Assembly (NCBI GenBank): GCA_963666345.1
Contig: OY762721.1
Location: 3,840,001 to 3,904,000 of the forward strand
Source: Desulfatiglandales bacterium
GTDB taxonomy: Bacteria > Desulfobacterota > DSM-4660 > Desulfatiglandales > Desulfatiglandaceae
Direction of reading: 5' to 3'
DNA length: 64,000 nt
Within the stretch, counting starts at the first letter, position 1; the number at the start of each line of letters is the position of its first letter. A program made the position numbers and the translations under genes. The notes beneath the pieces were generated by a model. It did not search any database, was not told the origin of the DNA, and worked only from the letters and a program-made list of their open reading frames with translations. Shown here in pieces: positions 1 through 64,000 of this stretch.

Positions 1-393
1 AAAACCAATACTTACACCCGCTTCTTCCGCCTTCTTATAAATTTCCTGCCCGCATTCGGCAAGGAGAGCCTTGTTGGCGGTGACCACGTGTTTACCTTTG
101 TCCATCGCCTCAAGGATAAACTCCTTTGCCTTTGTAAGACCGCCTACAAGCTCAACCACCACATGGATATCAGGATCATTTATGATATCCATGGCGTCCC
201 GGGTCAGCATACTCTTTTCTACCGGAATCCCCCTGTCGGTTACAATGTCGAGGTCGGCGATTTTCTTGACCGCCACTTCGGCACCAACCCGGTTGGCTAT
301 GACATCCCGGTTGGAAAAAAGGACCTCGCAGGTGCCTGCGCCTACCGTTCCAAACCCGATTATCCCAATGTTTATCTTTTCCATCACTTCCAT
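1..393 (-). CDS. hom: Homoserine dehydrogenase, N-terminal part (runs off the window edge)
   Basis: Manual translation MEVMEKINIGIIGFGTVGAG...IHVVVELVGG...GKHVVTANKALLA: Rossmann GxGxxG and the HVVTANKA motif. Alternative start at 384. Confidence 0.93.
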   Translation of the reverse strand, partial: MEVMEKINIGIIGFGTVGAGTCEVLFSNRDVIANRVGAEVAVKKIADLDIVTDRGIPVEKSMLTRDAMDIINDPDIHVVVELVGGLTKAKEFILEAMDKGKHVVTANKALLAECGQEIYKKAEEAGVSIGF

Positions 394-495
394 CCCGGTG
401 AGGTTCAAAAAATCTTGAATTAAAATTTATCAGGCCTCTTCATATCCGTTTAACAGGGGGATCATGAGAGTCGCTGTGCAGCAGACAGGAGGCCT

Positions 496-1668
496 TCAAC
501 CCTGCATTATCTGTCTTATACCTCTTACTGCCTGGTTTATGCGGTGATGGTTTTCCACGAGTGCGAAACGGACATATTCATCTCCGTACTCTCCGAAACC
601 CTTTCCAGGGGATACGGCAACCTTTGCCTCTTTTATCATCATCTCAGAGAAGGCTATCGACCCCATTTTCCTGAACTGCTCGGGCAATTTGGCCCATACG
701 AACATGGTCCCCTTCGGCTTCTCCACCTCCCAGCCGACCCGGTTCAACCCGTTCACCAGGGCATCACGCCTCTCCCTGTAGACGTCCACTATCTCGTTGA
801 CGCAATTATCCGGACCGTTGAGAGCAATGATCGCTGCTATCTGTATAGGTTGAAACATGCCGTAGTCAAGATAGCTTTTTATCCTTCTCAGGGCTGCCAC
901 CATCTCCGGATTACCCACGCAGAATCCGACACGCCATCCGGCCATGGAATAGCTTTTTGTGAGACTGTATGTCTCGACTCCAATGTCCTTTGCCCCGGGT
1001 ATCTCAAGAAAACTGGGGGGCTTGTACCCGTCGAATACCAGATCCGCGTATGCAAAGTCGTGAATGACCATCATATTATGCTCTTTGCAGAAGTCCACTA
1101 TCTTTTCAAAGAACTCCCTTTCCACCACCTCTGTCGTGGGGTTATGCGGATAGGATACGATAAGCATCTTTGGACTGGGCCAGGTCTGTTTGGTTGCGTT
1201 CAGCAGGTCTTCAAAAAAATCCCTGTCAGGGCCTATGGGAATGCTTCTCAGATCACCTCCTGCTATAATCACAGAATAGGGGTGAATAGGATATGTGGGG
1301 TTGGGTGCAAACACCACATCTCCCGGGCTGATGGTTGCCAGTACCAGGTGGGCAAGACCTTCTTTTGATCCGATAGTCACTATAGCTTCGTCATCCGGGT
1401 CAAGATCCACGTCAAAACGCCTTTTGTACCAGCTGCATATGGCTTGACGAAGCTTGGTTATCCCCTTGGAAGCGGAATAACGATGATTCTGACCCTTCCG
1501 GGCGGCTTCAACGAGTTTTTCAACTATATGTTTGGGGGTAGGGATGTCGGGGTTACCCATTCCCAGATCTATTATATCCTCGCCTCTGTGCCTTGCCTCC
1601 ATCTTGATTTTATCCACGGCGGCAAAGACATAGCGGGGGAGCCTGTCCATCCTTCTGAATTCATGCAT
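496..1668 (-). CDS. alaC: PLP-dependent class I/II aminotransferase (AlaC/YfdZ-like)
   Basis: [35 protein letters not shown] (PLP lysine); lies upstream of hom. Confidence 0.8.
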
Positions 1669-1851
1669 AGCGTCCTAACTCCTTGACATAATATTAAGGC
1701 CACGTGCCTTGTGTCTTAATGATTTTTTCCCTTTGTAACGAAACAAGGCCGATATTATAACGGCCTTAACCCAATAACGACTTTGTTTGAGTTTCGTACA
1801 CTATACCAGAGCAGAGAAAAAATCAAAAACTAAGTGAGGTATGGGGGCCGC

Positions 1852-2259
1852 TCATAAATTATCAGGTATGACGGACCTGGTTATCTTTTCCATTTCTGAA
1901 ATAACCGAGGCATCCTGTCTTGAAGGGGCAACCCTCTTTTTATATTCCAGTACCACGATTTCGGCTACGATATCATTGAACCTGAGAGTGCCGCGCTCCC
2001 TTTCAGCCTTTTCCCCGGCCTTCGAAAGGATTTCGACTATCTCCTCTTCCTTGTGCTGTATCCTTGTCGTGAGGGCCTTTAGATAAAGCTCCTGTTTACT
2101 AAGTCCGGGATTGGCCTTTTTGACCGTGTTAAAGGCCATCAACTGCTGCTTTGCTATCATTTTCGCAAAGGCATGAGGATTTTTCGGGGAAGACTTCACG
2201 CCCAGTATTATGAGACAAAGCACTACCGCCGAGATAATGACAACTACGATGCTAATCAT
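1852..2259 (-). CDS. Hypothetical protein with N-terminal membrane anchor
   Basis: 135-aa ORF with a hydrophobic N-terminus; overlaps the upstream ORF by 8 bp. Confidence 0.6.
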   Translation of the reverse strand: MISIVVVIISAVVLCLIILGVKSSPKNPHAFAKMIAKQQLMAFNTVKKANPGLSKQELYLKALTTRIQHKEEEIVEILSKAGEKAERERGTLRFNDIVAEIVVLEYKKRVAPSRQDASVISEMEKITRSVIPDNL

Positions 2260-2662
2260 CCTTTTTTTCTTCTACCTCTTTTTGCATCTTGAAATCGTCA
2301 AGTCCGTCCCTCCAGCTGAGCATTGAGGAATCGCATTCCAGACCCGGTGTGGAAGGCGGAATGTATGGTGGTTTCTTTTCTAAAAAGGGGTCGAGGGCGT
2401 GTCCCTTCATAAAACCCCATTTCCACCTGGCGAATCTCAAAACCTGAAGCAGCAGATAGGGTCCGAATACAAAAAAATAGAATATCCACATGTTGCCCCT
2501 GAGAAGGGCGCGAAGCGAGTCATATCCCTCTACAAGGGATTCATTCCTGGGCATTTCGCCGAAAATCGCCAGAATGAGTATGAACGTGGTGGGAATAATC
2601 ACCGCCCCAAAGGAGATGGCGCAGATGAATATCAACGATTCGTTTGCAAGTTTCTTTTTCAT
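2252..2662 (-). CDS. Hypothetical membrane protein (2 predicted TM segments)
   Basis: 136-aa ORF with two hydrophobic stretches and an AAGGG-type RBS. Confidence 0.55.
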   Translation of the reverse strand: MKKKLANESLIFICAISFGAVIIPTTFILILAIFGEMPRNESLVEGYDSLRALLRGNMWIFYFFVFGPYLLLQVLRFARWKWGFMKGHALDPFLEKKPPYIPPSTPGLECDSSMLSWRDGLDDFKMQKEVEEKKDD

Positions 2663-2754
2663 GTCCCTTTTTCCTATTTTTATCCGGACTAGTCAACTTT
2701 TTTGGATGAATCTGACCTGTCGGGTATATAATCCTGTATGTAAAAATGTCTGTC

Positions 2755-3060
2755 GCTCCGGCACCGGCAATTTTTCTCCGGCCTTCTCTATACCTTACGG
2801 AAAGGTGTCCGCATCCCCGGGCTTTTGCAGGCGTTACCTTGGCTGACAGGGCACCCGGGAAAGAAAGCCTGTCTGCGGCCACTATTGCTTCCTGTGGTAT
2901 TTTTTTGTGAGAGAAGACCGGAAAAAGTGCCCCGGCACCTGCGCTCGTTAGTGAGGCAGGCAGAGATATTAAAAAAACGGTCGGTTGGCTTTTCCCGCAT
3001 TTCACGTCTTTCTCTCCCACTTATAACCGGTAACGAATAACGGTGTCCGATCAGGTGGCG
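2755..3060. repeat. Intergenic structured repeat, copy 1 (blocks A-B-C)
   Basis: 2755-2940 aligns closely with 8378-8565; 3022-3055 (tataaccggtaacgaataac...gatcagg) matches 8337-8370; imperfect inverted arms at 2764-2789 and 2909-2935. Confidence 0.85.
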
Positions 3061-3173
3061 GTCTTGACACTCAGCCCCCTTTTTTCTATGCTCACCTGAT
3101 CTGTCAATCGATCCAGAAACCGTGAAATTTGAGCAGAGGACGGAATAAACCCAATAGCAGGGAAAGATGTTTT

Positions 3174-3578
3174 ATGGGAAGAAATGAAGGTGGTTTCGAT
3201 TTTCTGCAGGATCACTCTATGCGCTATCTGGAAATGGCACTCAGGACCGACAGGTGCGAAAGGCCCGAAAATGCCGATGGATACGGCAAAAAGAAGGGGG
3301 AGTGCGGTGATACTGTGGAGATGTTTATCAGCATTAAAGACGCCCGCATAATTGCGATCAGCTTCATGACCGACGGGTGCATGAGCACAAATGCGTGTGC
3401 CAATACGGTCGCTCAGCTTGCTGAAGGCAGGGGCATGGAGGAGGCCTGGGAGATTACACCTGAAGATCTATCAGGGTATCTTGAGACACTGCCTCGGGAG
3501 AATTTCCATTGTGCCGAACTGGCCGTTGGGACCTTTTACATGGCCCTTGCCGATGCCGGCAGAAAATCGAATCCCTGA
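3174..3578 (+). CDS. NifU/IscU-type Fe-S scaffold domain protein
   Basis: ECGDTV, DGCMSTNAC and HCAELA carry the three conserved Cys of NifU_N. ATG at 3174 preferred over TTG at 3129. Confidence 0.85.
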   Translation: MGRNEGGFDFLQDHSMRYLEMALRTDRCERPENADGYGKKKGECGDTVEMFISIKDARIIAISFMTDGCMSTNACANTVAQLAEGRGMEEAWEITPEDLSGYLETLPRENFHCAELAVGTFYMALADAGRKSNP

Positions 3579-3649
3579 TGCATGGAACCCGCCATGGGAA
3601 AAAGCCGAATCGGCTTTTCTTTTTTTAATCCATAAACGAGGCCGGCCTT

Positions 3650-4783
3650 ATGGCGGACGATATCTACCGAAGATTGGCATTATACCTTGACAGCCTTCCG
3701 GGTGGATTTCCATCTACTGAAAGCGGTGTGGAAATACGTATACTGCAAAGACTTTTCAGCCCCATGGAAGCGGACCTTGCGATGCATTTGACCCTTATAC
3801 CGGAGGAATCCAAGGTTATCGCCGCAAGGGCCGGCATGACTGTTGAAGAGGCCGAAAAACGGCTGGAGCAGATGGCCTTGAAGGGACTGCTTTTCAGGAT
3901 AGAGCTGAAAAGACGGCCGCCCCTTTATATGTCCGCCCAGTATGTTATCGGTATATGGGAATATCACCTGAACGACCTTGACCCACAGCTTATAAGGGAT
4001 ATGAATGAATATATACCGACCCTGTTTGATCTTAAGGCATGGAAAAAGGCCCCTCAGCTGCGAACCATACCTGTCAATAAAAGCCTGACCGTCCGGCAGG
4101 ACATTATGCACTATGAAGATGCAAGAGAGCTTGTTACCTCCAAAAGGAAGATCATTGTCGCACCCTGTATCTGCAGGCGGGAGCACAAGATGATAGGTGA
4201 AGGATGCGGAAAAGAGGATGAGACATGCCTTGTATTTGGATTGGGTGCCGAATATTATCACAAAAACGGCCTGGGACGCTTCATAGACAGCACTGAGGCC
4301 CTTGAGATACTTGAAAAGGCCGATAAGGAGGCCCTGGTTCTTCAGCCCAGTAACGCAAAGAAGATCGTCAATATCTGCTGCTGTTGCGGTTGCTGCTGTC
4401 AGGTTTTAAGGAGTTTCAAACGATACCCGAGACCATCCGATCTGGTGTCATCTCCCTTCAGGGCGGAACTCAAGACGGCTGACTGCGAGGGGTGCGGGGT
4501 CTGTGTCGAACGCTGTCAGATGGATGCATTGAGGCTTGAACAAGGCGTGGCGGTCCTTGACGGCGACAGGTGTATAGGCTGTGGCCTCTGCGTCACTACC
4601 TGTCCTACCGGCGCATTAAAGCTGGTGCGTAAGCCTGAGAAGGATCAGCCCAGGGTCCCCGGAAATATGACGGAGGCCTATATAAGGCTTGGAAAGGCCA
4701 GGGGAAAAATGAGCAACACGAGCCTTGTTAAGATGCAGCTTAAATCAAAACTCGACAGGCTTATGGCATCAGGTAAAAAATAA
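3650..4783 (+). CDS. 4Fe-4S ferredoxin-domain protein with N-terminal wHTH-like region
   Basis: CICR, CCCCGCCC and two CxxCxxCxxxC motifs (CEGCGVCVERC, CIGCGLCVTTCP). Confidence 0.85.
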   Translation: MADDIYRRLALYLDSLPGGFPSTESGVEIRILQRLFSPMEADLAMHLTLIPEESKVIAARAGMTVEEAEKRLEQMALKGLLFRIELKRRPPLYMSAQYVIGIWEYHLNDLDPQLIRDMNEYIPTLFDLKAWKKAPQLRTIPVNKSLTVRQDIMHYEDARELVTSKRKIIVAPCICRREHKMIGEGCGKEDETCLVFGLGAEYYHKNGLGRFIDSTEALEILEKADKEALVLQPSNAKKIVNICCCCGCCCQVLRSFKRYPRPSDLVSSPFRAELKTADCEGCGVCVERCQMDALRLEQGVAVLDGDRCIGCGLCVTTCPTGALKLVRKPEKDQPRVPGNMTEAYIRLGKARGKMSNTSLVKMQLKSKLDRLMASGKK

Positions 4784-4806
4784 TTATTTTGAGAAAGGTT
4801 TATGTT

Positions 4807-5940
4807 TTGACTCCTGTTTCCATCGTTAGGTGTAAAAGTTATGATCCTGATGCGGTCGATGAGGCGGTGCGCCGGGCAACCGAACTGCTGGGAGGTATAT
4901 CCAGATATGTAAAAAAGGGGGACAGGGTGCTCTTAAAGCCTAATCTGCTTTCCGCGCGCAAGCCTGAGAAGAGAGTGACTACCGATCCTGAAGTAGTTCG
5001 TGCCGTGGCCATGATGGTAATTGAGGCGGGCGGAAAACCTTTTATCGGAGACAGCCCCGGCATAGATTCGTTCAAGCGGGTTGCCGTAAAATCAGGTATG
5101 GCAGGGGTAGCGGAAAGACTTTCGATTGAATGTGTGGAATTGAGAGATCCAAGGCCTGTGGGCGCGATTGAAGGGGCTGAGTTCAAAAATCTGGAGATAG
5201 CTTCCCAGGCGCTTGAGGCCGATGTGGTTATCAATCTTCCCAAGCTTAAGGCCCACTGCCAGATGGGTCTCACCCTGGGCGTCAAGAACCTCTTCGGTAC
5301 CATAGTGGCGCAGAGAAAGGCTGAATGGCACCACATGGCAGGTGTTGACAGGGACATCTTCGCCTCACTTCTGCTGGACATCTACAGGGGCGTCGGTCCT
5401 TCCCTGACAATAGTCGACGGTGTTTGGGGGATGGAGGGAAACGGACCTTCAAACGGAATCCCCCGGAAACTCGATATGATTGCGGCATCAGAGGACTGTG
5501 TGGCTCTTGATATGGCCGTATGCAGTATACTGAGGGTGCCTTTATCTTCATTTCCTCTGTACAGGGCTGCCAGAAAAAGGGGTATCGGTGAGACCAACCT
5601 TCAGGGAATAGAATTCAGAGGGGATTCGCCTGATTCTCTTTCCGTCAAAGATTTCATCGTCCCGGAGCTGGATTCATTGAACCTGCTGCCTGGCGGGTTT
5701 GACTGGTTTACCAAGCGTTTTCTCGTTTCAAAACCTGTTCAGGATGATGGAAGGTGCGTAAGGTGCGGGCAGTGCGCCGAGATCTGTCCGGTTGATGCGA
5801 TAGAGGTGGGTGAAAAACATTTCCACATGGATTACGACAGGTGCATTCGCTGTTACTGCTGCCAGGAGATATGCCCGCAAGATGCCATCAGGTTCAGAAA
5901 AGGGCTCCTGGTGAGGTTCCTGAACCGCATAAGTCGTTGA
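4807..5940 (+). CDS. DUF362 domain protein with C-terminal 2x[4Fe-4S] ferredoxin
   Basis: VLLKPN, VTTDP, INLPKLKAH, TLGVKN, MEGNGP, plus CVRCGQCAEICP and CIRCYCCQEICP. Start uncertain (4789 or 4807). Confidence 0.85.
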   Translation: MTPVSIVRCKSYDPDAVDEAVRRATELLGGISRYVKKGDRVLLKPNLLSARKPEKRVTTDPEVVRAVAMMVIEAGGKPFIGDSPGIDSFKRVAVKSGMAGVAERLSIECVELRDPRPVGAIEGAEFKNLEIASQALEADVVINLPKLKAHCQMGLTLGVKNLFGTIVAQRKAEWHHMAGVDRDIFASLLLDIYRGVGPSLTIVDGVWGMEGNGPSNGIPRKLDMIAASEDCVALDMAVCSILRVPLSSFPLYRAARKRGIGETNLQGIEFRGDSPDSLSVKDFIVPELDSLNLLPGGFDWFTKRFLVSKPVQDDGRCVRCGQCAEICPVDAIEVGEKHFHMDYDRCIRCYCCQEICPQDAIRFRKGLLVRFLNRISR

Positions 5941-6024
5941 CGTTGATCGGAGGCAAGGTCCGAACATATTAGCCAGGTGGGTATTCAGGCGCTGCACGCT
6001 TTAACCTGATTTCGTGAGCCGTTT

Positions 6025-7215
6025 TTATCCCAACCAATCCCTTTTAAGCCTGGAAAACCCGCCTTGCCTGATTGCGCTTCGGATGTCTTTCATGAGGGCT
6101 TCAACAAAGTAATGATTATGGATGGCGGCGAGCCTTGGAGCCAGCAGCTCTTTTGCCATGAAAAGATGCCTGAGATATGCCTTTGTATAGTTCATGCAGG
6201 TGTAACAGGCGCAACCCTCTTCTATGGGCGAGAGGTCCTCTCTGAAAGCCGAGTTCAAGATGTTTATCCTGAACCGTTTTGATCTCCTGTTGAAGAGTGT
6301 GCCGATACGTGCCATAAGAGAAGGCGTTATGCAGTCAAACATATCGATCCCCCTTTCAACCACCTCGAATATGTCCTCAATCTCTCCGATACCGAGCAGG
6401 TGCCTCGGCTTTTCAGGGTCAAGATTCGGCAGGGTCCAGTCAAGGATCCTATGCATATCCTCTTTGGATTTTCCCAGTGAACCCCCTATGGCGTAGCCGT
6501 CGAAACCCAGGCTCGAGATGAAGGTGCTGCTCTTTTCCCTGAGATCCCTGTAGGGACCTCCCTGGACAATTCCGAAAAGGGACTGCGAAGGGGCCGAAAG
6601 CTCATCGAATTTTTCAAGCGAGCGAAGCGCCCATCGATGGGTACGATTCAGGGCGGACAGGGTGTGTCCGTAGCTGTGGAGAGGTGAGGTGCATTCGTCC
6701 AGCACCAGGATGATGTCGGCTCCCAGCCTGGTTTCTATCTCTATTACATGCTCAGGCGTAAAAAAATGAACTGATCCGTCCAGATAGGAGCGAAATTCCA
6801 CTCCATCTTCTCCCACTTTTACCAGGGGGCCTTTACCCTCAATGGACCTCTGTTTGAGTCCTGTTTGTTCCGGAAAAACAGATGCGATCTTGCCCACACC
6901 CTGTTCCCTTCCGGCGCCCAGACTGAAAATCTGAAATCCGCCGGAATCCGTCATAAGAGGACCTTTCCATCTCATAAAGGGGTGAAGACCGCCCATCCGC
7001 TCGATCAATCCCTCTCCCGGCCTGAGGTGCAGATGGTAGGTGTTTGCTATTATCACCCTGGTCCCCGTCAGTTCGAGATCAGCGGGGCAAAGACCCCTTA
7101 CTGCACCCAGCGTCCCCACGGCAACATATGACGGCGTGTCGATTATTCCATGGGGTGTTATTATCTTGCCGGCCCTTGCCCTGCTTTCCGTGGAAAGGAT
7201 CCTGAATGAACTCAT
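6025..7215 (-). CDS. tgt: tRNA-guanine(34) transglycosylase
   Basis: ANTYHL, TDSGGFQ, LDEC, GIVQGG, HLLGIG, DMFDC and the zinc site CACYTC...IHN. Confidence 0.95.
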   Translation of the reverse strand: MSSFRILSTESRARAGKIITPHGIIDTPSYVAVGTLGAVRGLCPADLELTGTRVIIANTYHLHLRPGEGLIERMGGLHPFMRWKGPLMTDSGGFQIFSLGAGREQGVGKIASVFPEQTGLKQRSIEGKGPLVKVGEDGVEFRSYLDGSVHFFTPEHVIEIETRLGADIILVLDECTSPLHSYGHTLSALNRTHRWALRSLEKFDELSAPSQSLFGIVQGGPYRDLREKSSTFISSLGFDGYAIGGSLGKSKEDMHRILDWTLPNLDPEKPRHLLGIGEIEDIFEVVERGIDMFDCITPSLMARIGTLFNRRSKRFRINILNSAFREDLSPIEEGCACYTCMNYTKAYLRHLFMAKELLAPRLAAIHNHYFVEALMKDIRSAIRQGGFSRLKRDWLG

Positions 7216-8177
7216 CAGTAGAAAACGCCTATGGTCCTGTGGTACGGTTTTATCCTGTAGTCATCGGTCTGCCCGAGATTCCATAAAATCCAGTCTATGT
7301 CAAATGCTTTCAATCTTGTCCCTCTCTGCTTCAGCCGTCTCATTATCAACTCTGAAGCCCATATGGTGTTTGCCCTTATCTCGACTTCTTCCCGGCTTCC
7401 CGGCTCCAGTAGAATCATATGTTCAACCTTCCTGGCAAGTTCGGGGGAGTATGCCAGGATATCCAGATGCCTGAGTACCTGGGGAAGTTTGTAGTCGGCA
7501 AAGACCGTGAGGCTGTCGATGTCGGTAAACCTGCCCCATTTTTTCCCCTTGAAGGCGCCGCATATATCGGCTGAGATGATCTGGGCTCTCTTGTAAAAAA
7601 AGACCCGCCTGTGTTTAAAAATCGCCTCATCGCGATAAGAGAAAAGCTCTTTTGCAAGGTTCCTGGCAAGACAAAGCGCGGAGTTTCCAGCTTCCTCGAC
7701 AATCCCTGCGGCCCTGCCCTGATACTTCTTAAGGAGAAGGAGCCCGAGTTCATTCAGCGCTCCCACTCTTTCGTCAAGGAGTTGAAGCCGGCCTTCAGTG
7801 CCGAATATCTTTTGTAACCCTTGTGTGTCAAGAGAAGTGAGAAATTCCGCATCGTCCATAGGTACGCCCGATTCCATCGCATTTTTCAGCGCTGCTGCAA
7901 GGGCGTTGTAACCTGAAAGGTTTTTCCCTCCATATCTGAAGGTCCATGGTTTTTGATCCGGGCCGGGCCAGAAGCAGAAGTTGATTGTGTCAAGCGCCAG
8001 GAGGTAGGCAACGGTTTTCTCCGAGCCGTCATAGAAGTGATGCCTGTAATCCCATGGAGGTGCTTTAAGTGAGCCGGAATCAAGCCTTTTAACGAATCTA
8101 TCCAGCGCCTTTATGTTTATACGGACCAGGCTTCCATTTTCGGCAACAAATTCGGCTGATTCCAGGACTTCCTGCAT
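7215..8177 (-). CDS. Queuosine salvage protein (DUF2419 / Qng1-like queuosine-nucleotide N-glycosylase)
   Basis: LDTINFCFW, FYKRAQI, FADYKLPQVL, EVEIRA, DWILW and C-terminal PYHRT...FY; stop overlaps the tgt start by 1 bp. Confidence 0.88.
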   Translation of the reverse strand: MQEVLESAEFVAENGSLVRINIKALDRFVKRLDSGSLKAPPWDYRHHFYDGSEKTVAYLLALDTINFCFWPGPDQKPWTFRYGGKNLSGYNALAAALKNAMESGVPMDDAEFLTSLDTQGLQKIFGTEGRLQLLDERVGALNELGLLLLKKYQGRAAGIVEEAGNSALCLARNLAKELFSYRDEAIFKHRRVFFYKRAQIISADICGAFKGKKWGRFTDIDSLTVFADYKLPQVLRHLDILAYSPELARKVEHMILLEPGSREEVEIRANTIWASELIMRRLKQRGTRLKAFDIDWILWNLGQTDDYRIKPYHRTIGVFY

Positions 8178-8264
8178 GGTTTAGGAGTCTTTCCCTCCTT
8201 TATTTTTTATCAAATCACAATCATTTTTATAACATTTTTGGCTGGATAGGGAAAGAAGAGACCC

Positions 8265-8610
8265 CTCCGGCACCTCCGTTTGTGTGTAAACAAACAGGGG
8301 CTTTCAAGGACGGGCAGGGATGTCCCGGTTTTTCCGTATAACCAGTAACGAATAACTCTGCCGGATCAGGCAGTTACCGCTCCGTCACCGGCACTTTTTC
8401 CCCGGTCTTCTCTATTCCTTACGGAAAAGTAGCCGCATCCCCGGGCTTTTGCAGACGTTACCTTGGCTGATATGGCACCGTGGAACAAAGCCCTGTCTGC
8501 GGCCACTGCTACTTCCTGTGGTATTTTTTTGTGAGATAAGACCGGGGAAAAAATCCCGGCACCTCCGTTTGTACTTTAACAGCCGGTTTTGCAGGAAAAT
8601 GGGCAGGGAA
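8265..8610. repeat. Intergenic structured repeat, copy 2 (blocks B-C-A-B)
   Basis: 17-bp direct repeat ccggcacctccgtttgt at 8267 and 8556; core similar to 2755-2940; inverted arms at 8388-8413 and 8533-8559. Confidence 0.85.
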
Positions 8611-8635
8611 TACCTGCCCATTGGAGATATGAGGC

Positions 8636-10645
8636 CTAGGATCGGGAAATCATTGACATGGCCTTTTCTGCGACATTTTCAGCTGTCAGGCCGAACTCCT
8701 TGTAGAGCCTTTTATAAGGGGCGGAGGCCCCGAAGTGGTCGATTCCCACAACTTCGCCCTTTTGTCCGACATAGCGGTGCCATCCCTGAGTCACTCCGGC
8801 TTCAACGGCGATTCGATTTTCCACCTGAGGGGGCAGGACCTCATCCTTGTATGAGTCAGGCTGGGCATCAAAAAGTTCCCATGACGGCATGCTTACGACA
8901 CGGACCGCCACGCCTTTTTCCTCCAGCCTTCCGGAGGCCTCGAGTGCGATTTGTATTTCCGAGCCTGTGGAAAGGATTATCAGCTCCGGTGTCTTTTTAT
9001 CGGCCTGTTTAAGTATGTAGGCGCCTTTTGAAAGGGCCGCCGACGGCCCGAAGACCTGCCGGTCAAGCACGGGAAGGCCCTGACGAGTCAGTGCAAGCGC
9101 GACCGGCCCGTCTGAATGGTTTAAGGCGAAACGCCAGGCCTGAGCGGTTTCATTCGCATCACAAGGCCTTATGACCGTCAGATTGGGTATGGCCCTGAGA
9201 CTGGCGAGCTGTTCCACCGGCTGGTGGGTAGGGCCGTCTTCTCCAAGCCCTATACTGTCATGGGTGAATACATATATCGCCTTGAGTTTCATAAGGGCTG
9301 CGAGTCTTATTGCGGGCCTCATATATTCGGAAAAAATCAGAAACGTCCCCCCGTAAGGTATGATCCCCCCGTGAAGGGACATGCCGTTCATAACCGATCC
9401 CATGCCATGCTCTCTGACGCCGAATCGCAGGTTTCGTCCTGAATAGTCCGGAGCCTGAAAATCTTTTTCGCCATTTATCACAGTCTTGTTTGACGGGGCA
9501 AGGTCTGCGGATCCGCCAAAGAGATTGGGGATGTCTTTTGCAAATGAATTAAGGATTTTGCCGGAGGCGGCCCTTGTGGCAATGCCTTTTTCATCTGCCG
9601 GAAAATCAGGTATGCTTTGTTCCCAATCCTTTGGAAACTCTCCCTTGATCCATCTTTTCCACTGTTCGGCAAGTTCGGGATAGGTCTCTTTATAGCTGTG
9701 AAAAAGAGAGATCCACTCAGTTTCAAGCCCGGTTCCTTTCTCAACGGCCCGGCGGAAATGGGTCTCCGCCTCTTGCGGTATTTCAAACGGCTTTTCAGAG
9801 GGCCAACCCAGTTTCTGTTTGGTGATCCTTAGTTCTTCCTCCCCAAGGGGCTCACCGTGTGCCGAGGGTGTGTCCTGTTTGTTGGGGCTCCCGAAGCCGA
9901 TATGTGTCCTTACCGATATTAACGACGGCCTTGAAGTATCATCCTGAGCCGCAGCTATGGCTTTTTCGATCGCCTGCAGGTCGTTTCCGTCCTCAACCTG
10001 CTGCACATGCCAGCCATATGCCTCAAAACGCGCCAGCCTGTTCTCCGTAAAGGTTATGTGGGTGCTCCCTTCAATGGAGATCTCATTGTCGTCATAGAGA
10101 TAGATGAGTTTGCCAAGTTTCAGGTGGCCCGCAAGAGAGGCCGCCTCGTGAGACACACCCTCCATAAGGTCTCCGTCGCTTACGATCGCATAGGTAAAGT
10201 GGTTTACTATTTCATGGTTTTCCCGGTTAAAGCGGGCCGCAAGAAAACGTTCCGCAATCGCCATGCCCACTCCATTCGCAAAACCCTGACCCAGAGGCCC
10301 TGTGGTTGTTTCAACGCCCGGGGTAACATGGTATTCAGGGTGCCCGGGTGTAAGACTTTTCCACTGCCTGAAATTTTTGAGGTCATCCATGGAAAGTTCG
10401 TATCCGGTAAGATGGAGAAGGCTGTAGAGGAGCATGGATCCGTGGCCTGCTGAAAGGACGAAGCGATCCCTGTCGGGCCAGGCGGGGTTTTTGGGATTGT
10501 GTCGAAGAAACCTTGTCCAGAGGACATATGCCATGGGCGCGGCACCCATGGGCATTCCCGGATGACCCGATTTTGCGTTTTCAACGCCTTCTGCTGAAAG
10601 GATTCTTAATGTATTGACAGAAAGCTCATCCATATTCTTTTCCAT
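8636..10645 (-). CDS. tkt: Transketolase
   Basis: [47 protein letters not shown]. Confidence 0.97.
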
Positions 10646-10684
10646 AATTGTGTCTATTGCTCCTTTTAAAGATTTTAGGGGTTA

Positions 10685-11398
10685 TCATTCATTATCCATA
10701 ATTTTGTTTCCCCTCCCTTTTTTGATCAGAAGGGGTATTAAAAGTGAAAAAGCCAGGATAGTCAGGGAGATGAAAAATTCCGTAGTAAAGAGCTCTCCCC
10801 ACTTTCCATTTGCCCATACCTGTTTAAGCGTTCCTCCAAGGATGGAAAATACCAGAAGACCCGCAAGCATCCCTGTGCCTGTTCCTGCAAGAAAATCTCT
10901 GTAGCGCACATTGGTCAGACCGAGGGCGAAATTAAGAGGCGTAAAAGGGACATTAAACAGGCGCAGATAGAATACAGCCAAAAACCCGTTGCGTCCAATA
11001 GGCGCTTCATATTTTTTGAACCTTTTCCACAGGATTGAGTGAAAAAACTCCGTGCCGAGCGATCTGGAAAGAAAAAAGGCGCCGCTGGCGCCTGCAAGAC
11101 AACCAACCCATGAATATACAAAACCCCAGGAAGTCCCGAATATAACCCCTCCGGCAAGGACCATAAGACTTGCCGGCAGGAACAGGCATATGGTTATTCC
11201 ATGTAATACCATAAATATGAACGGTGCCCACAAGCCGGAGCCCTCAAGCAGCCGGCCGAGGTATTCAGGAGTAAGAAGCTCACTGAAATGGGTGAAACCA
11301 AAAATGTAGAGGCCGATGCACGCTATGGCACCCAACATCAGGAACTTCAGAAATCCGGACCTTGAGATCTTTTCCAACGGCTGAGATGGTTTTTTCAT
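10685..11398 (-). CDS. TVP38/TMEM64 (DedA/SNARE-associated) membrane protein
   Basis: Multi-TM protein with LPAS...GG.IFG...G and YLRLFNVPF..LNFALGLT motifs. Confidence 0.8.
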   Translation of the reverse strand: MKKPSQPLEKISRSGFLKFLMLGAIACIGLYIFGFTHFSELLTPEYLGRLLEGSGLWAPFIFMVLHGITICLFLPASLMVLAGGVIFGTSWGFVYSWVGCLAGASGAFFLSRSLGTEFFHSILWKRFKKYEAPIGRNGFLAVFYLRLFNVPFTPLNFALGLTNVRYRDFLAGTGTGMLAGLLVFSILGGTLKQVWANGKWGELFTTEFFISLTILAFSLLIPLLIKKGRGNKIMDNE

Positions 11399-11736
11399 CT
11401 TAAGTAATTCTTTTCAGCGGGAAGGGGTTTTGAAAAATTTAGATATCATTATCAGGTTTTTACAGACTAATCAATCGTATGATGGAACATATGACAACCA
11501 ATGACCTTTCCGCAGCATTTTGGACGGTAATTTTGTTTGAACGGATCATCCGGCCCTTTTGGCCGGAAGTCGGATAGGACATAATGCATTAGATAAAATT
11601 GTTTTTTATTAATCGTTCATGTTAATATCAGGCCTGATAACTTATATGAAAAGATGTGTTTAGGTGTCCTGCGGACCTTTTACGAAGCCGTCAACATCGG
11701 GTTACGCTGATCTGATACTGTTTACACCAGGGAGAA

Positions 11737-12570
11737 ATGGATATGGACGTCATTGATAGAATGAACGATTTTCTGGACATCCTGGGCCTTTCCGAGGAAC
11801 CTATGGGAATTTATTATACCGATGAGATGCCCAATGGAGGCTTTTCCCCCAAAGCCCTTGATCTTCCCACCAGAGAGAAAGAACTCGGAAACGAGATCGA
11901 CTGGCAGACGATTTTTTCAAACTTCTCCTGTGTGATAGGCAATATCTGGCGCGCCAGAAGGAAAAAGAGCGCCGCGGTCTTTGATAAGGAACGTTTCGGT
12001 TGTCCCGGGGGGGCCTTTTTCCTCGGATTTATGAAGCCTCAGACCGAGACGATCATCCATTACGTTTCAAGCGGCATACCGGGGCATATGGATGGTGAGT
12101 TATACTGCGAGTCACCCGATGAACTTAGAAAGATCTTCGAATATATCGATCCCGGACCAGCGCCCGCCGACTACTGTGTTGTTAAGCCGCTAAGCCTTTT
12201 TGAGGGTAGTGAAATGCCTGAGGTAGTGGCCTTCTTTGTCCGTCCCGAAAGTTTATGCGGGCTCCATCAGCTCGCCGCGTTTGTCACTAATGATCCCGAA
12301 GTGGTGGTATCCCCATGGGGTGCCGCCTGCACCAATCTGATCACCTGGCCTCTGAAATATATTCAGTCAGGTGAGAACAAGGCGGTCCTGGGTGGTTGGG
12401 ACCCGTCTGCAAGAAAATTTTTTAAGACTGATGAGCTAAGCTTCTCGGTGCCTTACGGTATGTTTCTGGAAATGCTTGAGAGGTTTGAGGGCTCTTTTCT
12501 TACAACTCCGACGTGGGCTGTTGTGAGAAAAAAAATACTCAGAAGTAAAAAGGTATGGGGGGAGTCGTAG
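11737..12570 (+). CDS. DUF169 family protein
   Basis: FSCVIG, FGCPGG, WGAACT, GGWDPSAR and DELSFSVP motifs; GGGAG RBS. Confidence 0.75.
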   Translation: MDMDVIDRMNDFLDILGLSEEPMGIYYTDEMPNGGFSPKALDLPTREKELGNEIDWQTIFSNFSCVIGNIWRARRKKSAAVFDKERFGCPGGAFFLGFMKPQTETIIHYVSSGIPGHMDGELYCESPDELRKIFEYIDPGPAPADYCVVKPLSLFEGSEMPEVVAFFVRPESLCGLHQLAAFVTNDPEVVVSPWGAACTNLITWPLKYIQSGENKAVLGGWDPSARKFFKTDELSFSVPYGMFLEMLERFEGSFLTTPTWAVVRKKILRSKKVWGES

Positions 12571-12576
12571 GCGGTT

Positions 12577-15030
12577 TCAGCCTGTCTTTGTTCTGCCTAA
12601 AAGAAGGCTGTTAACCACGACTGTAATACTGCTCATGGCCATGGCAACGGCCGCCATGATGGGATGGAGCTGCCTGAGAAAATCCGGGGCAAGGTCAAAG
12701 GGATAAAGTATTCCTGCTGCAACCGGTATCAGAATGATATTATAGCAGAATGCCCAGAAAAGATTCTGCTTCACCTTTTTCATGGTTGCCCTGCTGAGGG
12801 AAATGGCCTTGGGGATGCCTGACAGGCTTCCGCTTACAAGTACTACCTCTCCCGCCTCGATAGCGATATCGGTACCGGTTCCTATGGCCATGCCTACGTC
12901 GGCCTGGGCAAGGGCAGGGGCGTCGTTTATACCGTCTCCGACCATCCCGACCTTTTCCCCTTTTTGCTGAAGCTCTTTTATCTTCCCGACCTTTTCTTCA
13001 GGTTTTACCCCGGCGATAACATTATCTATCTCTATTTGGGAGGCGATCGAATCGGCGGTCTGCTTGTTGTCACCGGTCAGCATAACCAGCTTGAGGCCGA
13101 ATCCATGGAGCGCCTTCAGGGCATCCTTTGAGTCCGGCTTGGTCTTGTCCGAGAGGCCTATTAATCCCGCCTTTTCACCATTTATGACAAGGAGAACGAC
13201 TGTCTTCCCCTCCTTTTGAAGGGAATCTATGTTCCCTTTTATCCGCTCTTCATCCGTGCCCCTGCCTTTAAACCACTCAGGCCTTCCCAGTTCGACTTCA
13301 AGGCCTTGAATCCTTGCGTGAACCCCGAATCCGCTTGTGGCCTTAAAGTCTTGAGACTCCAAAAGGGGTATTCCTCTTTTTTCAGCCTCTCTGAATATGG
13401 CTCGTCCCAGGGGATGCTCTGAACCTGATTCGGCGGATGCTGCAATACTCAGTATCTTTTTGTCATCTGCCGATTTCGGATCAAGGACGATTATGTCGGT
13501 AAGCTCCGGGCGGCCGAGGGTAATTGTCCCGGTCTTGTCAAGGACAATGGTTTGAAGGCCGGCTGTATTTTCAAGCGCCTCACTGTTTTTAAACAGTATG
13601 CCCTTTTGAGCGCCTCTTCCCGTTCCGGCCATTATGGCTGTGGGCGTCGCAAGTCCGAGCGCGCAGGGGCACGCTATTACCAGGACCGCCACGAATCGTA
13701 TCATGGAGGATACAAAATCACCACCAAGTGAAAACCATATGAAAAAAGTCACTGCGGCTATAAGTATGACCCCCGGGACGAATACCGCGGCAACCCTGTC
13801 GGCAAGGGCCTGAATAGGGGGTTTGCTTCCCTGGGCCTGCTGGACCAGTTTTATTATACGAGCGAGCGCCGTGTCTTTTCCAACCTTTGTGGCCTCAAAC
13901 CTGAGCATGCCCTCGCCGTTTATGGTCCCTCCTGTAATTTCGTCTCCAGGCCCTTTCTCGGACGGTACCGGTTCTCCGGTGAGCATGGATTCATCAACGC
14001 TTGACACCCCTTTTATAACCACTCCGTCCACAGGGATGCTTTCTCCCGGTCTTACAATGATGGTATCCCCCACGTTAATCGCCGAAAGAGGGACCTCCTC
14101 TTCTCTGCCGTCCCGAAGGACACCGGCTGTCTTGGGCCGCAGTTCCATAAGGTTACGGATGGCCTGCCCGGTCCTTGCCTTTGTTCGCGATTCGAGAAGT
14201 TTTCCCAGCTTTATCAGTGTGATTATGAGCGCTGATGTCTCAAAGTAGACATGATGTCCAAGGGAAGGGAACAACAGGAGACTCAAAGAATAGCCGTAGG
14301 CAACCGATGAACCCATTGCCACCAGCAGATCCATATTTGCACTCATGTTTCTTAGACTCTTTATCCCTCCGGTATAAAAGTCCCAGCCGGTGTAAAACTG
14401 AACAGGGGTCGCAAGTGCAAGAAAAAACCAGTTTACCCATACGGCATGGCTCCAGGGTCCCAGGAGCCCGAAATCCCTTCCCATGCTAAGTACAAACAGG
14501 GGGGCTGCAAAGACGACTCCGATCATAAACTTACGAAGATGATTCCTGATCTCCGCATTCCTTGCAGCAAGCTCCGCGTCTTCACCCTGGGAAAGGATCT
14601 CGGGGGCAATGACTCCGTAGCCCGCTTTTTCGATGGCCCCGGTTATCTCCTCCGGGCTTACAAGTGAAGGTATATATTCCACAAAAGCCCTTTCCGCGGA
14701 AAGGTTCACTGAGGCCTTCAAGACGCCCTTGACCTTGTTGCTCAAAATTCTTTCAATAGCCATGGCACAGTTTGCACAGGTCATTCCCGTGACAGGTATT
14801 TCGATCGTGGAAGAGACAACCCCGTAACCGGCGGCCTTTACGGCGGTAACGATCCGGTCGATATCGGAGATATCCCTGTCAAATATCACGCTTGCCTTTT
14901 CCGAGGCAAAATTGACTTTCACCTCTTTAACACTATCGAGCTTTTTGATTGCCCTTTCTATGTTGCCGGCGCAATCGGCACAGGTCATTCCAGTGACGGA
15001 CAGGCTTATGTTTTCAGCTTTGTCAGACAA
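12577..15030 (-). CDS. copA: Cu(I)-translocating P1B-type ATPase
   Basis: Two GMTCxxC HMA domains, [28 protein letters not shown] and MxxSS. Confidence 0.93.
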
Positions 15031-15035
15031 TATGA

Positions 15036-15248
15036 TTATTTCCCCACAGAGTCCGGGTATCCTATCTGTTCCAGGGTATTCCTGATAATTTCAGGAGTGG
15101 CAGGATCGTCATATCGCACGATGATTTCTTTAGTGTCCGTGTCACCGCTGACCTCTTTTACACCTGGCAATTCAGAAAGTTCCCTCTGAATGGTCATTAC
15201 GCAGTGGCCGCATGTAATACCGGGTATAAGGAACCGGGTCTTGTCCAT
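15036..15248 (-). CDS. copZ: Copper chaperone (HMA domain)
   Basis: 70 aa with GITCGHC; directly upstream of copA. Confidence 0.85.
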
Positions 15249-15744
15249 TTTTCATTCTCCTTTCAGATGTTTCCCCTTAAGGAAGGACAAAAATGAGAGT
15301 TAATAAACCGTTTTTCATAAATTAAACATGAAAAAGGTTTAATCAATGTAAAGATAGCAAGCAGGCACCTCTGCTTTTATTGAATCGGATTGTTTATGCG
15401 TTGAATGGGAAGATTTTGATTAGTGCCATAAGACAGCAATTGATTGAGATCGGGAAAAGAAAGGTCGTTGCGGGAGGAGAAGGGGGGCTGGTCCCACAAT
15501 ACTTATAAGAAATAAGGCTAAGTATGAGATTTGCAGGCGAGGTCCTAATCCGGGCTTATAAAAGGTAGCAAAAAAATCCATTTGTCAGCTAGGGAGTAGC
15601 GGTTTGTGCATTGACTTTTATTACAGCGCTCGCAAACTGTAATATTTGAGGAACCTGCCCCCGGTCTCAATGGAAATAAAACAGAAGGGATGCTAAGAGT
15701 CAATACCTAATAAATGCCTGTATTATAGGTAAATAATCCAGGTT

Positions 15745-17124
15745 TTATTTCATTGAAAGAAGGTAGGATCTCAGGTTTATCGATTTTTTCTTTATACCCA
15801 GTTTGTTTCTTATGCCGTTTCGGTGAAATTCTATTGTCCTGGCGGACAGACTCATTACCTCTGCTATACGTTTTGTGGGCATCCCCTGCCTCACCAGGTT
15901 TGCCACGGTGATTTCAGTGGGGGTGAGTGTTTCGTATCTCTGAGAGATGGTTCTCAAAAAGGGCGATACAACCTCCTTGAGGTTTGATTCAATTATCTCC
16001 AGGTATGTATCCCGGGTCTCCGTAACATCGGTTTCCCTCAATTTCGCAACAAACGGCTCTATTAATTCCTGAATATTTGTGAGCACGTTTCTTTCAATTA
16101 CCTCCCTGTCTTTTTGCCTTTTGCGCAGGAGCACCTCAAGGGCGATATTTGCCTGTTCCAGTCTTTTGTTCTTTTTTTTGAGTTCCCTTTCCTTGTCCCT
16201 GATGGTTTTTTCCATCAGTTTTTTTTCCGTGATGTCTTCTCCGTATACGGCCACCTGCAGTACCGTGCCTTTTTCATCAGATATGGGAAACCCTCTCAGG
16301 TTATAGATCCTGCCAAGGGTCCCTTCGTCTTCCACCTCAAGACGGGTCCTTTTCCTGACAAGCTGCTTCAGCAGGGCCATGCGTTTTTTGGCTATCGGTT
16401 CAGGGGCGATTTCAAGTATGTTTTTGCCTTCGATTTTTTCTATTTCAAGACCCAGCAAATCGGCAACTTTCTGGTTCGCAGATATAATATTCCCCTCAGT
16501 ATCAAAGAGAAACACCAAATCGGGCGGGGCATTCAGGAGGGCTCGAAGCGCCTTATTCTGATTTTCCATTTTTCCGTGGGCCTTTTCAAGCGCCTTTTCG
16601 GTCATCTTTCGTTTGGTAATGTCCCTGGTGAATTCTGAAAAGCCCTCGATTTTTCCTTCGCTTAAAACCGGATTAAACGAGACCTCGAAATATCTTTTCT
16701 TCCCGTCTTCATCGGAATGGACATAGGTCGCGGAAACTTTTTCCCCTTTTAATACCCTTTTGTGAAGACCTTCCCACCAGGATCGCTCCTTTTCCGGCAG
16801 GAATGTGTGGGGCTGCAAACCCGGTTCCATCTTTATTCCGAGCAGGTCTTCCATGATGCGGGCGTAATTTTGGTTGAAATAGACGGGTTTTGCGTTCCTG
16901 TCACTGAAAAGTATGTAATCATCGATATTTTCAAGGAGGGCATAAAGGCTGTGTGCAAATATCCTCGGCTCGCAGGACGGATCCTGACAATCTATGTCTC
17001 TTAATCTTTTGAGAAAGGCGTTATCGGTTTCAGATAAAGTGGCGTCTGTTTTTTCTGCTATATCGGAATCTGGAAGAATTGAGGGAGCAAGATCATTTTC
17101 CGGCATGACCGTTACCTCTTTCAA
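15745..17124 (-). CDS. PAS-PAS/LuxR-type HTH transcriptional regulator
   Basis: Two PAS/PAC segments (RDITKRK, EDITEKK) and C-terminal LTPTE...IA..MSLSARTIEFHR..IR.KLG. Start may be 17106. Confidence 0.85.
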   Translation of the reverse strand: MKEVTVMPENDLAPSILPDSDIAEKTDATLSETDNAFLKRLRDIDCQDPSCEPRIFAHSLYALLENIDDYILFSDRNAKPVYFNQNYARIMEDLLGIKMEPGLQPHTFLPEKERSWWEGLHKRVLKGEKVSATYVHSDEDGKKRYFEVSFNPVLSEGKIEGFSEFTRDITKRKMTEKALEKAHGKMENQNKALRALLNAPPDLVFLFDTEGNIISANQKVADLLGLEIEKIEGKNILEIAPEPIAKKRMALLKQLVRKRTRLEVEDEGTLGRIYNLRGFPISDEKGTVLQVAVYGEDITEKKLMEKTIRDKERELKKKNKRLEQANIALEVLLRKRQKDREVIERNVLTNIQELIEPFVAKLRETDVTETRDTYLEIIESNLKEVVSPFLRTISQRYETLTPTEITVANLVRQGMPTKRIAEVMSLSARTIEFHRNGIRNKLGIKKKSINLRSYLLSMK

Positions 17125-17185
17125 AGTGAGGAGCAGATTTCGTAATTATTCTATTTGAAGAAATTAAGCTTGTAAAGAATCATGC

Positions 17186-17236
17186 AAAGAAAAGGGAGAA
17201 AAGCGCCCCGCTCAATTGAAACATAGAGCGGGGCGC
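17186..17236 (-). terminator. Rho-independent terminator of the oxidoreductase operon
   Basis: 11-bp perfect stem gcgccccgctc/gagcggggcgc followed by a T-rich tract on the minus strand. Confidence 0.75.
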
Positions 17237-17266
17237 AGGTCTTTTTAAAAGGGCATTGATTAGAGG

Positions 17267-17695
17267 TCACATCCTGTAGAGTTCTTCTCCCAGAACCCTT
17301 ATCCAGTTTTCTTCCATGATCTTGATCGCTTCTCCACTGGGGCCGGTACCCAGTACCAGGACGGTTATGTCGCCTGTTCCTATGCAGGGATATATGTAAT
17401 CGACGTTTATCCCCGCCTTTTTCAGCGGTTTCAGGATTGCGTTCATGCCCCCGGGGTGATGTGGCGTTTCGCAGGCCAGGACTTCATTTACTGTCAGGCC
17501 GTATCCTGCCGTTTTAAGGACGTTCGCGGCCTTATCAGGGTCGTTAGCTATAAAATGAAGCATGCCCTTGTCAGCCTCGGTTACAACGTAAAATGCTATT
17601 ATATTAATGCCGTTGCTGCCAAGCAGTTCACTGACCGCCGAGAGGGTCCCCGGTTTGTTTTCAAGTAACAGATCTATCTGTTTGACTGTTTTCAT
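17267..17695 (-). CDS. Tandem ACT-domain protein
   Basis: LENKPGTL...L...GINI and HPGGM..IL..L..AGINVDYIY. Confidence 0.85.
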   Translation of the reverse strand: MKTVKQIDLLLENKPGTLSAVSELLGSNGINIIAFYVVTEADKGMLHFIANDPDKAANVLKTAGYGLTVNEVLACETPHHPGGMNAILKPLKKAGINVDYIYPCIGTGDITVLVLGTGPSGEAIKIMEENWIRVLGEELYRM

Positions 17696-18252
17696 TTCTT
17701 TACTCCCTTCAAGACATATTCCGCTCCCCTGTCAAGGGCCTTTCGGTTGAGCTCCATAACAGAGGCCTTTTTACCTTTAACTTTTTCTTCGAGTCCAAGC
17801 ATTACCGATTCCAGAGAGGTTATTCCCGTCTTTGTTACAAAGGCCCCTACCATTATCATGTTTATTGTCCTGGCACTGCCCAGTTCCTTGGCAATTTCAT
17901 TGGCGGGAATCTTGATCGTTTCCACATCATCCCTGGACGGGTCAACATCGATAAGGCTTGAGTTGAGTATGAACACTCCTCCTGATTTTACGGATGCCTC
18001 ATATTTTACAAGAGATGGCCGATTCATTATGACCGCATAGTCCGGGGATGAGGCTACCGGGGAAAATATCTCTTCATCAGATACCACAACAGTGCAGTTG
18101 GCGGTTCCTCCACGTACTTCCGCACCATAGGACGGCAGGTACGTTACGTTTTTTCCGTCCTTCATAGCCGCAACCGCCGTAACATAACCCATCATGAGGA
18201 CTCCCTGCCCCCCAAAACCTGCAAAGACTGTTTTTTTGCTCATCGTGATCAA
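17692..18252 (-). CDS. 2-oxoacid:ferredoxin oxidoreductase gamma subunit
   Basis: AGFGGQG, PSYGAEVRGG, NMIMVGA. Confidence 0.9.
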   Translation of the reverse strand: MITMSKKTVFAGFGGQGVLMMGYVTAVAAMKDGKNVTYLPSYGAEVRGGTANCTVVVSDEEIFSPVASSPDYAVIMNRPSLVKYEASVKSGGVFILNSSLIDVDPSRDDVETIKIPANEIAKELGSARTINMIMVGAFVTKTGITSLESVMLGLEEKVKGKKASVMELNRKALDRGAEYVLKGVKK

Positions 18253-18287
18253 TCCTGTATCTTGTAGATTAATAAATCCGATAGACC

Positions 18288-19040
18288 CTATGAGAGCTTT
18301 CCCACCTCGTCTTTTATCACCTTGAGGGGAAAGACCTTTGTCATTTTATCTTCTATCCTTTTCGCCGCATCCAAAGGTGACATCTTCCAGTTGGTGGGGC
18401 AGGGGGATAGGATCTCCACCAGGGAAAAACCCAGCCCGGCCATCTGAACCTTGAATGCCTTGGTAAGTGCCCTCTTTGTGCGTATGATGTTTTTGGGAAA
18501 ATCTACTGCGGTGCGCTCTATATAAACGCTTCCCCTCGCAATGGCCAGCATCTGGCTCAGATCTATGGGCGTGCCGTCTCTTTCACGGTCTCTTCCGCCC
18601 GGTGTGGTAGTGGAATTCTGTCCCAGAAGAGTAGTGGGAGCCATCTGACCACCTGTCATGCCGTAAACACCATTGTTGACAAATATGACGGTGATGTTTT
18701 CTCCCCTGTTTGCCGCATGGATTGTCTCCGCAGTACCAATGGCGGCAATATCGCCATCTCCCTGATAGGTAAAGACGACCCTGTCAGGCAGGGTCCTCTT
18801 GATTCCGGTTGCAACCGCGGCGCCTCTTCCGTGGGGCGCTTCACCCATATCCACGTCAAGGTAATTGTAGGCCAGAACCGCACATCCTGCCGGAGGGACC
18901 CCTATGGTCCTGTCGCCGATTTCCAGCTCCTCTATCACCTCCGCCACCAGGCGATGAATGATACTGTGCCCGCAGCCTGGACAGTAATGAAAAACCGCTT
19001 CTTTGAGGTACCTGGGTCTCTTGAAAACCTGTTTTGCCAT
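18288..19040 (-). CDS. 2-oxoacid:ferredoxin oxidoreductase beta (TPP-binding) subunit
   Basis: YCPGCGH, GDGD...NN, YGMTGGQ, SPCPTNW. Confidence 0.92.
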   Translation of the reverse strand: MAKQVFKRPRYLKEAVFHYCPGCGHSIIHRLVAEVIEELEIGDRTIGVPPAGCAVLAYNYLDVDMGEAPHGRGAAVATGIKRTLPDRVVFTYQGDGDIAAIGTAETIHAANRGENITVIFVNNGVYGMTGGQMAPTTLLGQNSTTTPGGRDRERDGTPIDLSQMLAIARGSVYIERTAVDFPKNIIRTKRALTKAFKVQMAGLGFSLVEILSPCPTNWKMSPLDAAKRIEDKMTKVFPLKVIKDEVGKLS

Positions 19041-19043
19041 TGA

Positions 19044-20123
19044 TCAATCCTCTTCGAGATGCTGCCTGTGATAAAGGCTGTTTATAACCTTGGCAATCTC
19101 ATCAGGCGTAGAAATTATTCCACCCGGACGGCCGTAAAAATGTATATTGCTCCTGCCTTCCAGTGACAGTTTTACATCCTCCAGCATCTGACCCGTGCTC
19201 ATTTCAAAGACCATGAAGTCCTTTACAAGCCGACTCATTTCCCTGAGCATGCCTGCGGGAAACGGCCACAGCGTAACAGGTCTCAAAAGGCCCACCTTGA
19301 GCCCCATGTCTCTGACCCGCTTTACCGCGCCCTTCGCGATCCTGGCAGCCGTACCATATGCGATTATGACAAGCCTGGCATCCGTTGTCATGTAATTGTC
19401 ACAACTGGTTATTTCCCTGGCGATGGCCTCATATTTTCTCATCAGTTTCCAGTTGCGCGACTCCTCAGAATTGGGGTCCAGCAAAAGAGATTTTATTATT
19501 CTGCTGGGCCTTCCCTTTGCACCGTCCAACAGCCAGGGTTTCAGGGGAAGCTTGTCCGGATCCACCGGTTCGGGGAATTGAACAGGCTCCATCATCTGGC
19601 CCATCATGCCGTCTCCGAGTATCATTACGGGCGTCCTGTATCTGTCCGCGTACTCGAAGGCCTTTCGTGTCAGATCAGCCAGTTCCTGCCCCCCCGAGGG
19701 TGCAAGCACTATGGTACGGTAATCGCCATGCCCTCCGCCTCTTGTGGCCTGGAAATAATCTCCCTGGGACGGGGCTATGTTTCCAAGGCCGGGGCCCCCA
19801 CGCATTGTGTTTATGATCACCGAAGGCAGTTCCTGGGCAGCCAGATATGAAATACCTTCCTGCTTCAGGCTTATGCCGGGACTTGAAGAACTGGTCATGC
19901 AGCGTGCGCCTGCCATGGAGGCCCCTATGAGCATGTTTATCGCGGCAAGCTCGCTTTCGGCCTGGATAAAGGTTCCGTGCTCAAGCTTTGCCATGGCACC
20001 CGATACATACTCGGCAAGTTCATTCTGGGGAGTAATAGGGTAACCTGCGTAAAAACGGCAACCGGCGCGGACCGCGGCCTCACCGATTACATGACTTCCT
20101 CTCATCAATACCTTTTCAGTCAC
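19044..20123 (-). CDS. 2-oxoacid:ferredoxin oxidoreductase alpha subunit (VorB-like)
   Basis: GYPITPQ, QAESE, TSSSSPG, RGGPGLG. GTG start at 20123 overlaps the ferredoxin stop. Confidence 0.9.
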   Translation of the reverse strand: MTEKVLMRGSHVIGEAAVRAGCRFYAGYPITPQNELAEYVSGAMAKLEHGTFIQAESELAAINMLIGASMAGARCMTSSSSPGISLKQEGISYLAAQELPSVIINTMRGGPGLGNIAPSQGDYFQATRGGGHGDYRTIVLAPSGGQELADLTRKAFEYADRYRTPVMILGDGMMGQMMEPVQFPEPVDPDKLPLKPWLLDGAKGRPSRIIKSLLLDPNSEESRNWKLMRKYEAIAREITSCDNYMTTDARLVIIAYGTAARIAKGAVKRVRDMGLKVGLLRPVTLWPFPAGMLREMSRLVKDFMVFEMSTGQMLEDVKLSLEGRSNIHFYGRPGGIISTPDEIAKVINSLYHRQHLEED

Positions 20124-20352
20124 GATAAACCTCGATTGCCACATCAGGGCAGATAACTGCACAGAGTGCACATCCTGTACACCCTGAGGCCTTCTTTTCG
20201 CCCCCATTGACCTCTGCAGGATAATATCCTTTCTGATTAAGTTTTTCAGAAATTGTTATCATCTTGTTGGGGCAGACCGATATACAAAGATAACACCCCT
20301 TACATAATTCCCTGTCGATGGTAATGCTTCCTGATTTTGTCTTTTTGGTCAT
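20116..20352 (-). CDS. Ferredoxin-type delta subunit
   Basis: CKGCYLCISVCP and CTGCALCAVICP. Confidence 0.9.
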   Translation of the reverse strand: MTKKTKSGSITIDRELCKGCYLCISVCPNKMITISEKLNQKGYYPAEVNGGEKKASGCTGCALCAVICPDVAIEVYRD

Positions 20353-20830
20353 TTTTATCTACCGCTAAATTTGGTTGGAAATGGTATCAGAGCTGTCCGT
20401 TAAAATAGATGTTTGAGAAACATGAGAATTTCGATAAGTATGCAGACATATTCGCGACAGATTTTTTTGTCAAGTATTTTTTAGTCATTTTTATTCTCGT
20501 TGGCCTTCTTTCACCTTTCAGTCTCTTAAAGAGATTGAAGGGGTATAAAAACTCGTATGTAAATCAAGAGGCCGGAAGGGATTTGCAGTCGGCGCAAGCC
20601 CGCGGACATGGGCTTTAATGGAATTTTCCAGGATAGAAGAGGGCCCGAAAGTCGCCTGTTCGGACCTGCTGCGGAGTTCTGCCGTCAAGGCTGTCTTCCG
20701 GGCCGGATTGTAGTGCTGTACCTGAGGAGTACTTGGGAAAATCTTGATGCCATGGCCGGCTCAAAGATCGTGAAAAGATGGAGAAACTGCGATCAACCGG
20801 TTACAAAAGCGCAGCTTCAGGCGCAAGGCA

Positions 20831-21805
20831 TCAATTAATCATGAGGGAAACGAATTCCTGCTTGTCTCTGTTTTCGGTCTGTAAAACCTTTTCCGTTTTT
20901 CCCCCTGTCAGTTTGACGTCGATCTCCTCTCTGCCCTCCGTGTCACTGTATGCGGCCGTGATGGCGGCGGCAAGCTCAAGGACCTCATCGGAGGCAGTGC
21001 CGGAAAGCAGTGCTGTCGGCCCCGGAACCGATGCAGGTCTAAGGAGGAGATCTTCATCGCCTGACAGGGTGCTGATCACCTCGTTTTCCCTCTTGTTTCT
21101 TCCTACAACCAGCTTGGTCAAATGGTTCAGGCTGAAATGCCTCCCCAGTTTGAGTAATTCCAGAGCCCTTTTATCCGGAGTGACGCTCCTGTGAAGGAGA
21201 TCTTTAAGCCTTGTTGAAAATACCTGCTCGGTCAACATGCACCCACCGCCGGGGGAGGGATACTCGGTGATATTGAGGCTCGCGGCAAGCTTCATCTGGG
21301 GCTTGCGTGAGCGGCCCTGGATGTCGAGGAGCAGCTTTCTGTCGACCCATCCCTTTTGCTCCGGAACGGTTTGCGGCAGAAGTCCGGCTGAAAGCGGCCT
21401 CAGGAGCAGCCCTTCAATCCCGCTTTCGCGGGCAACAAGCTCAAGGGACCGCCTGTTCTGAGACATGGGTCGTTGTCCCATTACCTCGCCGGAAAAGACA
21501 AAGGCTGCGTTTTCCTGCGCGAGCATTTCTCCGGCTATCCTGAACATCAGGGCGTGACAGTCGATACAGGGATTCATGTTTCCGCCGTATCCATGCTTAG
21601 GGTCTTTTACTATTTCCAGATGTCGGGATGTGATATCCTTTTTCTTGAACCGAAGGCCGAGATTTCCGGCTGATTGCTCAGCCTTTTCCGCTGAAAAAAA
21701 GGGGGTCTCAAAAAAAATGGCCAGGACATCAATGCCCTGGGCCCTTATCAGCTCGGCAGCAAGGATGCTGTCAAGGCCCCCTGAAAAAACAGCCAGGGCT
21801 TTCAT
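20831..21805 (-). CDS. ThiI/MnmA-like PP-loop tRNA sulfurtransferase family protein
   Basis: SGGLDS, NPCIDCH, GEVMGQRPMSQ, PGGGC; no THUMP domain evident. Confidence 0.75.
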   Translation of the reverse strand: MKALAVFSGGLDSILAAELIRAQGIDVLAIFFETPFFSAEKAEQSAGNLGLRFKKKDITSRHLEIVKDPKHGYGGNMNPCIDCHALMFRIAGEMLAQENAAFVFSGEVMGQRPMSQNRRSLELVARESGIEGLLLRPLSAGLLPQTVPEQKGWVDRKLLLDIQGRSRKPQMKLAASLNITEYPSPGGGCMLTEQVFSTRLKDLLHRSVTPDKRALELLKLGRHFSLNHLTKLVVGRNKRENEVISTLSGDEDLLLRPASVPGPTALLSGTASDEVLELAAAITAAYSDTEGREEIDVKLTGGKTEKVLQTENRDKQEFVSLMIN

Positions 21806-21839
21806 GAAATATCCGCTCCCTTTTGAGGCAAGTGCAACT

Positions 21840-22796
21840 CTACAGCCCCTTCTCCGCCAATGATTCTATCAGCGATTTCTGTTGACTGTTGAGGGCCTTG
21901 GGCACGGACACGATTATCTCCACATACGCGTCGCCCTTTTGCGAACCATTCATTCGGGGAAGTCCATAACCCTTGAGACGAAGTTTCGAGTTGTTCTGGG
22001 TGCCGGGCGGGACCTTCAGCTTCAGATAGCCCTTGTATATGGTCGGAACCTCGATGTTTGTTCCCAGGACTGCTTCCGAATAGCTGATATGCTGCTTCAG
22101 ATGCAGGTCGTCCCCGTCTCTCCTGAACAGGGGATGATCGAGCAGTTTTATCTTTACGTAAAGGTCTCCGGCCGGCCCTCCGAATTTGCCCTGTGCTCCT
22201 TTTCCCGGCAGCCTCAGCTTTTTGCCTTCCTGTATGCCTGTCGGGATCTTTACCGACACGCTTTCCTGACGGCCTTCAATCTGATAGGAGATGGTCTTCT
22301 TGGTCGGCTCTGAAATTTCCTCGAGGGTCAGCGCGAGTTCGTAAATGAGGTCTTGCCCTTTTACCGCCTGATTGAATCCTCCGTGCGGTCCATAGGATGA
22401 AGAGAAGGGTGAACCCCCGGTTCTGTAAACCCTCCTGCCCCCACGGCCACCCATGTTGCCGAAAAGTTGACTGAATATGTCTCCTGAACCTGAACCACCG
22501 CCGAACCCGAATTCCCTGAAAATACTGGAAAAATCCGCTTCCCTGAATATATCATCCTGGGAAAAGCGGTTCTGAAAGCCTTCGGCCCCGAACATGTCAT
22601 ACTGTTTTTTCTTCTCCGGGTTGCTCAGTACGGCATATGCCTCGCTTATCTCCTTGAACTTGGACTCAGCCTCTTTGTTGTCCCTGTTCCTGTCAGGATG
22701 ATACTTCAGGGCCAGTTTTCGGTATGCCTTTTTGATTTCCTCTGAAGAAGCAGACTCGGAAACCCCGAGAATTTTATAATAATCTTTACCAGCCAT
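21840..22796 (-). CDS. DnaJ class B / CbpA-like J-domain protein
   Basis: KDYY..LGV, HPD motif, G/F-rich region and C-terminal domain; no zinc finger. Confidence 0.9.
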
Positions 22797-23030
22797 TAGG
22801 TTCTTTGTTCTTAAATCCCGCAAACGGGATATCTTTTCCCGCCTTAGGGCGAATGAATTAGTTTGATATAATCATCCCGATAAGGAATGACAGGCAGTTT
22901 AACTGTTTTGACTAAAAACAAAAAAAATATTCCTACGAAAGAATAATCACAGGATCGCATAAGTCAAGACGGAATAGATCCTTACGGCAAGCTTTCCTTT
23001 TGACGGTACAGGCGTTGGCTGAAAAACCGA

Positions 23031-23150
23031 TTAGCCAACAAGCGTTTGCCGGCGGTAGATGATGGGCCTGATGTGCTTGAAACCCTTGAAGAGCAGCTGG
23101 ATGTCTTTGAGGGTCTTGTCCTGGATAAGGCAACAGATTATTTTGAAGAA
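23031..23150 (+). pseudogene. Remnant of a response-regulator receiver domain
   Basis: Translates LANKRLPAVDDGPDVLETLEEQL...DKATD, resembling the receiver beta1-alpha1 segment; no complete domain. Confidence 0.4.
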
Positions 23151-23190
23151 ATAGACCCTTTCATAATAAATGAAGGCGAGCCCTGTTTCT

Positions 23191-23790
23191 TTATGATCCC
23201 GGGGTCAATTTGTAGGCGAAATTGGCCTTTATGTTGAGTCTCGATACGGTGACCGAACCCGGAAACGGGGGGAAAGGGGCCGCCTTTTTTATGGAATTCA
23301 AGGCATTTTCATCCAGCATGCCGTGAGAGGATGAATCAAGGACCTTGATGCCTATAAGTTTCCCCTGCCTGCTGAGGCTGAATAATATGAGGACCTGACC
23401 CTCTATCAGGTTTTCCCACGCCCTTTTAGGGTATTTCCAATTTTCCATGAGCCGTTGTTTTATTACAGCTGCGTAGGAGCTGTATCTCTTGTCCGTCGTG
23501 TCAAGACAGATGGTTTCCGCGCCTTTTTCGACCGTTTTTCCCGTGGCAGGCTTTACACTTATGCGACTACCACCCCAATCCTCAAGTTCGGAAAGTTTGT
23601 CTACCGGGGGTCTGATGAATTCGACATGGTATGTTCTGAGCGGTTTTATCGTCCAATTGAGAGGAAATGCCTTCTGGATGACCAGAAGCAGGGCCGCGTG
23701 AAACAGGAGGGAGACGGTAATGCTGGCCCATCTTACCTTTTTTCGGTCTTTAAGCGGGACCTGCTTAATGCTGTTGGTTTTTGGGGCCAT
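23191..23790 (-). CDS. TonB-family energy transducer (TonB_C)
   Basis: TM segment with SLLFH; C-terminal YP..A....IEG.V...F...G...SS....LD..AL..IK.AAPFPP. Confidence 0.8.
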   Translation of the reverse strand: MAPKTNSIKQVPLKDRKKVRWASITVSLLFHAALLLVIQKAFPLNWTIKPLRTYHVEFIRPPVDKLSELEDWGGSRISVKPATGKTVEKGAETICLDTTDKRYSSYAAVIKQRLMENWKYPKRAWENLIEGQVLILFSLSRQGKLIGIKVLDSSSHGMLDENALNSIKKAAPFPPFPGSVTVSRLNIKANFAYKLTPGS

Positions 23791-24352
23791 TGACCCACCA
23801 GTCCGTCTTTTTTTTGAACCACCAGTCCGTACTGTGCCCGGCCAGAATTTCTTGCGCCAGATCTTTTGCCGCTTTTGTGGCAAGTCTCTGAACCGCAAAG
23901 GAGAGCCATTCGCTCGCGTTGGGGTTTCCGCTGTCAAGCTGCTCTTTTAATTCCAGGATCAGGTCCAGTTGGTCGGCATCCTTTGCGATCTGCGCCTCCA
24001 GGCTGTCGCAGCTGTTGAATTCCTCTACCAGCTTTTTTATGTCCTCACCAAAGGCCAGTCCTTTTACCTGATCCTCGACGGCCTTTTTTTCGTCCACCCT
24101 GGTATAGCGTTTGTTTACATAGTTGTGATCAGCGGTTCTTGCCTCCGGCAGGTCGTGGAACAGGCACATAAGAACGACCCTGTTGCTGTCCGCCTCCGGA
24201 TTCATGGAGCAGAGCACATAGCCTATAACCGTTGTCCTGAAGGAGTGATCAGCCACGGATTCACCCCCGGAACCCAGGAACTGATAGCCTGTACGGGGAG
24301 TTTTTTTCAGCATCCCGGCTTCAAATAAGAATTCCGCTAGTCTTTTCAGCAT
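23765..24352 (-). CDS. HD-domain hydrolase (YfbR/HDDC2-like)
   Basis: LK..PRTG, ESVADHS, LFHDLPEAR, DADQLD. Confidence 0.85.
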   Translation of the reverse strand: MLKRLAEFLFEAGMLKKTPRTGYQFLGSGGESVADHSFRTTVIGYVLCSMNPEADSNRVVLMCLFHDLPEARTADHNYVNKRYTRVDEKKAVEDQVKGLAFGEDIKKLVEEFNSCDSLEAQIAKDADQLDLILELKEQLDSGNPNASEWLSFAVQRLATKAAKDLAQEILAGHSTDWWFKKKTDWWVNGPKNQQH

Positions 24353-24736
24353 AATGTCCCTTGAATATGGATATGAAGGGTAAAAGTCAAGCCTCTAGTT
24401 GGTTTCCATTCGAAAATGGCCTTTTTGCCCGATATCTGAGTCGATTTGCATAGCCGTTTGTACGATGCACGATATGTACTTGTCCGTGCAATTGATTGAG
24501 TTTCTTGATTTGATATCCCGGACCGGCACCGGTAGGTTCGATCCGGCAGGGTTAAGGCAAGATCCGGACTAACGCCCGGTTGTGTCATTTAGATGGTGGA
24601 TTTTGGTTCCCTGTTTCCTTGATTTATTTTTTTCCAGTGTTTAGTATTAATTGCCTGAGGTAAAATATGAAATGGCATAGGTTTCCTCAATAAAGGAGAC
24701 CTGATACATTCCCAAACAGGACGGTGACGGTTGTCT

Positions 24737-25243
24737 ATGAAAATATACACATACCCTGATCCGGTCTTAAAGACAGAGGCAAGGCCGGTTGCGAATATAG
24801 ACGGAGATACTCAGAAGCTTATAGATGAAATGATCAAGACCATGTATGAGGCCCCTGGAATCGGACTCGCTGCAAACCAGGTGGGGGAACTGAAGAGAGT
24901 AATCGTCTTTGATCTTAAGCCAAGGGAGGATGGAAGGAATCCCTGCGAACTTATAAATCCCGAGGTGGTCGAGGGTGAGGGTTCCATTACCCATGAAGAG
25001 GCGTGCCTCAGCGTGGTTGATTATGCCGCCGATGTTACCCGTAACTTCCGCGTACAGGTCAAGGGGCTCGACAGACTGGGTAATCCGGTCAGCCTGGAGG
25101 CCGAGGGGCTTCTTGCGGTGTGTCTGCAGCACGAGATAGATCACCTGAACGGGATGCTCTTTATTGACAGGATAAGCGCTCTGAAACGCTCCCTTTACAA
25201 GAAACGGCTCAAAAAGATACTCAAGGCCGGAGATGAGGAGTAG
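24737..25243 (+). CDS. def: Peptide deformylase
   Basis: GIGLAANQVG, EACLS, QHEIDHLNG. Confidence 0.96.
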   Translation: MKIYTYPDPVLKTEARPVANIDGDTQKLIDEMIKTMYEAPGIGLAANQVGELKRVIVFDLKPREDGRNPCELINPEVVEGEGSITHEEACLSVVDYAADVTRNFRVQVKGLDRLGNPVSLEAEGLLAVCLQHEIDHLNGMLFIDRISALKRSLYKKRLKKILKAGDEE

Positions 25244-25249
25244 ACGCAA

Positions 25250-26209
25250 ATGAGACGAAATCTCCCCGCACGGCCCGAAATAGTGTTCATGGGCACCCCT
25301 GATTTTGCCGTATCCTCATTAAACGCGCTTTTGCGGGATGCTCACAATGTCTCTTGCGTTGTAACCCAGCCGGACCGCCCCAAGGGAAGAGGAAGAAAGA
25401 TGCTTCCCAGCCCGGTAAAGTGTTGCGCCTTGGAAGCGGATATGGATGTGCTCCAGCCCTCAAGGGCCTCGGACGGCCGATTCTGTGACCTTATCCGTGA
25501 AAAGAGCCCTGACATAATAATCGTGGTTGCCTTCGGCCAGATCCTTAAAAAGGAGCTGCTTGAAATTCCGAAATGGGGTGTGTTGAATATACATGCCTCG
25601 CTTCTGCCTTTTTACAGGGGGGCTGCCCCGATCCAGTGGGCGGTAATAAATAATGAGAAAAAGACGGGCCTGAGCGCCATGAAAATGGATGAGGGAATGG
25701 ACACGGGCCCTGTCCTGCAGCAACAGGAGGTTCCGATCGGAAAGGATGATACAGCCGGGGATCTTCATGACAGGTTGGCCGCACTTTCAGGTGATTTTCT
25801 CTTAAGGACACTTGAAGGTATTTCAACGGGAGTCCTGAATGAGTCTGCCCAGGACGATGAAAAGGCGACATATGCCCCCAAAATCGATCGTTCAGTATCA
25901 CGCATTGACTGGGAAAGACCGGCGGAAGAGATTTCAGCCCTTATAAGGGGGCTCGATCCATGGCCCGGGGCCTACACCATGGTCGCGGGTAAACAGTTGA
26001 AGCTTTTTTCCCCCGAACTCCCGGAGCATCAGACAGGGTGCCTGTGTCCCGGAACAGTTACTGGTGCGCCTGACGGCTGCCTTGAAATAGGAGCCGGATC
26101 AGGAAACGTAAGGGTCAGGGAACTCCAGGTTTCAGGCAAAAAGAGGCTGCCTGCAGGAGATTTCATGAGGGGTTTTCCGATCAAGGTCGGGACAAGATTT
26201 GAGACATAA
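25250..26209 (+). CDS. fmt: Methionyl-tRNA formyltransferase
   Basis: FMGTPDFA, TQPDRP, NIHASLLP.YRGAAPIQ, MDTGP. Confidence 0.96.
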   Translation: MRRNLPARPEIVFMGTPDFAVSSLNALLRDAHNVSCVVTQPDRPKGRGRKMLPSPVKCCALEADMDVLQPSRASDGRFCDLIREKSPDIIIVVAFGQILKKELLEIPKWGVLNIHASLLPFYRGAAPIQWAVINNEKKTGLSAMKMDEGMDTGPVLQQQEVPIGKDDTAGDLHDRLAALSGDFLLRTLEGISTGVLNESAQDDEKATYAPKIDRSVSRIDWERPAEEISALIRGLDPWPGAYTMVAGKQLKLFSPELPEHQTGCLCPGTVTGAPDGCLEIGAGSGNVRVRELQVSGKKRLPAGDFMRGFPIKVGTRFET

Positions 26210-26357
26210 GGCTGCCAATGGATCTGTCTCATTATGGAAGATTCGGCTCTGAAAACCATAACTTTTCCCCTTTCAGAGGTAAACCGGTACCTGGTCGATC
26301 CGGGCCGGGATTTTTCGACAAACGGCTGGGAAGCAGAGGAAGGCCCATCGGGCAGCA

Positions 26358-27218
26358 ATGACAGGTATATCAAGACAAGCCGAAAAGATACAAAATGATC
26401 CGACCGCAGGAGCCGCTGACGGAGATGGGCTATTTAAAGAGGCTCAGCTTATAGATCGCCCTCGGAAAAGGATTTTTATCGTCCTGCTGCTGCTTACCTG
26501 CGTGGGCATGGTGGCCCTTGCCTTTGCCCTGTGGTGGGTACCCTACGTGGGCCTTGGAAACATACATCCGAGCCTTCCCCTGCTGCTTGCTCTGGCATTC
26601 GGCGGCATTGTCCTTTTCGGCCTGGGAGGGGCGCTCACCCTTTTGTTCACCATAATCAGGGGACGGAACCTCTTTTTCAACCGTCGCATAAGGGGTGTGG
26701 TGATCCGGTTCCTTTTCCCTCTCCTTGTAGGGCTGGGCAGGTGTTTGGGGATCAGCAAAAAGGAGATCAGAAGGTCCTTTATAGCGATAAACAACCAGTT
26801 GGTCCTGGCCGAGGCCTCGGAGGTCGAATCAGACAGGCTTCTCCTGCTTATCCCCCACTGTCTTCAGAATCATGAATGCCCCGTAAGGATCATCATGAAT
26901 GTGGAAAACTGCAAGGGCTGCGGGAAATGTAAGATAAAGGATCTTGTGGCCCTTTCAAGGCGTTACGGAATCTCAATCGCGGTGGCGACCGGAGGCACCC
27001 TGGCAAGAAAGATTGTGGTCGAGAAGAGACCCGAACTAATAATAGCGGTTGCCTGTGAAAGGGACCTCACAAGCGGTATCCAGGATACCTACCCCATACC
27101 TGTTTACGGGATACTCAACAACAGGCCTTTCGGCCCCTGTTTCGACACCGATGTAAACATGCATATGGTGGAGCAGGGGATTGTCACTTTTCTTCGCAAC
27201 AAGGCGTCCGATGCCTAG
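26358..27218 (+). CDS. DUF116 family membrane/metal-binding protein
   Basis: PHCLQ...C, CKGCGKC, ATGGT, AVACERDL, GPC; located between fmt and rsmB. Confidence 0.8.
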   Translation: MTGISRQAEKIQNDPTAGAADGDGLFKEAQLIDRPRKRIFIVLLLLTCVGMVALAFALWWVPYVGLGNIHPSLPLLLALAFGGIVLFGLGGALTLLFTIIRGRNLFFNRRIRGVVIRFLFPLLVGLGRCLGISKKEIRRSFIAINNQLVLAEASEVESDRLLLLIPHCLQNHECPVRIIMNVENCKGCGKCKIKDLVALSRRYGISIAVATGGTLARKIVVEKRPELIIAVACERDLTSGIQDTYPIPVYGILNNRPFGPCFDTDVNMHMVEQGIVTFLRNKASDA

Positions 27219-28557
27219 AACACTGGCACTTAAGGTCCTTGACAGGCTCGACAAGGACCCGGGATCTCCTTCCGAATATCTTGAGCAGGCGATCGGACGG
27301 GGGCGTGTACCGACTCCCAGGGACAGGGCCTTCGCTTTCAACCTGATCCAGGGTGTACAGCGCTGGAAGCTCAGGCTCGACTGGATTATAAGCGGATCAG
27401 TACGCTTTCCTTTTAAACAAATTGATCCCTCCATACTCAATGTCCTTCGTATTGCTCTCTATCAGATACTTTTCATGGACAGAGTCCCGGATTCCGCTGC
27501 GGTGAACGAGGCGGTTAAGGAGGCACGCAAGACCGGAAGGCGTCATGTCGCCTCTTTTGTAAACGGCATCTTAAGGCAGATCTGCCGACAGGGGGCGGAG
27601 GTTGACTTGCCCGACAGGGACAGGGACAAAGAGCGGTTCCTTTCCGTATCGCAATCATATCCTGAGTGGATAGTGAGGAAGTGGATAAATGAGTTAGGGC
27701 CTGATGAGGCGGAAAGGCTCCTTGAGGCCGGAAACCTCATGCCTTCTCTGGTAATAAGGACAAACCGGCTCAAGACAGACAGGCAGGGGTTGATAAAGGC
27801 ACTTAAAGATGAGGGGTTGGATGCGGTGCCTACCGGCTATTCGCCCGACGGGCTGGTACTTGAAGGACTGAGGGGGAGTCTCGCCGGCCTTGAATCATTT
27901 GGCAGGGGCCTTTTCCAGGTCCAGGGAGAGGCCTCCCAGCTGTGCGCCTTTCTTGCTTCTCCCGGGCCGGGTATGCGAATCCTCGACCTGTGCGCGGGCC
28001 TTGGCGGAAAGTCCACCCACCTTGCCCAGGTTATAAATAACAGGGGAATGATTGTTGCCCTTGACATAAACCGCCACAGGCTGCTAAGGCTTTGTGATAC
28101 CTCAGACCGGCTGGGGATTTCCTGCATCCGCCCGGTGCTGGCTGATGCTTCATCAGGATCATATTCCCCTTTCAGAACCCCTTTTGACCTTATAGTGGTG
28201 GATGCTCCGTGCTCCGGACTGGGTAATGTTTCAAGACATCCGGACCTCAAATGGAGAAAGGATGCCGAGGGTATCAGGAGGCTTGCCCGGCTTCAGACAG
28301 ACATACTGAATAATGCCGAATCTCTCCTCAAAAGCGGGGGCAGGATGGTCTATATGACATGCACCATTTCAAGGGAAGAAAACGAGGATTTGATTCACGG
28401 TTTCCTTGACAGGCATAAGACGATGAGACTTCTGGATCTCAATGATCACTGCACAGGCAGGGTGCAGGGCCTTATCGATGACAGGGGGTTTTTCAGGGCA
28501 CTGCCCCATGTCCACGGTATGGAAGGTTTTTTCGGTGCCCTTTTGATGAAAAACTGA
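27211..28557 (+). CDS. rsmB: 16S rRNA m5C967 methyltransferase RsmB/Sun
   Basis: NusB-like N-terminus, DLCAGLGGK, DAPCSG, TCT. Confidence 0.92.
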   Translation: MPRTLALKVLDRLDKDPGSPSEYLEQAIGRGRVPTPRDRAFAFNLIQGVQRWKLRLDWIISGSVRFPFKQIDPSILNVLRIALYQILFMDRVPDSAAVNEAVKEARKTGRRHVASFVNGILRQICRQGAEVDLPDRDRDKERFLSVSQSYPEWIVRKWINELGPDEAERLLEAGNLMPSLVIRTNRLKTDRQGLIKALKDEGLDAVPTGYSPDGLVLEGLRGSLAGLESFGRGLFQVQGEASQLCAFLASPGPGMRILDLCAGLGGKSTHLAQVINNRGMIVALDINRHRLLRLCDTSDRLGISCIRPVLADASSGSYSPFRTPFDLIVVDAPCSGLGNVSRHPDLKWRKDAEGIRRLARLQTDILNNAESLLKSGGRMVYMTCTISREENEDLIHGFLDRHKTMRLLDLNDHCTGRVQGLIDDRGFFRALPHVHGMEGFFGALLMKN

Positions 28558-28656
28558 CACTTTCAAGCCGGACCGGCCTTAAGGTTTCATACAGAAGGGT
28601 GTTTACGGGCATTTGGAGCGTTTACAGACTGCCGGACAATTACAGGGGGAACATGC

Positions 28657-29325
28657 ATGTACAAGATATCGCCTTCAATCCTTTCCGCGGATTTCACCCG
28701 CCTCGGAGATGAGATAAAAGCCGTTGAAAATGCAGGAGCGGACTACATCCATGTCGACGTAATGGACGGACATTTTGTCCCCAATATAACCATAGGGCCT
28801 TTGATGGTAAAGGCCGTGCGCAGGATTACGAATCTTCCCATCGACGTTCATCTGATGATCTCAAATCCTGATCTCTATCTGGATGATTTTGCCGGTGCGG
28901 GTGCCGATTACTTGACCGTGCACGCGGAGGCGCCTCTGCATCTGCACAGGACCATTCAGCACATGCAAAAATTGGGGGTGCATCCCGGTGTGACCCTCAA
29001 CCCGGCCACTCCCCTCAATGTCCTGGAATATATCCTTGACGAGCTTGACATGGTGCTTCTGATGACCGTCAATCCGGGTTTTGAAAGCCAGGCATTCATT
29101 CCCGCGATGCTTCCAAAGATAGAGACGCTGAGGGAAACGATTGTAAAAAGAGGTCTTGATGTAGACATCGAAGTGGACGGGGGAATAAGCACCAAGACTA
29201 TCGGGAGTGTATCGGCCGCGGGCGCGAACGTATTTGTGGCCGGCTCCGCAATCTTCTATAGCGAAGATTACGGGGAAACAATAAAGGCCATGCGAAAGGC
29301 CGTTGTAAAGAAGAACCGGGTATAA
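28657..29325 (+). CDS. rpe: Ribulose-phosphate 3-epimerase
   Basis: SPSILSADF, HVDVMDGHFVPN, MTVNPGF, VDGG. Confidence 0.96.
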   Translation: MYKISPSILSADFTRLGDEIKAVENAGADYIHVDVMDGHFVPNITIGPLMVKAVRRITNLPIDVHLMISNPDLYLDDFAGAGADYLTVHAEAPLHLHRTIQHMQKLGVHPGVTLNPATPLNVLEYILDELDMVLLMTVNPGFESQAFIPAMLPKIETLRETIVKRGLDVDIEVDGGISTKTIGSVSAAGANVFVAGSAIFYSEDYGETIKAMRKAVVKKNRV

Positions 29326-29432
29326 CTAATGCTGGTCTCTTTGAGACTTATGATGTTTGAACTTTAATCCATGTCCCTAGGGGCAAAGCGCGTATCTTCT
29401 GTGCGCTTTTTTTTATAAAAGGAGAAACCTTA

Positions 29433-30428
29433 ATGACAAAAAAAATAATCAATATATTTACCTTGAGCCTCTTGTTCCTTGCGCTCTTTTCAGGCATTCA
29501 TCAGGGGGCTTACGCTGCCGAAGAAGACAAGCTTGGAACCAACGTCGCCCTTGTAAACGGGGTGCCTTTAAGCAGCAGTGATTTTGATACCCATCTTTCC
29601 GCGTATTTGACCCGCATGAAGAGGACGGGCAAGGTGGGAGGCGTTACAAACGAGCAGATCAAAAACAGGGTGCTTGATGAAATGATCAACAGGGAACTGA
29701 TCTACCAGGAAAGCCAGAGGTTGCAGGTTTCCGTGGATGAAAAGGCGATCGATAAGCAGATGGAGCAGGTGGTCGCGAGTTTTGCCGGCAGACAGGAATA
29801 TGAGCAGGCACTGGAAAAAGGCGGAATCTCGGAGCAAGCCCTTCGTGCCCAGATAGGCAAGGGAATGCTTATCGACAAGTATATAGAAAAGGAATTTGTA
29901 GAAAAGGTTGAAATCTCCGATGAGGAAACCAGGACGTATTACGATCAAAATCCGCAATTTTTCAAACAGCCCGAACAGGTAAGGGCAAGACATATCCTCA
30001 TAAAGATGGACAAAGGCGCTGACGCGGCTGAAAAAGAGGAGGCAGGTAAAAAGATCGCGGCAATAAGGGAGAGGTTGGAAAAAGGGGAGGCCTTTGAAGA
30101 TCTCGCAAAGGAAGCCTCCGCCTGCCCAAGCGGGAAAAACGGGGGAGACCTGGGATATTTTGGGAGAGGAAAAATGCTGAAGGCCTTTGAAGATGCCGCC
30201 TTCGCCCTTCAACCGGGTGAGATGAGCGACGTGGTGGAGACCGAATACGGCCTGCACATCATTAAGAGCGTGGATAAAAAGGCCGAAGGCATGGTGCCCT
30301 ATGATGAGGTGAAGGGCAATCTTGTTAAGTTCCTGACAAAGCAGGAGGTCCAGAAGAATGTCTTAGCTCGTGTGGATGAACTTAAAGCCAACGCCCAAAT
30401 TGTTCGTTCGATTGAAAAATCTGAATAA
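29433..30428 (+). CDS. Exported PpiC/SurA-type peptidyl-prolyl isomerase
   Basis: Signal peptide, VRARHIL, FEDLA...S, GGDLG, YGLHII. Confidence 0.9.
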   Translation: MTKKIINIFTLSLLFLALFSGIHQGAYAAEEDKLGTNVALVNGVPLSSSDFDTHLSAYLTRMKRTGKVGGVTNEQIKNRVLDEMINRELIYQESQRLQVSVDEKAIDKQMEQVVASFAGRQEYEQALEKGGISEQALRAQIGKGMLIDKYIEKEFVEKVEISDEETRTYYDQNPQFFKQPEQVRARHILIKMDKGADAAEKEEAGKKIAAIRERLEKGEAFEDLAKEASACPSGKNGGDLGYFGRGKMLKAFEDAAFALQPGEMSDVVETEYGLHIIKSVDKKAEGMVPYDEVKGNLVKFLTKQEVQKNVLARVDELKANAQIVRSIEKSE

Positions 30429-30615
30429 AAAATTGGTTTTTTTGATTTGTTTTTTTGTTCAGTCGTTTTTTTTCTTGACGTATAAGAAAAAATATGTCCT
30501 ATTTCTGGCGAATATCCGATGACTCGGCTTTAATACGGGTCGGTGTTACTTCTTGTGAGTGACGACCTGACGTGGGGGACCAAATAAGGTTAACTTTAAC
30601 AAGGAGGTTGAGGCT

Positions 30616-30816
30616 TTGGAAGAAGGAACTGTAAAATGGTTTAGTGAGAGAAAGGGCTATGGTTTTATTGAGCAGGAAAGCGGTGGCGATGTTTTTGTCC
30701 ACTACTCCTCAATAAACATGTCCGGCTTCAAGACCCTCGCTGAAGGTGAAAAGGTCAGTTTTGAGGTTGAAGAGAGTGATCGTGGTCCTGTGGCAAAGAA
30801 TGTGAGTAAATCCTAG
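30616..30816 (+). CDS. Cold-shock protein
   Basis: GTVKWF, KGYGFI, VFVHYS; AAGGAGG RBS with TTG start. Confidence 0.95.
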
Positions 30817-30837
30817 AATACACCTGAAGCAACTCTC

Positions 30838-30875
30838 AAAGGCATCCCGTCAACGGCGACTGGGTGCCTTTTTTT
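30838..30875 (+). terminator. Rho-independent terminator after the csp gene
   Basis: aaaggcatcc...gggtgccttt stem followed by a T-run. Confidence 0.75.
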
Positions 30876-30901
30876 GGTTGAATGATTTTGTTCAAAAATC
30901 T

Positions 30902-30930
30902 TTGACTCAAGGGCATTAGAATGTTATAGC
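30902..30930 (+). promoter_or_regulatory. Sigma70-type promoter of the tRNA-Ser pair
   Basis: TTGACT, 17-bp spacer, then TATAGC with an extended TG. Confidence 0.6.
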
Positions 30931-31060
30931 TCATGGGTGTTTATTGCGGGGATGATCGGCAGGTACAGGCTTGCCACACCATGTGCCCGTATTCAGCCCG
31001 CTGAAAGACGTACGGAAAATGTACGTGAGGGCAATGCCTGAAGAATTAGATGAGCATTTC

Positions 31061-31148
31061 GGAGGGATGGCCGAGTGGTTGAAGGCGGCGGTCTTGAAAA
31101 CCGTTGTCCCGAGAGGGACCGTGGGTTCGAATCCTACTCCCTCCGCCA
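31061..31148 (+). tRNA. tRNA-Ser (anticodon TGA)
   Basis: GGAGGGA acceptor, TGGCCGAGTGG D-arm, CT-TGA-AA loop, long variable arm, GGTTCGAATCC, encoded CCA. Confidence 0.97.
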
Positions 31149-31160
31149 TTCCAGGAACAC

Positions 31161-31253
31161 GGAGAGATGGCCGAGTCGGCTGAAGGCGCTCGCCTGCTAA
31201 GCGAGTGTGGGGAGAAATCTCCACCGAGGGTTCGAATCCCTCTCTCTCCGCCA
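31161..31253 (+). tRNA. tRNA-Ser (anticodon GCT)
   Basis: GGAGAGA acceptor, CTCGC-CT-GCT-AA-GCGAG anticodon arm, long variable arm, GGTTCGAATCC, encoded CCA. Confidence 0.97.
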
Positions 31254-31290
31254 TTTCAATAACTTAGCACCCCTTTTGTAACCCACCTTA

Positions 31291-32364
31291 TCATTTACCC
31301 AATGTGTTTAGCGTAGCGGACCGTAGCGCTTTATCTTGAAGCAGTTCTACCGTGCTATGGAAATCACCCGACATTACATGCAAATATGTCTCTGTCGTTG
31401 ATACTTTTTCATGCCCGAGAAGGAACTGAATCTGTTTAATAGGGACGTCGTTTTCTAGTAAAGTTGTTGCAGCATGATGCCTCAGGGCATGGAAGCCAAA
31501 AGGTGGAACTTCAGCCTGCTTACATAAACGCTTCATCATTTGATTTAGTTGATCCAAGGAGAAATCAAAAACGTAGAGAGGGCGACCTTTAACTTTTTTC
31601 TGCCTCCTCTCCAAAATCTTCATGACGTTAGTGGTCATTGGCTTTGGCATGCACTTTAGGCCCCCACCTTTTTTCCGGGTGAAAAGGTCTACCCATCTAG
31701 TCTGGAAATTAATATCCTGCCATTTTAGATATCGTATCTCCCTGCGCCTGCCGAGAAGGTCATATATACATTCGATAAAGTCTTGCTCGTCACCTGTGGC
31801 TTGGAGCTTAACCTTCAGGATGTCCCCCTTGGGAGGAACATATTTCTGGAACTCATCCTCGGGGAATGGCTTGATGCCTTTGCAGGGGTTCCTGTAAAAG
31901 ATTATATCCTCATCGTTTGCCCAGTTGTAGAGTGCCTTAATTTCTTTCTTATCCCTATTGGCGGCACAGTTTCCTGAGATTCGTGCCCGGGCCTTTAGAT
32001 ATCCTTTCACCTCTGTTTTTGTGAGGGTATCAGCCGGATCTGTCTCCTGTGTCCGTTCAGCATCCATCGCAAGAAACTCTAAAAAGGATGTAAAGACAAA
32101 TCTTTTCTGATTAACTGTGTTCTCTGCAAGCCCCTTGATTGTCGCGCATTCTTGTAAATACTGACCTACTAGATCGCCAAGTGTTATCGTTGGGGGATGG
32201 TAGGGAAGGGCCTTTAGTTCCGCTCTTCTTAGAGCCTCTGCCTCCATAGAGCGCTTTTTGGTTGGAAAGCCTTCCTTTTTGTACTGCTTCCCCGCATGGC
32301 GAAACGAGTACGCCCACACATGCCCTGTCTTGGACTTTTTCCTGGGAACTTTGTATGCTGACAT
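31291..32364 (-). CDS. Tyrosine recombinase/phage-type integrase
   Basis: N-terminal arm-binding-like region, R..E (GRRREI), HALRH, LLGH, TTETY. Likely start ATG at 32364. Confidence 0.93.
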
Positions 32365-32554
32365 AATTTTCGCCCCGTCTATTTTTAAGGTAAGTGAGTA
32401 CATCGTCTATAAAAAACCTGGCGCTTCGTGCATTTTTTTTCATGCCCGGTAGGTAGAAATGGGGTAGCTCCCGCCAGTCTCGAAGCTCATGGACGCCTAG
32501 GACTTTGCAGAGCTGAGAATATCTCATGATAGAAAGGTCAATGTTCCAAGTCAT
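32111..32554 (-). CDS. Putative excisionase (Xis/AlpA-like HTH at the N-terminus)
   Basis: [11 protein letters not shown]...LPHFYLPG...[13 protein letters not shown] resembles Xis wHTH; sits just upstream of and overlapping the integrase. Confidence 0.55.
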
Positions 32555-32771
32555 GTTTCTGCATCATTGCCAGTAGTTTTTGTTCTGTTTTCTCTAGAGA
32601 ATTAAAAGTTATCTGTAATATTGCCATGACTTTATAAATCACAGAGTGATGTGATTGTAAAGGGCTTTTTGGATAATTCTTAAAAATTGATGTGAATTAA
32701 ATTTATAGACGTTTTTGGAGGTAACGATTCCAGGCAAAAAATAATCCGCTGTTAGAGGCTGGTAAGAACTC

Positions 32772-33188
32772 CTAAGTCGAGCGGGTTTTTTGCCCGTCGA
32801 TTTTTTTCGACGCGTAACTTAAACAGCTTCTGAGAAAGTCAAGATCGGCCGTATCATCAGACTTTGCGGTAAGATTTGCGGCCAGAATGACTTGCTCGAG
32901 AAACGGGAATCTTAGGGTTGCTTCATTTGTCAATCCAGAAACCGATCTGTGAACGGTAACAGTATCATATCCCAGAAATAGATCTTCCAAAACAATATGG
33001 TCAAGTTTTGTCAGCATTTTGTCGAGATCGTCCAAAGTTATGGGGACAACCCCCGTTTCCTTTTTCGTGTATGCAGTTCTTTGCAGGCCCAACGCATCAG
33101 CAATGTCCGCTTGTTTAAGGCGAAGAACTTTCCGTATTCTTTGAAGGTTTTTCCGTACGCAAGACGAAAGTAAAAGCTCGTTTTTCAT
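32772..33188 (-). CDS. XRE-family HTH transcriptional regulator
   Basis: NLQRIRK..LKQADIADALGLQRTAYTKKETG. Confidence 0.85.
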   Translation of the reverse strand: MKNELLLSSCVRKNLQRIRKVLRLKQADIADALGLQRTAYTKKETGVVPITLDDLDKMLTKLDHIVLEDLFLGYDTVTVHRSVSGLTNEATLRFPFLEQVILAANLTAKSDDTADLDFLRSCLSYASKKIDGQKTRST

Positions 33189-33993
33189 GTCTCTCCCCTT
33201 TTTTTGATGATAACGTCAAAGGCATAAAACTGTTAGTGTTTCAACTCATTCTATAAGACCGGATATTTCTTGTGGAACCTATTGAATGCAAAATAGTGCT
33301 TTATAGGCACAATGTCAATAATAAAAGCGAGGAGGGTGTGAAATGTAATTTTTGAAAACGGTTCCGAATTGGTGCTTAGACTTTATACCCTATAAAGACT
33401 GGAGCGACAAAGGTATCCAGCCCCAGGATGCCTGCGAAGAAAAGGCGATTTGAGCGGCCGTAGCATCCGAAAAGTCATATGCTGATACTTCACGAAGAAC
33501 ATTGGCGATAATTGCATGGTTTGGTATTCGGCTCTCACAGAGTGCGAACGGTTAACGGGGCCGATCAGTGTTTGTGTTGAAATATTTTTGTAAACCTATT
33601 AAGGAGACGGTTTTGTAGCTGTTTATTAATGGGTCTCACACAACCGGCTTACCATTCTGCAACAGACGGCTGTAGAAGCAAGAGAGGTTATAGTAGATCG
33701 GTTAATTTCTGAAAGCATTCATGGTTTTCCAGCCTATCTACAAACATAGGTACCCCATGACCTAGGCTAGTAGATTAATACTGGTTGCCACAAGTGAGGC
33801 ATTCCCCAGCAGTCTGTTTGCTAATGTCCGTGCAAGACAAATTACTGGTATATGGGGGCCACCACATAGTGTCATCATTTATCGTGAAAAGCTATGAAAC
33901 CTGAAAAGCCTTTAACAAAAGGCTTTCATGCTGTTATGCCTAGTGTATCATGCTTTTTATACATTCTTAAAAACCTGATATAACCTACTTAGC

Positions 33994-34087
33994 GGGTACA
34001 TTTTTCCATTTTTTAAACTTTATTTGCTATGGTTTTTTACCATTTTAGGGGTACCTTTTCCTGGTATAATCGGCACTTTTTTCCAGG
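33994..34087. repeat. Iteron-like imperfect direct repeats next to the rep-like gene
   Basis: gggtacatttttcca, ggttttttacca, gggtaccttttcctgg, ggcacttttttccagg. Confidence 0.45.
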
Positions 34088-34822
34088 TCACATTTCATGT
34101 TGGTAAGATTTAATGATCTTCTTATTCAAAAACTCTCTCGTGTAAATGCGGAACGGCTGCAGGTAGACTTTGAAAAGAGGGGTATCATCATAGTACCTTC
34201 CACTTGGCTCTATCAGGAAATTTCTTGCAAGATCGTCCAATGCGCTTTTAATTGACTTTTTCGAGATACCTGCAAATTGCGCAAGGACATCAGGATCGGC
34301 AGTACAATAATCGTATTTTCGGTTTCGATATACTTCTTCGAAATCGTTTACCTCTGAATCGATATCGTCAACGTCAACGTACCAGTGGATGTCGAAAAAA
34401 CCAAAACATCTCATGACCGGGTAGAGTGCTTGGGCGGTTGGTTTGAGCTCTCTCCAATTTCCGCATTCAAGGACCAATTTATGAAAGGGAAATTTTCTTC
34501 CGTTTTCATCCGTCGACGGAATTTTAATAAAATACTCTTTCGCCCTTCTGCCACGGGAAGTAATATAGTCACTTACTCGAAATCCGGGAAAGTCCTCCAA
34601 TCCCCTGATCCCTTCACGGACCTTCTTATCTGTACGACCCGACAGGATGGCTATCGTTCTTTCCCCTGGAAAAGCTATCCCATGTTTATTGCAATGACAG
34701 CCGATGACGGGAAATATTGCCTTAGATGCCTTTGGAAGTAAGGCCCAATTCATATTCTTTATCAGCAACTTATCGAACCAAAAAAAGACTCTATAATTTA
34801 ATTCTTCTTTGAACTGGTACAT
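34088..34822 (-). CDS. Replication-initiator-like protein with two tandem wHTH modules
   Basis: AFPGERTIAILSGRTDKKVREGIRGLE is typical of phage/plasmid initiator HTHs; the protein is internally duplicated. Confidence 0.55.
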   Translation of the reverse strand: MYQFKEELNYRVFFWFDKLLIKNMNWALLPKASKAIFPVIGCHCNKHGIAFPGERTIAILSGRTDKKVREGIRGLEDFPGFRVSDYITSRGRRAKEYFIKIPSTDENGRKFPFHKLVLECGNWRELKPTAQALYPVMRCFGFFDIHWYVDVDDIDSEVNDFEEVYRNRKYDYCTADPDVLAQFAGISKKSIKSALDDLARNFLIEPSGRYYDDTPLFKVYLQPFRIYTREFLNKKIIKSYQHEM

Positions 34823-34829
34823 TTTAATG

Positions 34830-35036
34830 CTATTTCAAAATTTCTTGTAACCAGAGTTCATCAAAGGATTTAGCATAGAGCTTTGCCAAGATTTTTTTGT
34901 GATCCTCTGATGGTTCCTTAAGATCACGTTCATACAGTGATAACATCGACTGGGCAATGCCGGTTTCCTTGGCCACTTCCCATTGCGATTTTGCGGTTTC
35001 AAGCCTGGCTTTCCTAAGGGGTTTAAGCTTTTGCAT
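34830..35036 (-). CDS. Cro/C1-type HTH protein
   Basis: LRKARL...SQWEVAKETGIAQSMLSLYER....P; AAGGAG RBS. Confidence 0.85.
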   Translation of the reverse strand: MQKLKPLRKARLETAKSQWEVAKETGIAQSMLSLYERDLKEPSEDHKKILAKLYAKSFDELWLQEILK

Positions 35037-35401
35037 TTTTTTATTCTCCTTTTCCTAATAAGCGAGAAGATGTTTTAAGTGAAGTCGCTTAAGGTGAGAA
35101 GCAACCATGAATTTTTATTCTCATGTTATTATTATTAAATATCGTGTCAAAGTGAGATAAGTCGCAGATAGAAATTTCGGAAAACTTTGAGTCAAAAAGA
35201 GATTGGATTTATTGAATTTTATTGCTGATTGAGAGATGCTCAAATAAACACTCCAGAGTTATGGAGCCGTTATTTGAGGCGATTGGTCATTAGACGAAAA
35301 GGATTTTGAAAATGTCTATTGAGGAGTGGAAAGACCGTCTGCTTTCCACTGAAACAAAACACGAGGGGTGGTCAGATTGATGTTTTAGGTTTGTAAACCC
35401 A

Positions 35402-36193
35402 TCATGAAGACCCGTTCTTGTTTTTGTACCTTTTATATCTGCTCCTGACACTGTCAGGAAGGTGCTTGCTATCTTCCATATAGCCGTATTTTAGCATGAG
35501 GCTACCTGTTTCTATGAAAGCTCTTTTTTCGCTGAAACCATTGTCCAAAAATATGTCCGTTGTCAGACTAATTAATTGATTTAACATGCTGTTTTCAGGT
35601 CGTTGAGCAGGATTGTTAAATAGAAGAATAATATCCTCAAGTCTATTAAGGTCGGTGCCCAGACCTGTTATATCAACAGATGGAATTTTTTCGTAGGCCT
35701 TTGCATTATAATATTTCGCTTTTTGAAAATTCCTGTTCACCTCTCCTATTTCCTCAGGGGATAAGGAAACAGAAGAAAGTTCATCCAAAACTTGTGGAAT
35801 AATAGGTGCTAACCATTTTAGGGGAGCTTCAGCCATCAAAATGACATATGTCTTGTGCATATCATCTTTAAGCTTTTCGAAATTGTGTATGAATTTTGTC
35901 TCTTCTTCAGATCTAATTACTTTGTTTTTCAATATCACGATAATTTCTTCCAAGGAATCCTGCAAATAAGTAAGGATTTTGTCATATTCACCTTGGAGTG
36001 CATCCATATATAATAACAAATTATTAAAGGAATTACTCATGATTTCCTCTGCTCTTTTGGCCTTTTTGGTGACGGTAAGAGCAGAGCCGTAAGATTCATT
36101 ATTAGTTATATCGAGTAGATCACTAGATTTATGTATATAAGAAAGTCTAGCCTGAAGTTCTTTAAGAAGTTTTCCAGTATCCTGTTTAGTCAT
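35402..36193 (-). CDS. Hypothetical protein (263 aa, helical)
   Basis: Long intact ORF in A+T-rich DNA; no motif recognised. Confidence 0.6.
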   Translation of the reverse strand: MTKQDTGKLLKELQARLSYIHKSSDLLDITNNESYGSALTVTKKAKRAEEIMSNSFNNLLLYMDALQGEYDKILTYLQDSLEEIIVILKNKVIRSEEETKFIHNFEKLKDDMHKTYVILMAEAPLKWLAPIIPQVLDELSSVSLSPEEIGEVNRNFQKAKYYNAKAYEKIPSVDITGLGTDLNRLEDIILLFNNPAQRPENSMLNQLISLTTDIFLDNGFSEKRAFIETGSLMLKYGYMEDSKHLPDSVRSRYKRYKNKNGSS

Positions 36194-36253
36194 GTTTTTT
36201 CAAAGGTATAGGGTTATAATTTTAGACCTCTCGACATTTAAATAGCCAAAAGG

Positions 36254-36796
36254 TCAGCGTTTATTTTGCGTTAAGCTTGGAGGCCTTCTATCTTTATTCG
36301 ATTGCTCTGCGTGTATTTTTCTGTCAAGGGTGCCAACACCATGGATCATATCCCGCAAAGATATAAGCTCAAGTACCTCGGCAGTGGAGCCCCAGCTCAT
36401 GACCCAGGATTTGAGCTCCTCAGTTCCTGAGATCTTCACCAGAAGAATGATGGAATCATCTTCCTGAGAATGGATCTGCTGGCTCTTATGCAAGATCTTT
36501 TCTTTGATATAGCCTGCCACATCGGGCGAAAACCATACCTTTACATTGATTGACTATCCCCGAAACACCCCGAAACTAGCCCCGATGAACTCTTCCAGCG
36601 TAAAATCCTTCAGGATATCAAAGGTATCGTCTGTCTGGTGGAGTATCTTTATCCGGTCAAGGGCGAATATTATTATCTCATCCCTTACATGACAGTAGCC
36701 GATAAGATAAAAGGTTCCGTTCAAAAACCATATCTTGTAATTGCCCACCTTTCTTTTGGGTTTCTCTTTCCTGCTCATGGTGTAATAGACGATTTC
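36254..36796 (-). pseudogene. WYL-WCX domain regulator, pseudogene
   Basis: EIVYYTMSR...FYLIGYCHVRDEIIIFALDRI...SFGVFRG*SINVKVWFSPDVA...WVMSWGSTAEVLE: in-frame TAG at 36554-36556 and no N-terminal HTH. Confidence 0.8.
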
Positions 36797-37064
36797 TAAG
36801 GATGTTTAAAGATGAAACTTGGCGGGATGAAAGTAAAGGTGAGTTTTTCCGGCAGGGATATCACCTCACGATTAAAAAGCCGGTTGTATGGGGCCATGTA
36901 ACCGGTGACAAAGATCCCATAAAGGTAGATGGCGCAACTGACGGAATTTAAAGGTTTGAATTTGAGATACCATTAAGAGATGCTAATAAGTAGTTGAATC
37001 CTCTATGTGAGTAGCACTATAATTATATAGATGATTTGAAATATGGACGTTCCCAGTCTTAAAG

Positions 37065-38053
37065 GTGAGAATGACTAAAGTAATCCCCTTCAGAAGTCCT
37101 TTAGAAAAATGCGCCAATTGTATCCATTATGTTGCTAGGCGGGATCATGGCGTATATTTGATTGATGGACCACCAGATCAATATTGTAAACACCCTGATC
37201 GATTAAAAGGTTGTTATTTATGCGAGGATACAATCAATAAATTTCATCTTCGCAGATCGCCTGATGAATGGTGCCCTAAATATGAAAATGCTTTCCCTGT
37301 TAATAGGATACGTTCAAAGCTTAAGGTAATAGAATCGATAGACTATGAAATGGTTTATATGGAAAAGGGTTCATTTATAATGGGGACATCAGAATATCTG
37401 GGAAACAAAAAAACTCACACTCGCAATGAGAAACGACATTCAGTTACTTTAACAAGAGGATTTAATTTAGGTGTGACTGTTGTGACCCAGTCCCAATGGC
37501 TCAGAGTTATGGGATCAAAATCATGGCCATACAATGACGAAAATCTTAGAGAAGGAGATGACTATCCTGTTACATGGATTTCGTGGGAAGATTGCCAAAG
37601 ATTCATCAAGAAATTAAATGAAATTGAGGGCACAGATACTTTTAGACTTCCAACAGAGGCCGAATGGGAATATTCATGTCGTGCGGGAACAGAAACCGAA
37701 TTTTTTTTGGTAACGATGAAGGTCAACTGGATAAGTATGGTTGGTATATGAAAAATACATGGGACATAGGAGAACAGTATCCACATAAGGTTGCTCGAAA
37801 AAGTTCAAATGACTGGGGGCTATATGATACACATGGTAATGTTTTAGAGTGGTGTCAAGATTGGCATGGCCCTTATCCTGATGCACATGTTATTGATCCA
37901 GTGGGGCCAAAATCAGGTTCTGTAAAAATTGCCCGTGGTGGAGCATGGTCTATTATTGCTAATCGCTGTCGATCTGATGTTCGCAATGGTCGTCAGCCTG
38001 ATAGGCGTTATAGCCTTACTGGATTTCGACTGGCTGAATCTGTTGGAGTTTAA
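37065..38053 (+). pseudogene. Formylglycine-generating-enzyme (SUMF1/CLec-fold) family protein, frameshifted
   Basis: FIMG, RLPTEAEWEYSCRAG in one frame; N.WGLYD.HGNV.EWCQDW, RGGAW and GFRL in another. The shift falls at the T8 run 37701-37708. Confidence 0.85.
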
Positions 38054-38499
38054 GGTGTGTTTTTATGGAATAAGTTGCCTGCTGCAAGTAAGGGGGCATC
38101 TGAAAAAGAGAAAGGAACGTGGGAAGCCGTGGAAAATTCTTCGGCTACCTTTGGAGAGCTTCTAAGCCCCTGGCGTGTTAAAACTGCCATCTGTCAGGCC
38201 TTCCGGCATTTTTGCATGCAATTTTGATAGAATACAAACAAAATGCTTATGCAATATAAAGCCCTCCGTAAAGTCGGAGTTATCTGAGATCTTTCTGCCT
38301 GGTCGATATCCTGAGGTGATGGAAGATATTTGAAAATGGCACTTTCTTTATTGGGTAAGTTCTGCTATGAAAATATTTGTGAATTTTATTTAATATTATA
38401 TGGGAACCATTTCTTTTTGCATGATTTTGTATCTAAGCTGTATTTTTCTGCGCACCTTTTTCCGATTCACGTTGACAAAAAATGCAAAAAAACAGGCCT

Positions 38500-38665
38500 A
38501 TCCATAAGAACGTATTCACCGGACGCCTCATGGGGCTTGCAACAGGAGACACCCTGTGCACTACACTGACGTTTAACCCTCCCGGCACATTTGATTCCAT
38601 AATAGACATCATGGCCTCTGTTATTTATCTGCCGGCCAGTGGGCAGATGATAGCTATGGCCAAAT
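38500..38665 (+). pseudogene. ADP-ribosylglycohydrolase (DraG-like) N-terminal remnant
   Basis: FTGRLMGLATGDTLCTTLTFNPPGTF, then GQWADDS in a shifted frame; matches the G.A.GDALG...GQWTDD family pattern. Confidence 0.65.
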
Positions 38666-38871
38666 CGCTGGTGCCTATTATAGACATAGAGTTGTCCGCA
38701 AGGGATGTATTTTAAAAATTGTTAAAGGTAATGATGTCGAGGAGTCAGCTTTGCTTTTGTTGATAAGGAATTAGGAGGAAAATAGTCTAGGGGAAATAAT
38801 GCCTTCATGGTAATTCCACAAGACATTAATATATCTATTTGGTTTGGAGGTTTAAAAATCAAAACAGCAAA

Positions 38872-41800
38872 ATGGCTATTCTAATTGATAATAAAGGGCA
38901 AGGAAAGGTTGGGGACGTTATTGCGGAGGAGATTCAGGCAAATGCTCACGTTTCCATCCTGTCCAGTTTTTTTTCCATTTACGGTTACTCTGCCTTGAAG
39001 AAGCATCTTGCGCTTGCTGATGTCTTGCGGCTCCTTATTCCGTCGAATGATATCCGCGGCTCTGCCGAGAACGTAAAGCCGTTTCGTGTGGCAGGCTTAA
39101 CTGGAAATGAAGCAGACAGGCGTTTTCGTAATACCTTGAATATGACAGAACTTGCCCAAGAATGTTCTCAGTGGTTGCAGGAAAAAGCTGAAATTAGAGC
39201 AGTATCGTTACCTGTCCTTCAGAATCTGTTCCATATTAAGAACCCTGACGGCAACGCTATAGCCATTCATGGAAGTTCAACATTCACGTCTGCGGGGCTC
39301 GGAACTGTGCCATCGGACGGATATGAGATGAACACCTGTTTCACAACACCGGCGGAAGCCGAAAGCCTCCTAAAATGGTTTGATACGATATGGTCAAACC
39401 CTGAGGCAACTTGCAACGTAAAACTGTTTTTACTGGAACAGCTTGAAACCATCTTCTCTAATAAATCCCCGGAGCTGGTATACTTTCTGACACTATACAA
39501 CATTTTTCACGATTACCTTGGTGAACTCGAAGAAGACAAGATCATCAAGACCAGAACCGGCATCAAGGATACGCTTGTTTGGAGCAAACTATACAGATTT
39601 CAACACGATGGCGTATTAGGGGCCATCGACAAGATGGAAAAGTATAACGGCTGTATTATTGCCGATAGCGTTGGACTTGGAAAAACTTTCGAAGCGCTGG
39701 CGATCATCAAATACTATGAACTGCGGAATGACCGCGTTCTCGTTCTCTGCCCCAAGAAAATCCGCGAAAACTGGACCCTTTTCACTGTCAACGATAAGCG
39801 AAACCTTTTCGCCGCTGATCGGTTTAATTTTGATGTGCTTAATCACACAGACCTCACCCGTGAACGAGGGCGTTCCGGCGAGATTAATTTAGAGACTCTC
39901 AACTGGGGCAATTACGATCTTGTTGTTATCGATGAGTCCCATAATTTTCGGAACAACCCGCCGCGTAAGGACGGGATGACGAGATACTCCAGATTGATGC
40001 GAAACATTATCAAGGCGGGTGTAAAAACCAAAGTTCTCATGCTTTCTGCTACGCCTGTAAACAGCCGTATGAATGATTTGAAAAATCAGGTAGCTTTTAT
40101 CACGGAAGGTGTAGATGACGCCCTTTATAACCAAGGTATTTTCAGTATTGAGCAAACACTTCGTCAGGCACAGACGCGTTTCAACAGATGGCTTCGGCTT
40201 GATGCAGCTGAACGAACGACTGACGGTCTACTTGAAACACTGAATTTCGATTATTTCAAACTGCTTGATCTCCTCACTATCGCCCGTTCCAGAAAACATA
40301 TTGAAAAATACTACGATCTTAATGAGGTCGGTGAGTTTCCCGAGCGAGCTAAGCCCATAAACATAAAGTCCGACATAGACACCAAGGACTTGTTCCCGGA
40401 ACTTAGGGAGATCAACCGGGATATACGTCGTCTCAATCTCAGTTCATATGCCCCGTTGAAATATGTCCTCCCTAATAAACTTGAGGAATACAGCCGCAAA
40501 TATGACATGGAGGTATCCGGCGGGTCGGTGTTTAAGCAGATCGACCGCGAGGAGAGCCTGATCCATCTTATGAGGGTGAATCTTCTCAAACGGATGGAGA
40601 GTTCGATCAATTCCTTTGCGCTTACGCTGGCAAGACTCCTCGAAAACGTCCGCGATATCGTCAACCGAATCGACTCACATGAGGAATCTGAAATCAAAGA
40701 GCTGAGCATAGAGGAGATCGAAATTGACGATGATGATTTTGAACCGTATTTGATTGGCAGCAAGATCAAGGTGCTCCTCCAGGATGTTGATCGTGTGCGG
40801 TGGAGGCAGGAGCTTGAGGAAGATGAGGTGCTTCTGGTCAAGTTACTGCGGGAGGCGCGGGAGATTGATGCTTTGCGAGATGAGAAACTTCGCCGTCTTA
40901 AAGAACGCATCACCGCCAAATGCGGACACCCAATCAATTCTAACAACAGGAAGGTCCTTATTTTTACTGCCTTTGCGGACACGGCCAAGTACCTTTATGA
41001 GAACATCGCCCCATGGGCAAAGGACAGACTCGGCCTTCATTCGGCTTTGGTAACTGGGGGCAACAGCGGCAACAAGACCACGATGCTGAAACTTCGCAAG
41101 GATATTGCCACCATTATTACCTCTTTTTCTCCGCTTTCAAAAGAGCGCGCCAAAATCGATGAGTCTCTTACAGAGGAGATTGACATTTTGATTTCCACCG
41201 ACTGCCTTTCTGAAGGCCAGAACCTTCAGGATTGTGACTATGTCGTAAACTACGATATTCATTGGAACCCGGTTCGAATTATTCAGCGTTTCGGGCGAAT
41301 CGACCGCCTTGGTTCAAAAAATCAGGTTATTCAGCTTGTCAACTTCTGGCCGAATATGGAATTGGATGAATACATCAACCTGGAGGCTCGTGTCTCTGGG
41401 CGGATGGTCCTGTTGGATATTTCCGCGACCGGCGAAGAAAACATTATCGAATTCCCTGACGCCGGCAAAATGAATGACCTGGAGTATCGCAGGCGACAGC
41501 TCGAACGACTCCAGAATGAAGTGGTGGATCTGGAGGACCTTGGAGGTGGCATCTCAATTACTGATATGACGCTCAATGATTTTCGGATGGACCTTACCGA
41601 CTATCTAAAAGAGAACGCCGATCTTCTTGAACATCTGCCTCCAGGGGCTTTTTCCGTCACCCACATTGACGATCTGATTAAAGAGGAAGGTCTGGAACCC
41701 GGCGTTATTTTCTGTCTCCGCAGTGAGTCGGCCAAGGTAAATATAGACAGCACTTACGCACTGGCACCGCACTATCTGGTCTGGGTTTCCGAATCTGGCG

Positions 41801-42117
41801 AGGTACAGATGAATTTTACACAGGCTAAAAAGATTCTGGACCTGTTCAAGAAACTGTCTCTCGGCCGATCCCAGCCAGACGAAAGCGCTGTGGCTAGATT
41901 CAAAATCGATACCAGCAATGCTACGGACATGAGCAAGTACCAGTCGTTGTTAGCCAAGGCCGTTGCGGCCATTACTGGAAAGGCCGAGGAAAAAGGCGTT
42001 GAAAGCCTGTTCCAGCGCGGGGGAACCGTATTGAGCAAGGATTCTTTCCATGGCATCAACGACTTTGAGGTTGTGTCCTATCTTGTTATTCTTGGACATC
42101 ACAAAGGGGCGTCATGA
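38872..42117 (+). CDS. SNF2-family helicase with N-terminal PLD-like domain (type III R-M associated)
   Basis: ADSVGLGKT, IDESH, LSATP, SEGQNLQ, QRFGRIDR; N-terminal GSS.FT..GL. Confidence 0.9.
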   Translation: MAILIDNKGQGKVGDVIAEEIQANAHVSILSSFFSIYGYSALKKHLALADVLRLLIPSNDIRGSAENVKPFRVAGLTGNEADRRFRNTLNMTELAQECSQWLQEKAEIRAVSLPVLQNLFHIKNPDGNAIAIHGSSTFTSAGLGTVPSDGYEMNTCFTTPAEAESLLKWFDTIWSNPEATCNVKLFLLEQLETIFSNKSPELVYFLTLYNIFHDYLGELEEDKIIKTRTGIKDTLVWSKLYRFQHDGVLGAIDKMEKYNGCIIADSVGLGKTFEALAIIKYYELRNDRVLVLCPKKIRENWTLFTVNDKRNLFAADRFNFDVLNHTDLTRERGRSGEINLETLNWGNYDLVVIDESHNFRNNPPRKDGMTRYSRLMRNIIKAGVKTKVLMLSATPVNSRMNDLKNQVAFITEGVDDALYNQGIFSIEQTLRQAQTRFNRWLRLDAAERTTDGLLETLNFDYFKLLDLLTIARSRKHIEKYYDLNEVGEFPERAKPINIKSDIDTKDLFPELREINRDIRRLNLSSYAPLKYVLPNKLEEYSRKYDMEVSGGSVFKQIDREESLIHLMRVNLLKRMESSINSFALTLARLLENVRDIVNRIDSHEESEIKELSIEEIEIDDDDFEPYLIGSKIKVLLQDVDRVRWRQELEEDEVLLVKLLREAREIDALRDEKLRRLKERITAKCGHPINSNNRKVLIFTAFADTAKYLYENIAPWAKDRLGLHSALVTGGNSGNKTTMLKLRKDIATIITSFSPLSKERAKIDESLTEEIDILISTDCLSEGQNLQDCDYVVNYDIHWNPVRIIQRFGRIDRLGSKNQVIQLVNFWPNMELDEYINLEARVSGRMVLLDISATGEENIIEFPDAGKMNDLEYRRRQLERLQNEVVDLEDLGGGISITDMTLNDFRMDLTDYLKENADLLEHLPPGAFSVTHIDDLIKEEGLEPGVIFCLRSESAKVNIDSTYALAPHYLVWVSESGEVQMNFTQAKKILDLFKKLSLGRSQPDESAVARFKIDTSNATDMSKYQSLLAKAVAAITGKAEEKGVESLFQRGGTVLSKDSFHGINDFEVVSYLVILGHHKGAS

Positions 42118-42869
42118 TTGAGACTCTCTACAAAAAAATGGCCATTCCTGATGCCTGTCACCTCGGGAAGCGCATCTTCAAGAAACTGTTTCACGAGAAC
42201 GCAAGGCTTGGCGCAACCGATAAGAAGGCATTTCGGGAGGACATTGATGTTATAATTTGGCAATACACGCTCAAGCCGAGCACGATTCCGATCCAGGCCT
42301 ACGAGGACGACCAGCGGGAGTACCACGAGGTTGCTATCCTACAGGTGAACCTCAAGACGCTCAATCGCACCAGCAGAATAGCTGAGATAATACATCGCGC
42401 GATTCCATACCCATTGGTTGTTGTGTTTACCTATAAGACAATGTGTACAATGAGCCTTGCCCACAAGCGATTCAGCCAAGCAGAAAAGGGGGCTATCGTT
42501 GCTGAGGACTTTCTCATCACCGATTGGATTGACCTTTTAGCTCCAACCCCCATACAGCAGGCATTCCTTGACAGCATAGCTCTGCCAGTCTTGCCGCACA
42601 CGCATTTCTATGCATTTTACTCAGCCTTAACTGACCGGACGGTGGCTTTGGATTGTGCCAGGCTGACCGGCGAGTATCGCCTCGAACCAATAACGATCAA
42701 GCACAAGGTGCGTAAGGACCAGTTGGCGCTCTGCCACGAGCTGGAAATTCAGATCGCAGGCCATAAAGCTACTATTATGAAAGAAACGCAATTCAATCGT
42801 AAGGTTGAGTTGAATATGAAAATGAAGGAACTTGAGAAACAACTTCAGGCTATAACTGCCAAGTTGTGA
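42114..42869 (+). CDS. DUF4391 family protein
   Basis: IHRAIPYP and C-terminal KETQFNRKVELN; ATGA overlap with the helicase; sits before mod. Confidence 0.8.
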   Translation: MIETLYKKMAIPDACHLGKRIFKKLFHENARLGATDKKAFREDIDVIIWQYTLKPSTIPIQAYEDDQREYHEVAILQVNLKTLNRTSRIAEIIHRAIPYPLVVVFTYKTMCTMSLAHKRFSQAEKGAIVAEDFLITDWIDLLAPTPIQQAFLDSIALPVLPHTHFYAFYSALTDRTVALDCARLTGEYRLEPITIKHKVRKDQLALCHELEIQIAGHKATIMKETQFNRKVELNMKMKELEKQLQAITAKL

Positions 42870-42885
42870 ATGGAGGATATATCGC

Positions 42886-44733
42886 ATGGAAAAGTTGGAT
42901 TCAAAGACCGACGGCGCATCGGCAGATATCGTTGGTCAGAATATTGACAAACTCAAACAATTTTTCCCTGATGTTTTCACCGAGGGAAACATCGACTTCG
43001 ATGTTCTGCGAGAGATGCTGGGCGACTATATAGACGACCGCCAGGAACGTTACAGCTTCAACTGGAACGGCAAGAGCCGCGCCCGTCGAATCGCCCAGAC
43101 GCCCTCGACTGGGACTTTGCGTCCATGCCCGGAAGAATCGATTAACTGGGGCACCACGCAAAACCTATTCATTGAAGGAGATAACCTGGAAGCCCTTAAA
43201 CTGCTTCAGAAGTCCTACCACAAGCGGGTCAAGATGGTCTACATCGACCCGCCGTATAATACGGGGAATCAGTTCATTTATCCTGACAAGTTCCAGGACA
43301 ATTTGCGGACCTATCTTCGTTACACAGGGCAAGTTGATGAGGAAGGCCTGAAGCTCTCGGCCAACTCGGAGGCTTCGGGCCGCTATCACACCAACTGGCT
43401 CAACATGATGCTGCCTCGTCTCAAACTTGCTCGGAATCTTCTCAGAGAGGATGGCGCTATTTTCCTATCTATCGATGATCATGAAGTAGCTAAGCTACGC
43501 CTTTTGTGCGACGAGGTGTTTGGGGAGGAAAATTTCGTTGTTTGTATCGTGTGGGAAAAAATACAGACTCGGAAAAATTCTGCGCGGTATTTCTCTGAAT
43601 CTCATGATTATATCCTTTGCTATGCCAGGAGCAAAGAAGCATGGAAGCGCAACCTTATTCCAAGAGGCGAGGACACCAACTATTCAAATCCTGACAACGA
43701 TGCAAATGGCCCGTGGAAACTGGACCGCATCTACGCAAACAACCCATACAGCGCCGATTACACTATTACCAGACCTGACGGAAAGAAGCTTAAGAGACCG
43801 GAAGGTAAATTCTGGCGTTATAGTAAAGAAAGCATAAAGAGATTCATTGAGGAGGGGAGGCTTGTCTGGAGCAAAAAGGGCACGTATCCACATGTAAAAA
43901 GATATCTCTCGGAGGTTCAAGATGGCCTTGTGCCGACCTCCCTTTTTGATCGTAAATTTGCGGGTGACAATGGCGCTGCAAGCCGCGAGCTGTCAGATCT
44001 ATTGGGTAGCGACAAAATTATGTCCTACCCGAAGCCATCTCAGTTGATGCTCAGACTGCAGCAGACCGCAACAACCAACCAAACTCAAGATATCGTTCTT
44101 GATTTTTTTTCTGGATCGTGCAGCACCGCACACTCGGTACTTCGGCTCAATAGGGAGGATAGTGGCAATCGCCGTTTCATTATGGTGCAGTTACCCGAAC
44201 CATGCGAGAAGAACTCGGACGCCTATGAAAGCGGGTACAAGAACATCTCTGAGATCGGGAAGGCGCGTATCCGGCGTGTTATTGAGAAAATGGACGTTGA
44301 CGCCTCAGATCTCGACCTCGGCTTCAAGGTCTTCAAACTCGACTCCAGTAACATTAAGCCTTGGGACGCGGACTTTGACAACCTCGAAAATTCTCTGTTC
44401 AATGCCGTGGAGAACATCAAGCCAGACCGTAGTGAAACAGATATCCTTTACGAACTATTGCTCAAATATGGGTTGGACTTAGCGGTACCCATCAAGGAGA
44501 GTGAAATTGCTAAAAACACAGTTTACGTAATCGGGGCTGGGGCTCTCGTCGTCTGCCTATCCAAACAGATCAGTCTTGAGGTCGTCGAAGGCATCGCTGC
44601 TTTGAAGGATGAACTAAAGCCGGAGGTGATGCGGGTAGTCTTCAAGGACTCCGGATTTGTCGATGATGTAGTCAAGACGAACGCCGTCCAGATTCTGCGA
44701 CAGGCCGGCATTGATGATATTAAGAGCCTGTGA
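42886..44733 (+). CDS. mod: Type III R-M DNA adenine methyltransferase
   Basis: IEGDNLEALK, YIDPPYNTG, WLNMM.PRL, YPKP, DFFSGS, IMVQLPE. Confidence 0.93.
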   Translation: MEKLDSKTDGASADIVGQNIDKLKQFFPDVFTEGNIDFDVLREMLGDYIDDRQERYSFNWNGKSRARRIAQTPSTGTLRPCPEESINWGTTQNLFIEGDNLEALKLLQKSYHKRVKMVYIDPPYNTGNQFIYPDKFQDNLRTYLRYTGQVDEEGLKLSANSEASGRYHTNWLNMMLPRLKLARNLLREDGAIFLSIDDHEVAKLRLLCDEVFGEENFVVCIVWEKIQTRKNSARYFSESHDYILCYARSKEAWKRNLIPRGEDTNYSNPDNDANGPWKLDRIYANNPYSADYTITRPDGKKLKRPEGKFWRYSKESIKRFIEEGRLVWSKKGTYPHVKRYLSEVQDGLVPTSLFDRKFAGDNGAASRELSDLLGSDKIMSYPKPSQLMLRLQQTATTNQTQDIVLDFFSGSCSTAHSVLRLNREDSGNRRFIMVQLPEPCEKNSDAYESGYKNISEIGKARIRRVIEKMDVDASDLDLGFKVFKLDSSNIKPWDADFDNLENSLFNAVENIKPDRSETDILYELLLKYGLDLAVPIKESEIAKNTVYVIGAGALVVCLSKQISLEVVEGIAALKDELKPEVMRVVFKDSGFVDDVVKTNAVQILRQAGIDDIKSL

Positions 44734-44740
44734 GGTGTAT

Positions 44741-47700
44741 ATGATGAAATTTCAATTTGATCCGAACCTGGATTTCCAACACGAAGCGATCAATGCTGTG
44801 GTGGATCTTTTCGATGGGCAGGAAGTCTGTCAGACAAACTTTACAGTTGCACTTTTAAAGCATGATCCTCAAACTGTTTTGCCTGGGATGGAAAACGATT
44901 TAGGTATTGGCAACCGACTGCGTCTTTTAGATGAAGATATCCTCAAAAACATTAAAGAGGTCCAACTCCGTAACGGCCTCGCCCATTCCGAGTCGTTGGA
45001 CTCCATGGATTTCACGGTGGAAATGGAGACCGGAACCGGCAAGACGTATGTCTACCTGCGTACAATTTTCGAGATAAATCGGTTATACGGCTTCACGAAA
45101 TTCATCATTGTAGTGCCTTCGGTGGCAGTCAAGGAAGGCGTATACAAATCGCTCCAGATGACAGAGACGCACTTTAAGGGACTCTATGAAAACGTCCAAT
45201 TTGATTATTTCGTTTATGATTCCCAGAAACTCGGCCAGGTGCGAAACTTTGCTACCAGCGATTATATCCAGATCATGGTTATCAATATCGATGCTTTTCG
45301 CAAAAGCTTTACCGATCCTGAGAAAAAAGACAAGGCCAACATTATCCACCGGCCCCATGACAGGATGACGGGGAACCGTCCTATCGAATTCATCCAGGCG
45401 ACGAATCCTATTGTTATTATCGATGAACCTCAGAGCGTAGATACGACCAGCAAAAGCAAGGAGGCAATCGCATCTTTAAATCCGCTCTGCACCCTTCGTT
45501 ATTCTGCCACTCATGTGGACAAATATCATATGATGTACAAGCTCGACTCAGTGGACGCTTATCAGAGAAAGCTTGTGAAACAGATCGAGGTGTCTGGCAT
45601 TGAAGTAAAGGATAGCCACAATAAGGCATTCATCCGGTTACTTAAGGTTGATAATAGGAAGAGTCCGATTATCGCTCAGATTGAAATTGACGCGATGCAG
45701 CGCAACGGTGACGTCAAGCGAGTGAAAAAGACAATCCGCAGCGGGGATGACCTGCTGGAGCTTTCCGGAGGCCGGAGCGTTTACGATGGTTATATCATAG
45801 AAGACATCTATTGCGAAAAAGGAAATGAGTACATTAGCTTCACCAGCAAGCCTGAAATTATTAAGCTGGATCAAGCCATTGGAGAAGTAAACGAAGATGA
45901 ATACAAACGGCTGCAAATCCGGAAAACCATTGAAAAACACCTTGAAAAGGAGATGGAGCTTCGGCCTAAGGGACTGAAGGTGTTAAGCCTATTTTTTATA
46001 GATCGAGTTGCAAATTACCGCTGGTATGATGATGAAGGTAATCCACAACTTGGAAAATATGCAAAAATATTTGAAGAGGAATATAAACGGGAGGTTCGCA
46101 AGCCAAAATACAACATTTTGTTCGAGGGTGCTGATCTTGAAACCGCCGCTGAAGGGGTTCATGACGGCTACTTTGCGGTGGATAAGAAGAAGACGACTTC
46201 GGGGAAATCAATTGAAATATTTAAGGACTCACGTGGAGAAGGAAAAACGGTCGCCGATGAGAGTGCTTACCAGCTCATCATGCGGGACAAAGAAAAACTT
46301 TTAAGCTTTGACACAAAGCTGAAATTCATCTTTTCCCATTCTGCATTAAAAGAAGGATGGGATAATCCTAATGTTTTTCAGATTTGCACGCTCAACGAGA
46401 CCACATCGGTCATGAAAAAACGGCAGGAAATTGGACGTGGACTGCGAATAGCAGTGAACCAGGACGGTGAGCGAGTCCATGGTTTTGATGTGAACAGACT
46501 TACCGTGATGGCTAATGAATCTTATGAAGATTTTGCAAAACAGCTGCAAAAAGAGATCGAAAAAGAAACAGGTATAAAGTTCGGTGTGGTCGAGCAGCAT
46601 CTTTTCGCAAACATCGCGGTACAGACAGAAGACCACCAGCCCAAGTATCTTGGGATCGATGCGTCTCAGTTAATATGGAATCATTTAAAATCTAAAGGGT
46701 ATATAGATGCGAAAGGTAAAGTCCAGGATTCATTACGAGCCGACTTGAAGGAAGGCAATGTGGACCTGCCTGATGAGATGGCGGACTATTCCGGTCAGAT
46801 TTTGGCCGTTCTTCGGAAGGTTGCCGGGAAACTTAACATCAAGAATGCTGATGAACGCAAAAAGGTTGAACTGAACAAGGCCGTATTCCTCAGTGAGGAG
46901 TTCAAACAATTATGGGACAGGATAAAATACCGGACCACTTTCAGAGTTAATTTTGACTCCAAAAAACTGATCGAAAAATGTGCAGATGACATTTGCAAGT
47001 CACTAATGGTGGGGCGGGCAAGATTCATCACCAGGACGGCGACTCTTGATGTGGATAGGGGGGGCGTTAGTGCCGATGAAGTCCATAAAAGCACATCGAT
47101 TTACGATGCACACGACTATGACCTCCCCGATATTGTAAGCTATTTGCAGAACGAAACTAACCTCACTCGCCGATCGATCGTTGATATTATTATTGGCAGC
47201 GGACGCCTGCAGGATTTTAAGCATAACCCGCAGAAATTCATCGAGCAAGTTGCAGCTATCATAAAACACCAGATACGGATCTTTATTGTAGATGGAATCA
47301 AGTATCAAAAAATAGGGGATCAGCATTATTATGCCCAAGAGCTATATGAGGAAAACGAACTCTACGGCTATCTCAGTAAAAATATGCTTGAAAGCAAAAA
47401 GTCAGTTTTTAACCATGTTGTATATGATTCTGATGTGGAGGCCGATTTCGCGAGATCATTCGAGTTAAGCGATGATATTAAGGTCTACGCTAAACTGCCA
47501 GGATGGTTCAAAATCGATACACCACTCGGGAGTTACAATCCCGATTGGGCAGTTCTTGTCGAATTAGATGGTCAGCCACGGCTATATTTTGTGGTGGAGT
47601 CTAAGGGTAGTCTCTTTAGTGAAGCTCTTAGGGTGTCTGAAAACGCCAAAATCAAATGCGGACGTGAGCACTTCAAAGCATTGGAGAGCGATGTAGGGTT

Positions 47701-47755
47701 CATGATTGCAAATAATTTCACAACATTCTCGGAAAAGGTCACTGCGACCGAATAG
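44741..47755 (+). CDS. res: Type III R-M restriction endonuclease/helicase subunit
   Basis: VEMETGTGKT, IIDEPQ, YSAT, LKEGWD, QEIGRGLR and C-terminal YNPDW...VESKG nuclease motif. Confidence 0.93.
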   Translation: MMKFQFDPNLDFQHEAINAVVDLFDGQEVCQTNFTVALLKHDPQTVLPGMENDLGIGNRLRLLDEDILKNIKEVQLRNGLAHSESLDSMDFTVEMETGTGKTYVYLRTIFEINRLYGFTKFIIVVPSVAVKEGVYKSLQMTETHFKGLYENVQFDYFVYDSQKLGQVRNFATSDYIQIMVINIDAFRKSFTDPEKKDKANIIHRPHDRMTGNRPIEFIQATNPIVIIDEPQSVDTTSKSKEAIASLNPLCTLRYSATHVDKYHMMYKLDSVDAYQRKLVKQIEVSGIEVKDSHNKAFIRLLKVDNRKSPIIAQIEIDAMQRNGDVKRVKKTIRSGDDLLELSGGRSVYDGYIIEDIYCEKGNEYISFTSKPEIIKLDQAIGEVNEDEYKRLQIRKTIEKHLEKEMELRPKGLKVLSLFFIDRVANYRWYDDEGNPQLGKYAKIFEEEYKREVRKPKYNILFEGADLETAAEGVHDGYFAVDKKKTTSGKSIEIFKDSRGEGKTVADESAYQLIMRDKEKLLSFDTKLKFIFSHSALKEGWDNPNVFQICTLNETTSVMKKRQEIGRGLRIAVNQDGERVHGFDVNRLTVMANESYEDFAKQLQKEIEKETGIKFGVVEQHLFANIAVQTEDHQPKYLGIDASQLIWNHLKSKGYIDAKGKVQDSLRADLKEGNVDLPDEMADYSGQILAVLRKVAGKLNIKNADERKKVELNKAVFLSEEFKQLWDRIKYRTTFRVNFDSKKLIEKCADDICKSLMVGRARFITRTATLDVDRGGVSADEVHKSTSIYDAHDYDLPDIVSYLQNETNLTRRSIVDIIIGSGRLQDFKHNPQKFIEQVAAIIKHQIRIFIVDGIKYQKIGDQHYYAQELYEENELYGYLSKNMLESKKSVFNHVVYDSDVEADFARSFELSDDIKVYAKLPGWFKIDTPLGSYNPDWAVLVELDGQPRLYFVVESKGSLFSEALRVSENAKIKCGREHFKALESDVGFMIANNFTTFSEKVTATE

Positions 47756-47895
47756 ACAGATATAAAAAAGGAGAACCCAAAACCAGATAAACAAGATCTT
47801 TTAGACTCAAGTTGTTTGAAGGTAACGGAGGTTTTCTCGATTATAATACATTCCTTCCGCTCATAGTTAAAAATGCATCACCGAAGGAGGATGCC

Positions 47896-50055
47896 ATGCG
47901 GATGACAAAACTTACCATCTCAAACTACCGAGCTCTCAGAGATGTTTCGATTCCTTTGTCTCATTTCGGATGTTTGATCGGTGAGAACAATTCTGGAAAA
48001 TCATCCTTTCTCCAAGCATTATCCCTTTTTTTCTCCGGATCGAAGCTCTCTTCTAAAGATTATTTTGATGAATCACGCCCGATAAGCATTGAGATTGTTT
48101 TCGAAAATATTGAGGATGCTGACTTGGCACGTCTTGCCGAAGAGCACCGTACAAGGGTCAGTGGTATCCTAAATGATGGTCGTCTTGTACTCGTGCGATC
48201 CTATGGAACGGACGGAAAGAGCTCCCTGTTCTACGATATGCTCATGCCAACTGATGAGCGATTTTCCTCTGAGAGTTTAGGAAAGTTACTAAAAGGGCAA
48301 CGCCCTGGACCTGCATTTGTTGAAAAAGTTTCGAATACATTTCCAGAAATAAAGGACCTCATCGACACAAGCATGAATCAAGAGGCAATGAGGCAAAAAA
48401 TCCAGGATTTAGCTGACTCTTTGCCTGATGATCAGAAAGTAGCCACAGACATTCCCCTGCCAACTGGGATTGATAAAAGCATCATTCCAATGCTTCCAGA
48501 CCCTATATACATTCCGGCGGTCAAGGATCTGGCTGATGACATTAAAACAACGGAAAGCACCCCGTTCGGTAAAATACTGGCAATTCTGTTACGTGCTGTG
48601 GAGACTAAACTTCCAAATGCGCAAAAGTTGTTTGAAGAATTGAATTCAAAGCTCAACCGGGTTCAGAAGGCAGACGGAACAGTTGTTGACGGTCGCTTAG
48701 ACGAGGTCAAGCTTATCGAGTCGACAGTGGAGAAGTACGTCCGTGATAGTTTCGCCGATGTCGCGCTTCGTATAACAATACCCCCACCGGAATTAAAAAC
48801 TGTGTTCTCATCGGCCCGAATTTACGCGAATGATGGGGTTGATGGCTTGATTGAAACAAAAGGCGACGGCCTGCGGCGTGCTATTGTCTTTTCTATACTT
48901 CGTTCCTATGTCGAGCTGAATACAAAACTTGCGCCTACTGAAAGCGTTGAAGAAAAAGAACAGAAAAATATTGCACCAGCTTCATATTTGCTTCTTTTTG
49001 AAGAGCCTGAGCTATTCTTACATCCTAAAGGTCAACACATTTTGTTTGATGCATTGAGAGTGTTTGCCAAGGATCACCATGTGGTAGTAACCACACATTC
49101 CCCCATGTTTTTCGGTCCGAATGCCACAGAGACTTTTGTTAAGCTATACAAAAAAACGGATTTGAATGTTTCTGAAAAGCCGTTTACTCAAGTCCAGCCA
49201 GTAGACCTATCAGACATGAGATCCAAGGATCAGTTCCAGATTATATGCTTCGAGAACAATAATGCAGCATTTTTCGCTGATACGGTCATACTTGTCGAGG
49301 GTGACAGCGATTATCTGTTATTACCACATATCGCAAGAACCTTAAATCCAACCTGGGACATCGCGAAAATCCCTGTTCATTTTGCGCGAATTACCGGTAA
49401 GGGAAACATTCGACGCTATAGAGAATTCTTCAGACAATTTGATGTTAGGGTGCCTGTTATTGCAGACCTCGATCTACTGCTTAGCGGATTTCACCATGTC
49501 TCGCCGTCTAAAGAAATAAAATCCGCATGCAACAATCTTCTGGTGAAATTGGATGAGTTGATTGAACCTGATGCTGAAAATGAGGAGCCGACGGCTACGG
49601 AAGCACGTAAAGCGCATGATTCCGGAGAGTTAAGAGGGTTATGGAAAACTGTCCAAGAACGGCAAGCTCAATTTATAAAAGGTGAATGTGCACAAGACGA
49701 CCTCAACCAAGCTGTAGATAATTTCTTTGCCTGGCAGCGCAAGTCGGACCGTCTCGCCATATTGATGAATAGTGACGACTCGCAAATGCTGCGAATGAAA
49801 TGGCAGCTCCTTGAAATGTTAAGAAAGGAAGATGTGTATGTTTTGGAGCGTGGTGCGATTGAGAATTATTATCCAGATTATATTGCGGGACCCGATAAGC
49901 CATCCAAAGCAGAGGACTTCTGTGTGAAATGTAAGACCCGCGATGCAGTGCTCGACTGTTGCATTGAGCAGGAATTTGAGCGTGATGGTGAATTTATGAA
50001 AGAATCGGAATTTAATTTGATTTTTAGTTCCATCTTCCACGAAACGGAAAAGTAG
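47896..50055 (+). CDS. OLD-family ATP-dependent endonuclease (ABC-type ATPase + TOPRIM)
   Basis: GENNSGKS, KGDGLRR, LLFEEPELFLHP, TTHSP; TOPRIM LVEGDSD...IADLD; GGAGG RBS. Confidence 0.9.
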   Translation: MRMTKLTISNYRALRDVSIPLSHFGCLIGENNSGKSSFLQALSLFFSGSKLSSKDYFDESRPISIEIVFENIEDADLARLAEEHRTRVSGILNDGRLVLVRSYGTDGKSSLFYDMLMPTDERFSSESLGKLLKGQRPGPAFVEKVSNTFPEIKDLIDTSMNQEAMRQKIQDLADSLPDDQKVATDIPLPTGIDKSIIPMLPDPIYIPAVKDLADDIKTTESTPFGKILAILLRAVETKLPNAQKLFEELNSKLNRVQKADGTVVDGRLDEVKLIESTVEKYVRDSFADVALRITIPPPELKTVFSSARIYANDGVDGLIETKGDGLRRAIVFSILRSYVELNTKLAPTESVEEKEQKNIAPASYLLLFEEPELFLHPKGQHILFDALRVFAKDHHVVVTTHSPMFFGPNATETFVKLYKKTDLNVSEKPFTQVQPVDLSDMRSKDQFQIICFENNNAAFFADTVILVEGDSDYLLLPHIARTLNPTWDIAKIPVHFARITGKGNIRRYREFFRQFDVRVPVIADLDLLLSGFHHVSPSKEIKSACNNLLVKLDELIEPDAENEEPTATEARKAHDSGELRGLWKTVQERQAQFIKGECAQDDLNQAVDNFFAWQRKSDRLAILMNSDDSQMLRMKWQLLEMLRKEDVYVLERGAIENYYPDYIAGPDKPSKAEDFCVKCKTRDAVLDCCIEQEFERDGEFMKESEFNLIFSSIFHETEK

Positions 50056-50148
50056 TAGCAAAATGGTGTTAAAAAACAACGTGCCCAAATAGAAGACAGG
50101 GCAACTGAAACCCACGAATTTTTTCCGACCCTTTCAAATGCAGAAAGG

Positions 50149-51831
50149 ATGCGAAACATGACAAAGGAACCATCCCGTAATCAACAGCCTCAAAACACAA
50201 GTAATGTATTATCTACTCAACCGCCTTTTATCTGGCCGGAAGCGAGATGGCATACCAAAGACATTATTTACGAATACCACCCCCCATTCGATTCTTCCCT
50301 TATGGATGCTGATTTAATCAATGGTGTTATCGTGGGGGCTTGGAATGGGACCGTTGAATGGGTCAATACCTTAATGAAAAAAGACGGGGCCTGCGTGGTT
50401 GTTTTGGTTTTGGTTGTCTATCCTGCTTGCCCTACGCGAGAGGAGCATCTCCGGAGGTTATTGCAATTTCAAAATCAGCTAATTGGGGATGACAAAAAGC
50501 TCGAATTGCGTCTTCTGCTGTTTGACCGGTCCCATGGGAAGGATTTTGAGAGGATGGTGCTTCCACCCACCGTTCTTCAGGCGCATGATTCGAAATCAGG
50601 CAAGACCATGTTTTGCGTAGGTTCTGTTGGTGACTCCGGGCGAGATAAGGCAGAACTCGGCAGCTTCAATATGGCTTTTCAGCCGGACGACGGCTTACGT
50701 AACGAGTGGAGGAAATGGTTCCAATTTATTTTTTCTAGCTCCGCGCCACTTATGTCTGAGACCGCTCAAATACCACATCTCATACCCGAGGAGGGAGACC
50801 CTGCTGCAGCCAAGATATGGACTGCATTCAGTAACATATGCTTAGGATCATACGGAAATGAAGTTGCTCTGGCAAAGATAAATCCTGAAACAGGTGAGGT
50901 TTCGAAAGAACCGGATGGAACAGCCGTTGAACCATGGGACGATAACAAAACCAAGCTTGATCCCCTGGCGCAGTTGCTTCAACAGGTTTACTCGAACGGG
51001 TACTTGGTCACTATAGATGAAAGAACTAGAATCAAGCCCTTGGCCACCCCCGTGAAAGCTGCGTTGCTTGGCCAGAGGTCGGAACGAACAGTCGGGGCCC
51101 TTACTCAAAAGCAATCCTTCAAGCTGCAGGTTTTGGATGAATTACTAGACAAACAAATTGAAAAATGTCGTTTGGTTAACGATATTATGGAGTTGCTTAG
51201 CTACCTGCTGAGCATGGGGAATAGGTGGCTCCCTGAGGCTGCAAAAAGCCTTTTGGAGAAAGAACTGAAAGCGCGTAATGAAAGAGGCTGCGCCATCCTT
51301 AAGGAGGGGCTTGGTGGAAATGACGTTCGTGAGTTCATAAAAAAACGCCGGGATAAAATCCGGGATGATCTGGATGCGATGTATCGACAGCTTGGCCAAG
51401 GAAAATTTGTCCCAAACGACAGGGTTAAGAGCGTACTTGATGAAATCGAAGATCGTCTCACTGTAGCCCTGAATTCTCGCATCACCCCCTGTGCCATATG
51501 CAACAAGATCGCTCCACCCGATCTAACTTCCAGCGTTCCATCCGAGAACTGGAGCCAGCCGTTCTCTCTTCTGCTTCGATCGGCCCGCCTTATGCGAGAG
51601 TCCTTGATCGACAGCTATTTCCCCCGTAGGTTCAAGGGCCTTTCATTTAATGAAAATAATTTCCGAGATGCTATGAACATCTTTGACGATGCAATCGTCA
51701 AGGCGCCTTACTTGCATAGGGCTCGCGCTGAGCTGTTGGACCTCGAAAAGATTGAAAAGAGTTCCGAAGGACCAAAAGAAAAATGTACCGCCGTCTGGCG
51801 TATCATAACTGGAAAATTGCAGCCTGATTAG
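50149..51831 (+). CDS. Uncharacterised 560-aa protein, possible degenerate PLD-like N-terminal domain
   Basis: Intact long ORF co-oriented 93 bp after the OLD gene; GSVG...FN...EWRKWFQFIF pattern. The fold call is inference. Confidence 0.7.
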   Translation: MRNMTKEPSRNQQPQNTSNVLSTQPPFIWPEARWHTKDIIYEYHPPFDSSLMDADLINGVIVGAWNGTVEWVNTLMKKDGACVVVLVLVVYPACPTREEHLRRLLQFQNQLIGDDKKLELRLLLFDRSHGKDFERMVLPPTVLQAHDSKSGKTMFCVGSVGDSGRDKAELGSFNMAFQPDDGLRNEWRKWFQFIFSSSAPLMSETAQIPHLIPEEGDPAAAKIWTAFSNICLGSYGNEVALAKINPETGEVSKEPDGTAVEPWDDNKTKLDPLAQLLQQVYSNGYLVTIDERTRIKPLATPVKAALLGQRSERTVGALTQKQSFKLQVLDELLDKQIEKCRLVNDIMELLSYLLSMGNRWLPEAAKSLLEKELKARNERGCAILKEGLGGNDVREFIKKRRDKIRDDLDAMYRQLGQGKFVPNDRVKSVLDEIEDRLTVALNSRITPCAICNKIAPPDLTSSVPSENWSQPFSLLLRSARLMRESLIDSYFPRRFKGLSFNENNFRDAMNIFDDAIVKAPYLHRARAELLDLEKIEKSSEGPKEKCTAVWRIITGKLQPD

Positions 51832-52054
51832 GCGCACGTCCATAAATAATTGGAACTGACCTAAAAGCAGATGGCATTCAATAAAGAAATTTAAAATGAA
51901 TTAACAACTATAAATTATTAGCGCACCCTATGGCTTATCACGGGACGCTGGTAAAAATGTAAAAATGGGCGCTCCTTCTTTTATGCATCTCTATCAATAT
52001 TGATTGTTTTTAATTTATACCGTATTTTAATGAACCTTTGCTAAGGGAAATTTT

Positions 52055-55000
52055 ATGGGTGGAAAGGCAAACAACTTCCAGTGGGACCACGAACATGTCC
52101 GTCGTATAAGAAAGGAAAAAGAAAGGTACAGAGGTGACAAGGATAAAGAGAACCTTTTAAAAATGGTCACCGAAAGTGTCTACAGCGAAGAAACCCATTA
52201 CGTTCTTGAGTTGATTCAGAATGCGGAGGACGAGGGGGCAAAAGCCATCACGTTCACCATTACGAATGATTCAATCATAGTTGAAAATGACGGAGAACCC
52301 TTCTCGGCTGATGATGTTTTCTCGATCTGTTCCGCTGGCCAGAGCAGAAAGGAAAATAAAATTGGCTTCTTCGGTATCGGTTTCAAGTCGGTCTTCAATA
52401 TCACCAAGAATCCTCAGGTTATATCAGGCAAGTATAATTTCCAGATAAGCGAATACATCTATCCTGACACGACCGATGAAGTGCCTGTTTCGATTGAGAG
52501 CTTCGACCAGTCAAGAGGAGCTTCCTTCGTTCTGCCAATCAATGCCATGAAAGGTTTAAATGGAAAGAGGCTTGCGAAAGGCCTCTACGAGGTGAATGAA
52601 AGACTGATGCTTTTCCTCCAAAGTTTGGAGAGAATAGTCTTAAATGACATGACAGGGGAGGAGGGGAAGACTTGGGAGATAAGGAAAGAGGAGCTTGTAG
52701 GTGGCTTCATAAGGATTGTGAATACGGGAACGGGATTAACCAGTACATGGAAAGTATTCAGGAAGACAGTAAGGGTACCACCTAACAAGGATATCCGGGT
52801 CAAGGGTAAGGAAAAGGCCGTGCGGTCGACGGTAGTCATAGCTTTTCCTCATCCGGTTGAAGACACTGATGTTAAGGCCGAGAAAGTCTATTGTTTCCTT
52901 CCCACAAGAACAAGGACAGACCTCCCTTTTCTTATACAGGGGGATTTCATTCCGACTCTCGGACGTGAGAGTATCGAGAAGAATGAGTGGAACCGTTGGC
53001 TTCTAAAGAAATTAGGGGAGCTTGCAGCCGAGAGCATTTTAGACATGAGAGAGGATAAGCTGTTCTCAAAACAGCTCTACAACCTAATTCCACTCCCGGA
53101 CGAGGTTTTGGACGAAATAATAAGAAAAGTCCCTGAAACTATATTAGCTAAGCTCCGGAAGAAGCGGATTGCAGCCTGCGAGGGCTCATGGGAAAAGATC
53201 CAAGATGCAGTAATGCTCGACCAAGGCTTAAGCGGGCTCATCTCAGAGAGGGACTTGAAAGCGTTTTACCGAAGGAAAGTACGCAAGGTCAAAGATGAAT
53301 TGGATGACAGGGCAAGAAAGGTCCTTACTGAGTTTGGTGCAAGACGGTTTGGTGTAAAAGAAATCGTGGGTTTGCTTAAGCTTACACAAGTCATCAGATC
53401 GAAGAAGGGGGAATGGTTCCTGGATGTCTATGACTACCTAAAAAGCAAAAAGAACGGCCATTGGAGGGGGAATAGTATCTGGAAAGAAATTCAGGTTTTG
53501 AAATTCCTGCGCACCAGCACCGGCGAGCTTGTAGCCCCCAAAGACGAGAGGAGGCCCTTCAGGCTGCTTACCCATTATCCGCAGAAGAAAGACATAGGCA
53601 ATCTGGATAAGATATTCGACGAGGGCGAGCTCATTTTTCTGGACAAATTCTTTCAGCTTGCGAAAAAGAGAGCCAATGCGCGAATAGATCCTGAGCTGGA
53701 GGAAAAGAGACGAAGGGTCAAGGATTTTCTCAAGGAATACGGCGTAGAAAAATTAATGGAGGAGTACCACATAATAGACAAGGTGGTTCTTAACAGCTTT
53801 GATTCCAGAAGATGTAAACGATTCAGCAAGAAGAAGCTTGTGATATTCACAAACTTTATCAGAGAAAACATGTCCCTCTATGCCAATAGAATAAGATCGC
53901 AGAGGTCAGGTATTTCTGATGACAAGGTATTCGAGGACATCAGACAGAGGCTGTTCCTCAAAGGGTTCTATTTCGAGAATGGTAAAAGAAAGGAGGACCT
54001 GTTCAGGCCCGAGGAGCTTTATTTCTATAAGATTAAAGGTGAAATCACGGATATCTATAAGCTTTTCAAAGGTATAGATGGAATGCCGTTCCTTTCCCCT
54101 GCCTATTATGAAGAAAAGTTCGTTAAGGGATATTCAACCGTCGATACCGGACAAAGGCGGGGAAGGGTGAGGGAGGTACCTGAATGGGACGATTTTTTCA
54201 GAGAAATGGGAGTCTGGTCTTCGCCGAGGCTGCTTGCTCAAGACATAAACATTGACGAGGGCGAACTGAAATACAAAAACATCTCTTTTCAGTATTCGAC
54301 AGAGGGTCACAAGCTGATTGATGACCACTATTTCCCGGACCTGAAGACCTTGGTCGAAAGCCTGGAACGCGAGAAACCTCAAACAAAGCATTCCAAAATG
54401 AAGGTGTTCCTGAATCTTGTTGGCAGAAGCTGGGACAGAGAGTACAAGAAAAGGGCAACGTCCAGATACAGACGGTTCTATTACACCCAATATATCACTG
54501 AAGTGAACTTCTCTTCATTCATCAACCAGATGAAGTGCCTAGAATGGGTACCAACGGAAAATCTGTTCAGTCTATTTAGGCCCGGGCAATGCTATGTGGG
54601 TACTTCGGAGAACAAACTCCTGCTCAGCGAGGATACCCCATTCGTTCTAAACTTGTCTGCATACAGGGCGTTATATAAGGCGATAGGGGTGAATGATTCT
54701 CCTACTACAGAACATCTCCTGAATTACCTAGTCGAGCTCAAGAAAGAATGGAAAGGTGATTATTTCCCCGCTGACTGGCTGGGGAAGATGGAAGCAATAT
54801 ACGGTTTCCTGTATGAAGATATCAAGAAGGACAAGGACCTTTTGGAATCGGCTGCGATATTACAGAAATTCCAGAGCGAGGATTTGATTTTTCTGCCAAC
54901 GGAAAGGAGAAACTGGTGGAGCATTAAGGACGTTTATTGGAATAAATTTGACAAGGTATTTTCATGGATGAAAGGCTACCTCTCCCCGGAGTATCGGCCT

Positions 55001-56608
55001 GAGCTTGAGGGCTTTTTCAGGGTAATAGGGGTCAAGCAATCCCCCGACCTTGAGGACCTTGTGGGCATTCTTGAAGAGATAAGACATTCATACGTTAAAA
55101 GGCCTACCGGTAAAGATGCGCTTGAGCTCAAAGGAATAATCGATCCTGTTTATAGTGAGATGTCGGAGAGACTTAAAGAGGCCATTCCAAACGAAGTAGC
55201 AGCGAATGTCCATCTATTTGACAATGAAATTTTCCTAGCCTCGGACAATAGCTTCGCATCACCAGGTGCGCTGGTTTACTGCGATAATGAGAAACTCAGA
55301 CGGATGTTCGGTGAAAACGCAAAGATCATGTGGCTGAGGTCTGATTGGAGAAAGCTTTCTCCCTTGTTTATAGAATCAAAAATTGACAGTCTTTCAAGCA
55401 GGGTGAGAGTGAAACTGGGGAAGGGGGTCGAAAGGGATATCACGGATGAAGAAAAGGAAACCATAAATTCACTATCTGAATATATTGGCGCATACATTAA
55501 ATACTTCGATCCAAGCGGTTACGCCACAGTTGAGAAAAACAATGAGCTTCGAAGGATTGGTGAAATGGAAGTCAAGCTGGTATCTAGCCTTTCCCTCAAG
55601 CATGTGTTTTCTCCGAAAGGGGATAAAAGAAGATTTACGGTCACTGAGCCTAATGCCGAAGCCCATTATGATGAGGGAAGCAATACTTTGTACGTGCTGG
55701 ATGCCGAAGATTGGTTAGAAAACTTCTGTATTACTATAGGTGGAGAGGTTTGCAGGATACTGAAGTCAACGAGCTTGCCAATCGGGACCCAGATAGAATC
55801 GCTTCTATCAGCAGGATGTGATGAGCAATTACGTGACAGGAAGTTTGCCTCGTTCGATATCCCGCAAGATGTCTTGAGGGATTTCATAGAGCCTGGCGAA
55901 CAAAGACTGAAGAAAGGAAAGGAATCAGCTTCAGGAGAAGCCGACAAAGATAAGCGTGAACCCGAGATAGATACTGACAACCAGAAAGAGGAAAGTGGTG
56001 AGAAGGATGTTACTAGGGGACGTAAACCTTCGGACACCTTCAGTTTCAAGGAAGAGGAATTGATATCCTCTGATGAAATCGTAAAATTCAGGTACAACAA
56101 GAAAGGCGAGACTGCCATAGATATCGATATAGAGAGGCAAAAAGGGAAGCCTCAAGGAAAGCCTAAATCCGGTTCCAGAGGTAGCGGGGGAACCACCAGA
56201 TTTTCAAAATCAGTTATCTCTAGGCATGAAACAGAAAGTAGGGCGATTGAAATAGTCGAGATGTACGAATCAGAAAGGGGGCGCGACCCAAAGGATGTAA
56301 GAAAGGATGGAGTAGGCTATGATGTCGATTCATCTGATAGGAAGATAGAAGTAAAATCATTCAAGGGCAGTCCCGGAGCAATAGAACTTTATTATAGCGA
56401 GTATGATGCAGCTAAAGTTTACGGCGAAGATTTCTATATTTATGTTGTGTATAATATGCTCAAGGGAAGCCAACCAAAGATAGAAATAATTAGAGACCCT
56501 TTTAATTCTGTGGTTTTTGTGGCCCAAAAGAGAACCGCTAAAAATTGGAAAAATTCTATTATAGAAGAAGTTGAAGTTTTGAGTAAAATTGAAGACAAGG
56601 TAGATTAG
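52055..56608 (+). CDS. Sacsin/No-vein-like GHKL ATPase with C-terminal DUF3883-type nuclease domain
   Basis: ELIQNAED, NDGEPFS, IGFFGIGFKSVF, FLIQGDF; C-terminal GVGYDVDS...IEVKS...EY.AA...YIYVV. Confidence 0.85.
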   Translation: MGGKANNFQWDHEHVRRIRKEKERYRGDKDKENLLKMVTESVYSEETHYVLELIQNAEDEGAKAITFTITNDSIIVENDGEPFSADDVFSICSAGQSRKENKIGFFGIGFKSVFNITKNPQVISGKYNFQISEYIYPDTTDEVPVSIESFDQSRGASFVLPINAMKGLNGKRLAKGLYEVNERLMLFLQSLERIVLNDMTGEEGKTWEIRKEELVGGFIRIVNTGTGLTSTWKVFRKTVRVPPNKDIRVKGKEKAVRSTVVIAFPHPVEDTDVKAEKVYCFLPTRTRTDLPFLIQGDFIPTLGRESIEKNEWNRWLLKKLGELAAESILDMREDKLFSKQLYNLIPLPDEVLDEIIRKVPETILAKLRKKRIAACEGSWEKIQDAVMLDQGLSGLISERDLKAFYRRKVRKVKDELDDRARKVLTEFGARRFGVKEIVGLLKLTQVIRSKKGEWFLDVYDYLKSKKNGHWRGNSIWKEIQVLKFLRTSTGELVAPKDERRPFRLLTHYPQKKDIGNLDKIFDEGELIFLDKFFQLAKKRANARIDPELEEKRRRVKDFLKEYGVEKLMEEYHIIDKVVLNSFDSRRCKRFSKKKLVIFTNFIRENMSLYANRIRSQRSGISDDKVFEDIRQRLFLKGFYFENGKRKEDLFRPEELYFYKIKGEITDIYKLFKGIDGMPFLSPAYYEEKFVKGYSTVDTGQRRGRVREVPEWDDFFREMGVWSSPRLLAQDINIDEGELKYKNISFQYSTEGHKLIDDHYFPDLKTLVESLEREKPQTKHSKMKVFLNLVGRSWDREYKKRATSRYRRFYYTQYITEVNFSSFINQMKCLEWVPTENLFSLFRPGQCYVGTSENKLLLSEDTPFVLNLSAYRALYKAIGVNDSPTTEHLLNYLVELKKEWKGDYFPADWLGKMEAIYGFLYEDIKKDKDLLESAAILQKFQSEDLIFLPTERRNWWSIKDVYWNKFDKVFSWMKGYLSPEYRPELEGFFRVIGVKQSPDLEDLVGILEEIRHSYVKRPTGKDALELKGIIDPVYSEMSERLKEAIPNEVAANVHLFDNEIFLASDNSFASPGALVYCDNEKLRRMFGENAKIMWLRSDWRKLSPLFIESKIDSLSSRVRVKLGKGVERDITDEEKETINSLSEYIGAYIKYFDPSGYATVEKNNELRRIGEMEVKLVSSLSLKHVFSPKGDKRRFTVTEPNAEAHYDEGSNTLYVLDAEDWLENFCITIGGEVCRILKSTSLPIGTQIESLLSAGCDEQLRDRKFASFDIPQDVLRDFIEPGEQRLKKGKESASGEADKDKREPEIDTDNQKEESGEKDVTRGRKPSDTFSFKEEELISSDEIVKFRYNKKGETAIDIDIERQKGKPQGKPKSGSRGSGGTTRFSKSVISRHETESRAIEIVEMYESERGRDPKDVRKDGVGYDVDSSDRKIEVKSFKGSPGAIELYYSEYDAAKVYGEDFYIYVVYNMLKGSQPKIEIIRDPFNSVVFVAQKRTAKNWKNSIIEEVEVLSKIEDKVD

Positions 56609-57066
56609 GTGAATCGCAGGTAAAAAAAGCGTTTCGACGGTCTCACTCTCAGATGAGAGCGACTAGATTGTAAAAGAGGGACGGTGTTGATTTGTTGCGT
56701 TTCCCGCTGAGGGTTTAACGGCCTTTTGAAATAGTTCCCAGAATGTGGACGGGCGGGCAGGCTGTATGTTTTTCCTGACGCATATTTTCCTAAGCAACCT
56801 TTAAAGGGCAATCTCCATGGCCTGTAACAGACCTATGGCTTTACGCCTTACATACAGGTCATTATACTGTATAAAGACCATGGAAAAATATGGTGAAAAA
56901 TAACTGCTAGAAAAGTCCCAATGCTTTCTAAAAACCGCTTTCCGGCAGGACTTCAGTGCTCCACAACCACCTGGAACACCACGTTTCCAGCCGCCGGAAA
57001 GGTTCGGTTGCAGGCGGGTTTTTTTCATGTCCTCGATCAGTTTCGTTTGTTCCGTTTTGGCAAGAC

Positions 57067-57095
57067 TTGAGGTGCAGGCTCACGTCGGATATAAT
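57067..57095 (+). promoter_or_regulatory. Sigma70-type promoter
   Basis: TTGAGG, 17-bp spacer, TATAAT, upstream of the AAGGAGG RBS. Confidence 0.55.
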
Positions 57096-57123
57096 ACAAA
57101 CCGTGCCGGCACAAGGAGGCTCC

Positions 57124-57342
57124 ATGAAGGATATCATCGTTCAATGCACGTGTGGGCGGAAATGCCGGGTTGATGCCTCGGATGGATCCACCTGGCGATG
57201 CCCAGAGTGCGGAAGAATCGTCAGCCTTCCCAGCAAGGAGAATGATCCCTCCCGAAGGGACAGCATGGAAAGCTTTGTCGATGCGACTTTTGAGCTCTTA
57301 AACGAGGTAGACGGGGCTTTTCCCACGTCCGGGGCGCGGTGA
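57124..57342 (+). CDS. Small zinc-ribbon protein (72 aa)
   Basis: CTCG...CPECG; strong AAGGAGG RBS and its own promoter. Confidence 0.6.
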   Translation: MKDIIVQCTCGRKCRVDASDGSTWRCPECGRIVSLPSKENDPSRRDSMESFVDATFELLNEVDGAFPTSGAR

Positions 57343-57775
57343 TTGCCCGGTGCAGGATTTCAAGAAAGGCCTTCCGCTCATAACAAAACCGTAATGGCTG
57401 CAACGAGAAGCATCGTCTGTCCTACTTCATAATGATCGCAGTCCTCGGGGTTGTACTCGTCCTCGCCGCTGAAGCGTGAGCTAAGCTCCTCGAGGTGAAC
57501 AAGGTGGCCGAGCATGCCAAGCTTGTAACGCGTACCTGAAAAGCACGATCGAATCGGACCGGGATTGCTAAATTCACAAAATTTACATAAAAAAAATTAT
57601 AGCAAATTCTACCAGAGGATTTAACCTTTATTTTTCCTTCCCCTTATCAGGCATACCCCAAAACATCACTATGTGTATCTGGTCTGGAATTTACAGGGCT
57701 GGAAGAATACAGATCAGCATCAATTGGCTGTGATTATAGCCCCTGTGTCCAAAAGTAATATTTTATGTGGTATCG

Positions 57776-57813
57776 AGGGTTGTCAACTGAAAGAAAGTGA
57801 CAACCCTTTTCTT
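57776..57813 (+). terminator. Hairpin / putative intrinsic terminator
   Basis: 10-bp perfect stem agggttgtca/tgacaaccct followed by tttctt. Confidence 0.5.
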
Positions 57814-58006
57814 GGCCTAGGTGTTATATCGAAAGGTTGAAGCTTGGTCAGTTATGCTTGAACACTGGTATGGTCCAATTGCCAGGTGTCAATTTTAGAT
57901 GAATATTTTAAGATATTCTTTTATGCGATGGAATATCAAAAGGGTATAAGGGGAAACGATTTTTCTCCCTAACATCGGGAAATGCAAAAAAGACATAAAA
58001 AAGTAC

Positions 58007-58074
58007 TTGACAAATATGTCATGAGAGGTTAGTTTTGTACAAAAGTATAAATAACTTACGCAGAGCGTAATTAT
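58007..58074 (+). promoter_or_regulatory. Promoter and putative IclR operator
   Basis: TTGACA-17-TAGTTT; palindromes ttttgtacaaaa (58033-58044) and ttacgc-aga-gcgtaa (58056-58070). Confidence 0.55.
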
Positions 58075-58079
58075 CTATT

Positions 58080-58886
58080 ATGGAACGAACAAAAGAACAT
58101 AGATATTTTATTCAGTCCTTGGCTAAAGGATTGGCTGTATTTGAGGCTCTTGCAGAGGCACAGTCTCCTATTACTCTTTCAGAGATCGCCCAGGCTCTTG
58201 GTACTAATAATGCTACGGCAACGAGGCTCTGTTATACCTTAACGAAATTGGGATTCCTCAGTCGTGATAAACAGAAGCTGTACCACTTAACACCAAAAGT
58301 TCTTGCTTTAGGATCTCACTCCATATGTACTTTGGGTTGGCAAAATATAGCTCAATACTATTTGGAGAATCTTTTCGAGGAGATTCAGGAAACGGTAAGC
58401 CTGTCGATTTTAGACGGTATGGATGTTTTGTATGTAATCAGAATCAGAAAAGAACGCCATCTGCCTTTTGATATTCGGATAGGAACCAAGCTTAAAGTAT
58501 ATTACTCAGCAATGGGAAAGGTGCTTATGGCAATGGGAAATCAAGAAAAAACGCAAAATATATTAAAAGCATTAACCTTTGACCCTTTAACTAATCATAC
58601 TATTAATAGCTTAGATAACTTTTGTGTGGAATTGGATGAGGTTCGGAAAAGAGGTTATGCCATTAATGATGAAGAACTTTCCATCGGAAATCGTGCAATT
58701 GCAGCTCCTTTGGTTGATGCAGAAGATGTTGCAGTGGCAGCGATAAACATCGCTGTTCCGACCATACGATACAGCAGAATGGATTTGGAGGAACGTCTTG
58801 CACCTAAATTAATTAAGGTTTCAGGGGAAATTTCCAAAGCTTTGATTCAATCAGATATGTCTATCGTTTTAGGCGAAGAAACTTAG
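58080..58886 (+). CDS. IclR-family transcriptional regulator (PcaR/PobR-like)
   Basis: FIQSLAKGL.V, HTH, SAMGKVL, RGYAINDEE...G.RAIAAP. Confidence 0.92.
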   Translation: MERTKEHRYFIQSLAKGLAVFEALAEAQSPITLSEIAQALGTNNATATRLCYTLTKLGFLSRDKQKLYHLTPKVLALGSHSICTLGWQNIAQYYLENLFEEIQETVSLSILDGMDVLYVIRIRKERHLPFDIRIGTKLKVYYSAMGKVLMAMGNQEKTQNILKALTFDPLTNHTINSLDNFCVELDEVRKRGYAINDEELSIGNRAIAAPLVDAEDVAVAAINIAVPTIRYSRMDLEERLAPKLIKVSGEISKALIQSDMSIVLGEET

Positions 58887-58992
58887 ATGAGTACCAAGTC
58901 AGTTTTATGTATGCAAAACATGCGGTCAGAGATGCAGATATTGAAATAAATAAACAATAAAAACCAAAAATATATTTTTAGGGAGGCACTGG

Positions 58993-59487
58993 ATGAACAA
59001 CTGGTTGAAAGGTAAAAAGGCCGTAGTTATCGGAGAAAGGGATGGAGTTCAGGGGCCATCAATTGCAAAGTGTCTTGAGGCAGCAGGTTCAGACGTCGTA
59101 TACGCTGTGACTGAGTGCTTTGTCTGAACGGCTGCCGGAACAATGGATGCGGAAAATCAAGCCCGAGTGAAGAACATCGCTGAAGATTCGAGTGATGAAG
59201 ATAGCTCAAACAACATCATTGTTGTGCTAGGCGCTAGTGATATAGAAGGGGCATTGATTTCAGCGGAAACGGTCACTGAAGGTGACCCGAGCTTTACCGG
59301 TCCATTGGCAGGGGTCTCGTTGAGGCTCCCAGTTTACCATATATTGGAACCAGAGATGAGGGATGCCATTCCAGAGGGAATCTATGAGGAAAATGTTGGG
59401 ATTTGGGCAATGACTGTGGACACCGACACGATAGGCGAGGAGTTCAGAGCAATTCGTGAAAAAGCTTTGAGAAAATCTTCTGGATAG
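58993..59487 (+). CDS. grdA: Glycine/sarcosine/betaine reductase selenoprotein A (Sec at TGA 59125-59127)
   Basis: MNNWLKGKKAVVIGERDGVQGPSI...TECFV-U-TAAGTMD.ENQ.RVK...ETVTEGDPSFTGPLAGVSL; GGGAGG RBS. Confidence 0.93.
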
Positions 59488-59533
59488 AATTGAAAATTTA
59501 TTGCAATGGAAACATAGATAGAGGAATTCCAAA

Positions 59534-60826
59534 ATGAGACTTCAGATCGAATCCATTGATATAAAAGATGTAAAGGTTGGCTCAAAGAGTTATGTGCTTG
59601 AACATGTGTTGCATCTTAGTCTTCTTGATTTAAAGGAGTTAATTTTAAAAGACGTCAGAATCAGTTCTGTTGAAGTCGATGTGGTATTTCCAGGCGATCA
59701 GGTACGCATTGTAAATTTGGTTGATGTGATTCAGCCACGATGTAAGATAGATCTAGAGGATGCGGATTTCCCCGGTTTTATTGGAAAAGTTAATACGGCT
59801 GGTCATGGGAGAACAAGGTCTCTCCGGGGTGTAGCCGTTCTGGTAGCCGACCCCCAGACTACGAGGAAGTATTCTGCATTTCTCGATATGGCTGGTCCAG
59901 CGGCCAAGCTCAGCCGCTATGCTAAAATGCCGAATATCGTAGTTGCCCCACAGAAGACAGAAAATACGGAGGAACGGGATTTTGAGGACGCCGTAAAGAT
60001 AGCGGGGCTGAAGACAGCGGTTTATTTGGCTCAGGCCGCTGAGGGTCATCCAGTTGATGACACTGAGGTATTCGATCTTGATCTGCCTCGCTTGCCAAAG
60101 GATTCGAACCTTCCCCGAATTGCCTATTACTATCAGCTCTACAGCCCTCAGCACGATCATCATGGCATTTCAGACAAGTGCTTTTATGGTATTGAGGTTG
60201 GCAATCTTCTTCCTACCATAATCCATCCGAATGAAATCCTGGATGGTGGAGTAACCGGCCATCAAACGATCAGAAGTCTTGACACTTACAGCATCCAGAA
60301 CCATGGCGTCGTCAAGGAACTGTATCGACGTCATGGGAAGGATTTGCTCTTCGCTGGCGTCGTTTGCGGGGTGGCGAACATGGAGCCTGTTCAGCGGCAA
60401 CGCAAAGCGATGATGGCTGCAAACCTCATTGCTCACGTGCTAGGGGCCAACGGCTCGATCCTCACGAAAATTCATGGTGGTATGCCACATGTTGATCTCG
60501 CCTTGGTCGGAGAAGAGTGTGAAAAGCGGGGAGTGAAAACAACGTTGTTCGTACAGCCGCTGGTTAGCCAGGGTACACTGTCTGAGACCTCTCTGTTCAG
60601 CTCCGAGTTGCTCGATGCTATAATTGTAGTAGGCGCCACTCAGGAGAGGATCAAGGTGCGATTTCAGCCGGAGAGAATCCTAGGTGGCACAAAGGAGACG
60701 CATCTTTTTACCCCGGATCCATTTGTTCAAAAAGCTGGGGAATCCGTCATAGACACAGAAGAGTTTCTGATAGCCGGTATTCATGACCACATAGGCGGGG
60801 CAAAGATTATCGCAACCGAGTACTAG
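59534..60826 (+). CDS. Reductase component B proprotein (GrdE/GrdG/GrdI family)
   Basis: MRL....I.IKDV, DVIQPR, G.GRT..L.GVAV, DMAGP.A, HPNEILDG, TY..QN. Confidence 0.88.
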   Translation: MRLQIESIDIKDVKVGSKSYVLEHVLHLSLLDLKELILKDVRISSVEVDVVFPGDQVRIVNLVDVIQPRCKIDLEDADFPGFIGKVNTAGHGRTRSLRGVAVLVADPQTTRKYSAFLDMAGPAAKLSRYAKMPNIVVAPQKTENTEERDFEDAVKIAGLKTAVYLAQAAEGHPVDDTEVFDLDLPRLPKDSNLPRIAYYYQLYSPQHDHHGISDKCFYGIEVGNLLPTIIHPNEILDGGVTGHQTIRSLDTYSIQNHGVVKELYRRHGKDLLFAGVVCGVANMEPVQRQRKAMMAANLIAHVLGANGSILTKIHGGMPHVDLALVGEECEKRGVKTTLFVQPLVSQGTLSETSLFSSELLDAIIVVGATQERIKVRFQPERILGGTKETHLFTPDPFVQKAGESVIDTEEFLIAGIHDHIGGAKIIATEY

Positions 60827-60852
60827 TTCGAACGTTAGGAAGGAAAGAAACC

Positions 60853-62214
60853 ATGAGCGATAAGAAATTGAGAGTAGCTTACTATCTCAACCAGTTTTTT
60901 GGTCAGGAGGGGCGTGAGGAGAAGGCTGACATGAAGCTGATGCTCAAAGAAGGGTCGGTGGGCCCTGGCTTGGCTCTTCAGAATGCTTTGGGGGGAGAGG
61001 CAGAGGTGGTAGCCACCATAGTCGGCGGTGATAACTACGTGGCTACCCATACGGAGGATGCCTCAGCTGAAGTCCTCAGGCTTCTAAAACCCTACAAAAT
61101 CGATTTGTTCTTCGCGGGACCTGCATTTGAGGCAGGACGTTATGGTATAAGCTGCGGGGCCTTGTGTAAAGCAGTGGGAGAAGCGCTTGGGATTCCGGCA
61201 ATTACCGGAATGTATGAGGAAAATCCAGGAGTGGAACTCTACCGAAAGACCAGTTATGTCGTCAAGACAGGGAATTCGGCTATAAAAATGGCCGCAGATC
61301 TGGGGAGAATGGTGGCAATTGGAAGGAAGTTGCTAGGTGAGATAGATGCATCGAGGCTGCTTTCAGGGGAAACGATTGGGCAACCTTCGGAGGATGGGTA
61401 TTTCCCGCGTGGGTTGGTTAAAAATGAATATGTGGAAAAGACGGCTGCTGAACGCGGGGTAGATATGCTCCTAGCGAAACTGGGAAATCTGGACTTTGTC
61501 AGCGAGTTGCCGTTGCCCAAATTTGAAAGGATACCACCTCCGCCTCCGGTAATGGACATCACTTCCTGCGAGGTTGCTCTCGTGAGTGATGGTGGCCTGT
61601 GTCCGAAGGGGAATCCGAATGGCTTGAGCGGTCGGGGAAACAAGATTTGGTGCACCTACGAAATAGATAGCTTATTCTCGAAGGATGTTACTGAGATCGA
61701 GTGCGAAGTGGTACACACCGGATACTATCCGCTGGAGGTTATGGAGAATCCTTTCAGACTGGTACCTGTTGACGTTCTACGGGACCTCGAAAGGGAAGGA
61801 GTTATAGGAAAACTGCACCCAACCTACTTCTGTACCTCCGGCAATGCTACGATCGCAAAGGTGTGTAAGGACATGGGCGATGAGATAGCTACTGAACTCC
61901 TTAACAGAGGTATTCAGGCTGTCATCCTTACGTCAACATGAGGTTCAAGCACTCGTTGCGGGTCAACGATTGCCTCAGCCATAGAAAAAATAGGCATTCC
62001 TGTTGTACAGATTACCGCGGTACCACCAGTGGCTAAAATGGTGGGAGTTAATCGCGCTCTCCGGGGGCAAAAGGTTACCAATGTATTGGGCGATAGTAAT
62101 TTACCTCCGGATAAGGAGAAAGAGCTAAGGCGACGTTACATCAATCGTTCCCTTGAAATCCTGCAATTAAATGTAAAAGAACCACAAATGTTCACGTTGG
62201 ACGGAATAGAATAG
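60853..62214 (+). CDS. Reductase component B selenoprotein (GrdB/GrdF/GrdH family; Sec at TGA 61939-61941)
   Basis: YLNQFFGQ.G.EEKAD, AGPAFEAGRYG, ILTST-U-GSSTRCG continuing in frame to 62214. Confidence 0.92.
61939..61977 (+). promoter_or_regulatory. Bacterial SECIS element
   Basis: Stem gcactcgttg/caacgattgc (1 mismatch) with a G-containing CGGGT loop 17 nt after UGA; TGAG also pairs with CTCA. Confidence 0.75.
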
Positions 62215-62255
62215 AATAAATTCCGAAGGCAATTTGCCAAGGAGAGGAGCGATAT

Positions 62256-62579
62256 ATGGCAAACGAAATAACTGGCGAAAAGTTCGATGAACAAGTTGTT
62301 CAGTCTGAACGGCCTGTACTTGTTGATTTTTGGGGGCCCCTGTGTGGTCCCTGCTTGGCTATGATGCCAGCAGTGGAGGAACTAGAGCGTAAGTACGCTG
62401 ATAAAATCAAGCTCGTCAAAATAGATGCGTCCCGGAACAAGAGATTCTGTTTAACTCTAAAGGTTTTAGGCCTTCCCACCTATCTATTTTATAAAGATGG
62501 CAAAGAGGTGGGTCGTCTTACCGGAGAACATGCTGCCATTGACAACATCGAAGCTACATTGAAGAAGATGATTGGGTAG
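62256..62579 (+). CDS. trxA: Thioredoxin (reductase-associated)
   Basis: VDFWGPLCGPC, GLPT. Confidence 0.88.
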   Translation: MANEITGEKFDEQVVQSERPVLVDFWGPLCGPCLAMMPAVEELERKYADKIKLVKIDASRNKRFCLTLKVLGLPTYLFYKDGKEVGRLTGEHAAIDNIEATLKKMIG

Positions 62580-62602
62580 AATAAAGGAGTGAAAATATAG
62601 CA

Positions 62603-64000
62603 ATGACTGTAGTCATCAAAGAAGTTGCGTATGAGTTGATTTGTGTGCCTGATTTTGTACGGTACGGATCGAAACCCTTTAGGGATATCCCGGAAAAGAG
62701 GGAGTTGTTGCAGGAGATAACAGATCACCTTAGGAACTATGAAGATGTTGTAAACTACCCACCCCATCAGGTCTTCATAGGCAACAAAACTCCTGATGAA
62801 CTCGCTGAAATTCCCAAACCGTGGTACGAGAATCTGAGCAAGGATGGCACGCGACAAGGACCATTTGGGGAAATTATGCCAGAGGATGAATTCTACGGAT
62901 GGATGAAGATCGCTGACGACTTCGATTTGATCTGGTTAGAGGCCGAGTTTGTCGATCAGATTAGAGATACCTTTGCCGTTCACCCATATATCGGTGAAGC
63001 CCAGGTGAGAAAACTTGGAGAAGGGAAATCCTTTTACAAGATAGAGGAGATTATTGATAAGGGGGAAGCGGTGCCTTTGTATTTTCAAGGAAAAATGGTG
63101 GGCTCCCTGCGGCGTGACCATGCCAAAGATGACACATTGAAGCCCCTTGTGCTAATGGAAAATCTTATGGCGAGGGCTTCTGGCTCGCTGGCGATGCTTC
63201 ATCTATTAACTAGGGCAGCGATTTCGCCAACGGAGGTAGATTTTGTTTTAGATTGTACTGAAACGGCCATAGGTGACAGGTACAATAGAGGTGGAGGTAG
63301 TATGTCAAAGGCTATGGCCGAGATGGTGGGTTGCCTGAATGCCACTGGAAATGACATACGGGCTTTCTGTTGTGCTCCCAATCACGCAATCATCAACGCA
63401 GCAGGTCTTGTGGAGGCCGGTATCTTCGAAACCGTCGTGGTAGCCGGAGGTGGTTGTTTAGCCAAGGTTGGCATGAAGTATATGGGGCATCTAAAAAACA
63501 ACATGCCTATTCTCGAGGATGTTTTAGGTGCTATTGCTTTTCTGATAACCAAAGATGATGGATATAGCCCAGTGATTCGATTGGATTCAGTGGGAAAGCA
63601 CGATGTTGGTGCAGGATCACCACAGCAAGCTATCATGACCTCTCTCATCATCAAGCCCCTCGAGAAATTAGGCATGAAAATGACCGATATTGATAAGTAT
63701 TCCACTGAGCTCCACAACCCAGAAATAACAGTGCCCTCAGGCAGTGGAGATACCCCCGCTACTAACTACAAAATCATGGGTGCTCTTGCTGCCTTGAATA
63801 AACAAATTGATAAAACGGAAATTGAACAGTTTGTCAAAGAACGGGGTATGTTGGGGTTTTCTCCTACACAGGGCCATGTACCATCTTCGGTTCCATTTTT
63901 AGGGCATGCAATTCAGGCGATGAAGAGGGGTGAGATTAATAATGCAATGTTCATAGCCAAAGGTAGCCTATTTCTTGGCCGAATGTCTCAGTTGTCTGAT
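62603..64000 (+). CDS. grdC: Reductase component C beta subunit, partial (runs off the window)
   Basis: Manual translation MTVVIKEVAY...YPPHQVFIGN...GPFGEIMPEDEFYG...GDRYNRGGG...RAFCCAP...TELHNPEIT...PTQGH...SLFLGRM. Confidence 0.9.
   Translation, partial: MTVVIKEVAYELICVPDFVRYGSKPFRDIPEKRELLQEITDHLRNYEDVVNYPPHQVFIGNKTPDELAEIPKPWYENLSKDGTRQGPFGEIMPEDEFYGWMKIADDFDLIWLEAEFVDQIRDTFAVHPYIGEAQVRKLGEGKSFYKIEEIIDKGEAVPLYFQGKMVGSLRRDHAKDDTLKPLVLMENLMARASGSLAMLHLLTRAAISPTEVDFVLDCTETAIGDRYNRGGGSMSKAMAEMVGCLNATGNDIRAFCCAPNHAIINAAGLVEAGIFETVVVAGGGCLAKVGMKYMGHLKNNMPILEDVLGAIAFLITKDDGYSPVIRLDSVGKHDVGAGSPQQAIMTSLIIKPLEKLGMKMTDIDKYSTELHNPEITVPSGSGDTPATNYKIMGALAALNKQIDKTEIEQFVKERGMLGFSPTQGHVPSSVPFLGHAIQAMKRGEINNAMFIAKGSLFLGRMSQLSD

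Follow-up and report, generated by a model that had tools for sequence, protein, structure and literature searches.

A probable Grd-type two-selenoprotein reductase of a sulfite-reducing bacterium whose component B lacks the cleavage Cys

The locus and its host genome

Which substrate is cleaved by a Grd-type reductase whose component B has neither the pyruvoyl-forming Cys nor the usual Cys three residues after the active-site selenocysteine (U+3)? The question is raised by an operon within the window, i.e., the 64,000-nucleotide stretch of a Desulfatiglandales genome analyzed herein, for which the original prediction proposed a cofactor-independent enzyme that cleaves a substrate with a pre-activated leaving group (betaine-like, sulfonium or other) and feeds GrdA/GrdC to make acetyl phosphate. 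The host is a sulfite-reducing bacterium with a single-contig genome of 4.16 Mb, which seems to derive from a sequenced culture or a clean assembly, and the operon comprises the following features.

58080..58886, + strand: IclR-family regulator (PF09339 and PF01614), heading the conserved cluster
58993..59487, + strand: grdA, selenoprotein A with C-F-V-U, TGA at 59125-59127 (NF040748, 197.5 bits; cut-off 130)
59534..60826, + strand: component B alpha subunit of the GrdE/G/I/FarE superfamily, 430 aa (PF09338, 287.5 bits)
60853..62214, + strand: component B selenoprotein of the GrdB/F/H/FarB superfamily, 453 aa (PF07355, 412.9 bits)
61939..61977, + strand: possible SECIS hairpin, from the UGA onward (fold of -14.2 kcal/mol)
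62256..62579, + strand: trxA, thioredoxin with CGPC (PF00085, 88.4 bits)
62603..64000, + strand: grdC of the short "type I", 477 aa (NF040746, 642.6 bits; cut-off 450), extending 36 bases beyond the window end

On the 3' side of grdC, the genome continues with trxB (TIGR01292, 381.5 bits; cut-off 343.45), followed by genes for a TAXI binding protein, a DUF1850 protein and a fused TRAP permease; the TAXI gene occupies genome positions 3905142-3906134, shortly beyond the window. The parts of a Grd complex found in the genome were accordingly GrdA, GrdC, TrxA and TrxB, and the operon holds the sole PF09338 gene and the sole strong PF07355 gene of the 4.16 Mb. The two Pfam matches, together with the in-frame TGA at the active site and a tRNA-Sec gene detected in the genome, place the system in the Grd superfamily. 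The trxA product remained under the cut-off of the clostridial TrxA model (121.7 bits; cut-off 140), and the regulator under that of the PcaR/PobR subfamily (222.9 bits; cut-off 284.75). Searches of solved structures gave no match at E <= 1 for either component B subunit and generic TAXI entries only for the TAXI binding protein, and the ESM Atlas returned generic PF09338 clusters only. Rfam detected no riboswitch or other family at the gathering score in nine loci, and its single sub-threshold match in the window was taken as chance.

Active-site residues of component B

The alpha subunit reads ...IIHPNEILDGGVTGHQTIRSLDTYSIQNHG..., a stretch without Cys, in which T245 aligns with the cleavage-Cys column within a loop three residues shorter than the canonical one. 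The canonical alpha partners of the reference loci L056, L058 and L059 read SGNCVSACDKN, in good agreement with the glycine reductase segment SGNCVSACDK given in the original prediction; the partner of L057 was not recovered, and the canonical motif is taken from three of the four reference loci. The absence of the pyruvoyl-forming Cys, likewise noted there, was found throughout the clade to which the protein belongs: the aligned column was occupied by T15/A4/P3/S1/V1 in 24 genome-derived rows and by T75/A2/S2/P1 in 80 metagenome genes, only one of which had any Cys among the 11 residues after DG[GA]. Among the 113 full-length representatives nearest the query, just seven have Cys at this column, and its lack is not rare across the superfamily.

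The cleavage column of the clade thus appears to hold no conserved nucleophile, which favors the predicted cofactor-independent enzyme. Thr stands there in most members (15/24 and 75/80), however, and therefore the core clade may employ Thr-based self-processing, so that this part of the prediction stands with a reservation. On the simplest reading, the substrate would be cleaved without Schiff-base formation.

The selenoprotein reads ...ILTST-U-GSSTRCGSTIASA, its motif being U-G-S-S-T-R-C rather than UxxCxxC. Sec363 is encoded by TGA 61939-61941, the sole one in the frame, and translation with table 11 splits the open reading frame into 60853..61941 and 62029..62214. Ser at U+3 is a trait of the whole clade and no chance feature of this protein (25/25 clade rows and all 60 metagenome genes spanning the site). 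The reference GrdB proteins L056-L059, which scored 617-637 bits on the GrdB equivalog TIGR01917 (cut-off 602.2), read U-G-T-C-T-R-C, and UxxCxxC is given as the GrdB motif in the portions consulted of a 2026 review (PMC13188914). The hairpin itself is weak evidence for Sec insertion (z of -1.3, with 23 of 200 shuffles folding equally well); Sec decoding is indicated because both the in-frame TGA and the frame downstream of it are conserved. A pseudogene was dismissed, since the alpha and selenoprotein frames are both intact and conserved.

Clade extent, gene neighborhoods and relationship to characterized reductases

No substrate-specific family model reached its cut-off with either subunit. 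The selenoprotein scored 396.3 bits on TIGR01917 (602.2), 443 bits on the GrdF model NF040794 (800) and 399.3 bits on the GrdH model NF040795 (775), and the alpha subunit 225.1 bits on the GrdG model NF040793 (780) and 188.5 bits on the FarE equivalog NF053623 (675), on which genuine FarE loci reach 694-937 bits. The one model whose cut-off the selenoprotein exceeded was that of the TIGR01918 subfamily (438.6 bits; cut-off 65.45). Likewise, NCBIfam was applied to 111 of 150 listed representatives, namely all but two of the 113 that are full-length, and none passed a substrate-specific cut-off, the nearest misses being P0255 on FarE (622.5/675) and P0217 on GrdG (630.8/780). Clusters of relatives that share 62-81% identity number more than 120. 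In addition, 30 loci were obtained from genomes with an alignment query (a single-protein query of genome contigs gave none), and 207 of 247 metagenome candidates were confirmed as members. The clade derives mainly from Desulfobacterota MAGs and abounds in soils, peat and sediments; its genes are labeled "glycine reductase" or "sarcosine reductase" in metagenomes. Their loop residues vary by subclade (xHT[IV]R, GWLAIK, [YF]LPxK). In the concatenated tree the clade is separate with 100/100 support, and our literature search found no description of it; the proposal of an undescribed family branch was thus upheld. The term "creatine reductase" appeared once in the literature matches, in the retrieved part of a genome note.

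The gene order IclR-grdA-E-B-trxA-grdC recurs among the clade loci, often with importers of the TRAP-TAXI, TTT, Liv-type ABC or MFS kinds beside it. Neighbors at 105 loci were of the kinds used for uptake of anions and its regulation, and included TRAP permease (15), TAXI (12), TctA (17), MFS (11), IclR (53) and GntR-FCD (11); where a locus spanned 10 kb or more, TTT or TRAP systems occurred in 25 of 53 cases. A point against the reading favored below is that the ligands of Liv-type binding proteins are frequently amino acids or amides. This survey of transporters, suggested along with the original prediction, spoke against a betaine-like compound. Among 24 neighbor proteins examined with NCBIfam, the one substrate-specific name was found beside the L017 operon, an MMSDH-subfamily CoA-acylating aldehyde dehydrogenase (539 bits; cut-off 448.5). 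Considering the variety of transporters and the loop differences, clade members may act on more than one substrate.

The suggested phylogeny against the characterized Grd types placed the clade outside the glycine- and betaine-type groups and beside the fluoroacetate reductase FarE/FarB. Clade and FarE/FarB were joined with a support of 99 in both the B and E trees, and the careful concatenated tree separated Far, L026/L029 and the clade from the rest (100/99). Since the Far branch is long (1.2 changes per column), long-branch attraction could account for part of the sister placement. Judged on the trees, FarEB would be the closest characterized relative, while by raw identity canonical GrdE/GrdB (32-34% / 42-43%) are equally close as FarE/FarB (30-31% / 39-40%). 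FarEB had been absent from the earlier list of candidates. Taken together, we consider it likely, with considerable room for error, that the locus encodes a working Grd-type two-selenoprotein reductase with component B in an uncharacterized clade sister to FarEB.

The clade enzyme could be a functional FarEB orthologue, i.e., a reductive dehalogenase in which Sec displaces the halide of fluoro-, chloro- or bromoacetate. The sister position in three trees is consistent with such a role, and so are the lack of the cleavage Cys in both alpha subunits and the motifs after Sec: FarB reads U-G-T-S-S-R-C/G, and U-G-T-S-S-R-C is identical in the clade loci L012 and L015 and in FarB of L094-L096. In the sections available of PMC10838667, FarE is no proprotein, FarB has no CxxC, and farA is an MFS antiporter; MFS transporters are also encoded at the 11 clade loci counted above. 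We nevertheless judge this role unlikely, given the low score on the FarE model and the identity of just 30-31% to FarE, a FarE loop (WRYWE-PNY) unlike that of the clade, and the lack of a radical-SAM farC-like gene in the 45 largest neighbor clusters. Furthermore, the occurrence of binding-protein importers of high affinity and of IclR or GntR regulators in soils and sediments alike would fit a widespread natural acid better than a rare toxin.

The betaine-like substrate put forward in the original prediction (glycine betaine, dimethylglycine or a sulfonium acetate, acted on by a divergent betaine-type reductase) fares slightly worse still. It was correctly noted that betaine reductase does not need the Cys: a Cys-less alpha subunit is also the state of GrdI, the alpha partners linked to GrdH reading SGSF in 12/12, with which the excerpts of PMC10838667 agree. 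Corrinoid or methyl-transfer genes also neighbor some clade loci (RACo at L013 and L032, B12-binding at L008, URO-D-like at L019 and L171). On the other hand, the GrdH model score lies well below its cut-off, and UxxCxxC is retained in the GrdH-like references (Synergistota loci at 708-738 bits, slightly under the cut-off of 775). An AU test rejected a joint clade with these references (p 0.012), the group having been named after the tree was seen, and no BCCT/OpuD-type carrier occurred in the 45 largest neighbor clusters. These data, along with the importers actually present, led us to abandon the betaine-like substrate as the leading proposal.

Fate of the acetyl group, candidate substrates and comparison with known systems

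The model for GrdD (NF040747), which recovered 3/3 positive controls, had no match in the single-contig genome, and tblastn with three GrdD sequences found only the plsX locus therein (39-40 bits). Neither acetate kinase nor Pta was found in the genome, an absence that, along with that of GrdD, is newly reported here; the genome does carry four or more full-length genes for acetyl-CoA synthetase-like proteins of the ADP-forming kind. GrdD exceeded its cut-off in 0/10 related genomes with type I GrdC, as against 3/3 with type II, although the MAGs searched may be incomplete. Type I GrdC has about 30 C-terminal residues fewer and an invariant Cys285 (13/13, compared with 1/9 in type II). Considering that GrdD, acetate kinase and Pta are missing, acetyl phosphate is unlikely as the product in this host, contrary to the original prediction, and we infer acetyl-CoA instead. 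Elsewhere, the clade members L010, L022, L023, L024, L027 and L028 adjoin type II GrdC and GrdD, L022 having acetate kinase as well, and thus the component B of this clade would be compatible with acetyl-phosphate formation in other hosts.

The same absence bears on whether the enzyme is still a glycine reductase, e.g., of a reductive glycine route, with Cys-free activation perhaps through processing at Thr245. That it is the sole Grd system of the genome, that Thr prevails at the Cys column and that relatives are named "glycine reductase" would fit, but we consider this improbable in view of the GrdB equivalog score, the A, V or P at that column in 8/24 genome-derived members with an unchanged partner, the canonical GrdB/GrdE with SGNC and UxxCxxC within the same phylum, and the contrast with D. 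desulfuricans G11, whose glycine reductase complex is accompanied by both protein C subunits, Pta and Ack according to the consulted part of PMC7547702.

We therefore return to an imported organic acid, which the operon probably cleaves, and our best guess is an anionic, non-amine 2-substituted acetate. An X-CH2-COO- carboxylate, with a leaving group X that can depart without Schiff-base formation, would enter via the adjoining TRAP-TAXI system. Sec363 would then displace X directly, without a pyruvoyl group, to give a Se-carboxymethyl intermediate, and the carboxymethyl group would move to the Sec of GrdA. The short type I GrdC could turn it into an acetyl thioester, from which the acetyl group would be released to CoA, and GrdA would be re-reduced by TrxA, TrxB and NADPH.

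As for X, a group other than those named below is possible, if still rather unlikely. A sulfonate (sulfoacetate yielding sulfite) is a doubtful candidate; a halide (chloro- or fluoroacetate) and an O-linked group (glycolate or aryl/alkyl-oxyacetate) are each somewhat more doubtful; an onium group (betaine, dimethylglycine or sulfonium) is a poor one, and glycine the poorest. We tentatively propose, as a minority possibility, that the reductases of the clade have a new specificity, directed at a common anionic C2 acid, and that they work with a protein C which is independent of GrdD and yields acetyl-CoA directly. A first guess at this reaction is the reductive desulfonation of sulfoacetate; alternatively, the C-O bond of glycolate or of oxyacetates would be cleaved reductively. 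Genes resembling sauRSTU (IclR, AMP-ligase, MFS) might be a pointer to sulfoacetate. The lack of DsrA in the genome of the Synergistota clade member is at odds with a general sulfite-yielding role.

If sulfoacetate were the substrate, a sulfite reducer would gain an acetyl unit and sulfite as an electron acceptor. GrdD-independent delivery of acetyl-CoA, if true, would be a second output mode of Grd systems that bypasses acetyl phosphate. By the textbook rule, Grd systems conserve energy via acetyl phosphate, and the consistent loss of GrdD, joined here by that of Ack and Pta, calls this rule into question. The abundance of the clade and its dedicated importers point to a substrate that is probably an environmentally relevant compound. 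Moreover, owing to the "glycine/sarcosine reductase" labels, reconstructions from MAGs (Desulfobacterota, Chloroflexota and others) may wrongly infer glycine reduction or the reductive glycine pathway. The relationship to FarEB points to a broader group of Sec enzymes in which C-X bonds are cleaved with no need of a carbonyl cofactor, with relevance to dehalogenation and C-heteroatom bond chemistry.

Compared with known systems, the glycine reductase GrdB/GrdE (TIGR01917) shares the Pfam families, Sec in both A and B, and the partners GrdA, GrdC and thioredoxin with the present system, whereas its SGN|C site, UxxCxxC and GrdD are all absent here. The betaine reductase GrdH/GrdI of the Peptoclostridium acidaminophilum type (NF040795) has an unprocessed alpha subunit without pyruvoyl and uses GrdA, protein C and thioredoxin; its UxxCxxC and full-length alpha loop (SGSF MPVSSK) are both lacking in the clade, from which it lies across the main tree split. 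FarE/FarB (Synergistota, Cloacibacillus porcorum MFA1; NF053623) differ in a further deleted loop, in the loss of the last Cys at second-type Far loci (U-G-T-S-S-R-G), and in operon partners, namely farA (MFS) and farC as against IclR, grdA, trxA, grdC and TRAP in the clade. Nevertheless, FarEB is, like the clade enzyme, a two-subunit component B with Sec, combining an alpha subunit free of the cleavage Cys with Ser at U+3.

Gene order and active-site motifs

With TGA read as selenocysteine (Sec) in the ORF calling, an uninterrupted gene row, all on one strand, was found in the window:

58080-58886, IclR regulator
58993-59487, grdA (C-F-V-U)
59534-60826, component B alpha subunit (PF09338 protein, 430 aa)
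60853-62214, component B selenoprotein (PF07355, 453 aa; in-frame TGA at 61939-61941)
62256-62579, trxA
from 62603, grdC

The alpha subunit stretch HPNEILDGGVTGHQTIRSLDTY is devoid of Cys, and the selenoprotein active site reads TST-U-GSSTRCG; the two motifs quoted in the original prediction, the Cys-less alpha segment and U-G-S-S-T-R-C, thus exactly matched the translated ORFs. The source genome also encodes tRNA-Sec. The operon extends past the window end, where trxB, a TAXI binding protein, DUF1850, and a fused TRAP permease come next; beyond these lie an MMSDH-like aldehyde dehydrogenase, an HIBADH-like dehydrogenase, AcnX, and a UxaA-like dehydratase.

Directly upstream lies a defence-island-like gene row (38839-56608) comprising an SNF2/ResIII helicase (1092 aa), DUF4391, an N6/N4 DNA methylase, a ResIII protein with a RE_endonuc domain (1014 aa), an OLD-family AAA_15+TOPRIM nuclease (747 aa), a 560-aa protein without a Pfam match, and a 1517-aa protein with sacsin-like N-terminal and NOV_C C-terminal domains. 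A 128-aa ORF without a Pfam match (56956-57342) separates these genes from the IclR gene.

Extent of the clade and its conserved residues

A word-indexed search yielded over 120 clusters sharing 62-81% identity, almost all of exactly 430 aa and carrying generic names or 'glycine/sarcosine reductase', and an exhaustive HMMER search placed 929 representative clusters in the superfamily. Among the matches listed nearest the query, the alignment showed Cys in the cleavage column, the position of the self-cleaving Cys of GrdE/GrdG, in 7 of 113 full-length representatives, which suggested that loss of the pyruvoyl site is common across the unexplored part of the family. The 30 genome loci retrieved for the clade around the window's pair, all from MAGs, belonged mostly to Syntrophales, Desulfobacterales, Desulfobaccales, and Desulfovibrionaceae, with one Synergistota, two Bacillota, and one distant Anaerolineales host as a minority; 207 of 247 metagenome candidates were also confirmed as relatives. 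Ser occupied the third residue after Sec (U+3) in every one of the 25 clade rows and of the 60 metagenome genes covering the site. The Cys-aligned column held T15/A4/P3/S1/V1 in 24 genome-derived rows and T75/A2/S2/P1 in the best 80 of the 207 metagenome relatives, from which the residue counts were taken. No nucleophile was kept clade-wide, in line with the original prediction, although Thr dominated in the core.

Some loci carried additional or disrupted copies. The Synergistota MAG locus L012 has two identical selenoprotein B genes (2468-3823 and 11317-12672) about 9 kb apart, with a Liv-type ABC transporter and an Fe-ADH between them. The selenoprotein B gene of L027 (11316-12587) is split over several frames, and L011 has a frameshifted second B-like copy (8195-9546) upstream of its intact pair; either case could reflect decay or assembly error.

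Acetyl output and candidate substrates

The original prediction had the pair feeding GrdA/GrdC to make acetyl phosphate. This part found no support in the source genome, where neither GrdD, the acetyl-phosphate-forming subunit, nor acetate kinase gave a match and Pta gave only a weak match on plsX, the sole PF02504 gene. GrdC exists as two types: type I (source genome and 12 loci; 68-78% identical to the source GrdC; 477-500 aa) has Cys285 in 13/13 cases, versus 1/9 in type II (nine loci; 44-48%; 493-538 aa), which is followed by a PF02504 GrdD gene in L010, L022, and L023. GrdD exceeded its cut-off in 0/10 genomes with type I loci versus 3/3 with type II, counts subject to MAG incompleteness. 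From the missing GrdD, acetate kinase, and Pta, together with at least four full-length ADP-forming acetyl-CoA synthetase-like genes, we infer that the acetyl group would be handed to CoA instead of leaving as acetyl phosphate. The organism seems to reduce sulfite or sulfate and to make ATP from acetyl-CoA by another route.

Among 105 clade loci surveyed for neighbours (53 of them at least 10 kb), the core operon neighbours were IclR (53), GrdA (42), GrdC (42), and TrxA (38); the transporters were TctA (17), TRAP permease (15), TAXI (12), Liv-type permease (11), and MFS (11); and AMP-ligase (9), GrdD (8), MmgE/PrpD (6), and acetate kinase (5) also occurred. Of the 53 long loci, 25 contained TTT or TRAP systems, and a scan of nine loci gave no riboswitch. 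Alcohol/aldehyde dehydrogenases border some of the operons, namely Fe-ADH and an MMSDH-type enzyme in L017, Fe-ADH and AOR in L012, and the MMSDH-like and HIBADH-like genes in the source genome. Inspection of the downstream transporters, as originally proposed, revealed a TAXI/TRAP system, and the flanking transporters and dehydrogenases suggest an organic anion as the substrate type, without naming the compound. Since sulfoacetate import in Bilophila is proven to run through a TTT system (PMC10413351) and the source genome encodes DsrAB (dsrAB, 1921872-1924255), sulfoacetate tentatively heads the substrate candidates. Some clade operons have genes for corrinoid handling or methyl transfer nearby, namely a RACo-type activator (L013:6620-8170 and L032:6711-8273), a B12-binding protein (L008:10230-10952), and URO-D/MtaA-like proteins (L019:15128-16096 and L171:13551-14597), a link that may be incidental.

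Phylogenetic placement and comparison with known reductases

Among the NCBIfam models tested for component B, only the umbrella subfamily TIGR01918 was reached, and five further clade members gave the same pattern. Assignment to GrdB, GrdF/GrdG, GrdH, or FarE was not supported, the scores lying under each cut-off.

Scores of the window's component B proteins against specific family models
Model, protein, score, cut-off
GrdG, alpha subunit, 225, 780
FarE, alpha subunit, 188.5, 675
GrdF, selenoprotein, 443, 800
GrdH, selenoprotein, 399, 775
GrdB, selenoprotein, 396, 602

Quick IQ-TREE trees of B (53 rows) and E (48 rows), leaving out eight near-identical reference loci and four duplicate contigs, each split in two with support of 99, one side holding GrdB, GrdH-like, and other UxxC/G/A types and the other holding the clade, the L026/L029 pair of loci, and FarEB. 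In a careful tree of the concatenated E and B proteins from 36 loci, the split received 100/99 and the clade 100/100. These trees, all unrooted and with Far as a long branch, placed the clade outside the GrdE/GrdB and GrdH-like groups, in line with the original prediction. The betaine-like option it had raised was disfavoured by the GrdH score (399 versus 775) and by an AU test rejecting a joint clade with the GrdH-like group (p 0.012, the group having been named after the tree was seen). Despite the grouping with FarEB, the raw identities of the source proteins to canonical GrdE/B (32-34% / 42-43%) were no lower than those to FarE/B (30-31% / 39-40%).

Full-text literature searches turned up neither an account of this clade nor one of a Grd system lacking GrdD, which, together with the scores below the specific cut-offs, agreed with the proposal of an undescribed branch. 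Judged from its sequence, the system of the window is a real, ordinary-looking, uncharacterised variant of a known enzyme system, and the new points would be the FarEB relationship, the Ser at U+3 common to both, and the genome-wide lack of acetate kinase and Pta.

In two published accounts (PMC10838667, PMC13188914), GrdB is given with UxxCxxC, FarE and GrdI without cleavage cysteines, and FarB without CxxC. In a selenoprotein B scan of 301 genomes of the window's phylum (17 positive), the four proteins above the NCBIfam GrdB equivalog cut-off all read U-G-T-C-T-R-C, and SGNCVSACDKN was present in the alpha partners recovered for three of them (L056, L058, and L059), matching the canonical rule of an SGNC cleavage site and UxxCxxC. 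The GrdH-like references, Synergistota loci in six-frame reading scoring 708-738 bits, just below the GrdH cut-off of 775, share the loss of Cys from the cleavage column (SGSF-MPVSSK; 12/12), which is the GrdI state, whereas their selenoprotein (U-G-T-C-T-R-C) has Cys at U+3 unlike the Ser of the clade. Twelve of 151 Synergistota genomes had loci above the FarE cut-off; in these, the alpha loop is deleted (WRYWE-PNY), and FarB reads U-G-T-S-S-R-C or U-G-T-S-S-R-G, having Ser at U+3 in common with the clade.
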